64,000 bases of DNA. It comes from Polynucleobacter meluiroseus. GTDB lineage: Bacteria > Pseudomonadota > Gammaproteobacteria > Burkholderiales > Burkholderiaceae. Location of the stretch: positions 121,577-185,576 of the forward strand of contig CALRYF010000003.1 of the NCBI GenBank assembly GCA_943372325.1. The letters run 5' to 3'. Shown piece after piece: positions 1-64,000 of the stretch. Below the pieces are notes generated by a model. It made no database searches. It worked only from the letters and a program-made list of their open reading frames with translations, and had not been told where the DNA came from. A program made the position numbers and the translations under genes. How positions within the stretch are numbered: position 1 is the first letter of the stretch; each line of letters begins with the position of its first letter.

Positions 1-1170
1 ATTGCGGCATTAACTAATCGTTTTATTGCTGCGATGCATGCTGATTCTGATGAGCTAGAGTTAATGCATCCTGATCAAGAGCCACGTGCTACGGATTACA
101 TTGCGCAAATGCAGGGCATGATCGGCAAACTCATTGAAAACGAATTGGCATACCAAGCTAATGATGGTGATGTCAATTTTGCTGTGCGCCTATTGCCACG
201 TTACGGTCAGTTGTCTGGTAAGACCTTAGATGAGCTCAATGCGGGTGAGCGTGTTGCTGTTGGAGATGGCAAGCGTGATCCATTAGATTTTGTTTTATGG
301 AAAAGCGCTAAGCCAGAGGAGCCTGCTGATACGCGTTGGAAGTCACCATGGGGTGAGGGTCGTCCAGGTTGGCATATTGAGTGCTCGGCAATGTCCTGTG
401 ACTTGCTTGGTGAGCACTTTGACATTCATGGCGGTGGTGCTGACTTACAGTTTCCGCATCATGAAAATGAGATCGCCCAAAGCGAAGGCGCCTTATACGG
501 AAAGGACCGTAAGGAAGCTGATACACCCTTTGTTAATTACTGGATGCATAACGGCCACATTCGGGTGAATGAAGAGAAGATGTCTAAGTCATTAGGCAAT
601 TTCTTTCTCATTCGGGATGTTCTCAAAAGCTTTAACCCTGAAGTACTGCGCTTCTTCATGCTGAAGGCGCATTACCGCAGTCCGATTAATTACAGCGATG
701 CTCAGCTAGAAGAGGCTCGCTCGGGCTTGGCGCGTTTGTATACGGCATTGGCGCATGGTCCTGAAGCCGAAGTAAAACTTCTAGATCCTAATAATCCATG
801 GGCTAAGCGCTTTGCTGATGCCATGAATGATGACTTCAATACGCCAGAGGCGATTGCAGTTTTATTTGACTTGGCTAGCGAAGTAAATCGGGCCCAAGGT
901 GACGAAAAGCAAATGCTTGCAAACACAATGAGGTCGCTGGGAGCTTCTTTGAATTTCTTGCAGCGTAACCCAACCGAGTTTTTGCAAGCGGGATCTAAAG
1001 AGCAAGACGGCTTAAGCCCAGCACAAATTGAAGAGCAAATTTCAGCCCGCGTTGCGGCTAAGCAAGCTAAAGATTTTGCTCAAGCGGATATGATTCGTAA
1101 AACATTATTAGAACAGGGCATCGTTCTAGAAGATAAACCCGGCGGCTTAACAGAATGGCGTAGGGCTTAA
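1..1170 (+). CDS. cysS: cysteine--tRNA ligase, C-terminal ~390 aa (5' end lies upstream of the window)
   Basis: The reading frame is open from base 1. It has the class-I aaRS KMSKS motif ([12 protein letters not shown]), a WHIECSAM segment and [15 protein letters not shown]. Confidence 0.95.
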
Positions 1171-1835
1171 TGACAGCAGCAAAAGAAATAAAGTCGGAAT
1201 CAGTTTTGCAAGCAATTGCTCCTGACTATTGGGAGCAGGCTTGTAAAGAATTGATGAAGCAAGATCGCATTCTCAAAAAAATCATTCCTAAAATTGGATC
1301 AGGATTTTTAGTGACTCGTGGCGATTCTTTTAATACTTTAGCAAGGTCGATTGTTGGACAGCAGATTTCTGTAGCAGCGGCTCAATCGGTTTGGACTAGG
1401 GTGCTTACTGCTAGCAAAAAGAAGGTCACTCCCAAAAATATCCTAGCGCTTTCCGTAGAAGAATTACGCGCTGCTGGTTTATCTGGACGCAAGGTCGAAT
1501 ACATCCGTGATTTAGCGGATCACTTCGATTCTGGTCGTCTGCACGCGAACCAGTGGAAAGAGATGGACGATGAGAGCGTTATTAAAGAATTAAGCGCTAT
1601 TCGGGGCATTGGTCGCTGGACCGCTGAAATGTTCCTCATTTTCAATATGGTGCGGCCTGATATTCTGCCCCTGGACGATGCTGGCCTGATTAAGGCCATT
1701 TCCCTGAATTACTTCAGTGGAGAGCCTGTGAGCCGTCATGAAGCCCGTGAGGTGGCTGCTAATTGGGCTCCCTGGCGTACGGTTGCCACCTGGTATATGT
1801 GGAGAAGTCTCGACCCAATCCCAGTTGAATATTAA
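1170..1835 (+). CDS. HhH-GPD family DNA glycosylase (3-methyladenine DNA glycosylase II-like)
   Basis: It has a helix-hairpin-helix region (IRGIGRWTAEMFLIF), the LPLDDAGL catalytic Asp segment and QQISVAAAQSVW. Its ATG overlaps the cysS stop (TAATG). Confidence 0.8.
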   Translation: MTAAKEIKSESVLQAIAPDYWEQACKELMKQDRILKKIIPKIGSGFLVTRGDSFNTLARSIVGQQISVAAAQSVWTRVLTASKKKVTPKNILALSVEELRAAGLSGRKVEYIRDLADHFDSGRLHANQWKEMDDESVIKELSAIRGIGRWTAEMFLIFNMVRPDILPLDDAGLIKAISLNYFSGEPVSRHEAREVAANWAPWRTVATWYMWRSLDPIPVEY

Positions 1836-1844
1836 AATCAGGCT

Positions 1845-2816
1845 ATGAAAACAACTTTCCTAGATTTTGAGCAGCAAATCGCGGAATTAGAATCCAAGAT
1901 TGAAGAACTGCGTTTTGTACAAGATGAGTCATCGGTAGATATCTCCGATGAGATCAAAACGCTTGCAGAAAAAAGTCAGCAGCTGACAAAAGATGTTTAT
2001 GCCAATCTCACTCCTTGGCAGGTGTCTCAAGTGGCGCGTCATCCACAGCGTCCTTACACCCTCGATTATGTTGGCGCCTTGTTTACTGACTTTCATGAAT
2101 TGCATGGCGATCGTACTTTTGCAGATGATCAATCCATCATCGGCGGCTTAGCCCGTTTTGAAAATCAACCTTGTATGGTGATTGGTCACCAAAAGGGTCG
2201 CGATACTAAAGAGCGTGCTCTCAGAAACTTTGGTATGAGTCGTCCTGAGGGCTATCGTAAAGCGATGCGCTTGATGCGCCTGGCAGAAAAGTTTGGTATC
2301 CCTGTTTTTACTTTTGTTGATACACCTGGTGCATTTCCAGGGATTGATGCCGAAGAACGTAATCAGTCTGAGGCGATTGGTCGAAACCTATACGTGCAAG
2401 CAGAACTCGAAGTTCCTATCATCGCTACCATTATTGGTGAGGGTGGCTCTGGCGGTGCTTTAGCCATCGCCATGGGTGACGTAGTTCTGATGTTGCAAAA
2501 CTCTACTTACTCAGTGATCTCACCTGAAGGTTGTGCTTCCATCTTATGGAAGACGGCTGACAAGGCGCCTGAGGCTGCTGAGCAGCTGGGCCTTACTGCA
2601 CAGCGCTTAAAAACCTTAGGCCTGATTGATAAAATTGTGGCTGAGCCTACCGGTGGCGCACATCGCGACTACGACAATATGATGAGCAATATGCGTAAAG
2701 CACTCACTGAATCCTTAAAAACTTTCGATGGGATGAAAGTGGATGCATTACTTGAGCGTCGTCATGAGCGTTTGATGAGTTATGGCAAGTTCAAGGAAAT
2801 CACAGCAAAGTCCTAA
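1845..2816 (+). CDS. accA: acetyl-CoA carboxylase carboxyltransferase subunit alpha
   Basis: The 323-aa length fits, as do the AccA strings [34 protein letters not shown] and [11 protein letters not shown]. Confidence 0.95.
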
Positions 2817-4104
2817 ACTGGGAAAACGAATTGCGGTTGCCCTCAGCGGTGGCCTCGATTCGGTTGTGTTGCTCGATACGGTTTGCAAAGCGCAAGCTAA
2901 TGCAAGCAACCAAAACAAAAATCAAATCTATGCCTTTCATATTCATCATGGATTGCAAAAACCTGCAGATGAATGGTTGATCTTTTGCGAGAAGCTCGCT
3001 AAACAATATAAGATCCACTTTGATTTCAGACTGCTTCATCTCAACGCCGAAGAAGCGCAAGGTAATATCGAAGCGAGAGCAAGAGCAGGGCGTTATGAAG
3101 CCCTCACAGATCTGTGTGAAGAATATGGCATTGAAGACCTGCTCTTAGCGCATCATCAAAACGATCAAGCAGAGACTGTTTTATTGCAGCTCCTGCGCGG
3201 TTCAGGGGTGGCGGGCTTATCTGGTATGCCATCCAGTAGAAAAATCACTACCCAAGGTCAAAGCCACCAGGGCATCACACTTTGGCGACCACTCTTAGAT
3301 CAAAGTCGGCAAGAGCTTGAGGCGTACGCTAAAGAACACAAACTGAAATGGATCGAAGATCCCAGCAATCAAGATACAAAGTACCGCCGTAATGCAGTGC
3401 GCAAGAAAATCATTCCTGCCTTAGAAAAGATTCAGCCTGAAGCGTTAGCCAATATGGCACGTAGTGCTAATCTTTTAGGTGAAGCGCAAACATTACTCAA
3501 TCGCTTAGCGCAGCAAGACGGCAAAACTATTCTCAATCAAGACAAACTAAAAGTATTGCCCTTGCTCACCTTGGCTAAGGATGATTTGCCTGCGGCAAAT
3601 AATGTCTTGCGGTACTGGTTACAAACGCAACATTTGGCGATGCCATCACAAGAGCGCTTGCAGGCTTGGTGGCGTGATCTTGCTAAAGTCAAAGCAGATG
3701 CCAATCTTGAATGGCAACATGATGAGAGAAAGATTTACCTTTGGCGCGGTGTGCTGCAAGTAGCGAATATAGAAGCAGGGCGCTGGGTTCTTAAAACATT
3801 AGCAGCCAACTCTAAGAAATTGGGTTTGCCCGCTGATTGGGTCACTGAAGCCCAAAAGAATCAACAAATCCATCTTAAAGAACGTCTAGGTTCAGAGAGG
3901 ATCCAGATCAAGCCTAAGACGCCTCGTAAAACACTTAAAAACCTCTTCCAAGAGGCTGATGTGCCGCCTTGGGAGCGTCATGCGCCATTGCTCTTTATCA
4001 ATGATGAATTGGTCGCCGTAGCCGGGATTGGGCTTAGTTATCCACTCCTCACGTCCACGGGTAGGCGTGTGCTCCCGGAATGGGTACAAAACCCTGTAAA
4101 ATAA
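2782..4104 (+). CDS. tilS: tRNA(Ile)-lysidine synthetase
   Basis: It has the N-terminal PP-loop SGGLDS, the internal [19 protein letters not shown] motif and a C-terminal TilS domain. Its start overlaps accA by 35 nt, so the exact start is uncertain. Confidence 0.88.
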
Positions 4105-4165
4105 GCCCTTTTTAGACCCTCAAGGAATCAATTCCTTGTTACAGATAGTTAGATAGACGGTTTTT

Positions 4166-5416
4166 ATGGCTCTTATCGTTCATAAATATGGCGGCACCTC
4201 AATGGGCTCAACTGAGCGCATTGCGAATGTTGCTAAACGCGTAGCTAAATGGATGCGTGCTGGTCACCAAGTGGTGGTCGTGCCCTCAGCGATGTCTGGC
4301 GAGACCAATCGCTTGCTGGGCCTTGCAAAAGAGATTAATCCTGAAGCAAGTCCACGTGAGTTAGATCAGATTGCTTCCACTGGTGAGCAAGTAAGCTCTG
4401 GTTTATTAGCCTTGGCATTGATGCGTGAAGGGATTGATGCAGTTAGTTATGCAGGTTGGCAAGTAACTGTACATACCGATTCCTCATTTACTAAAGCGCG
4501 TATCAAAAGTATTGATGATCAAAAAATCTTGGCAGATCTCAATGCTGGTCGCGCTGTAGTAGTGACTGGTTTCCAAGGTGTTGATTCTGACGGCAACATC
4601 ACAACGCTTGGTCGTGGTGGTTCAGACACATCGGCCGTAGCAATGGCAGCAGCTTTAAAAGCGGACGAGTGTTTAATCTATACCGACGTAGATGGTGTTT
4701 ATACAACCGACCCACGTGTTTGCGAAGAGGCACGTCGTTTAGACAAAATTACTTTTGAAGAGATGCTCGAAATGGCAAGCTTAGGTTCAAAGGTATTGCA
4801 GATTCGTTCAGTTGAATTTGCAGGTAAGTACAAAGTTAAAACCCGGGTGCTGTCTTCATTGACAGACCCATTAATGCCTTTAGACCAAGAGATGAAGTCG
4901 GGCACCTTGATTACATTTGAAGAGGACAGCACTATGGAAGCCGCAGTTATTTCCGGCATCGCCTTTGCGCGTGATGAAGCGAAAATTACCGTTCTTGGAG
5001 TTCCTGATCGTCCAGGTATTGCCTATCAAATTCTGGGTCCGATTGCGGATGCCAATATTGATGTGGATATCATTATTCAGAACCAATCGGTAGATGGTAA
5101 GACGGACTTCACCTTCACAGTCCCACGCGCTGATTATCAAAAAGCATTAGATATTCTGAAGAACACAGTGCAAGCGCACATCGAAGCAAAAGAAATCTCT
5201 GGTGATCCAAAGGTATCTAAAGTTTCAGTAGTGGGCGTAGGTATGCGTTCTCACGTTGGTATTGCCAGCAAGATGTTCCGCACCTTGTCAGAAGAGGGCA
5301 TCAATATCCTGATGATCTCCACAAGCGAAATCAAGATCTCAGTAGTAATCGATGAGAAATACATGGAATTGGCTGTACGCGCCTTGCATAAGGCATTTGA
5401 GTTAGATCAGAAGTAA
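4166..5416 (+). CDS. lysC: aspartate kinase
   Basis: It starts with VHKYGGTSMGS, contains TTLGRGGSDTSAVA and YTDVDGVYTTDPR, and ends in two ACT-like regions. Confidence 0.95.
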   Translation: MALIVHKYGGTSMGSTERIANVAKRVAKWMRAGHQVVVVPSAMSGETNRLLGLAKEINPEASPRELDQIASTGEQVSSGLLALALMREGIDAVSYAGWQVTVHTDSSFTKARIKSIDDQKILADLNAGRAVVVTGFQGVDSDGNITTLGRGGSDTSAVAMAAALKADECLIYTDVDGVYTTDPRVCEEARRLDKITFEEMLEMASLGSKVLQIRSVEFAGKYKVKTRVLSSLTDPLMPLDQEMKSGTLITFEEDSTMEAAVISGIAFARDEAKITVLGVPDRPGIAYQILGPIADANIDVDIIIQNQSVDGKTDFTFTVPRADYQKALDILKNTVQAHIEAKEISGDPKVSKVSVVGVGMRSHVGIASKMFRTLSEEGINILMISTSEIKISVVIDEKYMELAVRALHKAFELDQK

Positions 5417-5489
5417 GTCAAAAAGCGTAATAAATCCCTCAAAAGCGGTTATCCGTTAAACTGTGGGACGTTGTAATAGTAAGAAGTAC

Positions 5490-5584
5490 GGAGACGTGGC
5501 CGAGCTGGTCGAAGGCACTCCCCTGCTAAGGGAGCATCGGGGCTAAAACTCTGATCGGAGGTTCGAATCCTCTCGTCTCCGCCA
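5490..5584 (+). tRNA. tRNA-Ser (GCU anticodon), CCA encoded
   Basis: The sequence GGAGACGTGGCCGAGCTGGTCGAAGGC...CTCCC-CTGCTAA-GGGAG...GGTTCGAATCC...CGTCTCCGCCA folds as a cloverleaf. It has a long variable arm, and the anticodon loop reads GCT. Confidence 0.9.
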
Positions 5585-5599
5585 AGGAGTCAATAGGTA

Positions 5600-5628
5600 A
5601 AAGGGCTTTTTAGCCCTTTTTTCTTTTT
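5600..5628 (+). terminator. rho-independent terminator after tRNA-Ser
   Basis: AAAGGGCT-TTTT-AGCCCTTT is a perfect 8-bp stem followed by a T-run. Confidence 0.8.
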
Positions 5629-5660
5629 CACCACAATTTTCCCCATATTTAATCCTCAAT

Positions 5661-5696
5661 CCACTCCTCGGAGTGGTTTTTTATTGCCCAATCTAG
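5661..5696 (+). repeat. cassette repeat copy 1: hairpin CCACTC-CTCG-GAGTGG + T6 + ATTGCCCAATCTAG
   Basis: It is near-identical to 8644-8679, and to 5952-5977 as far as TTATTGC. It is terminator-like, yet no gene lies immediately upstream. Confidence 0.7.
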
Positions 5697-5776
5697 GGCA
5701 ATACCTATTCCAAACCTTCAACATACTTATGCTAGGATTTGATTGTGAATACCCCACTACCTATAGGAGATTAAAC

Positions 5777-5905
5777 ATGCCAGTACAACAGATTGAATTA
5801 GAAGAGGTAACAATGATGGAGGCGAGTGATAATGCTTTAGAGGTAAGTGGAGGTGGGGCTGCAGCAGCAACTTACTCCCTTCCTACCCTTGCCTGGCCCT
5901 GCTAA
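5777..5905 (+). CDS. candidate RiPP/bacteriocin-type precursor peptide A (42 aa): MPVQQIELEEVTMMEASDNALEVSGGGAAAATYSLPTLAWPC
   Basis: An AGGAGA Shine-Dalgarno sits 7 nt upstream of the ATG at 5777. The leader is 18/26 identical to the peptide at 8488, and a hairpin-T6 terminator follows. The ORF track lists it only as the tail of a 73-aa TTG-start ORF. Confidence 0.6.
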   Translation: MPVQQIELEEVTMMEASDNALEVSGGGAAAATYSLPTLAWPC

Positions 5906-5951
5906 CCTAAATTGCGTATTCTTTTGGGTGATTTTTATGCTGCACCACCAA

Positions 5952-5977
5952 CCACTCTTCGGAGTGGTTTTTTATTG
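5952..5977 (+). terminator. cassette repeat copy 2 / terminator of peptide A (CCACTC-TTCG-GAGTGG + T6)
   Basis: A perfect 6-bp stem carries a UUCG tetraloop and is followed by a T-run. Homology to copies 1 and 3 stops after TTATTGC, where the IS-like remnant begins. Confidence 0.75.
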
Positions 5978-6280
5978 CTAAGGTTTTCTGTGTATTTGTT
6001 CAAACTCTAGCGCTTTTTGGAATAAAGCCAATTCTTTTTCCTTATCTTCTTTCTGCTTAATCAAGTCTTTTCCTCTAATAACCTGGCTTTCCTTTAAAAG
6101 TCTTTGAAGGGTAGGCTTAACGCTACTCTTGTTGGACTTCATTTCCCAAAAGTCACTTTTAAATCTATTGAAATTTTTTTTACTCGCCCATCTATTTAAC
6201 AAAGCAGGAGATAGGCCTTAAGAAGCTGAGATCTGCTTAACCCACTGTATCCCGACCTCGCCTTTACAATCTGTTTCCAT
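5978..6280 (-). pseudogene. decayed IS3-family orfA (HTH_Tnp_1-like transposase N-terminal protein)
   Basis: The minus-strand translation is METDCKGEVGIQWVKQISAS*GLSPALLNRW...TLQRLLKESQVIRGKDLIKQKEDKEKELALFQKALEF. It combines a GIS-x-x-L-x-RW type helix-turn-helix with a coiled-coil tail and is broken by an in-frame stop. No orfB is present. Confidence 0.45.
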
Positions 6281-6340
6281 GCGTCAGAACTGCATAGTAA
6301 TATGCAGTTACTAGTCCATCAGAAAGAAAGGCATGATCCC

Positions 6341-6814
6341 ATGTTCAGAAAACTTGCTATTTCCCTTTTACTTCTTGCTTGTTCTTTTAGTACGTCTTCA
6401 CAAAATGCTAAAGACCCAGTGAGTTGGTTGTTTTTAGTGAATGCTAAAAGTGTTGCCATTGAAGGAAATAAACTAATTCTGAGTAATGTCAAGCCGAATG
6501 TAGTAGCATTTAGTGACCGTCCATTTCGTAAGGCTAAGCACATTTCTGCAACTACTTTAAGTAAGCTTTGGCAAGATTCTAGAAGTGCTGATAGCTTTAA
6601 AAAAGATCCTCCTAATGCAGTAATAGTGGCGAGTAATGCTGATGGGACTTTGTCAAAAGATATGGTGGTGGAGTTAACAGGCGCTCAATATGCCAGTAAC
6701 AAGCTCACTTTTACCTTTAAAACCATTAGGGGTGAACTAGACGGCGTAACAAATGAACCTAGTCTATTCATAGACACTGGCGGCTTGATGCAGCTTGTAA
6801 ATTACCAGCCCTAG
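6341..6814 (+). CDS. small secreted protein of unknown function (157 aa)
   Basis: A Sec signal peptide (MFRKLAISLLLLACSFSTSSQNA) starts at the internal ATG at 6341. I recognise no catalytic motif. Confidence 0.6.
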   Translation: MFRKLAISLLLLACSFSTSSQNAKDPVSWLFLVNAKSVAIEGNKLILSNVKPNVVAFSDRPFRKAKHISATTLSKLWQDSRSADSFKKDPPNAVIVASNADGTLSKDMVVELTGAQYASNKLTFTFKTIRGELDGVTNEPSLFIDTGGLMQLVNYQP

Positions 6815-7046
6815 CATCCATCAAGATGTCCAACTTATCGTCTAAGATGTTAATTAATTTGCCATATTGCTTAGAATGTAAGTTCGACATAGTATCAAGC
6901 CACCCTACGGAGTAGTTTTTCTGCATATGAAAAACCCCAGCCTATCCCCTCCTATCGGAGGGTGTTCAGCAGTCAGGAACTATCTAATAATTTGACGTGA
7001 ACACAGATGCACTGCCATATATATAACGCGGTGAAGTACCCCGCTA

Positions 7047-8153
7047 GTGCAAATGATTAAATTTGAAGAAGAGACCATGGTAGAAATCGGTGATGAAGTT
7101 TTGCAACAGCAGACTGTCAAGCAAACCCTTTTTGATTTAGACTCTTTTTCTAAAAAATATCTCCTTGATTGGGAGAAAAAGTCCACGGTGAGATCTGGCA
7201 AGAGAAGTCGTCTAGACAAGACAATGATCTCAAAGGTAGAGTTCCCGTACATCATTAAGCAATTTCTTCAGTATCCAGAAATTAAGGCCTTGAGCCAAGA
7301 GGAGTTGCAGCCCTTTTATCTACAGTCATTATGTAATGTGCTGTACGGCGTGACTCAATTTGAAGTTAACTTTGTTGCTGATCAATGTGGAAAGTTAGCC
7401 AATAAAGATTTAGGAGTTGAGCTCAGCACTTCCATTGCGCAGGTAGCGCTTGCAATTGGTACTGATGAGATGTATCACGCTTTTGCGGCAAGAGAATTAC
7501 TAGCTGACATTGAGGAGTTGACAGGAGTTATTCCAGAAGCTGCTCAGAAATCAAGCTCACAACCACGAAAAGATGATTTAGGAAGCTCTAACAAGCAGAC
7601 TAAAGCGCCTTTTTCTCCCGCCGAATATTTTAAAAATGCAGTGCCTGAAAAATTAGAGCGGATAGCTGAAACTACTTTGCTATGTATTTTAGAAAATGCA
7701 ATCGTAGATGATTTATTTGAAATGGCTAAAGATTTTCAGACTACCAATCCTGTAGCCATATACAACCGAGAGCATTTACATGATGAAGGTCGTCATAAGG
7801 TATTTTTTCAGCGTCTATTGAAATATATATGGGGCGCTCTCTCAGAGGGGGATCGCATCTGTTTAGGGCAGGCTATTGCTGGGTATTATGAAAACTATTC
7901 TCGGCCGCCGTCTTATGATGAGCTGCTGCAAGTTACATCTATAAATCTTCAAAAACTTCCTTTATCTGAGGATGTCGTTCAGTCGATTGCACCGCGGGTA
8001 GCTAAATCAATGACTAGTCAGCCTCTGCATGAAACAGACTTTTTTAAGAATCCAATGCGGTTGATGGCTTTTGCAGGGATCTCAGACCATCTCCCAACCC
8101 GCGAATTGTTCCTGAAGATTGGTTTAATTGCTCCATCACTAGAAACTGCGTAA
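7047..8153 (+). CDS. AurF-type (ferritin-like) diiron oxygenase
   Basis: Candidate ligands are E106, E141xxH144 (DEMYH), E216, and H243-x3-E247-x2-H250 (HLHDEGRH). This spacing matches the seven-ligand AurF/CmlI pattern. The start may instead be the ATG at 7077. Confidence 0.7.
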   Translation: MQMIKFEEETMVEIGDEVLQQQTVKQTLFDLDSFSKKYLLDWEKKSTVRSGKRSRLDKTMISKVEFPYIIKQFLQYPEIKALSQEELQPFYLQSLCNVLYGVTQFEVNFVADQCGKLANKDLGVELSTSIAQVALAIGTDEMYHAFAARELLADIEELTGVIPEAAQKSSSQPRKDDLGSSNKQTKAPFSPAEYFKNAVPEKLERIAETTLLCILENAIVDDLFEMAKDFQTTNPVAIYNREHLHDEGRHKVFFQRLLKYIWGALSEGDRICLGQAIAGYYENYSRPPSYDELLQVTSINLQKLPLSEDVVQSIAPRVAKSMTSQPLHETDFFKNPMRLMAFAGISDHLPTRELFLKIGLIAPSLETA

Positions 8154-8487
8154 CGAGCAAGTTAATAACTTATCAAACTAGTATTGCCCTTGTTTATAAA
8201 AAGGCGCTTACTTTTTGCCCATCCATTCCAAGCGGTGTTAATACATCATTCTTTACTTCTTAGAGCCTGCACTTTTGATGGGGCACTATTAGATTAGTTT
8301 ATATCTCTTGTAAGGTAAAACCCTTGGGCAGATTTTGCATCTTAGGGTCACTGGACCAATGCCCACTTTATAACCATTCTACGAAGCAGTTTTTATTGTC
8401 CAATTTAGTGAATAACCTGTTTCAATAATTCAAATAGGTATGCTATCGTTTAGCTGTGGATAACCCACACCTTTAAGGGGATTAAAG

Positions 8488-8622
8488 ATGCCAGTACAAA
8501 TGATTGAATTAGAAGAAGTATCTTTGGTTGAGGCTAGTGATGATGTTTTGGAAATGAGTTTGGGTAATAGCGCGCAGTGTGTAACTGCCCCTACCTCAGG
8601 ATGCTGCTGTTGGGATACGTAA
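8488..8622 (+). CDS. candidate RiPP/bacteriocin-type precursor peptide B (44 aa): MPVQMIELEEVSLVEASDDVLEMSLGNSAQCVTAPTSGCCCWDT
   Basis: It is too short to appear in the ORF track. An AAGGGGA Shine-Dalgarno sits 7 nt upstream of the ATG. The leader and about 100 nt upstream are homologous to peptide A, and a hairpin-T6 terminator follows. Confidence 0.6.
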   Translation: MPVQMIELEEVSLVEASDDVLEMSLGNSAQCVTAPTSGCCCWDT

Positions 8623-8643
8623 TGTATCTTGCAGTATTACTAA

Positions 8644-8679
8644 CCACTCTATGGAGTGGTTTTTTATTGCCCAATCTAG
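8644..8679 (+). terminator. cassette repeat copy 3 / terminator of peptide B (CCACTC-TATG-GAGTGG + T6 + ATTGCCCAATCTAG)
   Basis: A perfect 6-bp stem is followed by a T-run. Outside the loop, the 36 nt match copy 1. Confidence 0.75.
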
Positions 8680-8787
8680 AAACGGATCTCTTCTAAACCT
8701 TCAAACAAGCGTGCCAAACAGATAAAGAGGCAACCATATTATTAGCCGAGGCTTCCATTGCTAAAAATAAAGTGTTTCTGCAAAAAT

Positions 8788-8808
8788 AAAGGGGCTAATA
8801 GCCCCTTT
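8788..8808 (-). terminator. terminator hairpin downstream of the lipoprotein gene
   Basis: AAAGGGGCT-AAT-AGCCCCTTT is a perfect 9-bp stem flanked by A/T runs, lying 3' of the stop of the gene ending at 8836. Confidence 0.7.
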
Positions 8809-8835
8809 ATTGATTCTGAACCTAACAATACTGGC

Positions 8836-9384
8836 TTAGTTAAAACCGTTCACCGCTTGCATGTATCCTTGGATGTACTGCGGTGGCACAAACAGTTCCG
8901 TCTTGATTCCAGACTTAGAAGAAACAGTCATGATGAAACCCTTCTTCATTCTGTCTTTAAGAAAAGCTTCAGTCAATTGCACTGAAAGCACTTCTCTAAA
9001 GATGCAGCCTCTATCGCCACATGCACCAGCTTCTCTACCAACTACTTTAAATGTAGTGGCAGGCGCACCTTCTTGCGAGGCTGACTCGTAGTAACGCCAT
9101 TGTGAAAAATAAGTCAGCTGCGCAACCAGTTCATAAGTCTTTGCACCTTGTTTAGGCTGCTCAGTCCTGAGACTAAACATTTGATAAGTATTGTTTTCAT
9201 CCATCGAATTAATCGGAGGACCTTGATAGGTTTTTCCACCTGTTGCTGAATTCGGCGTAATGATGGTTGAGTGATAGACATCATTAATTTCCCAGCCACT
9301 AATTTTTCGGTCATTCATATTGCAGGCAGCTAGACTTGCGCTGATTGCCAGCAATAAAATAATGCGAGAGATGGTGCGTTGCAT
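8836..9384 (-). CDS. lipoprotein of unknown function
   Basis: It has a signal peptide with a lipobox (LAISASLAAC). No other motif was recognised. Confidence 0.6.
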   Translation of the reverse strand: MQRTISRIILLLAISASLAACNMNDRKISGWEINDVYHSTIITPNSATGGKTYQGPPINSMDENNTYQMFSLRTEQPKQGAKTYELVAQLTYFSQWRYYESASQEGAPATTFKVVGREAGACGDRGCIFREVLSVQLTEAFLKDRMKKGFIMTVSSKSGIKTELFVPPQYIQGYMQAVNGFN

Positions 9385-9447
9385 GTAAAGCTCCTTAAGA
9401 TCACCAAATCATACTATCCCTTGGGTTAGGAGTTCTAAATTAGGAGC

Positions 9448-10272
9448 TTAGACGTATTTTCCGGTCAGGCCGCCATCAACTACCAGTTCAGTGCCCGTGA
9501 TATAGGAGGCCGCATCGGATACCAGGAAGGCGCAAGCATGGGCTACTTCCCATGCTGTCCCAGACCTGCCTAGTGGGACTTGCTTATCCCGTGCTGCACG
9601 AGCCTCATCAAGGCCATTTGCAGAGAACATCTTGGCAACCGTATTGGCAATACGAGGCGTATCAATCAGACCAGGCACTACTGTATTAGCCCGAATTCCT
9701 TGACCGGCATATTGCTGGGCAATCATCCGAATAAATTGAGTATTAGCTGCCTTCGTGACGCTGTAGGCCAGGTGAGGGTAGCCAAGATAGCGCATTCCCG
9801 CAACCGATGAGATCGCAATAATATTGCCCGTGCCCCGAGATACCATTTCCGGGAGGACCTCTTGGGCTGCTAACAATAAGCTACGTACATTCACTTTATG
9901 TATGCGATCCAAGTCATCTGCGCTGGTTTCCATGGGGCCGCCAACTTTACCAATACCGACATTGTGATGCAGTACATCAATGGGGCCATACACCTTACGA
10001 GCCTCATTAAAGAGCCGCTTGACATCCTCTTCTTCAGAAACATCGCCAACAAAAGTATGTGCAATACCGCCTTCATCCAAAATAATCTGGGTGGTTTCTT
10101 GTGCAGAGGCTTGATCTCGATCGACTACGCAGACCTTTGCGCCTAAGCGTGCGTAAGTTACGCAAGAGGCTCTACCAATACTCCAGCCAGGACCAGCTGA
10201 GCCGCCACCAGAAACAAAGATCACGCGATCAGCGAGATCTATTGGTAAACCAGAGGGATGCTTGTTATTCAT
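9448..10272 (-). CDS. short-chain dehydrogenase/reductase (SDR)
   Basis: It has a glycine-rich N-terminus (VSGGGSAGPGWSIG), the YSVTK catalytic Y-x3-K motif and a typical SDR C-terminus (ASYITGTELVVDGG). Confidence 0.85.
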   Translation of the reverse strand: MNNKHPSGLPIDLADRVIFVSGGGSAGPGWSIGRASCVTYARLGAKVCVVDRDQASAQETTQIILDEGGIAHTFVGDVSEEEDVKRLFNEARKVYGPIDVLHHNVGIGKVGGPMETSADDLDRIHKVNVRSLLLAAQEVLPEMVSRGTGNIIAISSVAGMRYLGYPHLAYSVTKAANTQFIRMIAQQYAGQGIRANTVVPGLIDTPRIANTVAKMFSANGLDEARAARDKQVPLGRSGTAWEVAHACAFLVSDAASYITGTELVVDGGLTGKYV

Positions 10273-10284
10273 TTACTGACTAAT

Positions 10285-11028
10285 TTATTGACTCAGGCCA
10301 ACAGTCATGCCGCCACAGACATAGACTACTTGACCGGTAGTAAAGCCAGCACGCTTATCTAGAAGTGAAGCAACGATATGGGCAACTTCCTCTGGTTGGC
10401 CAATACGACCCAAAGGCACGCTATCTAAGATGCGTTGTGTGGCAGGCGCACCTGGAGGATTGGCGCTCTCAAAAAGTTCAGTAGCAATGGGGCCCGGTCC
10501 AATCGCGTTGACTGTGATGCCATCGGCAGCGAGCTCTAAAGCTAATGTGCGTGTGAGGCCCAATAAGCCCGCTTTAGAAGTGGCGTATGCAATACGCTCC
10601 TCTTTACCTAAGGCAGCGCGACTAGCGATATTCACAATACGACCAAAATGCGCGGCTTTCATTGTCGGGAGGAGGGCTTGTACGCAAATGATGGCTGCAG
10701 CCACATTCACATTCATTACTGCCTGAAAATCCTCAATAGTCGTTTTTTCAATCGGGGCAGGACGCACGATCCCGGCGTTATTAACTAAGCGAGTAATGGT
10801 GTAGGTTGCTGTCACCTCGGCAAGTGCAGCACGCAATAATTTTTCATCAGAAACATCAACTTCATAAAAGCTTTCATGAGTAGAGATTTCTGCGGGTTCT
10901 GTTTTGTCAAAATTAATGACATGCATGCCATCTATAACGAGACGTTCAGCGATGGCTCGCCCAATGCCACGACTTGCACCGGTTACCAATACGCATTCTC
11001 TAGTGGATTGAGTCTGTGAACTCATCAT
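10285..11028 (-). CDS. short-chain dehydrogenase/reductase (SDR)
   Basis: It has TGASRGIG, NNAG, YATSKAG and PGPIATE motifs. Confidence 0.88.
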   Translation of the reverse strand: MMSSQTQSTRECVLVTGASRGIGRAIAERLVIDGMHVINFDKTEPAEISTHESFYEVDVSDEKLLRAALAEVTATYTITRLVNNAGIVRPAPIEKTTIEDFQAVMNVNVAAAIICVQALLPTMKAAHFGRIVNIASRAALGKEERIAYATSKAGLLGLTRTLALELAADGITVNAIGPGPIATELFESANPPGAPATQRILDSVPLGRIGQPEEVAHIVASLLDKRAGFTTGQVVYVCGGMTVGLSQ

Positions 11029-11807
11029 TAGCCAATCTTATTAGCGCCATCCACAAAGGGAATGGCATGTTCAACGGTATCCCAAATAAAGCGACCAGAT
11101 GGACTTTGTTGCTCCTCAACAATATGAGCTACTAAGCCAGCTGAGCGAGAGATTACGGCAAAGCCACGCATCACTGCCGTAGGAATGCCGATCTCGCCAA
11201 GGAGGGCAGCTACCGCGCCTGTGGCGTTAATCGTGATGGGGCGTCCTGCTACCTCATCTACCGCCTTAGATAAAGTCTCCAGCGCGCGAATATGATCCCC
11301 TTTAAGTTCTTTCTCAGCACGTCCCATATCTAATAACTTATAGGCACGTGGATCCACTGGCTTGTGTAAGTGATGACCAAAACCAGGAACGGCGCCTTTA
11401 ATGCTCTTATAGTGCTGTGCAATCGACAGGGCTTCTGTATGCGGATCTTTAGCGGCAATAATGCGATCTAGTAGAGCAGAGCAGTTTTCCATTGTGCCAA
11501 TAAAGGAACTGCCGACAGCCAGCAAACCTGCCGAAACTGCACCTTGCAGATTTTCTGGGGCACTCATGTAAATCAGGCGCGTCGCAATTGCGCTGGGTGT
11601 TAAACCATGCTCCATTAAAACAATAAGCACTACATCCGTAATACGAATATCGACACCGCGTGGCTCTCTACCCAGAATCTGCATCAACATCACTTCGGTA
11701 AATGTCTTTTTGCCCATTAAGTCCTCTACCAAATCTGCATCGCGGTAATGCAAGCTAGTTAAGGTATGGGTGCAAAGACTGGTAACAGGTGCTTTTTTGG
11801 TAGTCAT
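11028..11807 (-). CDS. citrate synthase-like / citryl-CoA lyase family protein
   Basis: It has a citrate-synthase-family C-terminal region (GFGHHLHKPVDPRA, GRPITINATGA, ARSAGLVAHIVEE) and is 259 aa long. Confidence 0.6.
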   Translation of the reverse strand: MTTKKAPVTSLCTHTLTSLHYRDADLVEDLMGKKTFTEVMLMQILGREPRGVDIRITDVVLIVLMEHGLTPSAIATRLIYMSAPENLQGAVSAGLLAVGSSFIGTMENCSALLDRIIAAKDPHTEALSIAQHYKSIKGAVPGFGHHLHKPVDPRAYKLLDMGRAEKELKGDHIRALETLSKAVDEVAGRPITINATGAVAALLGEIGIPTAVMRGFAVISRSAGLVAHIVEEQQSPSGRFIWDTVEHAIPFVDGANKIG

Positions 11808-11830
11808 AGTTTATAAATGCCCAATATTAT

Positions 11831-13339
11831 TTAAATAGGTGCTTTAAGTTTTTCAATCACGGCGCTCTTGAGTAACTTGCCAACATTAGAGCGGGGCAAG
11901 CTCTCGTAAAAATGAACCTGTTTGGGAGTTTGTACGGGTCCTAGCAAATTACGTACAAAAGCAATCAACTCTGCTGCATCTGTTGTTTTACCCGGGTGCA
12001 ATTGCACTGCAGCTTGTACAGTTTCGCCCCATTTTTCATCGGGAAGGCCAAAGACGAGACATTCATGAACGGCAGGGTGTTGACTTAAGGCATTTTCTAC
12101 ATCAACTGGATACACATTAAAGCCGCCCGTAATAACAATATCCTTTAAGCGATCTTTGAGATACAAAAAACCGCGTTCATCAATCAAACCCCGATCACCC
12201 GTATGAAGCCAGCCATCAATAATGGTCTCGGCTGTCTTTTCTGGCATGCGCCAATAGCCATTCATCATCAGGTCACCGCGCGCTACGACCTCGCCAATTT
12301 CACCGGTGGGCAAAAGTTTTCCTTCTGGGGACATGATGGCGACATCACTAAACCAAGTCGGTCTGCCAACCGCAGCCCAGTTATTGGAATCCTCAAAATC
12401 TTCTGGCCGCATCACGGTCAAAATTTGTGGCGCTTCAGTTTGGCCGTAGGTAGTTCCAAGTACTGGACCAAAAAAATCACGCACCTTGCGAACTTGTTCT
12501 GGAGGCATAGGAGCACCCCCATAAATCAGTCGACGTAGCTTTGGAAAATCATCTCTAGATGCATTCGGTAGAGTCATCAACATATAAACAAGAGTTGGCG
12601 GCATGAAGCACACAGTACCGCGACGATCTCGAAATGCTGCTCTAACTACCTCAGCCCCAGCGCCATCCAAAATCACATGACAGCCGCCTTGCGCCAATAT
12701 GGGAACAATGTAAGTGGATGTGCCATGAGTAATGGGTGCCGCGACTACGTAGCGCTCATGCTCATCAAAACCCCACACCTGAATTTGATTCGCGATGTTT
12801 GCCATCCAAGCTCGGTAGGGTTGCATTACCCCTTTAGGAGCACCTGTGGTGCCACCAGTAAACTTAATTGCCTGAATGGCGTCTAGAGGCAATTCAAAAG
12901 AAGGTTGTGGCGCATCGTCATGCAATTGAATGACATCAGTCATACTATGAGCGGACGAATCAGAATCATTACCTGTATATATCCAAGCCCCTGCTGCACC
13001 TTTAAGCAAAGCTTGATTGCTAGCATCCAGAATCACAATCGAAGGCTCGGTAACGTTAATGATGCGCTGAATTTCTGGATGAGTACTTTTGGGATTGAGG
13101 GGCACCCACACTTTGCCGCAAGCTAATATAGCCAGCAATGCGGTAATGTGATCAGCGCTATTACCAGCACAAATAGCAACACGACTTTGCAGGCTCGGAT
13201 CAAGCGCAGTGAGCCCGGCAGCTAGCGCCTTAACGCGATGGGCTAGGGTGGCGTAATGAATGGGGCCGCTAGGCGTATCGATCGCAATGCGATCAGGCCA
13301 ACGCTGCGCAGCTCTCCAGAAAAAGTCAATGGGGTACAT
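11831..13339 (-). CDS. AMP-dependent acyl-CoA synthetase/ligase
   Basis: It has the AMP-binding motifs FTGGTTGAPKG, YGQTE, GWLHTGDRG and a C-terminal PRSNVGK. Confidence 0.9.
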   Translation of the reverse strand: MYPIDFFWRAAQRWPDRIAIDTPSGPIHYATLAHRVKALAAGLTALDPSLQSRVAICAGNSADHITALLAILACGKVWVPLNPKSTHPEIQRIINVTEPSIVILDASNQALLKGAAGAWIYTGNDSDSSAHSMTDVIQLHDDAPQPSFELPLDAIQAIKFTGGTTGAPKGVMQPYRAWMANIANQIQVWGFDEHERYVVAAPITHGTSTYIVPILAQGGCHVILDGAGAEVVRAAFRDRRGTVCFMPPTLVYMLMTLPNASRDDFPKLRRLIYGGAPMPPEQVRKVRDFFGPVLGTTYGQTEAPQILTVMRPEDFEDSNNWAAVGRPTWFSDVAIMSPEGKLLPTGEIGEVVARGDLMMNGYWRMPEKTAETIIDGWLHTGDRGLIDERGFLYLKDRLKDIVITGGFNVYPVDVENALSQHPAVHECLVFGLPDEKWGETVQAAVQLHPGKTTDAAELIAFVRNLLGPVQTPKQVHFYESLPRSNVGKLLKSAVIEKLKAPI

Positions 13340-13389
13340 ATGTTAATAAGTTGAGAGTTAAGCCGATTGGCTAAAGCCGGTAGTTGCGT

Positions 13390-14382
13390 TTACTCTGCTT
13401 TAGCTCCGGACTCTTTCACCACTTCACGCCAGCGCTTCACTTCTGATAATTCAAATGCAGCCATTTTTTCTGGTGTGCCAGGTTCTGGTGTAGCAGCCAA
13501 TTCTTGCATACGTTGACGTACCTCTGGAGCATTAAGTGCTTTGTTTAGGGCGGAATTTAACTGTGCAATGATTGGTTTAGGTGTTCCCGCAGGGGCAACC
13601 AGTGCAAACCAAGATTGCACATCAAAGCCGGGGTAGCCCGACTCAGCAATTGTAGGAACATCGGGTAAGAATGGTGAGCGTTGCGCGCTGGTGACAGCAA
13701 GCGCACGCAGTTTGCCAGCTTTTATATGTGGCAATGCGGAAGGAGCGTTATCAAACATCGATTCAACCTGACCTCCAAGTAAGTCAGTTACAGCCGGTGC
13801 ACTGCCTTTATAAGGGATATGCAGCATTTGGATTTTGGCTTGCATCTTAAACATTTCACCGGAAAGATGAATGGATGAGCCGCTTCCGGAAGAAGCAAAT
13901 GTCACACCATCTTTTGAGGCTTTGGCATAACGCACATAGTCAGCAACTGTTTTTACCGGAAGATTGGGATTAACAACCAAAATATTTGGAATCTTGGCAA
14001 TCATACCGATTGGCTCGAAATCTTTAATAGGGTCGTAGCTCAAATTAGGGTAGAGCGTAGCGTTGATTGTGTTGGCAATCGAGAAGGCGTACAGCGTATA
14101 GCCATCTGCAGGAGAGCGAGCAACTAATTCAGCACCTACGTTGCTATTGGCACCAGGTTTGTTTTCAACCAAGATAGATTGACCCAAGGTAGCGCTCATA
14201 TTGACAGAGACTAGACGCGTCAACACATCGGTAGCGCCACCAGCAGAATAGCCAACAATGATTTTAATGGGCTTAGTTGGCCAAGCAGCGGGGGTTTGGG
14301 CCAAAGCGCTCATCGAAGTAGTTGTGATGAGTGCCGCGAATAGGGATAACAAACCCTTTTTAGGTGCGAAATGAAATGACAT
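13390..14382 (-). CDS. Bug-family (TctC-like) tripartite tricarboxylate transporter substrate-binding protein
   Basis: It has a signal peptide, then PIKIIVGYSAGGATD, VENKPGANSN and PDVPTIAESGYPGF, which are typical of Bug proteins. Confidence 0.88.
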   Translation of the reverse strand: MSFHFAPKKGLLSLFAALITTTSMSALAQTPAAWPTKPIKIIVGYSAGGATDVLTRLVSVNMSATLGQSILVENKPGANSNVGAELVARSPADGYTLYAFSIANTINATLYPNLSYDPIKDFEPIGMIAKIPNILVVNPNLPVKTVADYVRYAKASKDGVTFASSGSGSSIHLSGEMFKMQAKIQMLHIPYKGSAPAVTDLLGGQVESMFDNAPSALPHIKAGKLRALAVTSAQRSPFLPDVPTIAESGYPGFDVQSWFALVAPAGTPKPIIAQLNSALNKALNAPEVRQRMQELAATPEPGTPEKMAAFELSEVKRWREVVKESGAKAE

Positions 14383-14562
14383 AGCTCTCCTTTGTGTGTT
14401 GGGGCTTTTCGGACGATCTTATAAGCCCCGTTTTTTTATTTATTCAGTATTTATAACACCAAATTTGCCCAGTCACTTTTACCGTAGCAAAGCCATTTAA
14501 CTGCCTCAAATTAGATTCTTTATTAGGGTATGTCATTAGTTAATTACTATAGTTCACAACTT

Positions 14563-14581
14563 CACAACTTCTGAAGTTGTG
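14563..14581. promoter_or_regulatory. perfect 9-1-9 palindrome (candidate operator)
   Basis: The palindrome is CACAACTTC-T-GAAGTTGTG. It is preceded by a direct half-site copy (CACAACTT at 14555) and followed by a TATATT -10-like box, just upstream of the small HTH gene. Confidence 0.45.
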
Positions 14582-14607
14582 TTATATTGGAGGTTCTGGG
14601 AGATGAA

Positions 14608-14787
14608 ATGAAGAGACAAATACCAAAAACACATCAAGCCTTGGAATGGGTAGGGAAGGGTTTGACTGCAGCTCAAGCAGCCAGAAAGATGCAAATCTCA
14701 GAATCCAGCGTGTATGCCGCCCTCAGAAAGACGAAGGCAAAAGAAGTGGGATGTTGTCCAACCTGTGGTCACAAAATAAGGAACTAA
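14608..14787 (+). CDS. small HTH protein with C-terminal CxxC knuckle (59 aa)
   Basis: The helix-turn-helix-like segment is LTAAQAARKMQISESSVYAALRK, and the tail is CCPTCGHK. A GGGAGA Shine-Dalgarno precedes the ATG at 14608. Confidence 0.55.
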   Translation: MKRQIPKTHQALEWVGKGLTAAQAARKMQISESSVYAALRKTKAKEVGCCPTCGHKIRN

Positions 14788-14788
14788 G

Positions 14789-15088
14789 ATGAAAAAGACT
14801 CTATTAGCAGCCGTATCCATCTCCGTCGCTGCATTTGCATATGCAAATACCAAGCCGTCAGATTCTTCTGAGTTGGTTAATCAGCAATGCAAGATTTCTG
14901 CTGAAGCGGTGTCTACGTTGAAGGGCTTGCGTTATGGCAACACTTCAATTCGCAAGGATGTATCTACATTAATCAATGCCAGCCTGAAGACCCCAGAAAA
15001 TCGGGATCTCGCACAAAAGACTTTGAATTTGATGGTGGACGATAAAACGAGTGATGTTAGAAGCTTAGAAGGCAAGTACTGCTCTTAA
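14789..15088 (+). CDS. small secreted protein (99 aa), unknown function
   Basis: It has a signal peptide (MKKTLLAAVSISVAAFAYA) and two Cys. It starts 1 nt after the preceding stop. Confidence 0.55.
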   Translation: MKKTLLAAVSISVAAFAYANTKPSDSSELVNQQCKISAEAVSTLKGLRYGNTSIRKDVSTLINASLKTPENRDLAQKTLNLMVDDKTSDVRSLEGKYCS

Positions 15089-15111
15089 GGAGTTCAGTTC
15101 GCTTGAATTAG

Positions 15112-15564
15112 TTGACAAATCACGCGCAATGTCCTGACTGTGGGAATATGCGGGCATTGTTTAATCAGTGTCCGCATTGTGGTTCTGACAGTTTGCCGAT
15201 ATTGAGTTCAGATACGATTGAGCTCAATATTAAGCAAGATGGACCATATGTCGAAGAGGCCTTAGAGCGCCTCACAGACTATTTGCGTAAATCGCTAGAG
15301 GTCGGAATCAAAGCGATTGTATTAATTCACGGCTATGGATCTAGCGGTGCGGGTGGGCGCATTAAATGGGCAATCCATGATGCATTAGAAAGCAATCGCT
15401 ATTCTGACAGGGTAGATGAGTACCATTTTGGTGAAAATGTCCCCTTTGGTAGCCATGCCTATCACGCCATACTAAAGCGGCGCCCTGGTCTCAAGCCTTA
15501 CCTTAAGCGCTTTAAGGAGGGCAACGCTGGGATGACAGTTTTATTACTGAAGTCTGCACTATGA
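15112..15564 (+). CDS. zinc-ribbon + Smr domain protein
   Basis: The N-terminus is CPDCG-x10-CPHCG, and an Smr-like core follows (LNIKQDGPYVEEALERL...VLIHGYGSSGAGG). It uses a TTG start. Confidence 0.65.
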   Translation: MTNHAQCPDCGNMRALFNQCPHCGSDSLPILSSDTIELNIKQDGPYVEEALERLTDYLRKSLEVGIKAIVLIHGYGSSGAGGRIKWAIHDALESNRYSDRVDEYHFGENVPFGSHAYHAILKRRPGLKPYLKRFKEGNAGMTVLLLKSAL

Positions 15565-15632
15565 AGTGCTTAGAATAGAGTTATCCCTGTAATTAATCCC
15601 TGCAGTACATCCAACCTTAAGGAATCATCGCT

Positions 15633-15974
15633 ATGACAGCTAAGAAACTAGATCACCCCGTAGCTCATGAAGAGAAGTTGACTGGCGCAGATCAGTTAAT
15701 TGGAGAATTCAAAACCTTGATGGCAGATGCTGAGGCTTTAATTAAGGCAACTGAAGATCACCCGGGCGAGACAATAAGCTCTATTCGCAACAAAGCCCTA
15801 GAAACATTAGCTGGTGCAAAAGAAAGCATTTCTGGTATTGAGGGCAAGATGCTTGATAAAGCAAAAGTAGCAGCTGAAGGTGCGGATGATTTTGTCCATC
15901 GCAATCCCTGGGAAGCGGTGGGAGTAGCGGCCGGTTTAGGTTTGCTGATTGGTTTATTTATTGGACGTCGTTAA
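15633..15974 (+). CDS. ElaB/YqjD/DUF883 family membrane-anchored protein
   Basis: A helical N-terminal part is followed by the characteristic tail HRNPWEAVGVAAGLGLLIGLFIGRR. Confidence 0.8.
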   Translation: MTAKKLDHPVAHEEKLTGADQLIGEFKTLMADAEALIKATEDHPGETISSIRNKALETLAGAKESISGIEGKMLDKAKVAAEGADDFVHRNPWEAVGVAAGLGLLIGLFIGRR

Positions 15975-15980
15975 TTCCTT

Positions 15981-16349
15981 ATGTCTCAAGAAAACTTACT
16001 ATCTTCCATAAAAGGCCTGGCATCAACAGGGGCGTCAATCGCTCAAACGCGCTTAGAGCTTTTATCAGTGGATGTACAAATCGCTAGAAGTAAATTCATT
16101 AGCTTGCTAGTGATGATTGTTAGCGCCTTATTCTTTTTATTTTTCGGTTTAGTCATGTTGGCACTATTAATTGTGATCTATAGTTGGGAGACCGACCGAA
16201 TGATGGCCTTGAGCTTGCTGACTGGCGCCTTCTTATCGGTTGGCGTGATTCTAGCGGTTCTGATTACCCAGTCCCTGCGCACGATGCCTAAATTATTCGA
16301 GGCTTCCATTGCTGAATTAGCAAAAGATCGCGAAGCGCTAACAAAATGA
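15981..16349 (+). CDS. YqjE-like (phage-holin-family/DUF1469) membrane protein
   Basis: It has two TM helices and sits directly after the ElaB-like gene, as in yqjD-yqjE-yqjK. Confidence 0.6.
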   Translation: MSQENLLSSIKGLASTGASIAQTRLELLSVDVQIARSKFISLLVMIVSALFFLFFGLVMLALLIVIYSWETDRMMALSLLTGAFLSVGVILAVLITQSLRTMPKLFEASIAELAKDREALTK

Positions 16350-16627
16350 ATGCTGAGTTAAAAGCATTAGAGGCACGCCAGCATGAGTTAAAGCTGCGGG
16401 CGGATCGGGAGCGAAAGGCCTTTGCAGAACATTTTGAAGCTTGGGAAAAGCCACTCTCCTGGGCGGATAAAGGCATCGATGCGGTGAGCTTTTTGAAAAA
16501 CAACCCATTTCTATGGACTAGTGCCTTTGCTGCTTTAGCCCATTACAAACCTAAGTTAGCAAGCAAGGTTCTTGCCGTCGGGTGGGGCGCTATGAAAATA
16601 GTCAAGAGCGCTCAAAAACTGCTCTAG
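16346..16627 (+). CDS. YqjK-like protein
   Basis: It overlaps the previous gene by 4 nt and has a charged helical N-terminus and a hydrophobic C-terminal part. The call rests on position only. Confidence 0.45.
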   Translation: MNAELKALEARQHELKLRADRERKAFAEHFEAWEKPLSWADKGIDAVSFLKNNPFLWTSAFAALAHYKPKLASKVLAVGWGAMKIVKSAQKLL

Positions 16628-17142
16628 CTTTTCAATACTGATTGATGGGTAATGCTATGCCGATTTAATAGTTCACTACCATTTAAAAAGCTAATTTCCA
16701 ATAAGGTAATTGCGCCTGCAACTTCAAAGCCAGCACTGCGTATTAATCTATTTGCTGCAACCAGGGTGCCACCAGTTGCCAGTACATCATCTAGTAGTAA
16801 AACCCTGGCATCTTTTGGGAGCGTCGTTTGCTGAATCTCTAGAGAGTCACTGCCATATTCCAGACCATATGTTTCACGGTGGCTAGCCAAGGGCAGCTTA
16901 TTGGGCTTTCTAGCTAAAGCTAGGCCCTTGTGCGCATGGTGGGCTAAAGCGGATCCAAAGATGAAACCTCGTGATTCAATTCCCAATATGTGGGTGTATT
17001 CAAACTGTTGAGCAAGGACATCCAACTGTCGAATAGCCTCTTTAAAAGCAGCCGGATCGGCAAGCAGCGGGGAGATATCCCTAAAAAGCACACCCGGTTT
17101 TGGAAAATCAGGAATTCCGGGTAGATAATCTAATAAATTCAT
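16624..17142 (-). CDS. apt: adenine phosphoribosyltransferase
   Basis: It has FPKPGVLFRDISPLL, the PRPP loop LLLDDVLATGGT, and is 172 aa long. Confidence 0.95.
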   Translation of the reverse strand: MNLLDYLPGIPDFPKPGVLFRDISPLLADPAAFKEAIRQLDVLAQQFEYTHILGIESRGFIFGSALAHHAHKGLALARKPNKLPLASHRETYGLEYGSDSLEIQQTTLPKDARVLLLDDVLATGGTLVAANRLIRSAGFEVAGAITLLEISFLNGSELLNRHSITHQSVLKS

Positions 17143-17153
17143 TGCTAACCAAT

Positions 17154-17711
17154 ATGAAAACTGAACTCCTCATTATTACCGCATTAGAGTCCGAGCTCAA
17201 GCGCGCACTATTACCAAGCAGCGTGGAGATTGTGTACTCAGGCATTGGCAAAATCAATGCAACCATGACGAGCATTAAAGCCATTCATCAATTCTCACCA
17301 AGGCGAATAGTAAATTTTGGTACGGCTGGAAAAATCAAACCTGAATTACATGGCCTGCTAGAAATCGGCAAAGTCATTCAGCGTGATATGGACGCTGAGC
17401 CATTGGCACCTCGTGGTAGCACCCCATTTTGTAAACGCCCCCAGGAGTATCTATCTACTGGACAATTTTTATGTGGTTCTGGTGATAGCTTTGTGACTGC
17501 TCCTGATCCTTGGTTACATAGTCAAGGTGTGGATGTAGTGGACATGGAGTTATATGCGATTGCTGCGATTGCACATGAGCATCAAATACCTTGGCAGGCA
17601 TTTAAATATATTACTGACGAAGCTAATGCGGACTCGGGCAAGGACTGGGCCGAGAGAGTACATTATGGTCAGGAACTGTTTCTAGAAAAGTTACAGCAAA
17701 TCATTGATTGA
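17154..17711 (+). CDS. PNP_UDP_1 family nucleosidase (MTA/SAH-nucleosidase-like)
   Basis: It has GIGKINA, FGTAG and VDMELYAIA motifs. The ATG at 17154 avoids the overlap with apt created by the ORF-track start at 17100. Confidence 0.7.
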   Translation: MKTELLIITALESELKRALLPSSVEIVYSGIGKINATMTSIKAIHQFSPRRIVNFGTAGKIKPELHGLLEIGKVIQRDMDAEPLAPRGSTPFCKRPQEYLSTGQFLCGSGDSFVTAPDPWLHSQGVDVVDMELYAIAAIAHEHQIPWQAFKYITDEANADSGKDWAERVHYGQELFLEKLQQIID

Positions 17712-19398
17712 GTTACGAGATATTTCTGTGAATGCGCCAAAACCCTGGTTAAAACATTACCCTGAAGGTGTTCCTCATGAGTTGGGACCCTTAAGTCACT
17801 CCTCTTTGAGTGAATTTATGGATGATTGTTTTAGACGATTTCCTGATCGACAGTTGGTTGAATCAATGGGAACGTTTTTTACTTACAGCGAAATTGATCG
17901 ACTATCAATTGATTTTGCGTCTTATCTGCAGAGTCTCCAATTAGAAAAGGGCGCTCGTGTAGCCCTCATGTACCCAAATGTTGTTGAGTATGTCATCGCC
18001 ATGATTGGGACGCTGCGAGCAGGTTTTGTGGTGGTGAATATCAACCCCTTATATACAGCCCGAGAACTAGAAGCTCAGTTACAAGATAGTGGCGCCTCTG
18101 TTTTAGTCATGATGGAGAACTTCGCAGCTACTTATGAGCAGATCAAAGCACAAACATCTGTTCAGAGGGTTATCGTAAGTAGTCCTGGAGAGTTGCTAGG
18201 CATCAAGGGACTTGTGATTAACTGGGTGGCGCGTCACATCAAAAAAATGATCCCACCCTGGGATTTTCCACATATTAAGTTTAAGGAAGCCTTAAAGATT
18301 GGTAGTGGACATTCTTTTATTCATCCTCAACTTGGCTTAGACGATATTGCCTTTTTGCAATATACCGGTGGTACAACTGGTGTCTCTAAAGGTGCTGTAT
18401 TGCTGCATCGAAACATTCTCTCAAATGTGTTGCAAATAGAGTCTTGGCTTAATCCGGCGCTGAAAAATCGCCCCGATGAACAGTTGGTTTTTTTATGCCC
18501 TTTACCTTTAACGCATATATTTGCGTTAACTGCTTGTGCACTATTAGGTCTTGCCAAAGGTGCATTGTTGGTGATGGTAGCAAATCCTCGCGATATAACA
18601 GGCTTTATCAAAATGCTCGGAAAGCATCCCAATATCAATATTTTTCCAGGCGTAAATACTTTGTTTCATGCGTTGATTCATCGTCCAGAATTCAAGCAGG
18701 TGAAGTTGCCTAATTTACTGGTGACTATTGGTGGTGGCATGGCGGTACACAAAAAGACCGCAGAGCATTGGCAGGCAATTACTGGCGTGCCCATAGCGCA
18801 AGGTTATGGTCTTTCAGAAACATCCCCTGTTGTGTGTGTAAATAGTCCCCTAGAGCAGCATTTCACTGGTCATATTGGACCGCCCATTACTGGCACGGAT
18901 GTGGTGATTCTGGATGAAGATGGCACAGTGCTTCCACATGGAACGCCTGGGGAAATTTGTATTCGCGGTCCACAGGTCATGGCAGGATATTGGAATAACC
19001 CACAAGAAACTAGCCTGTGCATGACTGCTGATGGGTATTTTAAGTCTGGAGATATTGGTCTGATTACCCCAGAAGGATTTGTGCAGATTGTTGACCGCAA
19101 AAAGGACATGATTGTAGTTGCAGGTTTTAAAGTCTTCCCCAATGACGTCGAAGATGTTTTATTGCAAATGCCAGGTATTAAAGAGTCTGCAGTGATTGGA
19201 GTACCTCATCGCAAGTTAGGCGAGATTATAAAAGCTTTTGTAGTAAGGTCTGATCATCACATCACTGAAGCAGATGTCTTAAGATTTTCTAAAGAACAGC
19301 TCACGAGTTACAAACGACCTAGAAAGATTGTGTTTGTAGATGAGCTCCCCAAATCCAATGTCGGCAAGATATTGCGACGCGAACTACGCGACCTCTAG
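17704..19398 (+). CDS. fadD: long-chain-fatty-acid--CoA ligase
   Basis: It has PWLKHYPEGVP at the N-terminus, then YTGGTTGVSKG, GYGLSETSP, a GDIG motif and PKSNVGKILRREL. The GTG at 17728 is an alternative start. Confidence 0.85.
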   Translation: MIELRDISVNAPKPWLKHYPEGVPHELGPLSHSSLSEFMDDCFRRFPDRQLVESMGTFFTYSEIDRLSIDFASYLQSLQLEKGARVALMYPNVVEYVIAMIGTLRAGFVVVNINPLYTARELEAQLQDSGASVLVMMENFAATYEQIKAQTSVQRVIVSSPGELLGIKGLVINWVARHIKKMIPPWDFPHIKFKEALKIGSGHSFIHPQLGLDDIAFLQYTGGTTGVSKGAVLLHRNILSNVLQIESWLNPALKNRPDEQLVFLCPLPLTHIFALTACALLGLAKGALLVMVANPRDITGFIKMLGKHPNINIFPGVNTLFHALIHRPEFKQVKLPNLLVTIGGGMAVHKKTAEHWQAITGVPIAQGYGLSETSPVVCVNSPLEQHFTGHIGPPITGTDVVILDEDGTVLPHGTPGEICIRGPQVMAGYWNNPQETSLCMTADGYFKSGDIGLITPEGFVQIVDRKKDMIVVAGFKVFPNDVEDVLLQMPGIKESAVIGVPHRKLGEIIKAFVVRSDHHITEADVLRFSKEQLTSYKRPRKIVFVDELPKSNVGKILRRELRDL

Positions 19399-19412
19399 AG
19401 CTACGCTAACGA

Positions 19413-21155
19413 CTACTTGCTAGGTGTCTTGCCAACCATTTTTGCAGCTCTCAAGAAATCAAAGTCAACGCCTTGATCGGCTTGTGTCACGGTATCAAGG
19501 AATAGCTTCTTATAGCCGCGTTCAGCAGTTGGTGAGGTAATCGGATTATCTTTCATGCGCTTGGCAAGCTCTTCATCTGAAATTAATAAACTAATTTCAC
19601 GGTTCTGAACACTCAAACGAATGCGATCGCCATTACGTACCTGAGCTAGTGGGCCGCCAATAGCTGACTCGGGTGTAACGTGCAAAACGATTGTGCCAAA
19701 AGCTGTACCACTCATCCGTCCATCAGAGATACGCACAATATCTTTTACGCCCGCACGCGCTAATTTCATCGGAATTGGAATATAGCCAGCCTCTGGCATA
19801 CCAGGAGCACCCTTAGGCCCAATATTTTTCAGGACCAAAATATCATCGGCAGTGACATCTAGGTCTGGACTATCAATACGGTTAGCCAGATCAGCAGCAT
19901 CTTCAAAAACGACTGCACGACCTTCATGTTCCATCAGTTTTTCATTAGCAGCGGACTGTTTAATGATGGCGCCACCAGGAGCTAGATTGCCATGCAATAC
20001 AGCAATACTGCCGCGTGGATAAATTGGCCTATCAAAAGGACGTACAACATCTTGCTTAAAGCTTGGTGGTGCTGCATCAATCTCTTCCCCCAGCGTTCTA
20101 CCGGACACGGTCATGGTATTCAGCTTTAATAGCGGCTTGAGTTCACGTAGCAGGGTAGTCATGCCACCTGCATCATGAAAATTTTCCATATAGTGATCGC
20201 CAGAGGGTTTGAGATCCACCAAAACAGGTGTCTCATCACCCATCTTATCGAGTGCCTCTAGGTCAATTTCTAAACCCATACGTCCAGCAATGGCAGCCAA
20301 GTGAACGATAGCATTGGTCGATCCACCAATGGCTAGTAAAACCCGCATGGCGTTTTCAAAAGCATCAGCAGTTAATACTTTGTCAATGGTTAAGCCTTCC
20401 TTGGCCATCTTCACAGCGCAAGTACCCGTTTCCTCTGCAATGCGAATGCGGTCTGCAGTTACTGCCGGAGGAGTAGCGCCACCTGGCACAGTCATGCCGA
20501 GCGCTTCGGAGATGCAGGCCATAGTACTAGCAGTGCCCATGACTGAGCATGTACCAACGCTAGCTACCAATTGATCATTGACTTCATCTTTTTCAATCTC
20601 ATCAATCTCACCGGCGCGGAACTTGCCCCAGTAACGACGACAGTCAGTACAAGCACCCACACGTTCGCTGCGATGTGAGCCCGTTAACATCGACCCGGTG
20701 ATGAGTTGAATGGCAGGCAAGCCTGCAGAGGCTGCGCCCATCATTTGCGCAGGGACGGTTTTATCGCAGCCACCAATCATGACTACGGCATCCATCGGTT
20801 GAGCGCGCAACATTTCTTCTGTATCCATGGACATCAAATTTCGCAAATACATACTAGTAGGCGCAGCAAAACTTTCATGAATAGAAATGGTCGGAAACTC
20901 CATAGGAAGACCGCCTGCCAACATCACACCACGCTTTACAGCTTCTAGTAGTTGAGGCATATTGCCGTGGCAGGGGTTGTATGCACTACCCGTATTGATG
21001 ATGCCAATGACAGGGCGATCCAGTGCACTATTGGTATAACCAGCACCCTTAATAAATGCCTTACGCAGAAATAAAGAGAAGCCTTTATCACCATAGCTAG
21101 TGAGGCCTTTGCGTAAACCGCTTTCAGTTGGATCTTTTGGCTTATTACTCATCAA
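19413..21155 (-). CDS. IlvD/Edd family dehydratase (sugar-acid/dihydroxy-acid dehydratase)
   Basis: It has the family strings NPCHGN, MIGGCDKTVPA, GTCSVMGTASTM and ISDGRMSG, and is 580 aa long. Confidence 0.85.
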   Translation of the reverse strand: MMSNKPKDPTESGLRKGLTSYGDKGFSLFLRKAFIKGAGYTNSALDRPVIGIINTGSAYNPCHGNMPQLLEAVKRGVMLAGGLPMEFPTISIHESFAAPTSMYLRNLMSMDTEEMLRAQPMDAVVMIGGCDKTVPAQMMGAASAGLPAIQLITGSMLTGSHRSERVGACTDCRRYWGKFRAGEIDEIEKDEVNDQLVASVGTCSVMGTASTMACISEALGMTVPGGATPPAVTADRIRIAEETGTCAVKMAKEGLTIDKVLTADAFENAMRVLLAIGGSTNAIVHLAAIAGRMGLEIDLEALDKMGDETPVLVDLKPSGDHYMENFHDAGGMTTLLRELKPLLKLNTMTVSGRTLGEEIDAAPPSFKQDVVRPFDRPIYPRGSIAVLHGNLAPGGAIIKQSAANEKLMEHEGRAVVFEDAADLANRIDSPDLDVTADDILVLKNIGPKGAPGMPEAGYIPIPMKLARAGVKDIVRISDGRMSGTAFGTIVLHVTPESAIGGPLAQVRNGDRIRLSVQNREISLLISDEELAKRMKDNPITSPTAERGYKKLFLDTVTQADQGVDFDFLRAAKMVGKTPSK

Positions 21156-21234
21156 TGTCTCAAATCTTTTAATTGGTTTTATAGGGTGCTACCTAATCTG
21201 TAAACTAATTGTAGCGATGGATTGGCTCATTTAC

Positions 21235-22116
21235 CTACAGACCACCGCCCCAGCGATACTGCCAGGAGACGCCGAAGGCTTCGTAGCTTGTGTTGGCGCT
21301 GGAATAGACACCTTTGCCGCCAGTTAAGCGTATTGAGTTTTGCTTATTGATGGGATAGGAAAAGGTGCTGCCAAAGCGCCAATTTTCTTGTGAACCATTA
21401 ATTGCGGCGCCATTTATATACTTCTGTCCACCCATAAAGTAAGTGGCATCCGCTGAGATATAAGCCGTGTTCGGAAAATAGTAAATAACATGACCCTCGC
21501 TTGAATAGATTGGGTTTTGCGAGAGTGTATTGCCGCCTAAAAAGTTGGTATTACTGGTGTAGATGGTTGCCATGCCAGCAAGTTCCAGGCGCCAAGGACC
21601 AATAGCTTGGGATGCGCCGATCGCTGGCTGAAAAAGGGAGCGATTGGCCCCTACGTTGAGCATTTGCTCACTGTTGTACTTGCCCCATGGAATAGATGCA
21701 GCCAAACTAGCGCCAATGATTAAATCTTGTTGATAGTGCCGAAATTCATCTAAAGAAAGTGCAGGCGCACCATAAAGATTGGCAGAGATCTTCACAACAG
21801 GATCAGAAAAGCCTTCTGCTGATGCATTCACACTCTGACCTCCAGCAGTGCCGGATCCAGAGAGTTGAGCGTATGGCAATAAAAGACTGATCCTGCCAGA
21901 TTGACCAAAGACATCAATGATGCGGGTCAGGCTAACTGCTTCAGTAACAAGTGTATAAGAGCCACTTTTAGCTTGGGCAATACCACCAGTCACAAAATTG
22001 ATTCCAATGGGTGCATTGGAATAGGCGCGGGCCTCAATTTCTTGGGCTTGAGCTTGTTGGCAAATAAAACCAAAGAAACACAACCAAAAAATTCTCACAC
22101 GATACAAGTAAGGCAA
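21235..22116 (-). CDS. outer-membrane beta-barrel transporter (MetA-pathway/phenol-degradation-like)
   Basis: It has a signal peptide, then EARAYSNAPIGINF, and shows alternating beta-strand character. Confidence 0.55.
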   Translation of the reverse strand: MPYLYRVRIFWLCFFGFICQQAQAQEIEARAYSNAPIGINFVTGGIAQAKSGSYTLVTEAVSLTRIIDVFGQSGRISLLLPYAQLSGSGTAGGQSVNASAEGFSDPVVKISANLYGAPALSLDEFRHYQQDLIIGASLAASIPWGKYNSEQMLNVGANRSLFQPAIGASQAIGPWRLELAGMATIYTSNTNFLGGNTLSQNPIYSSEGHVIYYFPNTAYISADATYFMGGQKYINGAAINGSQENWRFGSTFSYPINKQNSIRLTGGKGVYSSANTSYEAFGVSWQYRWGGGL

Positions 22117-22695
22117 TTACTTTTTGGAGCCAAATAAAACTGCAATTGTTTCAGTATTGCCTATGACAATTTTGAATCCCATAAAAATCAAGTAGGGCCA
22201 GACAATCAACCAATACACGATTGACATTGCAAAAACCCTTAAAGGATCGCCGCTACCAAATGCTGCCATAGATGAAATAAATTCTTTACCATTAATAAGA
22301 CCATGAACCCCTGCCTCAAGATAATTTAATCCCAGAACAACCATTAAATAGACTATGGATTCAAGCAAAAGTGATTTAATAATGCCATGTTCTTTATCAA
22401 TCGTAATGGGATAAGCAGCCTGTGCAATCAACATAAATTTAGCTGATATACCCGCTTTAATCAACGCAAAACCAAAGATAGAAAGTGGTATTGGACGCTC
22501 TTCAAGAGCAGTTGCAGCCATAAAGGTAATTGCGCAGAACCACACACCAAAATAAAGAGACAAAGAAAAAGCCTTCTTCATCTCCTCTACTAGTTTTTGC
22601 TTAATGCTGGGAGATTGTGTATGTTTTACCGTGCTTTTGGTCATTAAGGGATCGATCAGAAATAGGGAGGGGATTATTCGCCACAGGTGGCGCAA
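22117..22695 (-). CDS. integral membrane protein, unknown function
   Basis: It has four to five hydrophobic helices and abuts the downstream outer-membrane gene with no gap. Confidence 0.5.
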   Translation of the reverse strand: MRHLWRIIPSLFLIDPLMTKSTVKHTQSPSIKQKLVEEMKKAFSLSLYFGVWFCAITFMAATALEERPIPLSIFGFALIKAGISAKFMLIAQAAYPITIDKEHGIIKSLLLESIVYLMVVLGLNYLEAGVHGLINGKEFISSMAAFGSGDPLRVFAMSIVYWLIVWPYLIFMGFKIVIGNTETIAVLFGSKK

Positions 22696-23981
22696 GAGCC
22701 CGCTACCTCAATTGGAGCAGGCTCTTGGGTATAGCGCGCAATAAAAGCATGCTTACTCGACATTGGCGCTTTAATCCAAACAAAGTGGCCAGAGCCGGGG
22801 GCGACGCCAATAGGTTCGCCAGCCATGTTCCACATCTCTGAAAGTACGACATCTGTATTGCCATTAGGCGCAATGATTTCTAATTTGTCGCCGACAGAGA
22901 AACGGTTTTTGACATCGACCTTGACTCGGCCTGTAGCTGAATCCACTTCCAATGTTTCTGCAACATATAAGCTGCGACCAGACAGCGAGTAGCCACGCAT
23001 GTACAGTTGATATTCTTTATCGTGATGACGCTCATAGAACCCATCTGTATAACCACGATTGGCTAAGCCTTCGAGCTGACCTAATAAAGCAGTATTGAAT
23101 GGTTTGCCTTGTACGGCATCATTAATTGCTGCGCGATAGGATTGAACAGTCCTGGAAACGTAGTAAGGTGACTTGGTACGACCCTCGATCTTGAAGGAAT
23201 CTACACCCATTTTGGTGAGTCGCTCAATATGCTCAACGGCTCGCAGGTCTTTAGAGTTCATGATGTAGGTCCCATGCTCATCCTCTTCCATCGGCATCAA
23301 CTCATCTGGACGGCGGGCTTCTTGAAGTAGAACAACATCACCACTGGTATTTTGTTGCCCAGGCTTTACCTTGTAATCCCAACGACATGCATTAGTGCAA
23401 GCCCCTTGGTTGGAGTCACGGTGCGACATATAACCAGATAGCAAGCAGCGACCAGAGTAGGCAATACAGAGAGCCCCATGTACAAATACCTCAAGCTCCA
23501 TTTCAGGGCAGTCTTGACGTACCTCCTCAATCTCATCAAAAGAGAGTTCGCGCGACAAAATCACACGGCTAATGCCAACCGAGCGCCAGAACTTGGCTGA
23601 AGCACCATTCACAGTATTGGCTTGGACGGATAAGTGGATTGGCATATCAGGCCATGCTTCACGTGCCATCATGATCAGCCCTGGATCAGACATGATTAAA
23701 GCGTCTGGCTTTAATGCAATCACTGGATCCATATCTTTAATATAGGTGCGAGTCTTGCCGCCATGCGGTAATAAGTTGGAGACTAGATAAAACTTTTTAC
23801 CCAACTCGTGTGCAGTATCGATGCCTTGTTTCAGCACTTCGATCTTGCCAAAGTCATTATTGCGAACCCGTAGTGAATAGCGGGGTTGTCCAGCGTAAAT
23901 AGCATCTGCTCCAAAATCAAAAGCAGTTTCGAGCATTTGTAAGCTGCCGGCGGGGGCAAGGAGTTCTGGCGTTTTCATCAT
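22674..23981 (-). CDS. peptidase U32 family protein (YegQ/TrhP-like)
   Basis: It has PELLAPAGS and DAIYAG at the N-terminus, then EVFVHGALCIAYSGRCLLS, and is 435 aa long. Confidence 0.85.
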   Translation of the reverse strand: MMKTPELLAPAGSLQMLETAFDFGADAIYAGQPRYSLRVRNNDFGKIEVLKQGIDTAHELGKKFYLVSNLLPHGGKTRTYIKDMDPVIALKPDALIMSDPGLIMMAREAWPDMPIHLSVQANTVNGASAKFWRSVGISRVILSRELSFDEIEEVRQDCPEMELEVFVHGALCIAYSGRCLLSGYMSHRDSNQGACTNACRWDYKVKPGQQNTSGDVVLLQEARRPDELMPMEEDEHGTYIMNSKDLRAVEHIERLTKMGVDSFKIEGRTKSPYYVSRTVQSYRAAINDAVQGKPFNTALLGQLEGLANRGYTDGFYERHHDKEYQLYMRGYSLSGRSLYVAETLEVDSATGRVKVDVKNRFSVGDKLEIIAPNGNTDVVLSEMWNMAGEPIGVAPGSGHFVWIKAPMSSKHAFIARYTQEPAPIEVAGSCATCGE

Positions 23982-24083
23982 GGGCTTATTTTAATGCCTG
24001 CTTAGCCCATTTGCTCAGAGATCCATCGCCCTAAATTAGGTCAAAAAGGGCTGATTTAGGCCTTATTTCAATAGCTGGCCAGC

Positions 24084-24953
24084 TTATTCGTCAGCGATAG
24101 TGTTGCGTAAGATGCCAATGGACTCGATTTCAATCTCGCAGACATCACCTGGTTTCATAAAAACAGGCGGTGTCCTTGCGTAACCAACACCAGCAGGGGT
24201 ACCAGTAATGACAACATCCCCTGGCTCTAAAGTCATACATTCAGTAATCAACACGATTGTCTCGGCAACGCCCCACAGAAAATCTTTGGTATTGGCGTTT
24301 TGCATGACTTGACCATTTAGGCGTGATTGAATGTTAAGACCATCACATCCGACAGGCAGTTCATCAGGCGTCACTAACCAAGGGCCAAATGCACCCGTTT
24401 GATCAAAATTCTTACCAATCGTCCATTGGGTTGTTTTGCGCTGATAGTCCCGAATACTGCCATCATTGAAAACGCTGTAGCCGGCGACACAATTTAAGGC
24501 ATTTTCTAATGTGAGATTGCGGGCTTTTTTACCCACAACAAAAGCGAGCTCTGCTTCGTAGTCGAGTTTGTCAGAAACCCGAGGTCGTACGATAGGACTT
24601 AAGTGTGCAGTTAAGGAGCTAGGACCACGCATAAAAAAACTTGGGTATTCCGGTCTTGCATTACCACCTTCTTTTGCATGGTCAGCATAGTTCAGGCCCA
24701 TACAGACAATTTTCCCTGGTCTTTCGATGGGCGCCTTGAAAGTGATGTCACTTATTTTTCCAGTTACTGCATTTGGATTGGAGAGGGCGGCTGCCGCTCG
24801 ATTCATGATTTCTGTAGAGTGGATCATGTCTTGCAAATAATTGGGAATCTGTGGGTCGGTAGCATGTAAGTCTATAAATGTATCTAGACTGCCTTTTGAG
24901 AGTGCGCCGACTCCCTCATACCCATTTGGACCTTTAAAGCCAAATAATCTCAT
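24084..24953 (-). CDS. fumarylacetoacetate hydrolase family protein
   Basis: It has the FAH-domain strings GLNYADHAKE, DYEAELAFVVGK and PGDVVITGTPAGVG. Confidence 0.88.
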   Translation of the reverse strand: MRLFGFKGPNGYEGVGALSKGSLDTFIDLHATDPQIPNYLQDMIHSTEIMNRAAAALSNPNAVTGKISDITFKAPIERPGKIVCMGLNYADHAKEGGNARPEYPSFFMRGPSSLTAHLSPIVRPRVSDKLDYEAELAFVVGKKARNLTLENALNCVAGYSVFNDGSIRDYQRKTTQWTIGKNFDQTGAFGPWLVTPDELPVGCDGLNIQSRLNGQVMQNANTKDFLWGVAETIVLITECMTLEPGDVVITGTPAGVGYARTPPVFMKPGDVCEIEIESIGILRNTIADE

Positions 24954-25132
24954 TTCAATGTCTCCAATTCGATTGGTATATATTCATTCTCAATTATCAA
25001 AGTATAGGTCAGTCTTGGGTGGGTCAAAGGTCCGCTAGTTGACTCTATATCGACTCCAAAGTCGATTAAAGTGTGATAACTTTCAACTAATAGCCTATCA
25101 AGATCATTACTCACTAGAAAGTAAATAACATC

Positions 25133-26791
25133 ATGGAGACACCAAGCAAGTCGCTGAATGGTGGCCAGATTCTGGCAAATGCATTAGCAAGACAAGGAGT
25201 GGATATTGCTTTTGGTGTCCCCGGCGAGAGTTTCCTGCCTCTATTAAATGGCCTGATTGATCACCCAGACTTTCGCTTTATTACTTGTCGGCAAGAAGGT
25301 GGCGCAGCCTACATGGCTGAGGCATATGCAAAATTAACTGGTCAACCAGGAGTGTTGATGGTCACGCGCGGTCCCGGTGCATCCAATGCCATGATAGGTA
25401 TGCATACGGCTTATCAGGATTCAACGCCGCTGGTGTTGCTAGTCGGGCAAGTGGGTACTGATATGGTTGAGCGTGAGGCGTTTCAAGAAATCGACTACCG
25501 CCGGATGTATTCCGAATGCGCTAAATGGGTAGGCAGCATTGATCGTGTAGATCGCATCGATGAATTTGTTTCGCACGCCTTTCACGTAGCACAAGCAGGT
25601 CGGAAGGGTCCTGTAGTTTTAGCGTTACCAGAGGATGTGCTGTACATGCCTGGACAAGAGAAGCCTGTTAAGCCGGCACACATCGTTCAGCCTGGATTAG
25701 ATAGCAATGTTTTCAATCATGCTATGCAAGCCTTTAGTTCTGCCAAAAAGCCGATGGTCATTGCTGGTGGCGGTAACTGGAATGCAACTGCCTGTGAAGA
25801 TTTAAGAATTTGGGCCAATAGGGAGGGCATTCCCGTTGCTACGAGTTTTCGTTCTCAAGATGTCATCGACAACCTAGATCCTGCTTTTGCTGGCGATTTA
25901 GGGATTGGCGCCAATTCAGCTTTAGTAAAACGCATCACAGAGGCTGATGTTCTCTTGGTGATTGGTGAACGCTTGGGAGAGATGACAACTGCGGGATACA
26001 GCATATTGACTGTGCCACAAACTAAAGCGACTTTAATTCATGTGCTCTCTGGCCCAGAAGAATTAGGTCGTGTATACCGTCCAGAATTTGCTCTCAATTG
26101 CAGTCCAGAAAATTTCTGTGCAGCATTACATTCGGTGAGGATGGGTAAGGACCACAATCCCGGAGCTATGAAAGATGCGCATGACGACTATTTAGCTTTC
26201 TCAAGTCCAGTGACCGTTCCAGGCGATCTGCAATTGGCACAAATTATGAGTTCTCTGGCTAGCTTAATTCCACGCGATTCGATCATGACTAATGGCGCAG
26301 GTAACTTTGCCACGTGGGTGCATCGCTTTTATCCCTATGGTCCGTTTAAAACTCAATTAGCGCCTGCCAATGGTTCTATGGGTTATGGCCTACCTGCTGC
26401 AATAGCTGCAAAGATTGCAAACCCTGAAAAAGTAGCAATTGCAGTCTGTGGTGATGGTGATTTCATGATGAACTGTCAGGAGTTAGCTACCGCAGCGCGC
26501 TACGATGCTTTCCCAATTGTCTTTGTCGTCAATAACAGCATGTTGGGTACGATACGCATGCATCAGGAGAGAGAATTTAACGCTCGTGTGATTGCCACAG
26601 GCTTAACGAATCCAGATTTTGTGAAGTTTGCGGATAGCTTTGGTATGCCAGGCTTCAGAGTTGCTAAAACTGAAGACTTTGAAGCTGCTTTTGCGCAAGC
26701 GCTGGCTAGTAAGAAGGGCGCTCTTATAGAATTGGTTTTAGATCCAGAGATTATCTCGCCTAGTAAGTTGCTATCCCAGTTAGGGAAGTGA
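25133..26791 (+). CDS. thiamine-diphosphate-dependent enzyme (acetolactate synthase-like)
   Basis: It has an N-terminal Pyr domain (FGVPGESFLP) and a C-terminal ThDP motif (GDGDFMMNCQELAT...NN). Confidence 0.85.
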   Translation: METPSKSLNGGQILANALARQGVDIAFGVPGESFLPLLNGLIDHPDFRFITCRQEGGAAYMAEAYAKLTGQPGVLMVTRGPGASNAMIGMHTAYQDSTPLVLLVGQVGTDMVEREAFQEIDYRRMYSECAKWVGSIDRVDRIDEFVSHAFHVAQAGRKGPVVLALPEDVLYMPGQEKPVKPAHIVQPGLDSNVFNHAMQAFSSAKKPMVIAGGGNWNATACEDLRIWANREGIPVATSFRSQDVIDNLDPAFAGDLGIGANSALVKRITEADVLLVIGERLGEMTTAGYSILTVPQTKATLIHVLSGPEELGRVYRPEFALNCSPENFCAALHSVRMGKDHNPGAMKDAHDDYLAFSSPVTVPGDLQLAQIMSSLASLIPRDSIMTNGAGNFATWVHRFYPYGPFKTQLAPANGSMGYGLPAAIAAKIANPEKVAIAVCGDGDFMMNCQELATAARYDAFPIVFVVNNSMLGTIRMHQEREFNARVIATGLTNPDFVKFADSFGMPGFRVAKTEDFEAAFAQALASKKGALIELVLDPEIISPSKLLSQLGK

Positions 26792-26810
26792 CAGAAAGTC
26801 AGTCGGCAAT

Positions 26811-26838
26811 AAAAAAGAGGAGCATTGCTCCTCTTTTT
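26811..26838. terminator. bidirectional terminator between convergent genes
   Basis: A6-AGAGGAGC-ATT-GCTCCTCT-T5 forms a perfect 8-bp stem. Confidence 0.8.
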
Positions 26839-26857
26839 ACACTCTAGATCAAGAAAG

Positions 26858-27886
26858 TTAATCTACTTTCGCTCCAGAATCCTTCACTACCTTAGTCCAT
26901 TTAGCAATTTCATTTTTGATGAAAGTAGAAAATTGGGCTGGTGTATTGCCAACAGGTTGCGCACCCATTGCCAAATATTTTTCTTTCACTGATGGACTAT
27001 TGATTGCAGCCATCAATGCCACACTGTCTTTATTCAATACATCTGCTGACATATTTGCAGGACCAACTACACCAAACCAAGAGGTAGCTTCATAGCCAGG
27101 TAAATTCGCTGCCTCAGCAATGGTTGGTAGATCCGGAAAAGCAGGAGAGCGTTTGGCGCTAGTCACTGCCAATGCCTTTAAGCGTCCTGCGCGGATGTAG
27201 TTAATCGAAGAGGGCAGATTATCAAACATGATGTCAACGTTGCCCGCCATTAAATCGGTCACCGCTGGAGGACTTCCTCTATAAGGCAAGTGGACCATAT
27301 AGGTTTTTGTCATTGACTTAAAAAGCTCACCAGCCATATGAATGGAGGTTCCATTACCACTTGAAGCCATATTGACCTTGCCAGGATTCGCTCTAGCGTA
27401 GGCAATCAAATCATTCACGCTATTAATGTTGTTCTTAGCGGCAAAATCTGGATTAAGAACTAACACGTTAGGTAACTCTGCAACTAATGTAATGGGTGTG
27501 AAATCTTTAACAGGATCAAAAGGTAATTTGCCGCCACCTTGAGTGTAAAGCGGTAAGTTAATGCCATGCGTACCGACAGATGCCATGAGCCAGGTATAGC
27601 CATCGGGCGCAGCCTTAGAAACAATCTCCGCGCCAATATTGCCGCCTGCGCCAGGCTTGTTATCAATTACGACATTCCATTTGGCTGTATTTGCTAATTC
27701 ACTTTGGAGTGGTCTAGCAATGTTGTCGGTAGCACCGCCAGCTGGAAAGGGGACAACTAAACGAATTGGCTTATTCGGGTAGTCAGCTTGCGCAACAGCA
27801 GTTTGAACGCCCCCAAATAAAGCAGCAAGGATTACAAAGAATTGAATTTTGCGGCCAAACGTATTAATAGATCTGCTTTGAATCAT
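26858..27886 (-). CDS. Bug-family (TctC-like) substrate-binding protein
   Basis: It has a signal peptide, then [26 protein letters not shown] and PDLPTIAEA. Confidence 0.88.
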
Positions 27887-28167
27887 TCCTATCTCCTGTT
27901 TATGCGAATCATTCTGATGATTTCTGAACCATTCAATTTAAGCATAACAAAGCAAATAGAGGGTGAAAATGAAAAAAGGGTCTAAATATGTCACTAATCC
28001 TCAGATCTGTAGCTTCTTGATCTGGGCTCCATTCTGCTTTGGACTACCAAGAATAGCTAAAACTACCTTCGGGTCAATTTTCATTCAGGCGTTAGCTTTG
28101 AAAGCTTAGCAGGCATTCAATATTGACCAGTTTCAATTTACCGTTTTAAGGCAAATCAAAGAAAGCA

Positions 28168-28416
28168 CTACTTTTGAGAGTGCTGTTTACGTTTGTAAAG
28201 TATCCAGGCAGTATTAATTCCCGTGATAACCATAATTGGCCAAAGCAGGGTGCAAAGCAAGATCCAAAAAATGCGACCATCTAGAGCTGAGGTTTGATCG
28301 GTGTCCTTCGCCTTGCGAGGCCCTTCACTAAATAAGTGTCGCTTTGAATAAGTGGCAAAACCAAAGATTGCACCAAAGAAAAGGAAAAGACAGATAAAGG
28401 TATATGCATTTGCCAT
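28168..28416 (-). CDS. small membrane protein (82 aa)
   Basis: It has two predicted TM helices and no recognised motif. Confidence 0.4.
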   Translation of the reverse strand: MANAYTFICLFLFFGAIFGFATYSKRHLFSEGPRKAKDTDQTSALDGRIFWILLCTLLWPIMVITGINTAWILYKRKQHSQK

Positions 28417-28585
28417 CTTTAACCTTCAATATGATTGTTTGATTTAAATCTTACAGGATGTTTTCAATACCTTAAATCCAATTCAACCCCAAATAACTGG
28501 GGGGTCTTTCGTTTATTACCAGATTTGATGGGATTTCCTGCTAATGAAAAAACCTGTAGCTTTATGGACATACAGGGTTTTAATT

Positions 28586-28627
28586 TAGCCCCTCGACCTA
28601 GGCTCGAACCAGAGGCCTACGGATTAA
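28586..28627 (-). repeat. diverged copy of the 3' half of tRNA-Asn (att-like direct repeat, island left end)
   Basis: My hand alignment gives 37/42 identity to 57482-57523 in the same orientation. It covers the anticodon-loop end, the T-arm and the acceptor 3' strand. Its own hairpin plus T-run follows at 28547-28581 on the minus strand. Confidence 0.75.
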
Positions 28628-28882
28628 AAGAGCGAAAAACACTATTAGCGTATATTAAATTTTTACAAGCTTCAGTAAAGATCTGGAAATGAAATGGTTT
28701 TGGCTGGTTTTTACGGTCTAAATAGAGGCCTTTATTGGTAAAATCAAGGTCAAACTTAGGCCGCCTAAGAAAAGTTATGAAACTCTCGATGCATCTCTTG
28801 CCGTGCATTGCATGATTCATATTAGGAAATCAAGGCAATGGATGACTTTAAATGGTATGTCGACTTATTAGGTAGCAAATAG

Positions 28883-30217
28883 ATGATAGAGAAAAATTAT
28901 TTTCTACAAGTGCTGCGGGATGAGTTTGACGCTCTTAAAGAGCTTTTTTTCAAAAATAAAGTGCTCATTCTCTGTTTGGCTACTATTCTTATAGTCAGCC
29001 TTTTTGTTATTGATCCCATTCCCGCGCGCAACATCCAAGTAGCCTTTTCAGGATCAGATTCTGGATACGCTTTAATTGCCCGAGATCAGCAGATCTATTT
29101 GAAAGATAGGGGGATAAATCTAAATACCCAAGGAACGAATAGCTCAAGAGAGAGTGCATTACTTTTGGTGGATCCCAATAGCGGGGTTGATCTTGCTTTT
29201 ATTCAAGGCGGAATCTTGGATAAAAAACTTGCTGAAAGTATTGAATCGCTCGGTAGTGTGGCCTATGAACCAGTTTGGATTTTTTATAACAAGCGCATTG
29301 AAAAAAGGCTAGATCATTTCAAGGACTTAGCTAACTTAAGGGTGGGTATTGGCTCTAAGGACTCTGGAACCTGGGCTGTAGCAAAGCAACTTTTTGCTTT
29401 AAACAATATCGATATCGAATCGGACCCTCGTTTTCGATCGGATAGTCACCAAAATAACTTAAACGATTTTTTGAGCGGCAAGTTAGATGTTGTCATTAAT
29501 GTTAATCCGCATATCGATCCCGTGGTTTACCGCCTGCTGCATGAGCCGACTGCATCTTTATTTGAGTTGCCCCACGCGGTGGCATACGATAAAAATCTGC
29601 CTTTCATTAAGGTTGTCACGCTGGCAGCCTCATCAATTGATATTCCAAATCAAATACCGCCTAAGGACATTTCTTTGCTAGCCACGCCAACGACCCTTGC
29701 CGTTCGGAAAGGAGTTCATCCCAGTTTGCAGATGATGGTGATGATGGCAACAAAGGATGCGCAGCGTGTTTCTAATAACTTATTTATAAGTAATGAAGAA
29801 AAATTTCCTGCCTATATAGACCCAACAATTCCTATTAGTGCTGCGGCCACTTATTTCTATGACTTTGGTTTGCCGCAAACTCTCCGTTATTTGCCATTTT
29901 GGCTAGGGGGATTTATAGACAAAATGTGGTTGGTTTTACTGACATTGCTGGCTATTATTTATCCGCTGCTGAATATCAATATCAAGCTAAGAACAATCCT
30001 TTATCAAAATAGTGTTGCGCGCATTCGTAGAAAATGCCTATTTATAGATCGTGAACTAGATCTTGATCACTTAGGTTCTGACCAAAGAAATTTGATACTT
30101 GTACGCCTATCCAATATGCGTGAGAAGTTGTCAACTAAACGAGTGCCTATTGATTCAGAATCAGATTACTTTGATACCTTAAAGCTGCTTAATGATTTAA
30201 TCGCCAAGGCAAAATGA
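28883..30217 (+). CDS. TAXI/NMT1-like substrate-binding domain protein with N- and C-terminal TM helices
   Basis: An N-terminal TM (VLILCLATILIVSLFVI) is followed by a periplasmic-binding-like core. A second TM (MWLVLLTLLAIIYPLL) and a charged helical tail complete the protein. Confidence 0.45.
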   Translation: MIEKNYFLQVLRDEFDALKELFFKNKVLILCLATILIVSLFVIDPIPARNIQVAFSGSDSGYALIARDQQIYLKDRGINLNTQGTNSSRESALLLVDPNSGVDLAFIQGGILDKKLAESIESLGSVAYEPVWIFYNKRIEKRLDHFKDLANLRVGIGSKDSGTWAVAKQLFALNNIDIESDPRFRSDSHQNNLNDFLSGKLDVVINVNPHIDPVVYRLLHEPTASLFELPHAVAYDKNLPFIKVVTLAASSIDIPNQIPPKDISLLATPTTLAVRKGVHPSLQMMVMMATKDAQRVSNNLFISNEEKFPAYIDPTIPISAAATYFYDFGLPQTLRYLPFWLGGFIDKMWLVLLTLLAIIYPLLNINIKLRTILYQNSVARIRRKCLFIDRELDLDHLGSDQRNLILVRLSNMREKLSTKRVPIDSESDYFDTLKLLNDLIAKAK

Positions 30218-31398
30218 TCGTATTCCGGGAAAATCAAGCTAGCTCTCTTCGCTTTCTTTTCCTACTTGCTCTTGCATTAACTTCACTCCCGACGAATGCG
30301 GATGGAGATATGCCGCAAAATCCTGCTATGAGCAGCGCTCTGTCATTTGATGCGCAACCCATTCAATTCGCCATTCCTCAGATTGGAAGTATCAATGTAC
30401 AGGGGGTTGTAACCGGGATTGGTATGCACCAAACAAACCCTGTAAATATTGATAATGCAAGCTTGGTTGATGTGTCCAATGCTCAAGTCATTATTCAGAA
30501 GAATCAGGGATTACTTCAGTTTTATTTGCAAAGCGGGTATTACTCAACACCATCCTTAGGAACCAGCTATCAAAGGGCGAACGTTCAAACTATTGATAGT
30601 TTTGGCGTTGTGCCACTCGCATCTTTATCTTTGGCGCCAACAAGAAATTGGCTTTTTACTATAGGGAAGATCAACTCCTTTGGCGGTTATGAAAATACTT
30701 TTACCTTTCAAAATATCAATATAGACAGGGGTCTATTGTGGAATCAAACTAGCAATGTAAGTAAAGGGCTGTCGGCCGCATACAGCGATGGTGATGTGGA
30801 GGCGGCGATTACCTGGAATGATGGTTTTTATTCAAACCAGCTGAACTGGTTGGGTGCTAGCGTTACATATCACCTAAATGAAAAAAATAATGTGAGCGTT
30901 TCTTGGACTGGCTCTATTAAGGCCTCTACAGTAGATACTTTTATTACGCCACTGGCCCAAAATAATTCACAAATAACTAACGCTATATACACCTATAAAT
31001 CTGACCGATGGTTGGTTGCCCCGTACCTACAGTACACATATGTCCCCAAAAATCCGAGTATTGGGATTTTAAATAGCTCACAAACTTTAGGGGCGGCATT
31101 ACTTACAAATTATCGCTTTTCAAACAAGGATATCGGTGGTTTTAGTTTGCCATTTCGATTCGAATATATTTCTTCGGGTGGCAACAATAGTCTGGGTGCG
31201 CCGAATCTACTTTATGGCGTTGGTAGCGCTGCATGGTCAGCTACGCTAACGCCAACATATCAAGTAGGTAAGTATTTTTTGCGAGGCGAACTATCTTATG
31301 TTCAGGCCATAAACATCTCGCCTGGTTTGGCTTTTGGAAACCAGGGAAATAGCGCTAATCAAGCAAGGGCTATGCTCGAGGTGGGAGTTCTCTATTGA
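30214..31398 (+). CDS. outer-membrane beta-barrel (porin-like) protein
   Basis: It has a signal peptide, alternating beta-strand pattern, frequent Y/G/N/S and an aromatic C-terminal residue. It overlaps the upstream gene in ATGA. Confidence 0.5.
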   Translation: MIVFRENQASSLRFLFLLALALTSLPTNADGDMPQNPAMSSALSFDAQPIQFAIPQIGSINVQGVVTGIGMHQTNPVNIDNASLVDVSNAQVIIQKNQGLLQFYLQSGYYSTPSLGTSYQRANVQTIDSFGVVPLASLSLAPTRNWLFTIGKINSFGGYENTFTFQNINIDRGLLWNQTSNVSKGLSAAYSDGDVEAAITWNDGFYSNQLNWLGASVTYHLNEKNNVSVSWTGSIKASTVDTFITPLAQNNSQITNAIYTYKSDRWLVAPYLQYTYVPKNPSIGILNSSQTLGAALLTNYRFSNKDIGGFSLPFRFEYISSGGNNSLGAPNLLYGVGSAAWSATLTPTYQVGKYFLRGELSYVQAINISPGLAFGNQGNSANQARAMLEVGVLY

Positions 31399-31623
31399 GC
31401 AATGACAGAACCATAATACAGAAGCCTATAAGTGCTACAGGGTTTCTACTAGGACATACCCCAATATCGATTCTCTCTGGTCAAAAATACCTAATTTGAG
31501 GTGCTATAGTACTGCTTAGATTATTAGTTAATCAAAATAAGTATTAATAGTAAATTAAATTTATCAAAATCATATTCGCCATATATTTTTACCTCCCCTT
31601 TTAAATCCGATATTAATAATATT

Positions 31624-32631
31624 ATGAGAATTTTTGCGCTGATCCTATCTTTATTATTACTTGTGTCTTGTGGTGGCGGAGGGGGCTCATCATCGGTGGC
31701 ACCAGCGCAGTCAGCCTGCGTTTTAATAGATACTGACTATGACATTGACGATATGATGGCCATTCCTTTGGTGATTGGAAATAAGTATGTAGCCGGGATT
31801 ATTACCTCCGAGGGTTACACCTATCCCACAATGTCTGCATCTGCTTTGCGTCAACAAATTCCTCAGACTGGCCAAAGAAATATTCCCATCATCGTGGGAG
31901 CTAGCTATTCTGGTGGTGGTCATCGAGAGATTTCTGAATGGGGATGGATTCCTTATTTCCGTGATGCGATGAATCGTATCAATGATCTATTGCCACAACC
32001 AGTCACTGAAGCAGCAGAAAATCCGAGCTATGTTCAAGATGTGGTTAGTGCTACTAGCCAGTGTGGCAGCGTTAGCGTTTTGGTTATTGGCACATTCTCA
32101 TCCTTTGTGAACTATAGCCCTGCAATTCAATCAAAAATTAGTAGCGTTGTCATTATGGGGCGACCTTTATACCCCTCCCGTTACAACACGGATGGCTCTT
32201 TAAATTATTCATTTAATTGTGAATATGACTTAGCAAGCTGTGAGACAGCTTTCACCCAATTGCAAACATTAAATCCAACCTGGGTTGACGTTCCAAGGCC
32301 TCCGCCAACAGACCCTCAATACAGACCCTCCCTTGCAATGGTTAATGGACTTGTCTCATCAGGCCTACCGAATGCCCTTTATCAAGCACTCATGAGTAAT
32401 TTACACACCTGGGACTACGAGCAGATGAAGGTAGAGAATGGCGGCCCTGGCGGTAATTCTTTGATGTGGGATCAAAGTGCAGCTTTGTTTATGGTTAATC
32501 CAGAGGCCTTCTCGCAAAAGTTTGCAGATGGCGGTGGTGGCGCCTATTGGACGCCGGATAAGGTGACTCCGGAGCAGTTAAATCAGCTGTGGACCAATGC
32601 AACTAACAAAGCGGTTAATTTCTATCAATAA
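31624..32631 (+). CDS. lipoprotein, inosine-uridine-preferring nucleoside hydrolase-like
   Basis: The lipobox is LLVSC followed by GGGGGSSS. The N-terminal DxDxxxDD motif (LIDTDYDIDDMMAIPLV ... ITSEG) resembles the IU-NH Ca-binding signature. Confidence 0.5.
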   Translation: MRIFALILSLLLLVSCGGGGGSSSVAPAQSACVLIDTDYDIDDMMAIPLVIGNKYVAGIITSEGYTYPTMSASALRQQIPQTGQRNIPIIVGASYSGGGHREISEWGWIPYFRDAMNRINDLLPQPVTEAAENPSYVQDVVSATSQCGSVSVLVIGTFSSFVNYSPAIQSKISSVVIMGRPLYPSRYNTDGSLNYSFNCEYDLASCETAFTQLQTLNPTWVDVPRPPPTDPQYRPSLAMVNGLVSSGLPNALYQALMSNLHTWDYEQMKVENGGPGGNSLMWDQSAALFMVNPEAFSQKFADGGGGAYWTPDKVTPEQLNQLWTNATNKAVNFYQ

Positions 32632-32664
32632 TTTTTATATTGAATTTGAGTCTAAGAGAGTTCT

Positions 32665-34020
32665 ATGAGCATCAGTAAATTGATCTGCTTACCTAGATTC
32701 GCTTTAGTATCGCAAAAGCTCAAATTCCTCTTAAGCGCTGCATTACTCTCGCTCATTGTTGCTTGTTCTGGCGGCTCTGATTCCGGTACCTCTACAGCTC
32801 AAGTCACCCGTTATGAGGCCGTCTTAGATGCAGGTAGCGGCGGAACGCGTCTGTTCCTATATAAGGTGACCCCTGGTTCTTATCCGTTGGTAGTAAAGGT
32901 GATGGAGAGCGAAAATTCTATTCAGCCTAATGGCGCCAAAGAAGACGGCATTAATAATTTTGTCTGCGGTAACCAGATCAATTATTCTCCCCCTAGTGCC
33001 GTAGCCCCACAGGTGATTGTGCCGCTTTTAGATACTTTAACAAGTACCTTGGCAACATTAAATACGCCTACAAATCAAGTAGCGGTAAATCTACTGGCGA
33101 CAGCCGGAATGCGCACTTCAGAAATTACCTGTGGTCAAGCGGCCGTGAATAATCTCTACGCGATTATTGAGCAATCTATTGTTGCGGCGGGTTATAAGGT
33201 TGGCGACGTCAGAACTTCAGACGGAAATAGTGAGGAGGGCGTTTGGACATGGATCAGTCTGAATGATTACCTTAATAATATTTTTAAAGACCCCGCAAGA
33301 CCTTCCGTTAGTGCTGCACCTGTTGGCGTGGTTGAGGTTGGTGGGTCATCAGCTCAAATTAGCTATCCAACCAATTTATCCCCAAATAGCGCTCAAAATA
33401 TCTATAGCGTTTCTATAAATGGCAACACTTATTCAGTCTTTAATCGCACCTATTTGGGTATGGGCTCAACCGATGCCAGAAAAAATATGCGCGGTACTAC
33501 TGCATCCCCCAATACCTTGTCTAATCAATGCTTTCCTGTTGGTTTAACTGTGGATGGTGGTGACAGTGGTTATGCCAATATGATTCCGCCTGGAGCTTAT
33601 AACTTCACTGCTTGCACTGGTTTTTATACGCCTTACATTACCTCTACCATTGCAGCAACACCAGGCGGTGATCCTATGGTTGGTAATAGCACTGGGAAGT
33701 TTGTAGGAACTGGTGGCGCATACTATGCCACTGATTACTGGAATATAAATAGCGCACCTAATTTATTGCAATCAACGGCTATCTCACAGTGCGCAAGTGT
33801 TACCAACTTTCCTGGTATCGATACGGATGAGAACACGCAAACCCAATGTTCCAATGCTACATACATTAATGCGTTAATTTATAACTCAAGTGTTGGACTG
33901 TTTAAAAGTAACCCAACCCTATTTGAGGGTACCGTTACGCTTAGATCTGGCAGTGGCTCAAACACAAATACCTTTATTAGTTGGACTAAGGGTTTTTTGA
34001 TGTCTAAGTACGGTTTATAG
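32665..34020 (+). CDS. lipoprotein, GDA1/CD39-family nucleoside triphosphate diphosphohydrolase (NTPDase/apyrase)
   Basis: The lipobox is LIVAC. All five apyrase conserved regions are present: VLDAGSGGTRLFLY, LLATAGMR, SEEGVWTWISLNDYL, VEVGGSSAQISY and ISWTKGFL. Confidence 0.8.
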   Translation: MSISKLICLPRFALVSQKLKFLLSAALLSLIVACSGGSDSGTSTAQVTRYEAVLDAGSGGTRLFLYKVTPGSYPLVVKVMESENSIQPNGAKEDGINNFVCGNQINYSPPSAVAPQVIVPLLDTLTSTLATLNTPTNQVAVNLLATAGMRTSEITCGQAAVNNLYAIIEQSIVAAGYKVGDVRTSDGNSEEGVWTWISLNDYLNNIFKDPARPSVSAAPVGVVEVGGSSAQISYPTNLSPNSAQNIYSVSINGNTYSVFNRTYLGMGSTDARKNMRGTTASPNTLSNQCFPVGLTVDGGDSGYANMIPPGAYNFTACTGFYTPYITSTIAATPGGDPMVGNSTGKFVGTGGAYYATDYWNINSAPNLLQSTAISQCASVTNFPGIDTDENTQTQCSNATYINALIYNSSVGLFKSNPTLFEGTVTLRSGSGSNTNTFISWTKGFLMSKYGL

Positions 34021-34056
34021 AATTATTTAATACTTGCCACTTACACCCATATAACT

Positions 34057-35319
34057 ATGAACGCCTTCCGTTTTGCAATTTTATGTTCTCTTCTTGGGTT
34101 GGCCGGTTGTACCGCCATCAATTCAACAAGCTTTACAAACATGTCATCTGCTTATCGTGATGTTGTGGAGGAATATAGCAATACTAATATTCTCTTGAAT
34201 ATTGTTCGCGCTTCAAAAGATATGCCAATGAGTTTTTTAGATATTCCCTCGGTTATTGGTACGGGGAATGTTTTATCCAATGCTAACGTAACTACTAGCC
34301 AAAGTGCGGGAACTTTTGCTACACCTCCCTCAGTCATTGGAGGATCTCTTGGATTGACTGTCAATAATGGCTTTACATTTACACAGGCATCTTTGGATAA
34401 CGCGCAATTTATGGGTTCTTTTTTGAAGGAAATCCCTTTAAATATTTTAGGTTTTAAAGGAACAGAGAGGCTTTTGCCTAGGGCAGTCTCATACTCTATT
34501 CTGATCGAGAGCATAGAGTTGCGTAGTAATAATGCATTAGTGCGCCGCTTTGATAATGATCCATTGGACCGGAATTATGAAGATTTTCAGCAGATCTTAT
34601 ATTTATTGATTGATGCTGGTTTGACGGTTGAGAATGCTACTGATAAGACTCCATTAGGCCCTCCAATTGAAAAGTCATCTCTCAATCGCTCCCTTGAATC
34701 GTGGGGGCCATCCACTATTGATGGTATGGCAAAGGGTTCATTATCTTTGGATAAAGCAATGGTGAATGGGCGGGAAATGTATCAGCTCAACCGAACTGAG
34801 ACTACAACGCGAGCCTGCGTTAACAAATATCGTGCAGAACAACTTTTGGGTGATGCTTTAAGTCCCTCGGCTTACTGCAAAGACTCTCTACGATTAGAGA
34901 ATTCAAAGCAAAAATACTCCAAAGTAATGCAGGATTTTGTGATTAAGAATGTAAATGCCAAAAATATGGAGCTGGCAATTGGAATTCGCTCCCCTGGAAA
35001 TGCCTTTGATTTTTTGGGTTCTGTACTGAATGCCCAGTTTGATAGTGGTGGCTCAAAATTGGTCATGATTAAACCCTCTCCACTTGAATTAAATCGCTAT
35101 GGATCTGGAGCGCCTGATCCACGACCTTTATTCAAGGTATATAGGGATGCAAATTTTATTAATCCAGTAGCAGTAGTTAGCTATAAAGGCGTGACTTATT
35201 CAGTGCCCGACGATGATGGATCCTATACTAAAAATGTTTTAGAGTTTATGTCTACATTAGTGACAATGGCAAAAATACCTGGTTCTGTTCCTTCCTCACC
35301 TGCGGTGATAGTGCGCTAG
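34057..35319 (+). CDS. lipoprotein of unknown function (420 aa)
   Basis: It has a signal peptide with lipobox LLGLAGC and no recognised catalytic motif. Confidence 0.55.
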   Translation: MNAFRFAILCSLLGLAGCTAINSTSFTNMSSAYRDVVEEYSNTNILLNIVRASKDMPMSFLDIPSVIGTGNVLSNANVTTSQSAGTFATPPSVIGGSLGLTVNNGFTFTQASLDNAQFMGSFLKEIPLNILGFKGTERLLPRAVSYSILIESIELRSNNALVRRFDNDPLDRNYEDFQQILYLLIDAGLTVENATDKTPLGPPIEKSSLNRSLESWGPSTIDGMAKGSLSLDKAMVNGREMYQLNRTETTTRACVNKYRAEQLLGDALSPSAYCKDSLRLENSKQKYSKVMQDFVIKNVNAKNMELAIGIRSPGNAFDFLGSVLNAQFDSGGSKLVMIKPSPLELNRYGSGAPDPRPLFKVYRDANFINPVAVVSYKGVTYSVPDDDGSYTKNVLEFMSTLVTMAKIPGSVPSSPAVIVR

Positions 35320-35407
35320 TTACCTTTTGCGTTGCAGCCTATAAAGACTATTTGTGTTCTTAAAGAAGCCCTTATATCCTCCACACATGAGCTATAAGGC
35401 ATAAGAA

Positions 35408-36184
35408 ATGCCTCGCTTAAGGATATTTGCAATTGCTACTCTGACGCTATTACTCCTGATCTCCGTACTTGTATACATAGCAATAGGCTCAAATACTGGT
35501 AAACGCGCTTACTTCAGCCCATCCCTTAATGAATCTAGTGTAAATGCGCTATCACACCTTCCTTTTTGTAATGTTGGCAAGCAATACGGTGTGTCGCCAA
35601 GCGTCCTTGCAGGAGTTGTGCTCGCTGAAAAACAGTTAAATAGAGATTGGACTGATTTAGTACAAGATGGCTTGTTTACGGTTTTTTATTACTTGATGAG
35701 TGAGGCATGGTGGCAGGAGTGGTCGACTCAAAATTTTGAGCTGGCCACTAAAGAATTGGGCGACTGGAATAAGGGCACTAATTGGTCTAAGCAAGTCACT
35801 CGATCAGGAATTATTTTTTCTATAGGCCCCTCACAAATTACGACTAGAACGGCCTTAACTGCATGTCAAAATTCGATTTCGAAGCCTTCCTGGTGCGCGG
35901 CTGGTACTAAACGTTTAATCCAGGTACTGCTGAGTGAGTCTGAATCACTTGAAGTATCGGCTTTGATCTTGGATGTTGAACGGCAAACGCATCTGCAAAA
36001 AACTGGGATTGATACTGGGACTGACCCAGCAAAATGGGCAACCCTTTATAACTTTGGAGGTGAGATTTATCGGGCTAGATTTACCCTCAATCCAGATAGA
36101 CCCCCGAATAGTTTTGGGGGGTGGGTTGGAAATAATAGTGATCAAATTACGAAGTTACTAAATTGTAAAAATACTTTTGAATAG
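35408..36184 (+). CDS. membrane-anchored protein of unknown function
   Basis: It has a single N-terminal TM (IFAIATLTLLLLISVLVYIAI) and a Trp-rich soluble part. Confidence 0.5.
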   Translation: MPRLRIFAIATLTLLLLISVLVYIAIGSNTGKRAYFSPSLNESSVNALSHLPFCNVGKQYGVSPSVLAGVVLAEKQLNRDWTDLVQDGLFTVFYYLMSEAWWQEWSTQNFELATKELGDWNKGTNWSKQVTRSGIIFSIGPSQITTRTALTACQNSISKPSWCAAGTKRLIQVLLSESESLEVSALILDVERQTHLQKTGIDTGTDPAKWATLYNFGGEIYRARFTLNPDRPPNSFGGWVGNNSDQITKLLNCKNTFE

Positions 36185-37484
36185 GGCGCTAAAAGTGCAA
36201 GCCATAACACCAACCAAAGAAGCGTTGCATATTAAAAAAACAATTATCGCCGGCTTGATTGGCAATGCAATTGAATTTTATGATTTTATTGTCTACGCTT
36301 ATTTAGCAAGCTACTTTGCCGCTCATTTTTTCCCTAGCAATGATCCAGTAGCTGCTTTAATTCTCAGTTATGGGGCATTTGCTAGCGGTATGGTTATGAG
36401 GCCTGTTGGCGGTTTATTTTTAGGCAGCCTCGGTGATCGAATAGGTCGTAAATTTGCCTTGCAATTATCCGTTGCATTGATAGCAATCCCTACACTTATT
36501 ATTGGTCTAATGCCTACATATGAGTCTATCGGTATTTGGGCTCCGATTGGCTTGCTAATTTTGCGCATGCTCCAAGGCTTGGCGGTAGGGGGAGAGTACT
36601 CCTCATCAATTGTTTACATGATTGAGCGCTCGCCCCCTAAAAATAGAGGACTCATTGGCAGCTTTAGTCCCATGGGTGCTTTTTTAGGGTTGTTGCTGGG
36701 GACTGCGGTCTGCTTTATTTGCTCGCTAACTCTTGGTAAGGAGATGATGTCCAACTGGGGCTGGCGTGTTCCGTTTTTACTCAGTATTTTGTTAACTGTA
36801 TTTGGTATCTGGGTAAGGTCTTCCCTTGGGCACGATTTGAAAATTTCTGGTGATGATTTAAAGAGCTCACCAGTAAAACAGGTCCTGAAATTACACTGGC
36901 GAGAAGTAGTTGCTGTTGCATTTGCAAATGCATCAACCGGCATTGTTTCCTTTGTCGGGTTTATGTTTATCGTGCCATGGTCAGTTAAGGAGGCTGGCAT
37001 CAGCGTCAACTTGGCCTTGGCAATGAATTTGTTTAGTCTATTTTTAGTTGCTATTTTTTGCGTCTGGGGAGGTCACTTAGGAGATCAATATGGTCGTGTG
37101 CAAATAGCGCGTCTTGGCATTCTGATTTTGCTGCTTGGCGTATGGCCTGCATTTATCTTGGTAAAGATGGGTAGTTTTATCTCGCTGATACTAGGGGGCT
37201 TAATCTTAGCCCTGGGGCAGGGATTTTTTGTGGGGCCTATGTGTGCTGCAATGGCTAGTTTATTTCCTGCAAATGTAAGAATTACTGGTATCGGGCTTGG
37301 GTATAGTTTTTCAGTAGGCGTATTTGGAGGGTTTGCCCCAATGCTGACTGAATATCTTCTGGCTAGACACCATCTCGTCATGGCGCCAGCAATGGTCATT
37401 GCAGGAGGTGCATTGGTGTCGCTGATAGCGTTGAGCTTCTCTATTTGGAAGAATATTGGTAATTTGCTTCCAGAAGAGATTTAG
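36177..37484 (+). CDS. MFS transporter, metabolite:H+ symporter (MHS) type
   Basis: It has GNAIEFYDFIVYAYLA and GGLFLGSLGDRIGRK motifs and about 12 TM helices. Confidence 0.85.
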   Translation: MNRALKVQAITPTKEALHIKKTIIAGLIGNAIEFYDFIVYAYLASYFAAHFFPSNDPVAALILSYGAFASGMVMRPVGGLFLGSLGDRIGRKFALQLSVALIAIPTLIIGLMPTYESIGIWAPIGLLILRMLQGLAVGGEYSSSIVYMIERSPPKNRGLIGSFSPMGAFLGLLLGTAVCFICSLTLGKEMMSNWGWRVPFLLSILLTVFGIWVRSSLGHDLKISGDDLKSSPVKQVLKLHWREVVAVAFANASTGIVSFVGFMFIVPWSVKEAGISVNLALAMNLFSLFLVAIFCVWGGHLGDQYGRVQIARLGILILLLGVWPAFILVKMGSFISLILGGLILALGQGFFVGPMCAAMASLFPANVRITGIGLGYSFSVGVFGGFAPMLTEYLLARHHLVMAPAMVIAGGALVSLIALSFSIWKNIGNLLPEEI

Positions 37485-37569
37485 CACTGAAAAATCCCTA
37501 TTACGCCTATTAGAATGTCAATATTCATGATGCAAATTTGCAATATCAAGATGCTTAGGGAGTCTTAAA

Positions 37570-40278
37570 TTGACTTTAAATATTAATAGAAGAGACTTTC
37601 TCAAATCTGGTCTTCATGCAGGCGCAGGTTTGATCTTGGTACGCTATATTGATTTCGCAAGTGCTACCGCTAGTTCTGGCGGATTAAAAGCTGGCCATGC
37701 ATCTGCATTTCATGATGCTAATGGAAACATTGCATCCCAGCGCTATGAAGGTGTTACCAAAGTCACTGGAGGCAAAATCTACGGAATTGATTTTCGCGCT
37801 AGAGATATGGAGGGCTGGCCGCTCATAGAGCGCCGCTCAGTCATCTTACGAACCCCTATTGCGAATAAGATATTTTCTAGAATTGATAAACAAAAAATTA
37901 TGCGTGAACTTGGAGTTTCACGCATTGTCACAGGGGATGATATTGCAGCGTGGGGATGTAAAGGAGGTCCACCGTTTTTGATGCCTGAATTTTATGTGCA
38001 ATCTAAAACGGTGCCTTACTATCTTGGTCAACCGCTAGCCTTATTAACATTTAACTCTACAGAAGAATTCTTGTTGGCTAAGGACAAAATTCCAACTTTG
38101 CCTTCCTTCTGCATATTTGGTCCCGATGCCTCACCAAAACAGAGGCCGCTGTATGGCACCAGTAGATTTGTTCGATATCTGAATGATGCTGGAGTGGAAG
38201 AGTATTCATTCTTAACGCCCGATGGTTTAGGGGCTAACAATAAAGATAGCGGTCAGTACATCAACAGAATGAAGCAGGATTTAGAAGGCGCTAATTGGCA
38301 TGTCTCTAAGGGTAGCTATGCTACTCAGTGTGTAGATCCGATGTTTATGGAACCTGAGTGCGGCCTCTCTTGGTACGAATCCGCATCTCAAACACTTCAC
38401 CTCACTCTGGGGACGCAATCCCCATACGACGATGGAGTGGCAATCCATGATTTTTTCCAAGACTCAAAAGCGCCAAAGATAAAGAAAATTATTATTAATT
38501 GCTGCTTTCTAGGGGGTGGATTTGGTGGGCGGGATAGCTCTGATTTCCCACTCCATTTGGCGCTCGCAGCCCTTTCGGAGCCTAATGTAAGCCATCGCAT
38601 TGTGCATACACGCCCTGATCAGTTTCAGGGTGGGATTAAACGTCATCCGGCGGCAATGGATATTTCCCTTGCTGTGGATACCTCTGGTCGCTTTCAGATG
38701 CTGCATACCGATATTAAGTTTGATGGTGGCGGTCAAAATAATTACAGCTTTGTAGTCCAGAGTGTGGGGGCTAGGAATGCTGGCGGAATATACCAATTTC
38801 AGCGTTCTTGGGTGGATGCGGTTGCGAATCCTTCTTCTGCTATTCCGTCGGGATCGATGAGGGGGTATGGAACACTTCAGGCTGCATTTGGTCTTGAATG
38901 TTTAATTGATCAAGTTGCTTCATCAATTAACGTTGATCCGATCGAATTACGAAAAAAGAATGTTGCAAAAGCATATCAGCCTATTCAATCGGGTGTTCAA
39001 TTGGTCGATGACGCGCATGCCTCAGAATTGCTAGATGCGGCCAAGAATTGTTCATTGTGGCGCAATCGAAAGATAAATAAGGCTCAACGCTCAAATGTTA
39101 AAACGCTTTATGGCACAGGGTTTGCATTTGGTGCAAAAACATTCGGCAAGGGTGATGATGCTTGCTTAGCTGGACTATTGCTAGATCCAAAAGGGCAATT
39201 GTTATTGCTAACTAACGGTGTGGATATGGGAAATGGCTCGGCAACAACTTTGCCACTTTCCGTAAAAACAGTTTTAGGGCGGGCTGCTGATAGCGTCCAG
39301 ATTGGCGCTACCACTCAATTTGATGCACTCAATATCTACGACAAAATCGTGAAGAATGAGTCAGAACAGAAAAAAATGGCGCAAGATCCCAATTGGGTTC
39401 CACTAGTCTCCATGTCCACTGCAGCAAGTACATCAGCGTATGAATTAAGACACTCAGTATTGGAGGCTGCAAAAGTATTGCTACAGTTCGGTCTATGGCC
39501 GGCTGCTGCATCAATATTAAAATTAAATGCCTCTGAATCTATATACGACCCAAAAAGAATAGCCTTTAATGATTCTGGGCTTATATATAGAAATGGTACC
39601 CAGATTAAATTTAAGGATTTGACTGACAGGGCCTATGAGCTTGGCTTGGTCACTGGTGTTATGGTCCATGCGTTTTATCGCACGCGTTGGGCAACTGCAA
39701 GCTTTCCTCTCAATGGAAGTACCTATAAATCACAAATTGATGCGCTAGCTATTCGTAAAGGAGCGGGGAGCTTTAATCCTATCTTGCGAACTGCTGTGGA
39801 TTTCCCCTCTTGGGACTTGATTGCATTGAACGCGAATCGCATGTCTTGTTATGCTGCAGTTGTTGCTGTTGAGGTTGCAAAAGATTCTGGGGAAGTCAAA
39901 GTAGTAGATGCGCAAACTTTCCTGGAGTGTGGTCCACCTATTTCTCGGCAAATTGTAGAGGGGCAGATGGAGGGTGCTTTTGCAATGGGTATTGGACAGA
40001 CTTTAAAAGAGGGCTTCCCCACTTCAATTGCTGAAGGTCCAGGTGCCGGCGGATGGAATCTTCATTTTTACCATGTTGCTTTAGCGCGAGATTGTGCGGT
40101 TGGACGTGCGCAATTTAACATCATGGAATCCCCGGAAAATGAAGATCCCAAGGGGATGTCAGAGGTAGTCTTAAATCCAATTCCATCAGCTATTGCGAAT
40201 GCCATAGCTGATGCGACAGGTAAACGTTTCAACTCATTACCAATAACTCCAGAGGTAATTAAGGCGGCGATCTTATGA
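37570..40278 (+). CDS. molybdopterin-dependent hydroxylase large subunit (xanthine dehydrogenase/aldehyde oxidase family), Tat-exported
   Basis: It has a twin-arginine signal (NRRDFLKSGLHAGAG), then GGGFGGR and MRGYGTLQ motifs, and is 902 aa long. Confidence 0.8.
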   Translation: MTLNINRRDFLKSGLHAGAGLILVRYIDFASATASSGGLKAGHASAFHDANGNIASQRYEGVTKVTGGKIYGIDFRARDMEGWPLIERRSVILRTPIANKIFSRIDKQKIMRELGVSRIVTGDDIAAWGCKGGPPFLMPEFYVQSKTVPYYLGQPLALLTFNSTEEFLLAKDKIPTLPSFCIFGPDASPKQRPLYGTSRFVRYLNDAGVEEYSFLTPDGLGANNKDSGQYINRMKQDLEGANWHVSKGSYATQCVDPMFMEPECGLSWYESASQTLHLTLGTQSPYDDGVAIHDFFQDSKAPKIKKIIINCCFLGGGFGGRDSSDFPLHLALAALSEPNVSHRIVHTRPDQFQGGIKRHPAAMDISLAVDTSGRFQMLHTDIKFDGGGQNNYSFVVQSVGARNAGGIYQFQRSWVDAVANPSSAIPSGSMRGYGTLQAAFGLECLIDQVASSINVDPIELRKKNVAKAYQPIQSGVQLVDDAHASELLDAAKNCSLWRNRKINKAQRSNVKTLYGTGFAFGAKTFGKGDDACLAGLLLDPKGQLLLLTNGVDMGNGSATTLPLSVKTVLGRAADSVQIGATTQFDALNIYDKIVKNESEQKKMAQDPNWVPLVSMSTAASTSAYELRHSVLEAAKVLLQFGLWPAAASILKLNASESIYDPKRIAFNDSGLIYRNGTQIKFKDLTDRAYELGLVTGVMVHAFYRTRWATASFPLNGSTYKSQIDALAIRKGAGSFNPILRTAVDFPSWDLIALNANRMSCYAAVVAVEVAKDSGEVKVVDAQTFLECGPPISRQIVEGQMEGAFAMGIGQTLKEGFPTSIAEGPGAGGWNLHFYHVALARDCAVGRAQFNIMESPENEDPKGMSEVVLNPIPSAIANAIADATGKRFNSLPITPEVIKAAIL

Positions 40279-40799
40279 TTCAAAAGCAAACTATTTCGTT
40301 AATGGTAAATGGCTCAGTCATTAGCAAGGATGTCATTCCCGGAATCTCTTTGGCGGATTTCCTGCATGAAGATCTTAATTTAACGGGCACTAAGGTAACT
40401 TGTGCGCTGGGTATCTGCAAGGCATGTACGGTTGCCATTAAGCCGATTGGCTCCGATCAATTGTCTAGGGCCCAGGCATGTATTACTCCTGTTACCAGTC
40501 TTTCTGGATTTCAGGTTTTAACAGTCGAAGGCTTGGCAAATGAGCCATTATTTCAACCCCTGCAATCGGCCTTCTTAAAGCACTTTTCTTTTCAGTGTGG
40601 ATATTGCGCCCCCGGTTTTTTAATGGGAGCTTCATTGCTCATACAGCAATTGAAGGCCAATCCAGTAAAAATGGAAGCCGTTGATAATGCTATTTCTGAA
40701 GGGTTGGGAGATCATATTTGTCGATGCACGGGTTATGTTCGCTACTATGCAGCCATTAAGGAGGTTATTTTAGATACACCCGGCTTAATTGATGGCTAA
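40275..40799 (+). CDS. [2Fe-2S]-binding small subunit of the molybdenum hydroxylase
   Basis: Its cysteine motifs are CALGICKACTV, QCGYCAPGF and CRCTGY. It overlaps the large-subunit stop by 4 nt. Confidence 0.85.
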   Translation: MIQKQTISLMVNGSVISKDVIPGISLADFLHEDLNLTGTKVTCALGICKACTVAIKPIGSDQLSRAQACITPVTSLSGFQVLTVEGLANEPLFQPLQSAFLKHFSFQCGYCAPGFLMGASLLIQQLKANPVKMEAVDNAISEGLGDHICRCTGYVRYYAAIKEVILDTPGLIDG

Positions 40800-41739
40800 A
40801 TTATTTTCTCAAAAAGGGTTAGTTTATTTATCTATTGGATTAACTCTTTTTTCAATATCTACGCTAGCCCTGGCAGATGATTGGAGTGATTTCTATATTG
40901 GGTATCGCTATGGTAAAAACTTTTCCGACCCTTACCAAGGTAATGCAATCCCTAAAAATATTTTGAACTTTGCCTATACAGGAAGTTATCGCTATGGCAC
41001 GAACTACTTCAATATAGACCTGTTAAAATCAACCAGCGGCGACCCTGAGATTGGAAGCACTCAGGGCGCAACCGAAGCATATGCGGTATATCGAAATGTT
41101 GTCTATGCGAGCAAGGTCTTTGATGCCCAGTACCAATATGGTTGGGTTCGAGATATTGGTGCTACGGCTGGATTTGACTGGAACACCAAGAACAACGCTT
41201 ACCAGTCAGAAAAGAGAATGCTGGTGATTGGCCCTACTGTAATGTTTGATGTGCCCGGCTTTTTAAATGCCAGTATTTTTGCCTTATGGGAAAGTAATCA
41301 CCCGAGTAATTGTGCTTACGCCAATAATTTGCCCGCAAGTACCTGTAATCCAAGCACTGCATTACCTAATGGCAGGTATCAATACAAAACCCACCCTTCA
41401 TTGAATGTGGTGTGGGGAATTCCACTGGAGCTTGGCTCAGCACGGTTTAATTTCAAAGGTTTTATGGACTATATTGCGAGTAAGGGAAATTTGGAAAGTG
41501 GTAATCCCTCAGCTCCTGAGACACATATTAATGTAATGATGATGTACGATATGAGCTCATGGTGGGGCGTCAAGAACAACACGCTCCAAATTGGCCTTCA
41601 GTATGAGTACTGGATGAATAAGTTTGGTAATTACAACAGTGGGAGCGCTGGAAATCCCGCTTACAGCTCTCCCACACCAAACTCACCGAATGGCGCCTTT
41701 GCAAGCACTCCAGCCATTCGTTTTGAATTCCATTTCTAG
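40789..41739 (+). CDS. outer-membrane beta-barrel channel (tentatively Tsx/OmpK-like)
   Basis: It has a signal peptide (...STLALA), an aromatic-rich alternating pattern and a terminal F. It overlaps the 2Fe-2S gene by 11 nt. The family assignment is tentative. Confidence 0.45.
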   Translation: MMAKLFSQKGLVYLSIGLTLFSISTLALADDWSDFYIGYRYGKNFSDPYQGNAIPKNILNFAYTGSYRYGTNYFNIDLLKSTSGDPEIGSTQGATEAYAVYRNVVYASKVFDAQYQYGWVRDIGATAGFDWNTKNNAYQSEKRMLVIGPTVMFDVPGFLNASIFALWESNHPSNCAYANNLPASTCNPSTALPNGRYQYKTHPSLNVVWGIPLELGSARFNFKGFMDYIASKGNLESGNPSAPETHINVMMMYDMSSWWGVKNNTLQIGLQYEYWMNKFGNYNSGSAGNPAYSSPTPNSPNGAFASTPAIRFEFHF

Positions 41740-41743
41740 GAAT

Positions 41744-42826
41744 TTATTTCAAGTCATCCAATGTTTTGGGTCCTGGACCAGGGGTGATTAGTGCAGGCCA
41801 CTGACGAGAGCCAAATGGTACTAATGGCGGTAGGAAGGGCTCCTTACCTCGTTTTTTCATCTCTGCAATAATTGCTTTGCGAGCATCACCACCCATCAAT
41901 TCATAATCCATGATGCGATCATTTCCGTAGAAGAGTTGTCCTGCAGTACGGTCAGAAATGATGCGGGTGACTGATGTCAGCAGCTCTTCCGGTGTGGTGG
42001 TAAATGAAATCGTTTCAATCAAAAACAATCGATCATTAATTGCTTTAGGACCGAAGTATTGGGCTAGGACGCTAAATAAAATATTATTTTGACGCGCAAC
42101 ATAAATCGTATTGCTAGCTGCATAAGCTTTTTCCCAATCTGGACCCAGTTCACTCTTCCATTTATCGAGCACGCCCATCCAATGGTTAACCTGCGTCTGT
42201 GCAGCCCAAGAGATAATGAGTTTTAAATTCGGGCTCTGTTTTTTACCAAATGCCTCCAGGTCTGCCGAAGTAATTTCATTTTTCTCCAGGCATTGGGTCA
42301 TAAATTGAATATTGACTGTAAGGAGTGTGCGTACCGTTTCTTTCCATGATGGGTTCATGGAAACTTCATTAAGGCCATCTAAAGCCTTTTGCATCTCATT
42401 TTTATAATTGCTTAATGGGGCACGCCAGCTTGTATCCCCTTTTTTGTTTGCAAATGGCAGAATCACTTGAGAAATCGCCATTGTGCTATGGCCAGTAGAT
42501 TTTAGAAGTTGATATACCAATGGGACAGAGGGCGCCTCCTCGGGGGATTTATTAGGGCGGTACAGAATCATCTTGCCGCCTGCTCCAGAAAACAGAGAAA
42601 GAATAATGGGATGGTTTCCGAGCAACTCTCTCTGAAAGATCACCTGGGCATTGTCGTAGAGGGTAAACATTCCCGTATTAAGAGCCAATAAATTCTTTTC
42701 GGCTGGTGTTTCTTGTGGTGCAGTCAGTTTCTTATTAGTCGCTTCTAAAGGCGCAGCATTCAACGTGCTTGTAGCTATTAGCGTGAGGCTTACTAGACTA
42801 AATATCAGTCGATGGATCTTAATCAA
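41744..42826 (-). CDS. secreted protein of unknown function (360 aa)
   Basis: It has a signal peptide (LIFSLVSLTLIATSTLNA) and a TTG start preceded by an AAGGA Shine-Dalgarno. Confidence 0.5.
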   Translation of the reverse strand: MIKIHRLIFSLVSLTLIATSTLNAAPLEATNKKLTAPQETPAEKNLLALNTGMFTLYDNAQVIFQRELLGNHPIILSLFSGAGGKMILYRPNKSPEEAPSVPLVYQLLKSTGHSTMAISQVILPFANKKGDTSWRAPLSNYKNEMQKALDGLNEVSMNPSWKETVRTLLTVNIQFMTQCLEKNEITSADLEAFGKKQSPNLKLIISWAAQTQVNHWMGVLDKWKSELGPDWEKAYAASNTIYVARQNNILFSVLAQYFGPKAINDRLFLIETISFTTTPEELLTSVTRIISDRTAGQLFYGNDRIMDYELMGGDARKAIIAEMKKRGKEPFLPPLVPFGSRQWPALITPGPGPKTLDDLK

Positions 42827-43129
42827 GGTATTTATCCTTATGAGGGTTTAGGGTGCTTACTTCAGGCTTTTAATGTAACTTAAGTAATTTTATTGCCCTA
42901 TTGAATTAGGCGGCAATGAAATCAATATACATTTAAGCATTTGTCAGAATCAGGTAGGCGAGTAGTAGAAAACCCTTAGTGTTGACCATCATTAGGTCTA
43001 AATATTTCATTCTTTCCCCTGCTGCGTGCATAGATGGAGGCGTCCACGCATTAATCTGATTTTAAAATTCCACCTTCAACCTAATTTAATATGATATTTA
43101 AATTGCCATTATTTAAGGAGCTTATAGGT

Positions 43130-44305
43130 ATGAACCAGACGTCGCGTCGTCATTTTTTGAAGACCTCTGCAATGGGTGTCGCAGCTATTGCAAGTCATGA
43201 AACTTTAGCTGCTACTCCAGAAGTGAGAAAGCTTACGCCTCCAAACTTAGATGATGCCTATTTAGGGCAAAGAATTTTGTGCTATCGACCTATGCGCCAT
43301 GGTTCACCCAATCTCAGTGTAGAGAATGTAAATGGAAAGGTAGTTGCGCACAACTATGGTCATGGTGGTAGCGGCTGGACATTAGGCCCTGGATCAGCAA
43401 GCTATGTTAATTCTCTTCTCATCAACTCTAAGTATGCCGAAGAGTTATCAAATAAATCAGTTCCGATTGCCATTATTGGCGCAGGCGTTATTGGACTATT
43501 TACGGCGTATGATTTAAATAAACGAGGCTATAACAACATTACGATTTACGCGGATCGCGTAGATTCTTTAACTTCCCATAATGCAGGGGGCTTATTGGCT
43601 CCCGTATCTATGGATAATGCTCCAGGTATGCAGGCTACTATTGATCAAATAGGCGTAGACGCATATCGTTTTTATGACGGCATTGCTAAAAATAAAAATG
43701 CCGACTTTAAAGCTGGGGCTTTGATCGTTCCAGCCTATTTCAATGATCGAGAAGATTCGGGTTTAGAGCCCTATGTAGGGAAGGTAATGCAACCAGCAAA
43801 AGAGGTGGTACTGGATTTCGGTAATGGCACAACGCGTCAAATGGTGGTTTATGACGATGGTATTTATATGGATACCGCCACGCTGATGGGTGAGCTCCAT
43901 AAATATATGAAGGCACACAATATTGCGATTGTGAAGAGAAAAATCAATTCATTTGCTGATTTACAGCAAAAATATATCTTCAATTGCAGTGGCTTAGGAT
44001 CTTCTCAGCTGGCTAATGATGCTGACGTAACACCAGTGCAGGGGCATTTGATTATGCTCAAGAATCAAGTCCCTAAAAATATGAATTACATGATCTTGGT
44101 GTACTTTGGCGAAGGTAAAACAGAGGCCAATCAGAAAGTGAAGCGATCTTTTTATATTTTCCCGAAGCGTTTAGCAAATTCAAGAGCTCAAGATATTGGT
44201 GTCGTAGGAGGCACCTTTGTTGAAGGTGGCAACCCCAATACACCCAATCTAAAAGAATTTGAAACAGTCATTAAAGGTGCTAAGCAGTTTTATGGCGTTA
44301 GCTAG
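43130..44305 (+). CDS. Tat-exported FAD oxidase, D-amino-acid-oxidase (DAO) family, apparently circularly permuted
   Basis: An AAGGAG Shine-Dalgarno precedes the ATG at 43130, and the Tat motif is SRRHFLK. HNYGHGGSGWTLGPG lies N-terminal to the Rossmann motif IAIIGAGVIGLFTAYDL. Confidence 0.7.
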   Translation: MNQTSRRHFLKTSAMGVAAIASHETLAATPEVRKLTPPNLDDAYLGQRILCYRPMRHGSPNLSVENVNGKVVAHNYGHGGSGWTLGPGSASYVNSLLINSKYAEELSNKSVPIAIIGAGVIGLFTAYDLNKRGYNNITIYADRVDSLTSHNAGGLLAPVSMDNAPGMQATIDQIGVDAYRFYDGIAKNKNADFKAGALIVPAYFNDREDSGLEPYVGKVMQPAKEVVLDFGNGTTRQMVVYDDGIYMDTATLMGELHKYMKAHNIAIVKRKINSFADLQQKYIFNCSGLGSSQLANDADVTPVQGHLIMLKNQVPKNMNYMILVYFGEGKTEANQKVKRSFYIFPKRLANSRAQDIGVVGGTFVEGGNPNTPNLKEFETVIKGAKQFYGVS

Positions 44306-44323
44306 GCTAAGCCATTACAGAAA

Positions 44324-44662
44324 TCATGGTTCAGCGATGACTTGTGCACCGCATTCCCCATCTTCGCTGACCATGACTATAAATGCCCGTTGATAGCGCT
44401 TAGCAAGATGCTCGCCTAATGCTCTAGCCATCATTTCGCAGGACTGATTGCCTCTTTCTGGCTCGGTAAAGAAGGCCTTAGATTCATCTAATAGATCATG
44501 GAATTCGATTTCACGATCATCGTTGTTTACAAAACATTTCGCCTCTACTCCAAAAAGATGGCGATGGCGTGCGGCCAGATAGGAGCGATGTGCGGGAGCA
44601 CCTTCCCAACGATGAAAACCAGCGAAGGTAAATCGAATAAAAATTTCTGCTTTATTGGACAT
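44324..44662 (-). CDS. hypothetical protein (112 aa)
   Basis: The ORF is open, and its His-rich segment (FHRWEGAPAHRSYLAARHRHLF) is faintly reminiscent of the PTPS/QueD fold. That resemblance is not established. Confidence 0.35.
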   Translation of the reverse strand: MSNKAEIFIRFTFAGFHRWEGAPAHRSYLAARHRHLFGVEAKCFVNNDDREIEFHDLLDESKAFFTEPERGNQSCEMMARALGEHLAKRYQRAFIVMVSEDGECGAQVIAEP

Positions 44663-44746
44663 GGTTTTGTTTAATGGGACTAAGGTTGGTTGGCTTGAGG
44701 GTATGTATTAATGAGATCAAGAAATATATAACTTACATCGTTATGC

Positions 44747-45193
44747 TTATTTCCACCGTTTCTCAAGTATTTCGGCTGTAATAGAAATGGATAGACTTGA
44801 AATTGGGTAGAGAATGAATAGCAACTCCGGGATGAGTTTACTGAGCCAGTATGCGCAGATCGTAACTGTTAAAAGGGCGCCATAGAGAATTACACATATT
44901 AAGGTGCGGATACCTTTGTCAAAATTCTTAAAGTTTAGGCTAAGCCACAGTTTTGAGGAGAGGGTTAATGTTCCAACTTGAGCAAACGCCAAAATGGCTC
45001 CATGCAGTGGGCTTGTCTTAGATACATCAATGACTGTTTCATGAAACCAGGTGGTTGCTAAGCAGGAGCCGATAAAAATGCCTGCCATAAGCCGGCTATA
45101 GCCAACTTTCCCTATTTTTCCAGGTGTGAATAGGATTATGGAGAGGCAGGCCAGAATCCAGAGAATAAATAAGAGGTCATTACTGGAGGGCAT
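44747..45193 (-). CDS. integral membrane protein (148 aa)
   Basis: It has four predicted TM helices and no recognised motif. Confidence 0.45.
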   Translation of the reverse strand: MPSSNDLLFILWILACLSIILFTPGKIGKVGYSRLMAGIFIGSCLATTWFHETVIDVSKTSPLHGAILAFAQVGTLTLSSKLWLSLNFKNFDKGIRTLICVILYGALLTVTICAYWLSKLIPELLFILYPISSLSISITAEILEKRWK

Positions 45194-45285
45194 GTGAGGG
45201 AGGTGGAACCGGAGGTTATTCCTGTATAAAATGAAACAATACTAAACTTTATACCAATCCCTAATTTCTTTATAGATTGCGACGG

Positions 45286-47133
45286 ATGCTTTCCTTGAAC
45301 ACGAATTTCTATCGATTCTCTTTATTAAGCCTTTCGATTTTCATATCGGCATGTTCGGGGGGCGGTTCAGATAGTTCATCTGGCTTAGCGCCAGTCGTGC
45401 AAATTTCTACAGGCAGTGTGCAAGGAGTGGTGCGAACTTATAGTCCTCCAGCAGCAACTGGTGGAATTGCATCGGGATCTACATATAGCGTATATGAGTA
45501 TCGCGGAATTCCCTATGCCTTGGCACCAACAGGTACTCGCCGTTGGGCATTACCTGAGCCGGTCACCTCATTAGGTTCGGGAGTATTTCAAGCATACAAC
45601 TTTGGTCCAGCATGCCCTCAGCAAGCGCGCTTCAGTTTAACGGAAGCAAGTGAGAATGAAGACTGCTTGAGTATTAACGTCAGCATGCCCGCCGGTACAA
45701 AGGCAACGGACAATTTGCCTGTGTTTGTTTGGATACATGGTGGTGCATTTATTGGTGGATCTTCTAGCCTTTATCGTTTAGATAAATTAGCGGCAGAAGG
45801 AAGGATGGTGGTTGTTTCCATGAATTACCGCCTTGGTGCTCTGGGCTTCATGCCTAATGCAGCATTTGAAGTGAGCAATTCATCCGGAACTTTCAATGGT
45901 AACTATGGCCTTGAAGATCAACGTCTAGCCATGAAATGGGTACAGAACAACATTTCGGCGTTTGGCGGGGATAAGACAAATGTCACCATTGCAGGGGAGT
46001 CTGCTGGAGCTGGATCAGTCTGTATGCATCTCTCTGCGCCATCACAAGTAAACGGCTTATTTAAGAAGGCCATCACGCAGAGCGCAGGTTGTATGGCGCT
46101 TTTGCCGACGGTCACTCAGGCTCAAGCTACAGGCAAGGCTAGTGCAAGCATTCAAGCAGGTTTAGGCTGCCCAACAAATGCGCAAACATTAAGTTGTATG
46201 CGCAGCAAAACAGTAAGCGAAATATTGGAACAGCAGGGAGCATATACCGAAGCAAATCCACAAGACATCACCTCTTTTTCTCCAGTCACGGGAGATCCAG
46301 CCGCATCTCCAGCATTGGTGAATACAACTGTGCCATCATCATTTAAATATGCTGCTACTAATAACTTATTAGTGACCGTGCCGATGATGATGGGCGGCAC
46401 AAAAGAAGAGTTGGGCTTATATGTTGGTTACTACTGGCAGGCTTCTCAAGCTGGGGGGACTCCCATTAATAATTCAACAATTAATGGTTGGCTTGAAACT
46501 TTTTATCCGGGCCCCGTATCCAATGCCAGCTACTATTCCTCTCAGATTATGAGTAATGTAGGCTATGCGTCTGGATTAACTTCTAGCGATTCAAACGTAG
46601 TTGCACAAACATTTGGTCAGGTGTTATCAGATTACAACCCTGCCGTAGGTATTAATAATTGCCTCTATTTGCAGACTTCTAATGTCATGCTCAACTATGT
46701 AAGTCGCAATCCTTCGGTAACAGCACCTATTTATCAATTTGAATTTGATGACCCGGCTGCCCCAGTATGTAAGGTGGGTATTGCTGAGCCTTGCCCCCCA
46801 TACAACATGGGCGCAGTGCATTCTTCTGAGTTGAATTACCTGTTTCCAAATCTATCGAATACAGCAGCGATTAATGCGCCAGATCTAGCGCCAGCCTCCC
46901 AAGGTTTGGCTAATCAGATGGTGGCTTATTGGGCTAAGTTCGCTTATACAGGCAATCCCAACATGTCTAGCTTGCCTGCATGGCCACTTTATAGCGGTCA
47001 ACAATCTTCCAGCGTGATGCTGCTTAAGCCAGGAGCTGTTGCTCCTTATAATTCCGATGAGGCGCATCAATGCACTGCTTTTTGGGCCCCTAGCAATATG
47101 TATGATCTGAGGAATGCGCCGCCATTTAACTAA
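45286..47133 (+). CDS. lipoprotein, type-B carboxylesterase/lipase family
   Basis: The lipobox is FISAC followed by SGGGSDSSSG. It has YRGIPYA, EDCLSINV and VWIHGGAF, plus the nucleophile elbow GESAGAGS. Confidence 0.88.
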   Translation: MLSLNTNFYRFSLLSLSIFISACSGGGSDSSSGLAPVVQISTGSVQGVVRTYSPPAATGGIASGSTYSVYEYRGIPYALAPTGTRRWALPEPVTSLGSGVFQAYNFGPACPQQARFSLTEASENEDCLSINVSMPAGTKATDNLPVFVWIHGGAFIGGSSSLYRLDKLAAEGRMVVVSMNYRLGALGFMPNAAFEVSNSSGTFNGNYGLEDQRLAMKWVQNNISAFGGDKTNVTIAGESAGAGSVCMHLSAPSQVNGLFKKAITQSAGCMALLPTVTQAQATGKASASIQAGLGCPTNAQTLSCMRSKTVSEILEQQGAYTEANPQDITSFSPVTGDPAASPALVNTTVPSSFKYAATNNLLVTVPMMMGGTKEELGLYVGYYWQASQAGGTPINNSTINGWLETFYPGPVSNASYYSSQIMSNVGYASGLTSSDSNVVAQTFGQVLSDYNPAVGINNCLYLQTSNVMLNYVSRNPSVTAPIYQFEFDDPAAPVCKVGIAEPCPPYNMGAVHSSELNYLFPNLSNTAAINAPDLAPASQGLANQMVAYWAKFAYTGNPNMSSLPAWPLYSGQQSSSVMLLKPGAVAPYNSDEAHQCTAFWAPSNMYDLRNAPPFN

Positions 47134-47138
47134 GTGAT

Positions 47139-48521
47139 ATGCATTTACCAACATCTTTCACCTCAGAATTAACATCAATTTTTGCTGAGCGTTTTAGCAT
47201 CGCGCAAGCTGTTCGAGATCATCACGGGAGGGACGAGTCTCCTTACCCATTGATGGCCCCAGATGGAGTTGTCTTTGTCCAAACTAATGAAGAGGTTGCC
47301 GCTGTAATAAAGCTTTGCAACCAATACTCGGTTCCAGTGATTGCATTTGGTGCGGGCACATCCCTTGAGGGGCATTTACGTCCTATACATGGCGGCATCT
47401 GTCTTGACCTAAGTCAGATGAATCGGGTGCTTGATGTTTCCCCTGATGATTTTCTGGTAACAGTCCAATGCGGGGTGAGGCGTAAGCAACTCAATCATGA
47501 GATTAAGGATTTGGGATTATTTTTTCCTGTCGACCCTGGCGCTGATGCCACCTTAGGTGGAATGTGCGCTACTAGGGCTTCTGGTACCAATGCGGTGCGC
47601 TATGGAACGATGCGTGAAAACATTCTTGCAATGACGGTAGTTACAGCAAGCGGTGAAATTATTCAAGTTGGATCAAAAGCTAGAAAATCTTCAGCTGGAT
47701 ATGACTTAGTTCACCTATTTATTGGTAGCGAAGGAACCTTGGGGATTGTTACTGAAATTACTCTAAGGATTTATCCGTTGCCTGAGGCAATCTCGGCAGC
47801 TACATGTCAATTTCCCTCAGTGCATGAGGCAATAAAGGCTGTTACCGGAATTATTCAATACGGGGTTCCAGTGGCTCGTGTTGAGTTGGTTGATGAAGTT
47901 GCCATTGCGGCAATCAATCAATATGACAAGCTCTCATTAAAAGAGGTTCCGACCTTATTTTTTGAATTTCATGGATCTCCTGCGGGCGTTCAAGAGCAGG
48001 CTCAGATTGCAGAGCAAATTTCACGGGATTATCAAGGCGAGGGATTTGAATGGTCAATACACCCCGAAGATAGAGCACGTTTATGGCAAGCAAGGCATAA
48101 CGCCTATTTCGCATGCCTACAAATGCAGCCAGGCTCCCGAATTCTCAATACGGATATCTGCGTACCCATTTCTAAATTAGCAAACTGCATTGATGCTGCA
48201 CATGAAGTTCTTGGGAAGTCTCATCTGAGAAGCGCGATCTTAGGACATGTTGGTGACGGTAACTTTCACGCCTTAATTTCAATTGATCCAGATAAGCCAG
48301 ATGATATGGTAGAGGCCGAAAGATTGAATGGTTTAATTGTCCAGCAGGCGCTTGAGGTTGGTGGAACATGTACTGGTGAGCATGGTGTTGGAATACATAA
48401 GATTCAGTTTATGAATGCAGAACATGGGCCAGGAGCAATCGAATTAATGCAAAAAATTAAGAATGCATTTGATTCAAATCACATACTTAACCCCGGGAAA
48501 ATTTTGCCTAAACCCCAATAA
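47139..48521 (+). CDS. FAD-linked oxidase (GlcD/D-lactate dehydrogenase-like)
   Basis: It has an FAD_binding_4 region (PVIAFGAGTSLEGH, GSEGTLGIVTE) and a C-terminal oxidase domain (GTCTGEHGVG). Confidence 0.85.
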   Translation: MHLPTSFTSELTSIFAERFSIAQAVRDHHGRDESPYPLMAPDGVVFVQTNEEVAAVIKLCNQYSVPVIAFGAGTSLEGHLRPIHGGICLDLSQMNRVLDVSPDDFLVTVQCGVRRKQLNHEIKDLGLFFPVDPGADATLGGMCATRASGTNAVRYGTMRENILAMTVVTASGEIIQVGSKARKSSAGYDLVHLFIGSEGTLGIVTEITLRIYPLPEAISAATCQFPSVHEAIKAVTGIIQYGVPVARVELVDEVAIAAINQYDKLSLKEVPTLFFEFHGSPAGVQEQAQIAEQISRDYQGEGFEWSIHPEDRARLWQARHNAYFACLQMQPGSRILNTDICVPISKLANCIDAAHEVLGKSHLRSAILGHVGDGNFHALISIDPDKPDDMVEAERLNGLIVQQALEVGGTCTGEHGVGIHKIQFMNAEHGPGAIELMQKIKNAFDSNHILNPGKILPKPQ

Positions 48522-48549
48522 TTCATACTTAAATTAATATTTTTTATAC

Positions 48550-49659
48550 GTGACCAATACTTTTAAGCAAATTTCAGCAGGCTATTCGCGTTCCCTGGCA
48601 TTGCTTGCCGACAATACTAGTTGGGCTTGGGGAAATATCGGTCGAACAGATGCTTTAGCATCTACTGCTCCTTGGGCGGCTATTTGTGGTTCGGGTCCCC
48701 AAGAAATTGGGCATAACCGTTTTGCGCAACCTCTACCGCAGTTGCTCAACCCAAATATACCGTATACATATATAACCGATGCCATTGGGGAACTAATGGC
48801 GTTGGATATTCATGGTCGAGTGGATATGGTTGCAACATTGACCTCACTTAGCAGTGGTGCTGCTTGCTCACCAATTGCTGGAATACCTGGTGGTATGAAG
48901 CAAGTTTGTGCTAATGAGACCGCCAGTTACGCACTTGATTCCTCAGGAAGGGTATGGAGTTGGGGTAGTAATTTTCAGGGGCAGTTAGGGCGTCAAAGTG
49001 ATGAAGTTTTAAACCAAGCTCCCGCAAAAATTGAAACATTGCCCAAAATTACTCATCTTGCAACAGGAAAAAACCATACGCTTGCCCTGAGTGACAAGGG
49101 TGAGGTGTGGGCATGGGGTGCTAATACTGCCGGTCAATTAGGTCAAGGAAATCTAAATTCCCTAACCAAACCGGCGCGCGTATTAATAAACACATCAATT
49201 CGCGCAATTGCTGCAGGAGACACGCATAGCTTAGCTATTGATGCAAATGGTCGCCTTTATGCTTGGGGTTCAAATAACTTAGGGCAGCTTGGTACATTGA
49301 TGTCATCGAAGCTTGTTAGATATTCTTCAAGTCCACTAAGAGTTCAATTGGGTTTCAAATTAAAGCAAGTTGATGCAGGTATGCATTACACAATCGCTTT
49401 ATCAGATCAGGGAGAGCTTTATGCTTGGGGCTGGAATGGCATGGGGCAGCTTGGCGAGTCTACAGTCGATTCAACTAATCAAGCCACCAAAATATCGACC
49501 CTAAACCAAGTTCGAGAAATTAGTGCGGGGGCGTTTCATGCGCTTGCCTTAAACGATAAGGGGCTTTACGCTTGGGGCGATAACCGCAACTCTGCTTGCG
49601 GGATAAGCTTCGCTCAGACTGAGATTGTAAAGAAGCCCAACTTCGTTACATTTGCTTAA
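48550..49659 (+). CDS. RCC1-repeat (beta-propeller) protein
   Basis: It has six to seven repeats of the type (W/Y)(A/S)WG-x-N-x-x-GQLG, for example WSWGSNFQGQLG, WAWGANTAGQLG and YAWGSNNLGQLG. It uses a GTG start and has no signal peptide. Confidence 0.85.
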   Translation: MTNTFKQISAGYSRSLALLADNTSWAWGNIGRTDALASTAPWAAICGSGPQEIGHNRFAQPLPQLLNPNIPYTYITDAIGELMALDIHGRVDMVATLTSLSSGAACSPIAGIPGGMKQVCANETASYALDSSGRVWSWGSNFQGQLGRQSDEVLNQAPAKIETLPKITHLATGKNHTLALSDKGEVWAWGANTAGQLGQGNLNSLTKPARVLINTSIRAIAAGDTHSLAIDANGRLYAWGSNNLGQLGTLMSSKLVRYSSSPLRVQLGFKLKQVDAGMHYTIALSDQGELYAWGWNGMGQLGESTVDSTNQATKISTLNQVREISAGAFHALALNDKGLYAWGDNRNSACGISFAQTEIVKKPNFVTFA

Positions 49660-49670
49660 GGAGTTTAGAC

Positions 49671-51476
49671 GTGATTAAAAATTCCTTATTATCAAACCCT
49701 CACCCCTCAAGTGATGATGAAGATGAGATGGGGCGTCGCGATTTTCTTCGTTGGGTGGCGGTTTCTGCTGGAGGTGTAGTTGCTACACAGCTGACTGCAT
49801 GTGGTGGCGGCTCTGATTCGGCCTCTGCATCGTCTACAACCCTTGCAGAGCCAGCAGTATTGCGATCAAGTAATGGCTTGGTCAGTATGGATTTAATAGC
49901 TGAGTACTCAAGCCAATCTATTACCTTGGGGAATGCTAATAACAGCAATACATACCCATCCGAAAAGACAACTGTAAATACTACCTTGCGTCGTTATGCA
50001 CTGGGCTCTCCTGCGCCTACATTAAGAGTTAAACCTGGGGATACGATCGAGATTCGATTGATTAATCGATTGCCGCCTAGCTCAAGCGGTCAGTCTGCAT
50101 TGAGATTTCTAAATTACCAAAACAGTACCAATCTACATTTTCATGGCATGCATGTCAGTCCAAAAAGAGTGGTAGTGGATGGAAAAGAGATTTTTGGTGA
50201 CTATATAGTTGATACGCCTGAGCAGGGGGTGTTGCCGGGCTCAGAGCGCCTGCACAGAATTGAGATTCCGATGAACCACCCTCCGGGAATCTTTTGGTAT
50301 CACCCACATTTACATGGATCAACTGCTGCTCAGGTAAGTAGCGGGATGTTTGGCGCCATCATTGTGGAAGGTGCTAACGGTCAACTATTTGATCCAGGGA
50401 TTGCATCTGAGAGGGTTATTTTTGTTCACAAGCATAATTTGACAGCGACGGGACGTACTGATTCATTAAGAGATGTGTCCGAACCTGAACCGTCGGGTTT
50501 TTTGCTCAATGGAGTTAGTCAGCCAACGATCGTGATGCGCCCAGGTGAAGTTCAAATCTGGTATTTCATTAATAGTTCAACTTTTTACCATTTCAATCCA
50601 GTGCTTGATGGCCATACTTTGCAAGCATTTGCGCGCGATGGTGACCCAATTCCTGAGGGCTATCGACCAATTGATTCTGAGGCGGTTGCAAAATTTAAGA
50701 ATGGAAATTGGGATAATAATCTTCAGGAGTGGCCCGGAACATTCGCATCCCCTGGTTCTAGGATTAGCGTATTCGTTAAAGCAAGCGATATTGCCGGAAC
50801 CTATTACTTAAGATCTGCGCTTTCGCCATGGACGGCTCTGCCCAATATTCCTATTTATGAAGAAATCGTCGCTCGCATACAGGTGCAGGGTGAGCCTGTT
50901 CAGGAGGTAATTCCACCGGCTTCCAATTTCACTAGGCACACCGATTTTCAGCCTATTACAGCCGAAGAAGTCGCTAGTAGTGGTGGGGAAACACGTAATC
51001 TGGTTTTAGGTGTTTTTCGCCTCAATAGTACAAGCCTGCCAGATCCCTTACCTGCAGGCGAGGAGTGGGTCTTGCCAGCGGATGAGGGTGGTATTTTGAG
51101 CGGATCTGTCTTTGGGACCGGAGTCGTCAATAACGGCGTTGCTAGCAAAATTTATACATTTCAGTCCGCAACAGGCGCCAGTATTGTGTCGCAAACAGTT
51201 GTTCTAGGAGCGGTAGAGGAGTGGACTATTGCGACTTTGGATGGATTCCCGCATCCGTTTCATATGCACATTAATGATATGTATGTGGTGAAAATCAATG
51301 GGCAGGATCTTGCTAAACCGTATTGGGCAGATACATTAGCAATTCCGCCTAGAGGTAGCGTCACATTTAGAGTGCGATTTAAGGATTACGACGGTTCATT
51401 TGTTTGGCATTGCCATGTTTTAGATCATGAAGACCTTGGCATGATGCAGCTAGTAACGATTGTGAAGAATTTATAG
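49671..51476 (+). CDS. multicopper oxidase, Tat signal plus lipobox
   Basis: It has RRDFLRW...QLTAC-GGGSDS and the copper motifs HFHGMH, WYHPHLHG, HPFHMH and HCHVLDHEDLGMM. An AAGGAG Shine-Dalgarno precedes the GTG start. Confidence 0.9.
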   Translation: MIKNSLLSNPHPSSDDEDEMGRRDFLRWVAVSAGGVVATQLTACGGGSDSASASSTTLAEPAVLRSSNGLVSMDLIAEYSSQSITLGNANNSNTYPSEKTTVNTTLRRYALGSPAPTLRVKPGDTIEIRLINRLPPSSSGQSALRFLNYQNSTNLHFHGMHVSPKRVVVDGKEIFGDYIVDTPEQGVLPGSERLHRIEIPMNHPPGIFWYHPHLHGSTAAQVSSGMFGAIIVEGANGQLFDPGIASERVIFVHKHNLTATGRTDSLRDVSEPEPSGFLLNGVSQPTIVMRPGEVQIWYFINSSTFYHFNPVLDGHTLQAFARDGDPIPEGYRPIDSEAVAKFKNGNWDNNLQEWPGTFASPGSRISVFVKASDIAGTYYLRSALSPWTALPNIPIYEEIVARIQVQGEPVQEVIPPASNFTRHTDFQPITAEEVASSGGETRNLVLGVFRLNSTSLPDPLPAGEEWVLPADEGGILSGSVFGTGVVNNGVASKIYTFQSATGASIVSQTVVLGAVEEWTIATLDGFPHPFHMHINDMYVVKINGQDLAKPYWADTLAIPPRGSVTFRVRFKDYDGSFVWHCHVLDHEDLGMMQLVTIVKNL

Positions 51477-51509
51477 CTTGCAGCAATCTGGATAGGGCTG
51501 TATCGCTAG

Positions 51510-53102
51510 TTAGAAATATGTTGCCCTAGGATCAATTTCACTGGCGGCACGCAATCCAGACTCTAGGGCGCCTTCAACCCATCCAGATTTATAGCTGGTA
51601 AAGTCTCCGGCAAAATGAATTCTTCCTTCCGGTATGCCCCATTCATCTCGCATCCATGGTTGGACACCTACACCCAATGCAGATTTAATCCATGGCACAT
51701 CTTCTCCATCAGCCCACATTATGCTATCTGTGGTGACAACTTGATTTTGGTACACCAAGTTATTCGTCAGCGGAGGAGTGGATGTGCTCAAAGCATTGGT
51801 AAGCGTACTATTAAACTGAGGAAGCAATAATTCTGTGCGCTCTTTATATCTATTGGGGCCTGTGATTGCTTTAAGTTGGGCTAGTTTTACATCTCGATAG
51901 ACATAAAAAAAGACATTTCCATAGCCCCCACTTTCATTGCCGGTAATATCAATAATCCGATTCCAGTCCTTATCTGAAGAAGCCATTGGCCAGCCTAGAT
52001 CACCTTGTGCGACCCAGGATGGTGTCTGAGTTTGAATAATCCCTTTAAATCCATTAATCCAGGTCATACCTTTAAAAAGGTTTGTCTTGCCAGTTGACCA
52101 TGATGGTTGAACATTGAGCTCCTCAATCACCTTAAATGGAATGGTGCTTATTACCTTATCAGCCTGATAAACCCTTCCATCCTTGGTAGTCACTTTTGCT
52201 TGTGAGCCAGTTTGATCAATGGAGACAACTTGAGAATTTAAGATAATCAAATTTCGACCAACTGCATCAGCCATCGATTTTGCAAGGCGCTCATTTCCGC
52301 CTTGAATGCGAAAAAATATCTTTTTATAAAAGAAATAGATTAGAGAAGGTAGACCACCAAGCACATCTCCGTCTGCGGCAACTGAGCCTAAATGTACGTT
52401 TAATAAATTGATAAAACCTTGAGAGGCGCCTTGTTCAAGCAACAATTCTTTTACGGTCTTAGTTCCATACTTAGCAACTGCTTCTGCAGTAGGCCAGCTT
52501 GGTTCAAGTGCTACGTCCAAATTTGTAAGACCAGCTTTATTGAAATATTTAACAAGAGTGGGGCCAAGAGGAGTTTGTCTCTCGCTGGCATAAAGACCCC
52601 ATTGCACAGGCCAGCCGGCGGGGTTAGAACTATCCCCCTGATAACTAATTCCATCTGTGCCATCCATTACATAGCGAGGCGTGCCATCATATACATCTAG
52701 TTGTGGCAATTGGTAACGATCGACAAGCTTATTAACAAGAGGCATACCTTCGTTTGAAAAATGACCTGCACCTAATTCGGTAAACTGACCATTTTTTAAT
52801 TCTCTAGACCACAGTCGCCCACCAATGCGATCCTGATATTCCAAAATTGTGACATTGTGGCCCTGTTGCTGAAGCGCAAGGGCAGCACTTAGTCCAGCTG
52901 CGCCAGCGCCAAGAATGAGCACATTCTGGGATCCGTTTGTACTGGTATCACTGCTTCCACCACCACAAGCAGAAAGTCCAAGAGTTGAGAGTATTAGAGA
53001 GCTAACACCGGCATGCCGTAAAAATTCACGGCGAGTGACGCCTTTTATATCTTTGGCGATAATCTTTTCTACAGAGGTTTTGCCAGGTTTTTTTGTACTC
53101 AT
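51510..53102 (-). CDS. flavin-containing amine oxidase (MAO/L-amino-acid-oxidase-like), Tat signal plus lipobox
   Basis: It has TRREFLRHAG...LGLSAC-GGGSSD and the dinucleotide fold VLILGAGAAGLSAALAL...EYQDRIGGR. Confidence 0.85.
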   Translation of the reverse strand: MSTKKPGKTSVEKIIAKDIKGVTRREFLRHAGVSSLILSTLGLSACGGGSSDTSTNGSQNVLILGAGAAGLSAALALQQQGHNVTILEYQDRIGGRLWSRELKNGQFTELGAGHFSNEGMPLVNKLVDRYQLPQLDVYDGTPRYVMDGTDGISYQGDSSNPAGWPVQWGLYASERQTPLGPTLVKYFNKAGLTNLDVALEPSWPTAEAVAKYGTKTVKELLLEQGASQGFINLLNVHLGSVAADGDVLGGLPSLIYFFYKKIFFRIQGGNERLAKSMADAVGRNLIILNSQVVSIDQTGSQAKVTTKDGRVYQADKVISTIPFKVIEELNVQPSWSTGKTNLFKGMTWINGFKGIIQTQTPSWVAQGDLGWPMASSDKDWNRIIDITGNESGGYGNVFFYVYRDVKLAQLKAITGPNRYKERTELLLPQFNSTLTNALSTSTPPLTNNLVYQNQVVTTDSIMWADGEDVPWIKSALGVGVQPWMRDEWGIPEGRIHFAGDFTSYKSGWVEGALESGLRAASEIDPRATYF

Positions 53103-53357
53103 TTAGGAAGCTATGTTTTTATAAATGAACTAAAAATTATTAATTATTATAAATTTATTAATAGCACAAATAATACCAATAATGGAATACGTATTTTTGC
53201 TGAGTACCCGCTGCGCTATAGCTGGCGGCATATCAGGAGTTCTAGCATTAAATTCAGATCTACAAGTAGCAGATTTCAATTGAATTGAATTCCAGGTAGT
53301 CTGATATATAGTTGCAAATAAAAGTGTATTTATAAATCCATCTAATGCCTGAATATT

Positions 53358-53918
53358 ATGAAAAATCTTTCTTCACTATTTGCGTTTATTCATATTGCGT
53401 ATTTAAGGACTTCATTGGTGCGTGTTACCCAGTTTCTAATACTCATGTGCATCTGCGCGCATGTTAATGCTCAAAGTGTAGGCAAGCCTTTTGTCTCTTC
53501 CCAGGGAGTATCAAAGGCTACTTCGGATCCTGATGGTTCTGGTGTTGTTACTGTAGTACCCATTAGTCCAACTGTCATACCCCTAGGTTTAAATCGTTAT
53601 GGAGGCCCTACAGCAAATAATGCCAAGACGAAACAGATGTCGGCAAATCGGATTGTTTTGCCTCCGGGTGCTCGTGGCCCCAGAAATTTACATAAGGGTG
53701 CCGATAGCATTCTTATGATCATGCAAGGTAATCTAACCGCTCTCATTGGGGCAGCTGGTGAGAAAACATTTATTTTGAAACCGGGTGATTTTTTATATGT
53801 CCCTGGTGATGTATGGCATCAGTGGGTTAACCTCAGCAAGGCTGAGACAGTTACTTTTGTCGAAATTCGTGCAGATGCAGACGATAACACCAACGTACAA
53901 ATCATCCCAACACCCTGA
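53358..53918 (+). CDS. secreted cupin-domain protein (paralogue 1)
   Basis: It has a signal peptide and a cupin motif 2 (GDFLYVPGDVWHQWVN). Motif 1 is degenerate, with NLH in place of HxH. Confidence 0.7.
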   Translation: MKNLSSLFAFIHIAYLRTSLVRVTQFLILMCICAHVNAQSVGKPFVSSQGVSKATSDPDGSGVVTVVPISPTVIPLGLNRYGGPTANNAKTKQMSANRIVLPPGARGPRNLHKGADSILMIMQGNLTALIGAAGEKTFILKPGDFLYVPGDVWHQWVNLSKAETVTFVEIRADADDNTNVQIIPTP

Positions 53919-53951
53919 ACATCCCATTTAGCGCTACCGAAAGACTATTCA

Positions 53952-54482
53952 ATGATGAACTTATCCACCTTGAAGATGACCGTTTTGCGCTATGGATTCA
54001 TTTTGGGCTCTGGCCTATCGATTGCCGCGCCTTTACAAGCTCACGTGGTAGACCACAAAGAAACTTCAGTTGCCGCCAACGAAAAAATCGTGGTGCCTAA
54101 TAGTGGCGGAGTTACTACTATCCGCAGCAATACTCCAATCATCACACGTCAAAAGGTTCAACTTTTTCCAGGAGTTACTAAAGCTTCGGCGGATTCAACG
54201 CAACTTTCAGTGAATCGCATTATCCTGCCCCCGGGCATGAAAGGGCTTCGTCACATGCACAAGGATGCGGAGACTGTCATTTATATTATTGAGGGTAATG
54301 CAAGGACTTTCATTGGGGAGAATGGTGAAATCGCGGTAGATAACAAGGCAGGAGATTTTATCTTTATTCCAGCCAATGTTTGGCACCAGCCTTCGAATAT
54401 TTCCAAAAATCGTGTGATAGCGATAGAAGCGCGGGCAGATGCCGATGACCAGCAGAATGTGATCTTGGCGCCCAATCGTTAA
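53952..54482 (+). CDS. secreted cupin-domain protein (paralogue 2)
   Basis: It has a signal peptide, a canonical motif 1 (HMHKDAE...G) and motif 2 (GDFIFIPANVWHQPSN). Confidence 0.75.
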   Translation: MMNLSTLKMTVLRYGFILGSGLSIAAPLQAHVVDHKETSVAANEKIVVPNSGGVTTIRSNTPIITRQKVQLFPGVTKASADSTQLSVNRIILPPGMKGLRHMHKDAETVIYIIEGNARTFIGENGEIAVDNKAGDFIFIPANVWHQPSNISKNRVIAIEARADADDQQNVILAPNR

Positions 54483-54494
54483 GTAGTTTTGAAG

Positions 54495-56300
54495 TCAATT
54501 GAGGCTCAAAGGATTTAGCTTCGAGTCTAGAGTATTCCAAAAGTCACATCGATGTGCATCGTTGGCGTTATACAAAGCAATTTCATTGGGTTTAAACAGC
54601 ATTACCCTTTTATCATTGCTTGCCTGATTAAAGCGTGGCCAGCCACTAATTTCAGTAGTTTCTGGAGATCCCGATTTTACAAAGTTAGCCCAAGACTGAA
54701 CCATCTTGTTAGATAGCCTCTGAGATGCTGCCGGCAAATTAGGCGCATCTATTGCGGAGGTATTTGACAAATTTGGAAAAATGTAATTTAGGGCGGATGA
54801 GTGAACGGGTCCTAAGGCCATTTTTGGATCCTGTCCTTTTGGAATACCTACGCCCAACACTAATGCATCTGGATCAGCAAATTCCCATTGATATAAAGGC
54901 ATAACATCACTAAAGGCTTGAGCAGTCCTTAAGTAGCTGCAGTTATTTAAGCCAACTACAGGGGTGTAGTCAGAAAAAATAGAGCCCAAAGTGTCTGCTG
55001 TAAATGGTGCGCTGGCTAATTGGTACTCGTCAGTAATGGCTTGAAATTTTCCATACCAAGAAAATGAAGCTAAGGCATAGTATTTATCAAACTGTCCTAA
55101 TGTAGGGGGGTTGGCGGTTAAATCACCAAATACGAATGCGTTATTGGTTGTTAATGTATTTGGATTAAAACTTGGTTCACGAGACATCTCCACCAAAACA
55201 TCGTATCCAACGTAAAGCCTCAACTCGTCCTTTGCCCCACCATATAGCATCGGAACCTTATAAAGATTTGTCTTGATAGCGCTTGCAGTCCAATCTGCAA
55301 TTGGTAGCGTTCCATTGCCACCGCTAGCAATGACTGGAGCGAAGGGGAATACAGGCACTTCATCTGCTACTTGGCCTTGAGCCTCAAGAACATCCTTGAG
55401 GGGTTTATTACGCATGCAACTAAGTTCTGTACTACTACCAACTTGATTGCCTCGATTACAGCCTAGTTTGGAGGACATTCTTTCAAATACCGGGGTAGTG
55501 CTGCCATCTATAGAAAGGTTAGATCCAGCCAAAGAGTCGGCTAATTTTGGCCATTCATAAAGGCAGTTATAGCTTAAGGCTAGAGCTTGCTGAAAGAGTC
55601 CTTCAACTTTGGATTTACTGAGAACATGTAAGCATGTAGAGGCAGATCCAGCAGACTCACCTGCAATAGTAATCTTACTGCTGTCACCTTTAAATGCGTC
55701 AATGTTATCTTTTACCCATTGAAAAGCTAGTCTTTGATCTTCAAGGCCTAGGTTGCCATTCCAGCCATCAGCAACGGATGGATGCGCCATAAAACCAAGG
55801 GCGCCAACGCGGTAATTGGCTGATACGACGATGATTCTGCCTTCATTGGCAAGCTTGTCCAGTCGATAAAGGTTTGAGGAGCCGCCAACAAAGCCGCCAC
55901 CAGGAATCCAAATCATAACCGGAAGGCGTTCATCTTCTCCAATATTGATGGGTGAAGTGATGTTGAGTGTTAAGCAATCTTCATTCAAGCTTTCTTCGGT
56001 TAAGCCAAAGCGAGCTTGTTGTGGGCAGGCACTACCAAAATTGGTGGCATTTAAAGTCCCATTCCAGGGCTTAACTGGTTTAGCAAGTGTCCAGCGGTCC
56101 GAAGCGCTTAGGGGCTGGGCGTATGGAATACCTCTGTATTCATTAACGCCATTTCTTTGCACACCCTGAACCATGCCGAGATTGGTAGAAACTATAGGGT
56201 TTGAGGCATTGCTACTATCGCTATTACTTCCACATCCATTAAGCATTGAAAATATCATGAGGATGATGATGGATCTAATGGCGTAAGGGAGTGGATTCAT
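54495..56300 (-). CDS. lipoprotein, type-B carboxylesterase/lipase family (paralogue of 45286-47133)
   Basis: The lipobox is MLNGC followed by GSNSDSS. It has YRGIPYA, EDCLTLNI, IWIPGGGF and GESAGSAS. Confidence 0.88.
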   Translation of the reverse strand: MNPLPYAIRSIIILMIFSMLNGCGSNSDSSNASNPIVSTNLGMVQGVQRNGVNEYRGIPYAQPLSASDRWTLAKPVKPWNGTLNATNFGSACPQQARFGLTEESLNEDCLTLNITSPINIGEDERLPVMIWIPGGGFVGGSSNLYRLDKLANEGRIIVVSANYRVGALGFMAHPSVADGWNGNLGLEDQRLAFQWVKDNIDAFKGDSSKITIAGESAGSASTCLHVLSKSKVEGLFQQALALSYNCLYEWPKLADSLAGSNLSIDGSTTPVFERMSSKLGCNRGNQVGSSTELSCMRNKPLKDVLEAQGQVADEVPVFPFAPVIASGGNGTLPIADWTASAIKTNLYKVPMLYGGAKDELRLYVGYDVLVEMSREPSFNPNTLTTNNAFVFGDLTANPPTLGQFDKYYALASFSWYGKFQAITDEYQLASAPFTADTLGSIFSDYTPVVGLNNCSYLRTAQAFSDVMPLYQWEFADPDALVLGVGIPKGQDPKMALGPVHSSALNYIFPNLSNTSAIDAPNLPAASQRLSNKMVQSWANFVKSGSPETTEISGWPRFNQASNDKRVMLFKPNEIALYNANDAHRCDFWNTLDSKLNPLSLN

Positions 56301-56393
56301 GAATTAGGCTAAAAGATCGGTTCCCCTCATTTTAGCAATTTGTTATTTTATTGAAGTTAATTGTGACTAAACGGCAGTAATTTAGATCACGAG

Positions 56394-57413
56394 CTATCCA
56401 GAAAATAAAGCAGTGATAGGAAGCGAAATGATGCTCAGGAAGCAAGTGAATAAAACTATTGAGCTGGCTAGTGATGTATTGCCACCATAACGAGCGCAGA
56501 TAACAACTGCTAATGGCGAAGCAGGTAGGGCTGAAAGTAGCAAGCCAACTTGCCTATCTACTAGAGGCAAATCTAAAATTTGGGTTAATTTATGGGAAAT
56601 AATGGGTTCTGCAACCAATTGAGCAAGGCTCACTGAAACTAGTATCCAGAGCATTCCCTTTACCTTAAAGGATTCAAATGCCAACCCAGTGGCCATTGCC
56701 GATAAAAATGGCAAGGCAGAACCGATCATGGTGAGTCCGCCAAATAAGGTCACTGGCAGATAGCCTGAAGTGGGGAGCTGCAGAAGATTCCAGACTAATC
56801 CACCGCTCAGTGCAAGCATGGGTTTACTGATTAAAAATTGCTGTACTTGTCGCGGGAAGGATATTTTATCGACCCGGGAACAGTAATGAATGCCAATAAA
56901 AATTCCCACTGTATTAATTAGTAAGCCATGGCTAAATTGTGCGATGACAATTCCCATGGAAATAATTGCTGGCTGATCTTGGTAGACTATTTTCAATAAG
57001 GCACTGCCAATCAGAGATGTGCCGCTAAAAGTGCCAGCCAAAATAAAGGCCATCAGGCTGGCATTATTTAGGCGAAAGACATATTTACCCAGTGCGCCCA
57101 TCAGTAGACCAACCACTAGCAACGCAACGTTGATCGACATTGCCGACAAAATATAGTTAGCCTGTAGATCTGATTGGGCAATTACAGAAAAAATGAGGGC
57201 AGGGTATACAAGATCCACAATCATCTTTGAAATGATTGGTAGATGTTTTTGATTGATGATGTCCTGCTGACGCAACCAAAGAGTGGCTGCAATCATCATG
57301 ATAAAAATGCCGACAAATGAGGAGACTGGTTTAAATAAGTCCATTAATGACCAAATGTAGCATAGCCTTTTGCGTCTTTTCGGTAAGTTTGCTACCCTTT
57401 TTGCTTGAGTCAA
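56394..57413 (-). CDS. AEC (auxin efflux carrier) family transporter
   Basis: It has about 10 TM helices arranged as two 5-TM halves. The likely true start is the internal ATG at 57344 (MDLFKPV...). Confidence 0.7.
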   Translation of the reverse strand: MTQAKRVANLPKRRKRLCYIWSLMDLFKPVSSFVGIFIMMIAATLWLRQQDIINQKHLPIISKMIVDLVYPALIFSVIAQSDLQANYILSAMSINVALLVVGLLMGALGKYVFRLNNASLMAFILAGTFSGTSLIGSALLKIVYQDQPAIISMGIVIAQFSHGLLINTVGIFIGIHYCSRVDKISFPRQVQQFLISKPMLALSGGLVWNLLQLPTSGYLPVTLFGGLTMIGSALPFLSAMATGLAFESFKVKGMLWILVSVSLAQLVAEPIISHKLTQILDLPLVDRQVGLLLSALPASPLAVVICARYGGNTSLASSIVLFTCFLSIISLPITALFSG

Positions 57414-57440
57414 TCCAAAACTTTGTGGGTGCTTAAATCT

Positions 57441-57474
57441 ATAAAAAAAGCCCCTAAATCACTTTAGGGGCTTT
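57441..57474 (-). terminator. rho-independent terminator of tRNA-Asn
   Basis: On the minus strand, AAAGCCCCTAAA-GTGA-TTTAGGGGCTTT forms a 12-bp stem followed by a run of seven T. Confidence 0.8.
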
Positions 57475-57481
57475 ACTTATT

Positions 57482-57557
57482 TGGCTCCTCGACCTGGGCT
57501 CGAACCAGGGACCTACGGATTAACAGTCCGGCGCTCTACCGACTGAGCTATCGAGGA
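57482..57557 (-). tRNA. tRNA-Asn (GUU anticodon), CCA encoded
   Basis: The reverse complement is TCCTCGATAGCTCAGTCGGTAGAGCGCCGGACTGTTAATCCGTAGGTCCCTGGTTCGAGCCCAGGTCGAGGAGCCA. This is a 76-nt cloverleaf with anticodon loop CTGTTAA. Confidence 0.92.
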
Positions 57558-57578
57558 ATAAGCCGATATTATAGCAAG

Positions 57579-58463
57579 ATGAAATCACTTCTCTCTACTT
57601 CTGTACAGATCCCCAAAGTACTGACTATTGCTGGGTCAGATAGTGGCGGCGGGGCGGGGCTGCAAGCCGACCTCAAGGTCATTACAGCCTTAGGTGGCTT
57701 TGGGATGTCCGTTATCACCGCCATTACTGCTCAAAATACCTTAGGTGTTACACGCATTCAGGATATCGATCTCGATGTAGTGGAAGCCCAGATTGATGCT
57801 GTTTTATTAGATATTGGGGCAGATATTGTCAAAATTGGCATGCTTGCCAGTCCAGAAATCGTTCGAACAGTTGCTAAATCTTTACGCAAACATGGTGTGA
57901 AACAAATTGTTCTGGATCCTGTTTTGCGGGCAACCTCTGGCGCAAGTTTGGGTGGTGACGACACTGCACAAGCCATGATTACGGAATTATTTCCGATCGC
58001 ATCACTGATCACACCAAATTTGGAAGAAGCTTCATTGCTACTAGGTAGAGAGATTAGTGGGCCGAATGATTTCAAATTAGCCGCAGAAGAATTGCTGGAA
58101 ATGGGATCGCAAGCAGTACTTATCAAGGGTGGTCATCTCGATAGCACCCATACTCAAATCACCGATTATTTAATGTGGCGCACGCTTGAAGATGGTTTAG
58201 AAGTTGTGCAATCAAAAGAGTTTAAGCACTACCGTGTGAACACAACGAATACCCATGGAACAGGTTGTTCATTGGCAGCAGCAATTGCTACATACCTGGC
58301 AGCTGGACACGACCTAGCGCATGCAGTTGCTAAGGCTATTGCTTATGTTGAGGCCGGCTTAGAGGCGGGGCGCTTCTTAAGTATTGGTGAGGGTCCAGGA
58401 CCTTTGTGGCATATGCACGATTTTTATCCAACGGCATTGCTGGATGAGAAGGAAAAGTATTAA
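57579..58463 (+). CDS. thiD: hydroxymethylpyrimidine/phosphomethylpyrimidine kinase
   Basis: It has VLTIAGSDSGGGAGLQADLK, IKGGHL and NTHGTGCSLAAAIA. Confidence 0.93.
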   Translation: MKSLLSTSVQIPKVLTIAGSDSGGGAGLQADLKVITALGGFGMSVITAITAQNTLGVTRIQDIDLDVVEAQIDAVLLDIGADIVKIGMLASPEIVRTVAKSLRKHGVKQIVLDPVLRATSGASLGGDDTAQAMITELFPIASLITPNLEEASLLLGREISGPNDFKLAAEELLEMGSQAVLIKGGHLDSTHTQITDYLMWRTLEDGLEVVQSKEFKHYRVNTTNTHGTGCSLAAAIATYLAAGHDLAHAVAKAIAYVEAGLEAGRFLSIGEGPGPLWHMHDFYPTALLDEKEKY

Positions 58464-58476
58464 CTCCTTATTGCTT

Positions 58477-59451
58477 TTATCGCATTAATTCTTGTAAGTG
58501 TTTGACGGCGGCTTTGCTATCTTTAGCTTGTGTAAGGGCTCTTACTACTGCCACAGAACCAACGCCGCTCTTTGCTACTGCACGGATGCTGTCTTGATCA
58601 ATGCCACCGATGGCTACCAGTGGGTAGTGACTCATTAACTGAGCGTATTTGTAGAGGCGTCCAAGACCTTGCGGGGCAGTAGGCATCTTCTTCAAATTGG
58701 TTGGAAAGACAGCGCCCATCGCAATATAGCTTGGGCAAAAACGATCTGCATAGACCATCTCTGCATAACCATGTGTACTCAGTCCAAGCCTTAGGCCAGC
58801 AGCACGAATTTCATCTAAATTAGCTTCCTCAAGATCTTCTTGGCCTAGATGAACGCCATAGGCACCGGCATCGATGGCTTCTTGCCAAAAGTCATTAATA
58901 AAGAGCAGAGTCTTACTGTCTTTAACGGCTGCAACAGATTCTTTAATCTGCTTTCTGATCTTGGATTTTTCTTCCGACTTAAAGCGCAGTTGCACAGTAG
59001 GTAGCTCTGCATCCACCATCCGCTTTACCCAATCAGCATCGGGCATGACGCCATAAAGACCTAATCGTTGAGGACATTCAGGAAAAGCATTGGGATTCAT
59101 ATTACGAGACCAGGGTAATAAATCAAATTGCTCTGGTCTACTTGGCCATTTAAAGGGATTAAAGCCACCATCTTGCGAAGTCATGCGTGACCAGGCTTTG
59201 CCTAATACTTTGGCATCCGATTCAATAAAGCCCATTTCAATACTAGCTAATGCACCAGCTAACTCGTAATGATCAACAGCGGCTTCATTATCAATGAGAG
59301 GTGGCGGAGAATTCACGCTAAAGCTTGGAATCGGAATGCTTAACTCAGCACTGCGATGTGCAGCAATAATTTGATCGGCTAGGTCTCGAATAAGGCTCAT
59401 GAATTTAGGGTGCTTAACTGAGTGTCTTAGTAAGACTAAGATTGATGCCAA
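58477..59451 (-). CDS. thiE: thiamine-phosphate synthase with ~120-aa N-terminal extension
   Basis: The C-terminal ~200 aa carry ThiE-like strings ([36 protein letters not shown]). The N-terminal part is unassigned. The ATG at 59400 is an alternative start. Confidence 0.8.
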
Positions 59452-60254
59452 AAAGGAGTGCCTACCAAAGGCGTGCTGGCCTGGGCAGACTCTTGAGGTT
59501 TCATTGCACCGGATAAATAGGCTGCACGTCCAGCATCCACTGCCATTGCAAAAGCTTTGGCCATTACGACAGGATCATCTGCCAGGGCAACTGCTGTATT
59601 GAGAAGTACGCCATCAAAGCCCCATTCCATAACCGTACAGGCATGAGAAGGTAGGCCTAGACCAGCATCGACTAAGAGTGGCACTTTGAGTCGATCACGC
59701 AGAAGTTTCATGGCATAAGGGTTGAGTGGTCCTTGACCTGTGCCGATGGGGGCTGCCCAAGGCATGACTGCTTGGCAGCCAACGTCAACTAAGCGCTGAC
59801 ACAAAATAAGATCTTCCGTGCAATACGGCAAGACCTTAAAACCATCTTTAATCAGCGTTTCAGCGGTTTGCACTAATCGCAAGACATCGGGCTGCAAAGT
59901 GTAGTCATCGCCGATAAGTTCTAGCTTGATCCAATCGGTTTCAAAAACTTCACGCGCCATTTGCGCAGTCGTAATGACTTCTTGCGGGCTATGGCAACCA
60001 GCGGTATTTGGCAGTACTGGTACAGCCATTTTTTTCAGTAAATCCCAAAAGCCACTATGCGCTTCAGTGGTCGAGCTGCCTTGACGACGCAAGCTGACGG
60101 TAATCATGGCAGGATTAGATACTTGTACTGCGTTCTCTAAAACCTGTGGAGAGGGATAACGCGAAGTACCTAATAGCAAACGGCTAGCAAAGCTCTCACC
60201 ATAGAGAACTAGGGTATCGGCATTATTGAGATTGCTTGGTAAAGGTGCGTTCAT
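59436..60254 (-). CDS. thiG: thiazole synthase
   Basis: It has [33 protein letters not shown] and LVDAGLG. Confidence 0.93.
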
Positions 60255-60277
60255 TTCATTTCTACAATTTTCTTACT

Positions 60278-60475
60278 TTAGCCACCAGTAACTGGAGCGA
60301 TTATTTCAATTTGATCATTTTCATTCAAGGCAAACTCTGAATGCTGAGTCTTGGGAACAAAATTCAGATTTACCGCAACAGCGTAGGGTGGCTTCGCATT
60401 AATCAAAGCCAATGCATCACTCACCATGCTCTTACTGGGTAACTCATAGGCCACCTGATTGACGATTATGCGCAT
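60278..60475 (-). CDS. thiS: sulfur carrier protein ThiS
   Basis: It is 65 aa long, shows a ubiquitin-like fold pattern and ends in VTGG. Confidence 0.88.
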   Translation of the reverse strand: MRIIVNQVAYELPSKSMVSDALALINAKPPYAVAVNLNFVPKTQHSEFALNENDQIEIIAPVTGG

Positions 60476-61614
60476 ACTGCCTCAATGCGATGATTGCCTT
60501 GTGTAACACTCAAGCCTAATTCCAATGCTGTCTTACTAGAGCCTTGCTCTAAAACTTGCAGGGCGCAGTCTAGTACTGCTGGCGCAATCATAAAACCATG
60601 GCGATAGAGACCATTGATCATGATCAAGTCAGCAAGTCCTTTATCTTTGCGAGAGCGAATTTCTGGCAAATTATTTTTTAAGGTAGGACGACATTGCGTC
60701 GCCATCTCTAGGATGCGGGCTTCTGCAAAGCCGCTATGTACGGTATACACCGCACTGAGCAACTCCATGGCCGAACGCACACTCATCTCTGAAAGATCGT
60801 CAGATTCAATTTCTGTCGCACCAACAACATAAACATCGTTTTCTTTAGGAGCGATATAGATCGGATAACGCGGGTGTATCAAGCGCGTAGGGCGGCGTAG
60901 CTTCACTTCTGGCGCATACAGTCGAACTACTTCGCCACGAACACCTCGTAGCGTATTAGGCGACTCACCAGAGGACCAGGGTTCCTTTGCGCCGGTACCG
61001 CGACAATCAATCACTGCTTTATAGGAAGACTCTTTACGCAATGGTTCTGGATCGATTTCAGTATGCCAATGGCAATTGACATTCAAGAGCTTAAGTTCTG
61101 TGGCAAGAGCATCTAATAACTGACGATTATCTAGTTGACCCTCATTCGGTAAATACAAGCCCTGTGTAAAGCGCTCGGCAACACCAGGCTCAAGCTCACG
61201 CAAAGCTTCATTATTTAACTTTTGTGGAGCACTTAAGTCAGGGTTAGCACGACAATTCTTTTTTAGATGAGCGGCAAACCTCTCTGCATCACTAGCATCT
61301 TGTCGATGCCACAAAATTAAAGTACCGTTTTGCTGAAAGTAGACTGACTCGGTTAAATCATTAATGAGCGCTTTCCAGCGCGGCAGACTATATAAGCCCA
61401 TGCGTACTACAGAATCCTCGGTAATCGCTGATTCTGCTAAGGGTGACAACATCGCTGCAGCAATACGCGCAGCAGCATGAGCTGCATCAGATCCGCTTTT
61501 ATCAAACAGATCAACCTGCGCTCCACCCTTAGCAAGTGCAAGTGCTAGCAGACGGCCCATCAGGCCGCCGCCAACAATCGCATACTTGCTATTGAAGAAG
61601 CTTGCGCTAGTCAT
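60466..61614 (-). CDS. thiO: FAD-dependent glycine oxidase
   Basis: It has an N-terminal GGGLMG dinucleotide fold, belongs to the DAO family, sits between thiC and thiS, and has NGLYRHGFMIAP near the C-terminus. Confidence 0.85.
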   Translation of the reverse strand: MTSASFFNSKYAIVGGGLMGRLLALALAKGGAQVDLFDKSGSDAAHAAARIAAAMLSPLAESAITEDSVVRMGLYSLPRWKALINDLTESVYFQQNGTLILWHRQDASDAERFAAHLKKNCRANPDLSAPQKLNNEALRELEPGVAERFTQGLYLPNEGQLDNRQLLDALATELKLLNVNCHWHTEIDPEPLRKESSYKAVIDCRGTGAKEPWSSGESPNTLRGVRGEVVRLYAPEVKLRRPTRLIHPRYPIYIAPKENDVYVVGATEIESDDLSEMSVRSAMELLSAVYTVHSGFAEARILEMATQCRPTLKNNLPEIRSRKDKGLADLIMINGLYRHGFMIAPAVLDCALQVLEQGSSKTALELGLSVTQGNHRIEAVCA

Positions 61615-61638
61615 GAATGTCCCGTTACGCCAGATTAC

Positions 61639-63585
<1,947 letters not shown>

Positions 63586-63624
63586 CTAGCGTTTTTAGAT
63601 GGACGAAACCGGGTGTCGGTCTGA

Positions 63625-63715
63625 TGTAACTCCCCACGCCAGCATTACCTGGATCGGGTTCTAGGGTCTTTCTCAGCGCCTTCAATTAAACCTCTATGAA
63701 GGGCACCCCTGTTTC
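63625..63715 (-). promoter_or_regulatory. TPP (THI-box) riboswitch upstream of thiC
   Basis: The minus strand reads CAGGGGTGCCC...GGCGCTGAGAAAGACCCTAGAACCCGATCCAGGTAATGCTGGCGTGGGGAG. A downstream hairpin GTCCATCT/AGATGGAC (63577-63604) covers the Shine-Dalgarno sequence and the start codon. Confidence 0.9.
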
Positions 63716-63794
63716 ATCCTTAAGGAAGATTTAACCACGAAATAGACAATTGCAGTGGAGCAACACTACAACCGATGAAAACAAGCCTTATAAG

Positions 63795-64000
63795 CTACTT
63801 ATTGCAGCGCAATATAAAGTCAGCGGTTACAAAAGCGGCATCAGAAGTAAATTCATCAGCGAGGATTCTGGCAGAAGCTTCAGCAAGCGAGATTTCAATA
63901 AACCCACTGACTTCACCATCATGATTGGTTGGCACAAAATTATCAGTCAGCTCCAAGTCATAGACATACAACTGCTCATCATGAAATCCACGACCTGCTA
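63795..64000 (-). CDS. hypothetical protein, C-terminal fragment (5' end beyond window)
   Basis: The minus-strand frame is open to the window edge and ends ...FIEISLAEASARILADEFTSDAAFVTADFILRCNK with a TAG stop. No motif was recognised. Confidence 0.4.
   Translation of the reverse strand, partial: AGRGFHDEQLYVYDLELTDNFVPTNHDGEVSGFIEISLAEASARILADEFTSDAAFVTADFILRCNK

What the first reader, a model, noticed from the sequence alone, without database searches (positions are those of the whole stretch)
5777..8622. Two small paralogous genes with a shared acidic leader and unrelated Cys/Thr/Trp-rich tails: candidate RiPP or bacteriocin precursors
**The two peptides.**
- Peptide A (5777-5905) is MPVQQIELEEVTMMEASDNALEVSGG / GAAAATYSLPTLAWPC.
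- Peptide B (8488-8622) is MPVQMIELEEVSLVEASDDVLEMSLG / NSAQCVTAPTSGCCCWDT.
- By hand alignment the first 26 residues are 18/26 identical, and the remaining 16 and 18 residues cannot be aligned.

**Gene context.**
- Each has a purine-rich Shine-Dalgarno sequence about 7 nt before the ATG.
- Each has about 100 nt of homologous upstream sequence and its own hairpin-T6 terminator.
- B falls below the ORF-track length cutoff. A is listed only inside a longer TTG-start ORF.

**Interpretation.**
- A conserved acidic leader ending in GG or LG, followed by a hypervariable core rich in Cys, Ser/Thr and Trp, is the architecture of RiPP precursors and double-glycine bacteriocins.
- No LanB/C/M, YcaO, radical-SAM, MNIO or C39-peptidase ABC exporter is visible anywhere in the window.
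- The only genes between the two peptides are an AurF-type diiron oxygenase and a small secreted protein.
- The peptides are therefore either orphan precursors or part of an undescribed maturation route.
Basis: partly seen in the sequence, partly recalled or inferred. Interest (0 to 1): 0.85.

Follow-up and report, generated by a model that had tools for sequence, protein, structure and literature searches.

The report
Lanthipeptide precursor genes in eroded cluster
The two small genes are real, selectively maintained precursors of ribosomal peptide natural products. They belong to a very large, unannotated family of freshwater-bacterial lanthipeptide precursors. Here they sit in the stripped-down remnant of a gene cluster that has lost its main modifying enzyme (LanM) but kept an uncharacterised iron-dependent oxygenase.

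Summary
**Observation.** It is confirmed exactly. Peptides A (5777-5905) and B (8488-8622) share a leader, upstream DNA, a Shine-Dalgarno site and hairpin-T terminators.

**New findings in the window**
- A third copy of the leader is fused in frame to the start of the diiron gene (7047-7116).
- A 36-codon LanM pseudogene stub with stop codons lies at 8235-8342.

**Related loci**
- In Polynucleobacter arcticus and at least seven other loci, homologous peptides lie directly beside a class II lanthipeptide synthetase (LanM). In most of these loci the same diiron gene is present too.
- A profile of the peptides finds at least 2,383 peptide clusters. They have near-invariant leaders and hypervariable cores rich in Cys, Ser and Thr. 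They often occur as arrays far from any enzyme, as the prochlorosins do.
- Distant homologues of the diiron enzyme flank YcaO/SagB clusters. The enzyme has the AurF fold and all seven AurF metal ligands.

**Selection.** A relative that shares the same LanM deletion shows purifying selection:
- Core of peptide B: 5 synonymous and 0 non-synonymous changes.
- Diiron gene: dN/dS about 0.13.

**Possible LanM in trans.** The sequencing run that yields a contig identical to the window also yields a second, intact precursor-diiron-LanM cluster.

**Verdict.** These are LanA-family precursors in a reduced satellite locus. They are probably matured by a LanM in trans plus the local diiron enzyme, whose chemistry is unknown. 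This is a new variant of a known kind.

The parts
5490..5584 (+). tRNA-Ser(GCU). It marks the left edge of the roughly 3.2-kb island. The aspartokinase/tRNA-Ser site is used repeatedly by lanthipeptide clusters.
   Evidence: ARAGORN and Rfam. In L044/L045, LanM sits beside the same aspartokinase-TilS-AccA-HhH_GPD-CysS block.
5661..5682 (+). Orphan hairpin-T element, CCACTCCTCGGAGTGG followed by T6. No gene lies upstream for it to terminate, so it is probably the terminator of a lost upstream precursor cassette.
   Evidence: Repeat family D1 and terminator scan.
5683..5776 (+). Conserved upstream region of the precursor cassette, including the Shine-Dalgarno site AGGAG. It is presumed to hold the promoter and 5' UTR.
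   Evidence: Repeat families D1 and D2 and alignment A2. No sigma-70 consensus match was found on this strand.
5777..5905 (+). Precursor peptide A (42 aa). Leader: MPVQQIELEEVTMMEASDNALEVSGG(G). Core: (G)AAAATYSLPTLAWPC.
   Evidence: Translation. Leader HMM E = 3e-14. Present in the protein database as P0074.
5950..5977 (+). Intrinsic terminator of peptide A.
   Evidence: Terminator scan.
6900..6962 (+). Relic of a lost precursor cassette. It comprises a degenerate terminator (6900-6920) and the hairpin CCCCTCCTATCGGAGGG (6946-6962). In P. arcticus that hairpin precedes each precursor gene.
   Evidence: blastn aligns window 6898-6968 with L024 9418-9484. See also sequence and alignment A2.
7041..7116 (+). 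Leader-derived N-terminal extension of the diiron ORF. The ancestral ATG is now CCG (7041-7043). Usable start codons are GTG 7047, ATG 7053 and ATG 7077. The conserved IELEE motif has become IKFEE.
   Evidence: Repeat family D3 and tblastn. The relatives P0002 and L032 start MPVQIIELEEETMIEVGDEVLQQQ. Selection is relaxed here: 6 non-synonymous against 2 synonymous changes in 26 codons.
7047..8153 (+). AurF/CmlI-fold diiron oxygenase, a conserved tailoring partner of LanM and YcaO clusters. Its ancestral start codon (7119-7121) is now AAG, so translation must begin in the leader-derived segment.
   Evidence: Pfam AurF E = 1e-4, below the gathering score. AlphaFold2 pLDDT 86. Foldseek best matches CmlI and AurF, E about 1e-4, TM about 0.6. 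Invariant residues are E106, E141, H144, E216, H243, E247 and H250. dN/dS is 0.12-0.14.
8235..8342 (+). LanM pseudogene stub covering about the first 36 codons. It has in-frame stops at TAG 8295 and TAA 8316. Homology ends abruptly at 8342.
   Evidence: tblastn of the L001 LanM: residues 4-36, 58% identity. blastn aligns window 7117-8342 with L024 9999-11228 at 80%. L026 and L032 have the same breakpoint.
8373..8487 (+). Degenerate hairpin-T relic (8373-8394) and the conserved upstream region, with Shine-Dalgarno site, of cassette B.
   Evidence: Repeat families D1 and D2 and alignment A2.
8488..8622 (+). Precursor peptide B (44 aa). Leader: MPVQMIELEEVSLVEASDDVLEMSLG. Core: NSAQCVTAPTSGCCCWDT.
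   Evidence: Translation. Leader HMM E = 4e-14. The ortholog P0086/L032 has an identical core, with 5 synonymous and 0 non-synonymous changes. Against L026 there are 2 synonymous and 0 non-synonymous changes.
8642..8669 (+). Intrinsic terminator of peptide B.
   Evidence: Terminator scan.

Best explanation
**What they are.** Peptides A and B are LanA-type (class II lanthipeptide) precursors. They belong to a large family of freshwater Burkholderiales peptides with a conserved acidic leader and a hypervariable core rich in Cys, Ser and Thr.

**How the locus arose (shown by comparison).**
- The ancestral cluster was several precursor genes, then the diiron oxygenase, then LanM, then an SbmA/BacA-like transporter.
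- One deletion removed all of LanM except its first 36 codons, together with what followed it.
- Another deletion fused the leader of a precursor in frame to the diiron gene. That gene now depends on the precursor-type upstream region and start codon.

**How it probably works now (inferred).**
- A and B are still expressed from their own cassettes.
- Their Ser/Thr residues are dehydrated and cross-linked to Cys by a LanM supplied in trans. The likely source is a second, intact precursor-diiron-LanM cluster that appears to be in the same genome.
- The local diiron enzyme adds an O2-dependent oxidation of unknown type.
- Leader removal and export use unidentified factors.
For: **Family and linkage to LanM**
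- The leader profile hits A and B at E about 1e-14. It also hits peptides directly beside LanM in L004, L024/L025, L034, L035, L045 and L046/L047, and a leader fragment at the end of the LanM locus L001.
- LanM identity is confirmed by Pfam DUF4135 plus LANC_like.
- The family has at least 2,383 90%-identity clusters. All 89 MNIELDE-type cores examined contain both Ser/Thr and Cys.
- Precursor arrays more than 10 kb from any enzyme are normal in this family.

**Erosion of the cluster**
- The LanM stub has one breakpoint shared by the window, L026 and L032.
- The leader-diiron fusion is also shared with these relatives.

**Continued function**
- Window against L032, core of B: 5 synonymous and 0 non-synonymous changes. 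The chance that all five are synonymous is about 4e-4.
- Diiron gene: dN/dS 0.12-0.14.

**LanM in trans**
- The Logan run ERR9580602 yields a contig 100% identical to window 1-8669 (L031).
- The same run yields a contig (L034) carrying precursor, diiron and LanM.
- The L034 proteins are recorded on a 747-kb NCBI contig whose accessions are hidden, as are those of the window's 395-kb contig.
- The composition of L034 is Polynucleobacter-like.
Against: - No intact LanM, exporter or protease lies in the 64-kb window.
- Assigning L034 to the same genome is circumstantial. It rests on a shared sequencing run, hidden accessions and composition.
- The L034 LanM is only 49% identical to the P. arcticus-type LanM. 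Its own precursor leader is about 36% identical to that of B (my position-by-position count on the sequence), so cross-recognition is unproven.
- Peptide A has no ortholog other than the identical copy, so selection on it cannot be measured.
- The cleavage site is not conserved: GGG in A, LG-N in B and no GG in the P. arcticus paralogues.
- Zwartia-type loci (L005, L006) pair one precursor with the diiron gene, with no LanM or LanM stub within 6 kb. This fits a LanM-independent role equally well.
Confidence: 0.6

Rival explanations
1. **LanM-independent pathway.** The precursors and the diiron oxygenase form a self-sufficient RiPP module. The diiron enzyme is the primary, class-defining modifying enzyme and recognises the shared SD[DE][AV]L[ED] leader motif. 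LanM or YcaO/SagB are add-ons in other genomes.
For: - The diiron gene and the core of B have stayed under purifying selection since LanM was deleted.
- L005 (Zwartia hollandica) and L006 carry only precursor plus diiron, with no LanM or stub within 6 kb.
- The diiron family is the only enzyme shared by the LanM-type and YcaO-type clusters. The two otherwise different precursor families share an SD[DE]AL[ED] motif.
- A family-specific, basic N-terminal segment with invariant L39, W42, T47, R49 and R53 lies outside the AurF core. It could bind the acidic leader.
Against: - LanM-only clusters with the same leader family exist (L046/L047), and most of the family is probably LanM-linked.
- The diiron family is small beside the 2,383 peptide clusters: 66 clusters, and 86 representatives at E <= 1e-30.
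- A second LanM cluster probably exists in the same genome.
- LSDEELE-like motifs are common in many RiPP leaders (my own knowledge), so the shared motif is weak evidence.
Confidence: 0.2
2. **Decaying relic.** After LanM was lost, the whole locus became a non-functional remnant on its way to deletion. The intact ORFs are a matter of time.
For: - LanM is reduced to a stub with stop codons.
- The accessory genes of the full cluster are absent: SbmA/BacA, ABC, DUF697, Band_7 and ParA-like.
- The fused leader has lost its ATG and the invariant IELEE motif.
- Relic hairpins of lost cassettes remain.
- Peptide A has no orthologs.
Against: - The deletion predates a split with pS about 0.31. Even so, the diiron gene has dN/dS about 0.13 and the core of B has 5 synonymous and 0 non-synonymous changes.
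- Both peptides keep a start codon, a Shine-Dalgarno site and a terminator.
- The relative L032 carries an extra intact precursor C.
Confidence: 0.13
3. **Unmodified peptides.** A and B are double-glycine-leader bacteriocins or signalling peptides. They are cleaved and exported by a C39 peptidase-ABC transporter elsewhere, with no post-translational modification of the core.
For: - The leader is acidic, and a GG(G) motif is present in A and in most MNIELDE-type relatives (AAGGAQGG).
Against: - The family is consistently adjacent to LanM.
- No C39 or PCAT gene was seen in any cluster examined.
- B and the P. arcticus paralogues lack a GG/GA/GS site.
- The cores are very short (mean 14 aa) and 13% Cys, which is typical of cross-linked peptides.
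Confidence: 0.05

Closest known systems
Prochlorosins (ProcA precursors with the promiscuous class II synthetase ProcM in marine Prochlorococcus and Synechococcus)
   Same: - The leader is highly conserved and the core is short and hypervariable, containing Cys, Ser and Thr.
- There are many paralogues per genome, in tandem arrays.
- Arrays are often far from the single LanM-type enzyme and sit in islands next to integrases or IS elements.
   Different: - The leader is unrelated to Nif11/NHLP leaders. NCBIfam gave no hit.
- The hosts are freshwater Betaproteobacteria.
- A subset of clusters carries an AurF-like diiron oxygenase and an SbmA/BacA-like transporter, which is not a feature of prochlorosin loci to my knowledge.
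- No product has been characterised.
Canonical class II lantibiotic clusters (LanA, LanM and LanT(P), for example lacticin 481 and mersacidin)
   Same: - LanM has DUF4135 plus LANC_like domains and lies next to small precursors with an acidic leader.
   Different: - No LanT with a C39 peptidase domain.
- No LanFEG/LanI immunity genes.
- No LanD.
- In the window itself LanM is only a pseudogene stub.
AurF and CmlI arylamine N-oxygenases, and PvfB-like N-oxygenases linked to NRPS
   Same: - Ferritin-like diiron fold: Foldseek best hits are CmlI 5hyh and AurF 2jcd/3chh.
- The ligand spacing is E-x34-E-x2-H ... E-x26-H-x3-E-x2-H. This is identical to AurF E101/E136/H139/E196/H223/E227/H230 (ligand numbering from my knowledge of the AurF structure; invariant columns).
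- More distant members of the profile family (E about 1e-23 to 1e-34) include AurF-domain-A-T-C NRPS fusions.
   Different: - Sequence identity is 12-16%, the Pfam score is below the gathering threshold, and profile against PDB gives E about 0.8.
- It has an extra conserved basic N-terminal segment and a disordered insert at residues 169-186.
- Its genomic partners are ribosomal precursor peptides with LanM or YcaO/SagB, not aminobenzoate or NRPS pathways.
- Its substrate and reaction are unknown.
Engineered leader-enzyme fusions (the LctM and LynD 'constitutively activated' constructs)
   Same: - A RiPP leader sequence is covalently attached to the N-terminus of a RiPP-modifying enzyme.
   Different: - Here the fusion is natural. 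It arose by deletion and supplies the start codon.
- The fused leader evolves under relaxed constraint and has lost conserved residues in the window lineage.
- Activation in cis is therefore unlikely and untested.

Membership tests
Class II lanthipeptide precursor (LanA) | An N-terminal leader and a C-terminal core that contains both Ser/Thr and Cys. | tested here: met
   The core of A has T, S, T and one C. The core of B has five S/T and four C.
Class II lanthipeptide precursor (LanA) | Homology to peptides encoded directly beside a LanM gene. | tested here: met
   The leader HMM gives E about 1e-14 for A and B. The same HMM hits peptides adjacent to LanM in L004, L024/L025, L034, L035 and L046/L047.
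Class II lanthipeptide precursor (LanA) | A functional LanM encoded in the same locus. | tested here: not met
   Only a 36-codon stub with stop codons lies at 8235-8342. No other LanM-like sequence is present in the 64 kb.
Class II lanthipeptide precursor (LanA) | A LanM elsewhere in the same genome. | tested here: inconclusive
   L034 (precursor-diiron-LanM) comes from the same run, ERR9580602, as the window-identical contig L031. Its accessions are hidden in the same way as the window's. The link to the genome is not proven.
Class II lanthipeptide precursor (LanA) | (Methyl)lanthionine thioether rings in the mature product. | not testable with these tools
   This needs mass spectrometry or NMR of the product.
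Double-glycine leader peptides processed by a C39 peptidase-ABC exporter | GG, GA or GS at positions -2/-1, with the LSxxELxxIxGG-type spacing. | tested here: inconclusive
   A has SGGG with S at -11 and L at -7 if cut after the third G. B has LG-N. The P. arcticus paralogues have no GG. The MNIELDE-type relatives have AAGGAQGG.
Double-glycine leader peptides processed by a C39 peptidase-ABC exporter | An associated C39-domain ABC transporter. | tested here: not met
   None is present in the window. None is present in the intact clusters. The 543-aa ABC protein there shows only an ABC_tran domain.
AurF/CmlI-type diiron N-oxygenase (Pfam PF11583) | A ferritin-like four-helix-bundle fold most similar to AurF and CmlI. 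| tested here: met
   AlphaFold2 pLDDT is 86. The top eight Foldseek hits are CmlI or AurF, with E from 1e-4 to 3e-3.
AurF/CmlI-type diiron N-oxygenase (Pfam PF11583) | Seven metal ligands (four Glu, three His) with the AurF spacing. | tested here: met
   E106, E141, H144, E216, H243, E247 and H250 are invariant in 20 sequences that go down to 28% identity. The AurF ligand numbering comes from my knowledge of the structure.
AurF/CmlI-type diiron N-oxygenase (Pfam PF11583) | A Pfam score above the curated gathering threshold. | tested here: not met
   The score is 21.8 bits against a cut-off of 29.6. Some homologues carry a precomputed PF11583 hit.
AurF/CmlI-type diiron N-oxygenase (Pfam PF11583) | N-oxygenation of an amine substrate. 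| not testable with these tools
   This needs an enzyme assay.
Prochlorosin-like combinatorial lanthipeptide system | Many paralogous precursors with a conserved leader and hypervariable core, scattered away from one LanM. | tested here: met
   There are at least 2,383 clusters. Arrays of 2-7 genes lie more than 10 km... more than 10 kb from any enzyme in L027, L029 and L030.
Prochlorosin-like combinatorial lanthipeptide system | A Nif11- or NHLP-type leader. | tested here: not met
   NCBIfam gave no hit at E <= 1, apart from a spurious 0.18 hit.

The most novel reading that the evidence does not exclude
The AurF-like diiron oxygenase may be a leader-dependent, peptide-modifying enzyme that suffices on its own to mature these precursors. 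That would make it a new RiPP class-defining enzyme. Lineages that lost LanM (the window clade) or never had it nearby (Zwartia-type loci) would then keep a precursor-plus-diiron module that makes an oxidised, non-lanthionine product. The natural leader-enzyme fusion might also retain a role in substrate recruitment.
Probability: 0.2. Interest if true: 0.85.

Novelty: new variant of a known kind. Interest (0 to 1): 0.6.

Why it matters
**If the reading is right**
- Abundant freshwater bacterioplankton such as Polynucleobacter and its relatives carry a prochlorosin-like combinatorial library of lanthipeptides. It comprises thousands of distinct cores, all currently annotated as 'hypothetical protein' or not called at all.
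- An AurF/PvfB-like diiron oxygenase is a recurrent and so far uncharacterised tailoring enzyme. It occurs in both lanthipeptide (LanM) and azol(in)e (YcaO/SagB) clusters. Neither my full-text searches nor my own knowledge turned up a ferritin-like diiron enzyme in RiPP biosynthesis.

**What the window offers.** It is a natural experiment. LanM was deleted, yet the core peptide and the oxygenase remain under selection. This makes two questions directly testable:
- Do satellite precursors use a LanM in trans?
- What does the oxygenase do, and can it act alone?

**Annotation.** The case shows that 40-45-aa genes with clear family membership are being missed.

Tried and rejected
- **Curated families for the peptides and neighbouring small proteins.** NCBIfam and Pfam returned nothing.
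- **Recovering the window's own genome to look for LanM.** Two window proteins were not on record. Peptide A led only to an identical 37-kb Logan contig.
- **Metagenome scan with the P. arcticus LanM to measure how often LanM has a diiron neighbour.** The patterns taken from a single sequence were too specific. Only one close locus (L035) was found, and the rest were 25%-identity LanMs from gut metagenomes. That co-occurrence frequency therefore remains unmeasured.
- **A leader shared between LanM-type and YcaO-type precursors.** The LanM-type leader HMM does not hit the YcaO-type loci. Only a short SD[DE]AL[ED] motif is shared.
- **An att-like repeat of the tRNA-Ser 3' end at the right edge of the island.** No repeat of 10 nt or more was found.
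- **A structured RNA in the conserved upstream regions.** Rfam found only the tRNA.
- **A sigma-70 promoter in the cassettes.** There was no consensus match on the + strand.
- **Literature.** Nine full-text searches covered lanthipeptide/LanM/RiPP with AurF, diiron or N-oxygenase, Polynucleobacter with lanthipeptide or lantibiotic, and the leader string VSDDALE. None found a description of this system.
- **The 157-aa secreted protein and the AMP-binding gene as cluster members.** I rejected the first because it is absent from L026 and L032. I rejected the second because its linkage is seen only in L005 and L006, and in the window it lies 3 kb away on the other strand.

Full report
**1. The observation**

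The two ORFs are exactly as described. Peptide A (5777-5905) is MPVQQIELEEVTMMEASDNALEVSGGGAAAATYSLPTLAWPC. Peptide B (8488-8622) is MPVQMIELEEVSLVEASDDVLEMSLGNSAQCVTAPTSGCCCWDT.

- The leaders are 18/26 identical, and in-window tblastn of A against B gives E = 6e-9.
- DNA homology extends upstream of both genes (126 nt at 75% identity). Further upstream it reaches a shared hairpin-T element, CCACTCnnnGGAGTGG followed by T6 and ATTGCCCAATCTAG. This element occurs at 5661, 5952 and 8644, and in degenerate form at 8373.
- Each gene has a Shine-Dalgarno site 7 nt before the ATG and a terminator-like hairpin after it.
- The window is 44% G+C. Its closest relatives are Polynucleobacter.

**2.

- *A third copy of the leader.* The repeat finder and tblastn both show that the first 20 or so codons of the 'AurF-type' ORF (7047-8153) are a third copy of the leader: VQMIKFEEETMVEIGDEVLQ (family D3, E = 4e-4).
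  - The ancestral ATG is CCG here.
  - A 90%-identical relative (P0002/L032) still begins MPVQIIELEEETMIEVGDEVLQQQ.
  - Most homologues are 344 aa and start at the position that is now AAG (7119) in the window. The enzyme must therefore be translated from the leader-derived segment.
  - Upstream of this segment lie the relic terminator and the hairpin of a precursor cassette (6900-6962).
- *A LanM stub.* tblastn with a LanM found in related loci hits the window only at 8244-8342, matching LanM residues 4-36 at 58% identity.
  - DNA homology to the P. arcticus cluster runs from 7117 to 8342 at 80% identity. That covers the diiron gene, the spacer and the first 36 LanM codons, and then it stops.
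  - The stub contains in-frame TAG and TAA codons.

**3. Related loci**

The diiron protein has 66 relatives in the large protein set. A scan of one genome per species gave 23 loci.

- In the closest ones (L001-L004), the neighbouring gene is a 1,070-1,080-aa LanM with DUF4135 plus LANC_like domains.
- In L011-L022 the neighbours are a fused YcaO cyclodehydratase and a SagB/ThcOx-type dehydrogenase.
- The complete P. arcticus genome (L024) shows the full arrangement. It has four precursors (MPVQMIELEEV... or MQ.. variants), then the diiron gene, then LanM, then an SbmA/BacA-like transporter.
  - A divergent operon encodes a ParA-like protein, a 161-aa protein, DUF697, a 543-aa ABC protein and Band_7.
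  - The whole cluster is bounded by IS elements.
- L035, L034 and L004 repeat the trio of precursor(s), diiron and LanM.
- L046/L047 (Zwartia vadi) has precursor plus LanM without the diiron gene.
- L005 (Zwartia hollandica) and L006 have precursor plus diiron without LanM, and no LanM stub, within 6 kb.

**4. The peptide family**

A profile of ten precursors retrieved 2,383 clusters at E <= 1.

- The listed members are dominated by MNIELDEVVVQDVSDDALE[MLQ]AAGGAQGG followed by a core of 10-20 residues.
- Among 89 such cores:
  - the mean length is 14.4 aa;
  - Cys makes up 13% and Ser plus Thr 19%;
  - every core has both Ser/Thr and Cys;
  - the last Cys is the C-terminal residue in 47 of 89 and within three residues of the end in 79 of 89.
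- None of the listed members carries a Pfam domain or a functional name. NCBIfam has no model for A or B.
- Arrays of 2-7 such genes lie more than 10 kb from any modifying enzyme. They sit in islands with integrases, primases or IS elements (L027, L029, L030). This is the prochlorosin pattern.
- Precursors without a local enzyme are therefore normal in this family.
- The YcaO-type loci have a different precursor family: EF[TS]D[DE]LSDEALDR followed by a short Cys-rich core. There are eight in tandem in L018.

**5. Is the window locus alive?**

Three related sequences bear on this.

- L031 is 100% identical to window 1-8669.
- L026 is 97.8% identical over window 6943-8745. It has the same fused diiron gene, LanM stub and peptide B.
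- L032 and L033 are 84-91% identical. They have the same fusion, the same LanM breakpoint, an ortholog of B and an extra precursor C.

The LanM deletion is therefore a single old event, with pS about 0.31 at the diiron gene since the split. Since then:

| Region | Synonymous | Non-synonymous | Note |
|---|---|---|---|
| Core of B (window vs L032) | 5 | 0 | Chance that all five are synonymous is about 4e-4 |
| Leader of B (window vs L032) | 1 | 3 | All conservative |
| Diiron gene (window vs L032) | 75 | 37 | dN/dS 0.12-0.14 |
| Diiron gene (window vs L026) | 14 | 6 | |
| Fused leader segment (26 codons) | 2 | 6 | Relaxed constraint |

The precursors and the oxygenase remain functional. The fused leader is probably only a source of a promoter and start codon.

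**6. Where could LanM come from?**

- The best LanM homologue with an NCBI source on a 747,253-bp contig (P0217) could be fetched only from the Logan assembly of run ERR9580602. That is the same run that gave the window-identical contig.
- That locus (L034) carries three genes in order:
  - a 47-aa precursor, MILQITELEVVQKLSITDEDIESSGLQTGTTWSQEGSGVSCTSCSCL;
  - a diiron gene 52% identical to the window's;
  - a LanM of 1,084 aa.
- Its proteins have hidden accessions, as the window's do. Its neighbours cluster with Polynucleobacter proteins, and its tetranucleotide profile correlates with the window at r = 0.9.
- This is suggestive, but not proof, that the same genome holds an intact second cluster able to act in trans.

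**7. The diiron enzyme**

- The AlphaFold2 model has pLDDT 86. It matches CmlI and AurF best, with Foldseek E about 1e-4 and TM about 0.6.
- The invariant residues E106, E141, H144, E216, H243, E247 and H250 reproduce the AurF seven-ligand spacing. The AurF numbering comes from my knowledge of the structure.
- Sequence similarity to AurF is marginal: the Pfam score is below the gathering threshold, and the profile against PDB gives E about 0.8.
- The profile family has 692 representatives at 50% identity with E <= 1e-3, and 86 with E <= 1e-30. More distant members include AurF-domain-A-T-C NRPS fusions. These resemble the PvfB-type N-oxygenases, which act on carrier-bound amino acids (my own knowledge).
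- A conserved basic N-terminal segment (residues 25-80, with KSTVRTGKRSRL) lies outside the AurF core. It is a candidate binding site for the acidic leader. This is inference only.
- The reaction is unknown. I expect an O2-dependent oxidation of the core.

**8. Mechanism**

*Shown:*
- family membership;
- synteny with LanM;
- the deletion and fusion history;
- selective constraint;
- the fold and metal ligands of the oxygenase.

*Inferred from established class II lanthipeptide biochemistry:*
- LanM binds the leader.
- It phosphorylates and eliminates Ser/Thr, then adds Cys thiols to form rings. B could form up to four rings and A one.
- The diiron enzyme oxidises a residue.
- An unidentified protease and exporter finish the job.

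*Unknown:*
- whether LanM acts in trans here;
- the cleavage site;
- the oxygenase chemistry.

**9. Novelty and verdict**

- No paper describing this leader family, a LanM plus AurF-like cluster, or Polynucleobacter lanthipeptides was found in nine full-text searches.
- The peptides are new members of a known kind (LanA).
- The cluster type is a new variant: a diiron tailoring enzyme shared with YcaO clusters, an SbmA-like transporter and no C39 exporter.
- The window adds a natural LanM-loss state with retained selection and a natural leader-enzyme fusion.
- Interest is moderate to high (0.6). The finding is not categorically new, but it opens a large unannotated peptide family and an uncharacterised class of RiPP enzyme to direct experiment.

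Noticed in passing
window 4166-5584; L044 237-5658; L045 118-5503: The aspartokinase/tRNA-Ser(GCU) junction appears to be a recurrent insertion site for lanthipeptide clusters. A Burkholderiaceae MAG with 53% G+C has its LanM next to the same CysS-HhH_GPD-AccA-TilS-aspartokinase block that forms window 34-5416.
   Followed up: partly
window 6341-6814 (+): A 157-aa protein with a signal peptide has no Pfam or NCBIfam family. It lies between peptide A and the diiron gene. It is absent from the same position in the close relatives L026 and L032, so it is probably an unrelated insertion.
   Followed up: partly
window 5978-6202 (-): A 74-aa ORF rich in Lys and Glu lies on the opposite strand just after the terminator of peptide A. 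It has no family hit, and it is unclear whether it is a gene.
   Followed up: no
L018 3236-5559: A Polynucleobacter MAG carries eight tandem precursor genes directly upstream of diiron-YcaO-SagB-ABC. Each has the leader ..EF[ST]DDL[SF]DEALDR.. and a short Cys-rich core, and two copies are identical. This looks like an unannotated azol(in)e-peptide family that shares the diiron enzyme.
   Followed up: partly
P0394, P0397, P0401, P0408, P0419, P0451, P0439: More distant members of the diiron profile family are N-terminal AurF-like domains fused to NRPS A-T-C, A-T or T modules. This suggests the wider family acts on tethered amino-acid or peptide substrates.
   Followed up: partly
L027 9397-10772: Seven tandem MNIELDE-type precursor genes lie inside an integrative element of a 4.5-Mb Burkholderiaceae genome. 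The element carries a D5-type primase, DUF3987, Toprim, AlpA and an integrase. Precursor arrays therefore seem to travel on mobile elements without their enzymes.
   Followed up: no
L001 5874-5954: A decayed leader-only ORF, MPANVIELENAQLLEFTVEHFESITN, lies immediately upstream of the diiron gene. It is an independent example of precursor erosion at the position where the window has the leader-enzyme fusion.
   Followed up: partly
L024 8720-8740, 9180-9200, 9462-9482; window 6946-6962: The hairpin CCC(C)TCC(G/T)ATC(G/A)GAGGG is conserved about 100 nt upstream of three of the four P. arcticus precursor genes, and also upstream of the fused diiron gene in the window. It is not followed by a T-run. 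It could be an operator or an RNA element, and its function is unknown.
   Followed up: no
window 45277-56300: Two paralogous carboxylesterase genes (45277-47133 on +, 54495-56300 on -) bracket several other genes. These encode an FAD-linked oxidase, an RCC1-repeat protein, a multicopper oxidase and a flavin amine oxidase. The block looks like an accessory catabolic island.
   Followed up: no
window 28883-30217, 34057-35319, 40789-41739, 41744-42826: Four ORFs of 316-444 aa have no Pfam family at E <= 1e-5.
   Followed up: no

Follow-up and report, generated by a model that had tools for sequence, protein, structure and literature searches.

Does an AurF-type diiron oxygenase whose gene lies between two precursor-like peptide genes act on these peptides, or is it an unrelated neighbour? 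This question is raised by the 64-kb stretch of DNA analysed here (hereafter the window), for which a sequence-only reading had proposed possible action on a peptide while noting that no peptide-modifying AurF-type member was known. The latter remark is consistent with the literature that we searched, in which we found no such member, no AurF-like enzyme in LanM or YcaO clusters and no ferritin-like diiron enzyme described as a RiPP tailoring oxidase; the only mention was a 2026 preprint in which PF11583 co-occurs with RRE-fused asparagine-synthetase-like enzymes. RiPP tailoring enzymes are among the main sources of new chemistry and of engineering tools for peptides, and the present system, with two peptides of 42-44 aa and one enzyme of 368 aa, is small and directly testable.

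Results

The Oxygenase Gene and Its Metal Ligands

The oxygenase gene (7047..8153; this and all features below are on the + strand) encodes a 368 aa protein of the AurF superfamily of ferritin-like diiron oxygenases. The ATG start that the sequence-only reading had placed at 7047 was wrong, codon 1 being GTG; ATGs in frame with the ORF are found at 7053 and 7077. The seven ligands that it had proposed all held, with exact positions: E106 (7362-7364), E141 (7467-7469), H144 (7476-7478), E216 (7692-7694), H243 (7773-7775), E247 (7785-7787), and H250 (7794-7796), as did their spacings of 35, 3, 72, 27, 4, and 3. These seven residues, together with D140 and D246, were invariant both in an alignment of 39 diverse homologues, with identity down to 19%, and in the close-family alignment (23 sequences). 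The 15-residue low-complexity insertion also held as a claim and corresponds to a genuine variable loop between the ligand helices (residues 169-187; 7551..7607), for which the structure model gave pLDDT values below 50. The length of this loop varies among homologues, the most distant members of the 23-sequence alignment (P0059-P0066) being shorter there by about 17-21 residues. The gene is an intact, genuine AurF-type diiron oxygenase gene, with ligand conservation beyond chance.

Comparison with the 98%-identical locus L027 gave a dN/dS of 0.12 for the enzyme (14 synonymous and 6 non-synonymous changes), showing that the gene is under purifying selection, i.e., maintained. The precursor B peptide is identical in L027, the two nucleotide differences being both silent.

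Family Placement and Predicted Fold

The AurF-type identity suggested by the earlier reading was supported by ligand conservation, by a transitive profile match and by the predicted fold. The enzyme alone did not meet the gathering threshold of the PF11583 HMM (21.8 bits, below the cut-off of 29.6; E = 1.2e-4), a precomputed PF11583 match being present in many homologues. Single-sequence search of the PDB and search of NCBIfam with the enzyme returned no match, and the profile of the close family reached only E~1.5 against AurF, a broader alignment being required for a significant match. The profile of the 39-sequence alignment matched AurF (3chh) with E = 2.7e-22 over residues 30-295 and CmlI with E = 1e-10, ligand aligned to ligand. 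The AurF ligands cited in the earlier reading (E101, E136, H139, E196, H223, E227, and H230) are those onto which the family ligands align, all seven of them. In the AF2 model (pLDDT 84.7), the top nine PDB matches found by Foldseek were CmlI (5hyh and 5hyg) and AurF (3chu, 3chh, 2jcd, and 3chi), with TM values of 0.5-0.6, followed by NrdF and then by the aldehyde-deformylating oxygenase (ADO), without any ferritin among the closest folds. The fold predicted by the model is that of a ferritin-like diiron protein of the CmlI/AurF kind.

AurF itself is not the closest relative, and this part of the earlier assignment had to be refined: the nearest characterised branch is that of the HamC/PvfB-type N-oxygenases. 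A HamC-like protein of B. cenocepacia aligned with the enzyme over its full length (residues 42-352; 25% identity, E = 7e-21) and shares with it a C-terminal DHxPTR motif, and the HamC-like clade was the sister clade of the enzyme family in a NJ tree. That this protein is HamC was inferred from the adjoining NRPS A-T region and from PMC11659414, according to which the substrate of HamC is L-valine tethered on HamD. In the sister clade, an NRPS A-T region follows the HamC-like enzyme. We considered whether homologues of 1350-1580 aa could be enzyme-LanM fusions and rejected this possibility, as they are actually AurF-like::A-T-C NRPS fusions confined to the sister clade. With both a HamC-like enzyme next to A-T and AurF-like::A-T-C proteins, the sister clade thus provides a precedent for macromolecule-tethered substrates.

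The Precursor Genes and the Islet

The peptide and oxygenase genes are held in a low-GC islet (~5700-9300; GC 0.38-0.42 vs 0.45-0.50 in the flanks), at the left edge of which lies a tRNA-Ser(GCT) (5490..5584), detected by ARAGORN and Rfam; except for this tRNA, the Rfam search of the islet recovered no known RNA. The presence of two precursor-like genes flanking the enzyme was confirmed, and both are of lanthipeptide type. Precursor A (5778..5905) has 42 aa, MPVQQIELEEVTMMEASDNALEVSGGG-AAAATYSLPTLAWPC, with a leader followed by a Ser/Thr/Cys core, and precursor B (8488..8622) has 44 aa, MPVQMIELEEVSLVEASDDVLEMSLG-NSAQCVTAPTSGCCCWDT. Both exhibit the leader MPVQ.IELEEV..(S/T)D..LE common to LanM-adjacent precursors, with cores containing Ser or Thr together with Cys. 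Precursors that adjoin LanM, in P. arcticus as well as on metagenome contigs, have leaders homologous to that of precursor A. NCBIfam search with the precursors gave a single match at chance level.

The islet is punctuated by a terminator-like boundary element (repeat family D1), a hairpin and T-run CCACTC..GGAGTGGTTTTTTATTGC that occurs three times in 64 kb vs 0 expected by chance. Copy 1 (5661..5687) lies upstream of precursor A, whereas copies 2 (5950..5978) and 3 (8642..8670) are terminators located after precursors A and B, respectively. Two degenerate elements were recovered in addition, one upstream of the enzyme gene (6898..6922; DNA alignment A2) and one upstream of precursor B (8373..8400; DNA repeat and cassette alignment).

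A predicted lipoprotein of 170 aa (6302..6814; likely start M14 at 6341, lipobox LLLAC) is encoded between precursor A and the enzyme and matched no Pfam family. Two homologues are present in the Rhodospirillales locus L014, 2.3-3.4 kb from the enzyme, and the gene is absent from L027; its membership of the system is uncertain. We also considered the lipoprotein genes of the window and of locus L028 as homologous, possible immunity genes, an idea that was rejected because the two are not homologous.

No LanM and no YcaO was found in the 64-kb window, nor any homologue of the exporter, Band7, DUF697, or SbmA-like proteins of the clusters. As a class II lanthipeptide cluster, the window would thus fulfil the criterion of precursors and fail those of LanM and of an exporter/leader peptidase. 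Neither the surroundings of the window gene nor the LanM- and YcaO-linked loci contain an NRPS or carrier gene, and ORF translations revealed no small-molecule or arylamine pathway genes near the window gene. The flanking ORFs were SDR-like, acyl-CoA-ligase-like, and Bug/TctC-like, as read from translations without profile search. The window locus is likely a reduced, cassette-like islet beside tRNA-Ser, with the order precursor, lipoprotein, leader::enzyme, precursor.

A Leader Copy Fused to the Enzyme

The earlier reading missed that the first ~24 residues of the enzyme are a copy of the leader. This leader-like extension (7047..7121; residues 1-25, MQMIKFEEETMVEIGDEVLQQQTVK) coincides with a DNA repeat, D3, that matches the leader-coding parts of precursors A and B with 64-73% identity, and the cassette DNA alignment agrees with a precursor leader copy fused in frame. 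The 5' end of the enzyme gene derives from a precursor cassette. A deletion would have joined a near-complete leader to the N-terminus of the enzyme, whose gene occupies a precursor cassette. Only the window protein, P0001 and P0002 carry the extension, the other aligned homologues beginning at MQT or equivalent. The fused architecture of P0002 (90% identity) retained an ATG start, and in the window the leader start and Shine-Dalgarno are degraded (GGTGA...GTG vs GGAGA...ATG). The extension was modelled with pLDDT values of 35-41. Any role of the fused leader is inferred, and the fusion may be a mere by-product of the deletion. The P0002 contig also has a heavy-metal-associated (HMA) gene upstream of the enzyme.

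Genomic Neighbourhoods of the Homologues

The sequence-only reading had suggested surveying the closest homologues for neighbouring small leader-bearing ORFs. We examined 23 species-representative genome loci with 10-kb context, and the result supports the link with peptides, the closest homologues lying beside such ORFs. A RiPP maturase (LanM, or YcaO with a SagB-like dehydrogenase) and/or precursors with related leaders were found at ≤10 kb from the homologue in 17 of the 23 loci: LanM was adjacent in four, YcaO of the SagD type with a leader-binding domain accompanied a SagB-like dehydrogenase in ten, one showed a weak YcaO-like and SagB-like match, and two had only a leader-bearing precursor beside the enzyme. 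Leader-bearing precursors were present in 12/23 loci, with up to ~11 copies per locus. The same pattern of association was observed in further metagenome loci, and LanM adjoins the homologues in L001-L007, L029, L050, L073, and L075. A TIGR01194 peptide exporter, Band7, and DUF697 proteins often accompany the enzyme in both cluster types. This adjacency spans LanM and YcaO types as well as Beta- and Alphaproteobacteria, with enzyme identity down to 28%, so that the synteny of the enzyme with precursors and maturases is conserved.

Loci without LanM resembling the window were also recovered. In L028 (55% identity), the order is precursor, enzyme, precursor, lipoprotein, the nearest 9 kb being free of LanM, and the Zwartia loci L008 and L009 consist of precursor and enzyme only. 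RiPP features were absent in 5 of the 23 loci (L010, L011-13, and L026), as well as in L030; in L011-13, the enzyme gene lies between those of a H+-pyrophosphatase and a MlrC peptidase. The more distant relative L031 has two notable neighbours, an A-T-TE protein of NRPS-like type and a flavin halogenase-like protein. The enzyme is accessory, since it is absent from some LanM clusters whose precursors carry the same leader.

The precursors form arrays of up to nine members, with a near-invariant leader and hypervariable cores, and many of these arrays are far from any LanM. The cores are very Cys-rich (e.g., CCCW, CGCG, CNC, and CCYSGC), and no residue is common to all enzyme-linked cores except Cys, which LanM and YcaO need anyway. 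We also looked for a core residue separating enzyme-linked from enzyme-less cores with the same leader, and none was evident.

Discussion

Proposed Function

We favour, with moderate confidence, an accessory tailoring role in which the enzyme would oxidise Cys-rich core peptides with O2; its activity on peptides is inferred, without biochemical evidence, and the chemistry is unknown. In this view, a cytoplasmic, O2-activating enzyme from a clade travelling with RiPP gene clusters would oxidise the short Cys-rich cores of peptides A and B and of similar precursors with a leader, either ahead of or following the formation of thioethers or azolines by LanM or YcaO, with LanM presumably supplied in trans by another part of the genome. 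The most plausible chemistry would be heteroatom (N or S) oxygenation or hydroxylation, although this type is itself inferred. The conserved synteny is an observation, whereas the peptide as substrate is deduced from gene neighbourhood; the action on a peptide envisaged by the earlier reading is thus supported by neighbourhood only and has not been demonstrated.

Several observations speak against tailoring. The association amounts to guilt by neighbourhood, and LanM, YcaO, exporter, Band7, and DUF697 are all missing from the 64-kb window, as are RiPP features from 5/23 loci and from L030. For every characterised relative, the substrate is an amine of a small or carrier-bound molecule, and there are few free amines in a ribosomal core. 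The distant relative L031 is located beside an NRPS-like enzyme, and the enzyme alone is below the Pfam AurF threshold. Finally, the one residue common to enzyme-linked cores, Cys, is needed by LanM and YcaO regardless. If tailoring is nevertheless confirmed, the enzyme would represent a new family for lanthipeptide and azole-peptide tailoring, with N-/S-oxygenated or otherwise oxidised peptides as possible products, and a ribosomal counterpart linked to the NRPS-associated HamC/PvfB oxygenases.

Alternative Explanations

The enzyme could be a passenger, i.e., a HamC/PvfB- or AurF-like oxygenase whose substrate is an amine, either of a small molecule or bound to a carrier, and which only shares mobile islets with peptide genes. 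The NRPS partners of the closest characterised branch, the loci without RiPP neighbours (L010-13 and L030) and the A-T-TE and halogenase-like neighbours of L031 would fit such a scenario. We consider it unlikely, given that the adjacency recurs with two unrelated maturase types and in two proteobacterial classes down to 28% identity, that the ORFs around the window gene, as read from translations without profile search, include no NRPS, carrier protein or small-molecule pathway gene, and that the window gene sits inside a precursor cassette. The window locus could alternatively be a decaying remnant, having lost LanM and transporter, with the enzyme and both peptides disused and the leader fusion a deletion scar. 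The lack of LanM, YcaO, or ABC genes over 64 kb, the degraded leader ATG and Shine-Dalgarno and the two degenerate boundary elements are in favour of decay. Against it, the intact ORF has lost no ligand and shows a dN/dS of 0.12 vs L027, the precursor B protein is conserved, the fused architecture persists in P0002 at 90% identity with its ATG start, an independent LanM-less layout exists in L028, L008, and L009, and precursors of this leader family are commonly far from LanM. Prochlorosin precursors likewise lie far from LanM. We thus regard decay as improbable too.

A non-catalytic role on the peptide seems the least credible of these alternatives. The enzyme would then be a ferritin-like iron/redox protein involved, for instance, in protecting the producer, in metal handling, or in regulation, and linked to thiol-rich, possibly metal-binding peptides. 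The very Cys-rich cores and the HMA gene of the P0002 contig could be invoked in its favour, and some members of the ferritin-like fold are non-enzymatic. However, the full AurF-type set of four carboxylates and three histidines is invariant together with the second-shell residues D140 and D246, and the closest folds are the oxygenases CmlI/AurF, with two further diiron enzymes, NrdF and aldehyde-deformylating oxygenase, coming next.

A bolder reading would make the oxygenase the sole, class-defining maturase wherever LanM is lacking beside it and the precursors (the window, L027, the P0002 contig, L028, and Zwartia L008/L009), reworking Cys-containing cores oxidatively by MNIO-like Cys chemistry on a ferritin-like scaffold. 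In the window lineage, the fused leader would be no deletion scar but a functional cis element that activates the enzyme or brings in a partner. This would define a new RiPP class, but we consider it unlikely.

Comparison With Known Systems

Our preferred reading, accessory tailoring of core peptides, can be compared with several known systems. The arylamine N-oxygenases AurF and CmlI (PF11583; 3chh, 2jcd, and 5hyh) share with the enzyme the ferritin-like diiron fold, the seven ligands one for one and an N-terminal W-x-[KR]-[KR]-[AS]-x-V motif, but identity is only ~14%, the window gene is without an aromatic-amine pathway and the family context is that of ribosomal peptide clusters. HamC/PvfB (fragin/valdiazen and pvf pathways), the nearest characterised branch, act on a protein-presented substrate, valine on an NRPS carrier (PMC11659414); their own NRPS A-T module is adjacent or fused, whereas the clade of the window has LanM, YcaO, and precursor neighbours and no carrier protein.

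Lanthipeptide and azole-peptide tailoring includes sulfoxidation by GarO, Asp hydroxylation by CinX, decarboxylation by LanD and N-terminal oxime formation by AzmF. These enzymes resemble ours in their presumed optional oxidative tailoring role and in being encoded beside LanM or YcaO and precursors, but they have other folds and cofactors (flavin, Fe/2-oxoglutarate, luciferase-like). The MNIO/DUF692 enzymes (MbnB, TglH, ChrH, and BufB) use multinuclear non-haem iron and O2 to rework precursor Cys (PMC9060507); they differ by an unrelated TIM-barrel fold and usually need a leader-binding partner protein.

In-frame leader-enzyme fusions are rare in nature, and the present one is relevant to the activation or recruitment of modifying enzymes by leaders. 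Leader-LctM fusion enzymes were reportedly engineered by Oman et al. (2012). In both cases, leader and modifying enzyme are joined covalently, but the window fusion is natural and located on a putative tailoring oxygenase, its function being inferred and the fusion possibly a deletion by-product.

The prochlorosin system combines one LanM with many scattered hypervariable precursors. We observed a similar organisation here, with near-invariant leaders, hypervariable cores and arrays remote from LanM, but the hosts are betaproteobacterial and the diiron oxygenase, Band7, and DUF697 are extra partners. The leader is short (~24 aa) and not Nif11-like, although its motif SD(D/E)xLE is similar to the C-terminal portion of leaders of the Nif11/NHLP type.

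Ligand set and family of the enzyme

The enzyme ORF spans 7047-8153 on the forward strand and encodes 368 aa. A sequence-only reading had described it as an AurF-type diiron oxygenase starting at an ATG at 7047, with ligands E106, E141, H144, E216, H243, E247 and H250 at spacings of 35, 3, 72, 27, 4 and 3. Every position and spacing held, but not the start, the codon at 7047 being GTG, with in-frame ATGs downstream at 7053 and 7077. The seven ligands did not vary among 23 aligned family members and, together with D140 and D246, stayed fixed across 39 aligned sequences with identity down to 19%; the pattern thus goes beyond chance. The 15-residue low-complexity insertion proposed in the same reading proved to be a variable loop: residues 169-187 showed pLDDT below 50 in the AlphaFold model, and the region was about 17-21 residues shorter in P0059-P0066, the most distant homologues of the 23-member alignment. 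Two cysteines invariant in the close family, C114 (7386-7388) and C213 (7683-7685), lie near the ligand helices, the latter three residues ahead of E216.

By itself, the window protein is a weak AurF match: it scored 21.8 bits against the PF11583 HMM, under the Pfam cut-off of 29.6, and neither an NCBIfam search nor a PDB search with the single sequence returned a match. A profile of 39 diverse homologues gave a far clearer result: it matched both AurF (3chh, 2jcd; residues 30-295, E=2.7e-22) and CmlI (E=1e-10), and in the profile alignments the family ligands fell on AurF E101, E136, H139, E196, H223, E227 and H230, as had been claimed. The nine top PDB matches of the AlphaFold model (pLDDT 84.7, pTM 0.83) were CmlI and AurF (TM 0.5-0.6), followed by the diiron enzymes NrdF and aldehyde-deformylating oxygenase.

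An exhaustive HMMER search gave 692 representative clusters of homologues at E<=1e-3, of which 89 also passed E<=1e-30; the homologues include AurF-like::A-T-C NRPS fusions. Such a natural junction to A-T-C was seen in the distant relatives P0139, P0144, P0149, P0155 and P0191, with A-T in P0173 and with a carrier domain only in P0193. In Burkholderia cenocepacia, an NRPS A-T region comes after the gene of a homologue (25% identity, E=7e-21, full-length alignment), in the arrangement of hamC-hamD; HamC oxidises L-valine tethered to HamD (PMC11659414). In a rough NJ tree, the clade of the window protein was sister to the clade of HamC and the NRPS fusions, with AurF as a distant outgroup. By its profile, fold and tree results, the window protein is thus an AurF-superfamily diiron oxygenase whose closest characterised branch is HamC/PvfB.

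Genomic context of the homologues

The enzyme had been noticed between two precursor-like genes, and we found leader-bearing small ORFs together with RiPP maturases around its homologues at many loci. In Polynucleobacter arcticus, whose enzyme is 80% identical to the window protein, four same-leader precursors are followed by the enzyme, a LanM (TIGR03897) and an SbmA/BacA-like protein, with genes for a TIGR01194 cyclic-peptide exporter, Band7, DUF697 and ParA-like proteins upstream. Context was scored within 10 kb of the enzyme at 23 species-representative genome loci. LanM was adjacent at four of them, and a fused YcaO cyclodehydratase (SagD plus leader-binding domain) with a SagB-type dehydrogenase was present at ten, in Alphaproteobacteria and one Polynucleobacter MAG (enzyme identity 28-34%). 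One locus had a weak YcaO-like and SagB-like match, two a leader-bearing precursor alone (Zwartia type), one two tandem enzyme copies with a SagB-like protein, and five no RiPP feature. Precursors occurred at 12/23 loci, in up to about 11 copies, with leaders of the types MPVQMIELEEV..SD.ALE, MNIELDEVVVQ.ISDDALEQAAGG and, at the YcaO loci, EF.DELSDEALDR. Locus L028 (55% identity) repeats the window layout, there in the order precursor, enzyme, precursor and lipoprotein, without a LanM within 9 kb. In LanM and YcaO clusters alike, the exporter, Band7 and DUF697 genes form a trio found alongside the enzyme; a more distant relative beside an NRPS-like enzyme has them too.

Several further genes were observed at these loci. 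The trio (TIGR01194 ABC exporter, Band7/SPFH) lies, for example, at L001 2044-5271, L014 11042-13650 and L031 1299-4744. The tandem enzyme pair of Tistlia consotensis (L017, 10001-12418) also neighbours a 1084-aa ORF without Pfam match. A gene for an SbmA/BacA-like inner-membrane peptide transporter, which might serve in immunity or uptake, adjoins LanM or precursor arrays (L001, 12388-13356; L004; L042; L059-L061). A secreted family of ~260 aa without Pfam match occurs with the enzyme in LanM clusters (L001, 1244-2026; L004; L006) and directly beside it in the otherwise RiPP-free L030 (10042-10848).

Scanning metagenome contigs with the leader pattern yielded 42 contigs, many bearing arrays of up to nine precursors with near-invariant leaders and hypervariable cores, a diversification like that of prochlorosin. 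Tandem arrays in L042, L056, L058, L068 and others of L036-L077 comprise up to 9 genes of 36-54 aa, with the leader MPVQMIELEEV.M.E.SDEALEA and hypervariable Cys/Ser/Thr cores; their hosts are probably Polynucleobacter-like bacteria. For many arrays, the surrounding 6-11 kb contained no LanM and no copy of the enzyme. Where a LanM cluster did carry this leader, the enzyme was missing in some cases (L040/L069, L041) and present in others (L050, L073, L075, L038). The enzyme is therefore accessory rather than obligatory, an optional add-on to a prochlorosin-like system and dispensable for the leader family.

Proposed function

Four points are established: the enzyme's fold, its ligand set, its repeated occurrence beside maturases of two unrelated types, and the purifying selection that acts on it. 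The reading best supported by the data, which we favour with moderate confidence, is that the enzyme serves as an accessory, O2-dependent tailoring oxygenase of Cys-rich precursor cores. Both the peptide substrate and the chemistry are inferred. AurF, CmlI and HamC suggest, by analogy, a two-electron oxygenation of a heteroatom as a plausible reaction. N-oxygenation would depend on a free amine, supplied by a Lys side chain or by a newly formed N-terminus; Cys, the sole universal core residue, would suit an S-oxygenation, whether of the thiol or of a thioether. Hydroxylation cannot be excluded.

In the literature searched, lanthipeptide and YcaO clusters are not described as containing any ferritin-like or AurF-type enzyme; one related report (a 2026 preprint) notes co-occurrence of PF11583 proteins with RRE-fused asparagine-synthetase-like enzymes. 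Known RiPP iron oxidases belong to the MNIO family, whose fold is unrelated. What is new is an inferred biosynthetic role for a known superfamily, together with an unusual natural leader fusion, although the weight of the finding is limited by the lack of biochemical evidence and the reduced state of the window locus.

The window locus and its leader fusion

The enzyme gene lies in a low-GC islet (window 5700-9300; GC 0.38-0.42, flanks 0.45-0.50) that adjoins the 3' side of tRNA-Ser(GCT), features in keeping with an acquired or recombination-prone cassette region. It is flanked by the lanthipeptide-type peptides A (5778-5905, MPVQQIELEEVTMMEASDNALEVSGGGAAAATYSLPTLAWPC) and B (8488-8622, MPVQMIELEEVSLVEASDDVLEMSLGNSAQCVTAPTSGCCCWDT). 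Each cassette is bounded by an element made of a hairpin and a T-run (CCACTC..GGAGTGGTTTTTTATTGC), present in three exact and two degenerate copies and nowhere else in the 64 kb. Homologues of LanM, YcaO, the exporter, Band7 and DUF697 were absent from the whole 64-kb window.

The enzyme gene itself sits within one such cassette: the stretch from its upstream region through its first ~64 nt aligns, at 64-73% identity, with the boundary element, ribosome-binding region and leader-coding portion of the precursors, so that the enzyme N-terminus (MQMIKFEEETMVEIGDEVLQQQTVK) is a nearly full leader. Among the aligned homologues, only the window protein, P0001 (98%) and P0002 (90%, MPVQIIELEEETMIEVGDEVLQQQSVKQT) carry this extension. 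The closest homologues lacking it (about 344 aa) begin at MQT, window residue 26; the ancestral start Met is Lys in the fused forms, whose translation must therefore start within the leader-like part. This segment was undocked in the AlphaFold model (pLDDT 35-41). The simplest origin would be a deletion that brought the enzyme gene under the control of a precursor's promoter; the fused leader might conceivably also act in cis, its function being untested.

The window copy could instead be a dead remnant. Against this, comparison with the 97.8%-identical contig L027 gives a dN/dS of 0.12 for the enzyme (14 synonymous, 6 non-synonymous changes) and an identical precursor B protein. All ligands are intact, and at 90% identity the fusion is retained in other surroundings, downstream of an HMA gene. 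The substitutions are few; the enzyme is nevertheless under purifying selection, and a dead remnant appears unlikely.

Between precursor A and the enzyme, 6302-6814 (+) encodes a predicted 170-aa lipoprotein of no Pfam family. Two homologues of this lipoprotein lie in the Rhodospirillales locus L014, at distances of 2.3-3.4 kb from the enzyme; the 98%-identical L027 lacks it. On the reverse strand at 5978-6202, between precursor A and the gene for the lipoprotein, lies a 74-aa, Lys-rich ORF that starts with TTG; it matched no family and is possibly not a gene. A TPP riboswitch (63614-63720, reverse strand; 60.9 bits, Rfam) is unrelated to the oxygenase finding.
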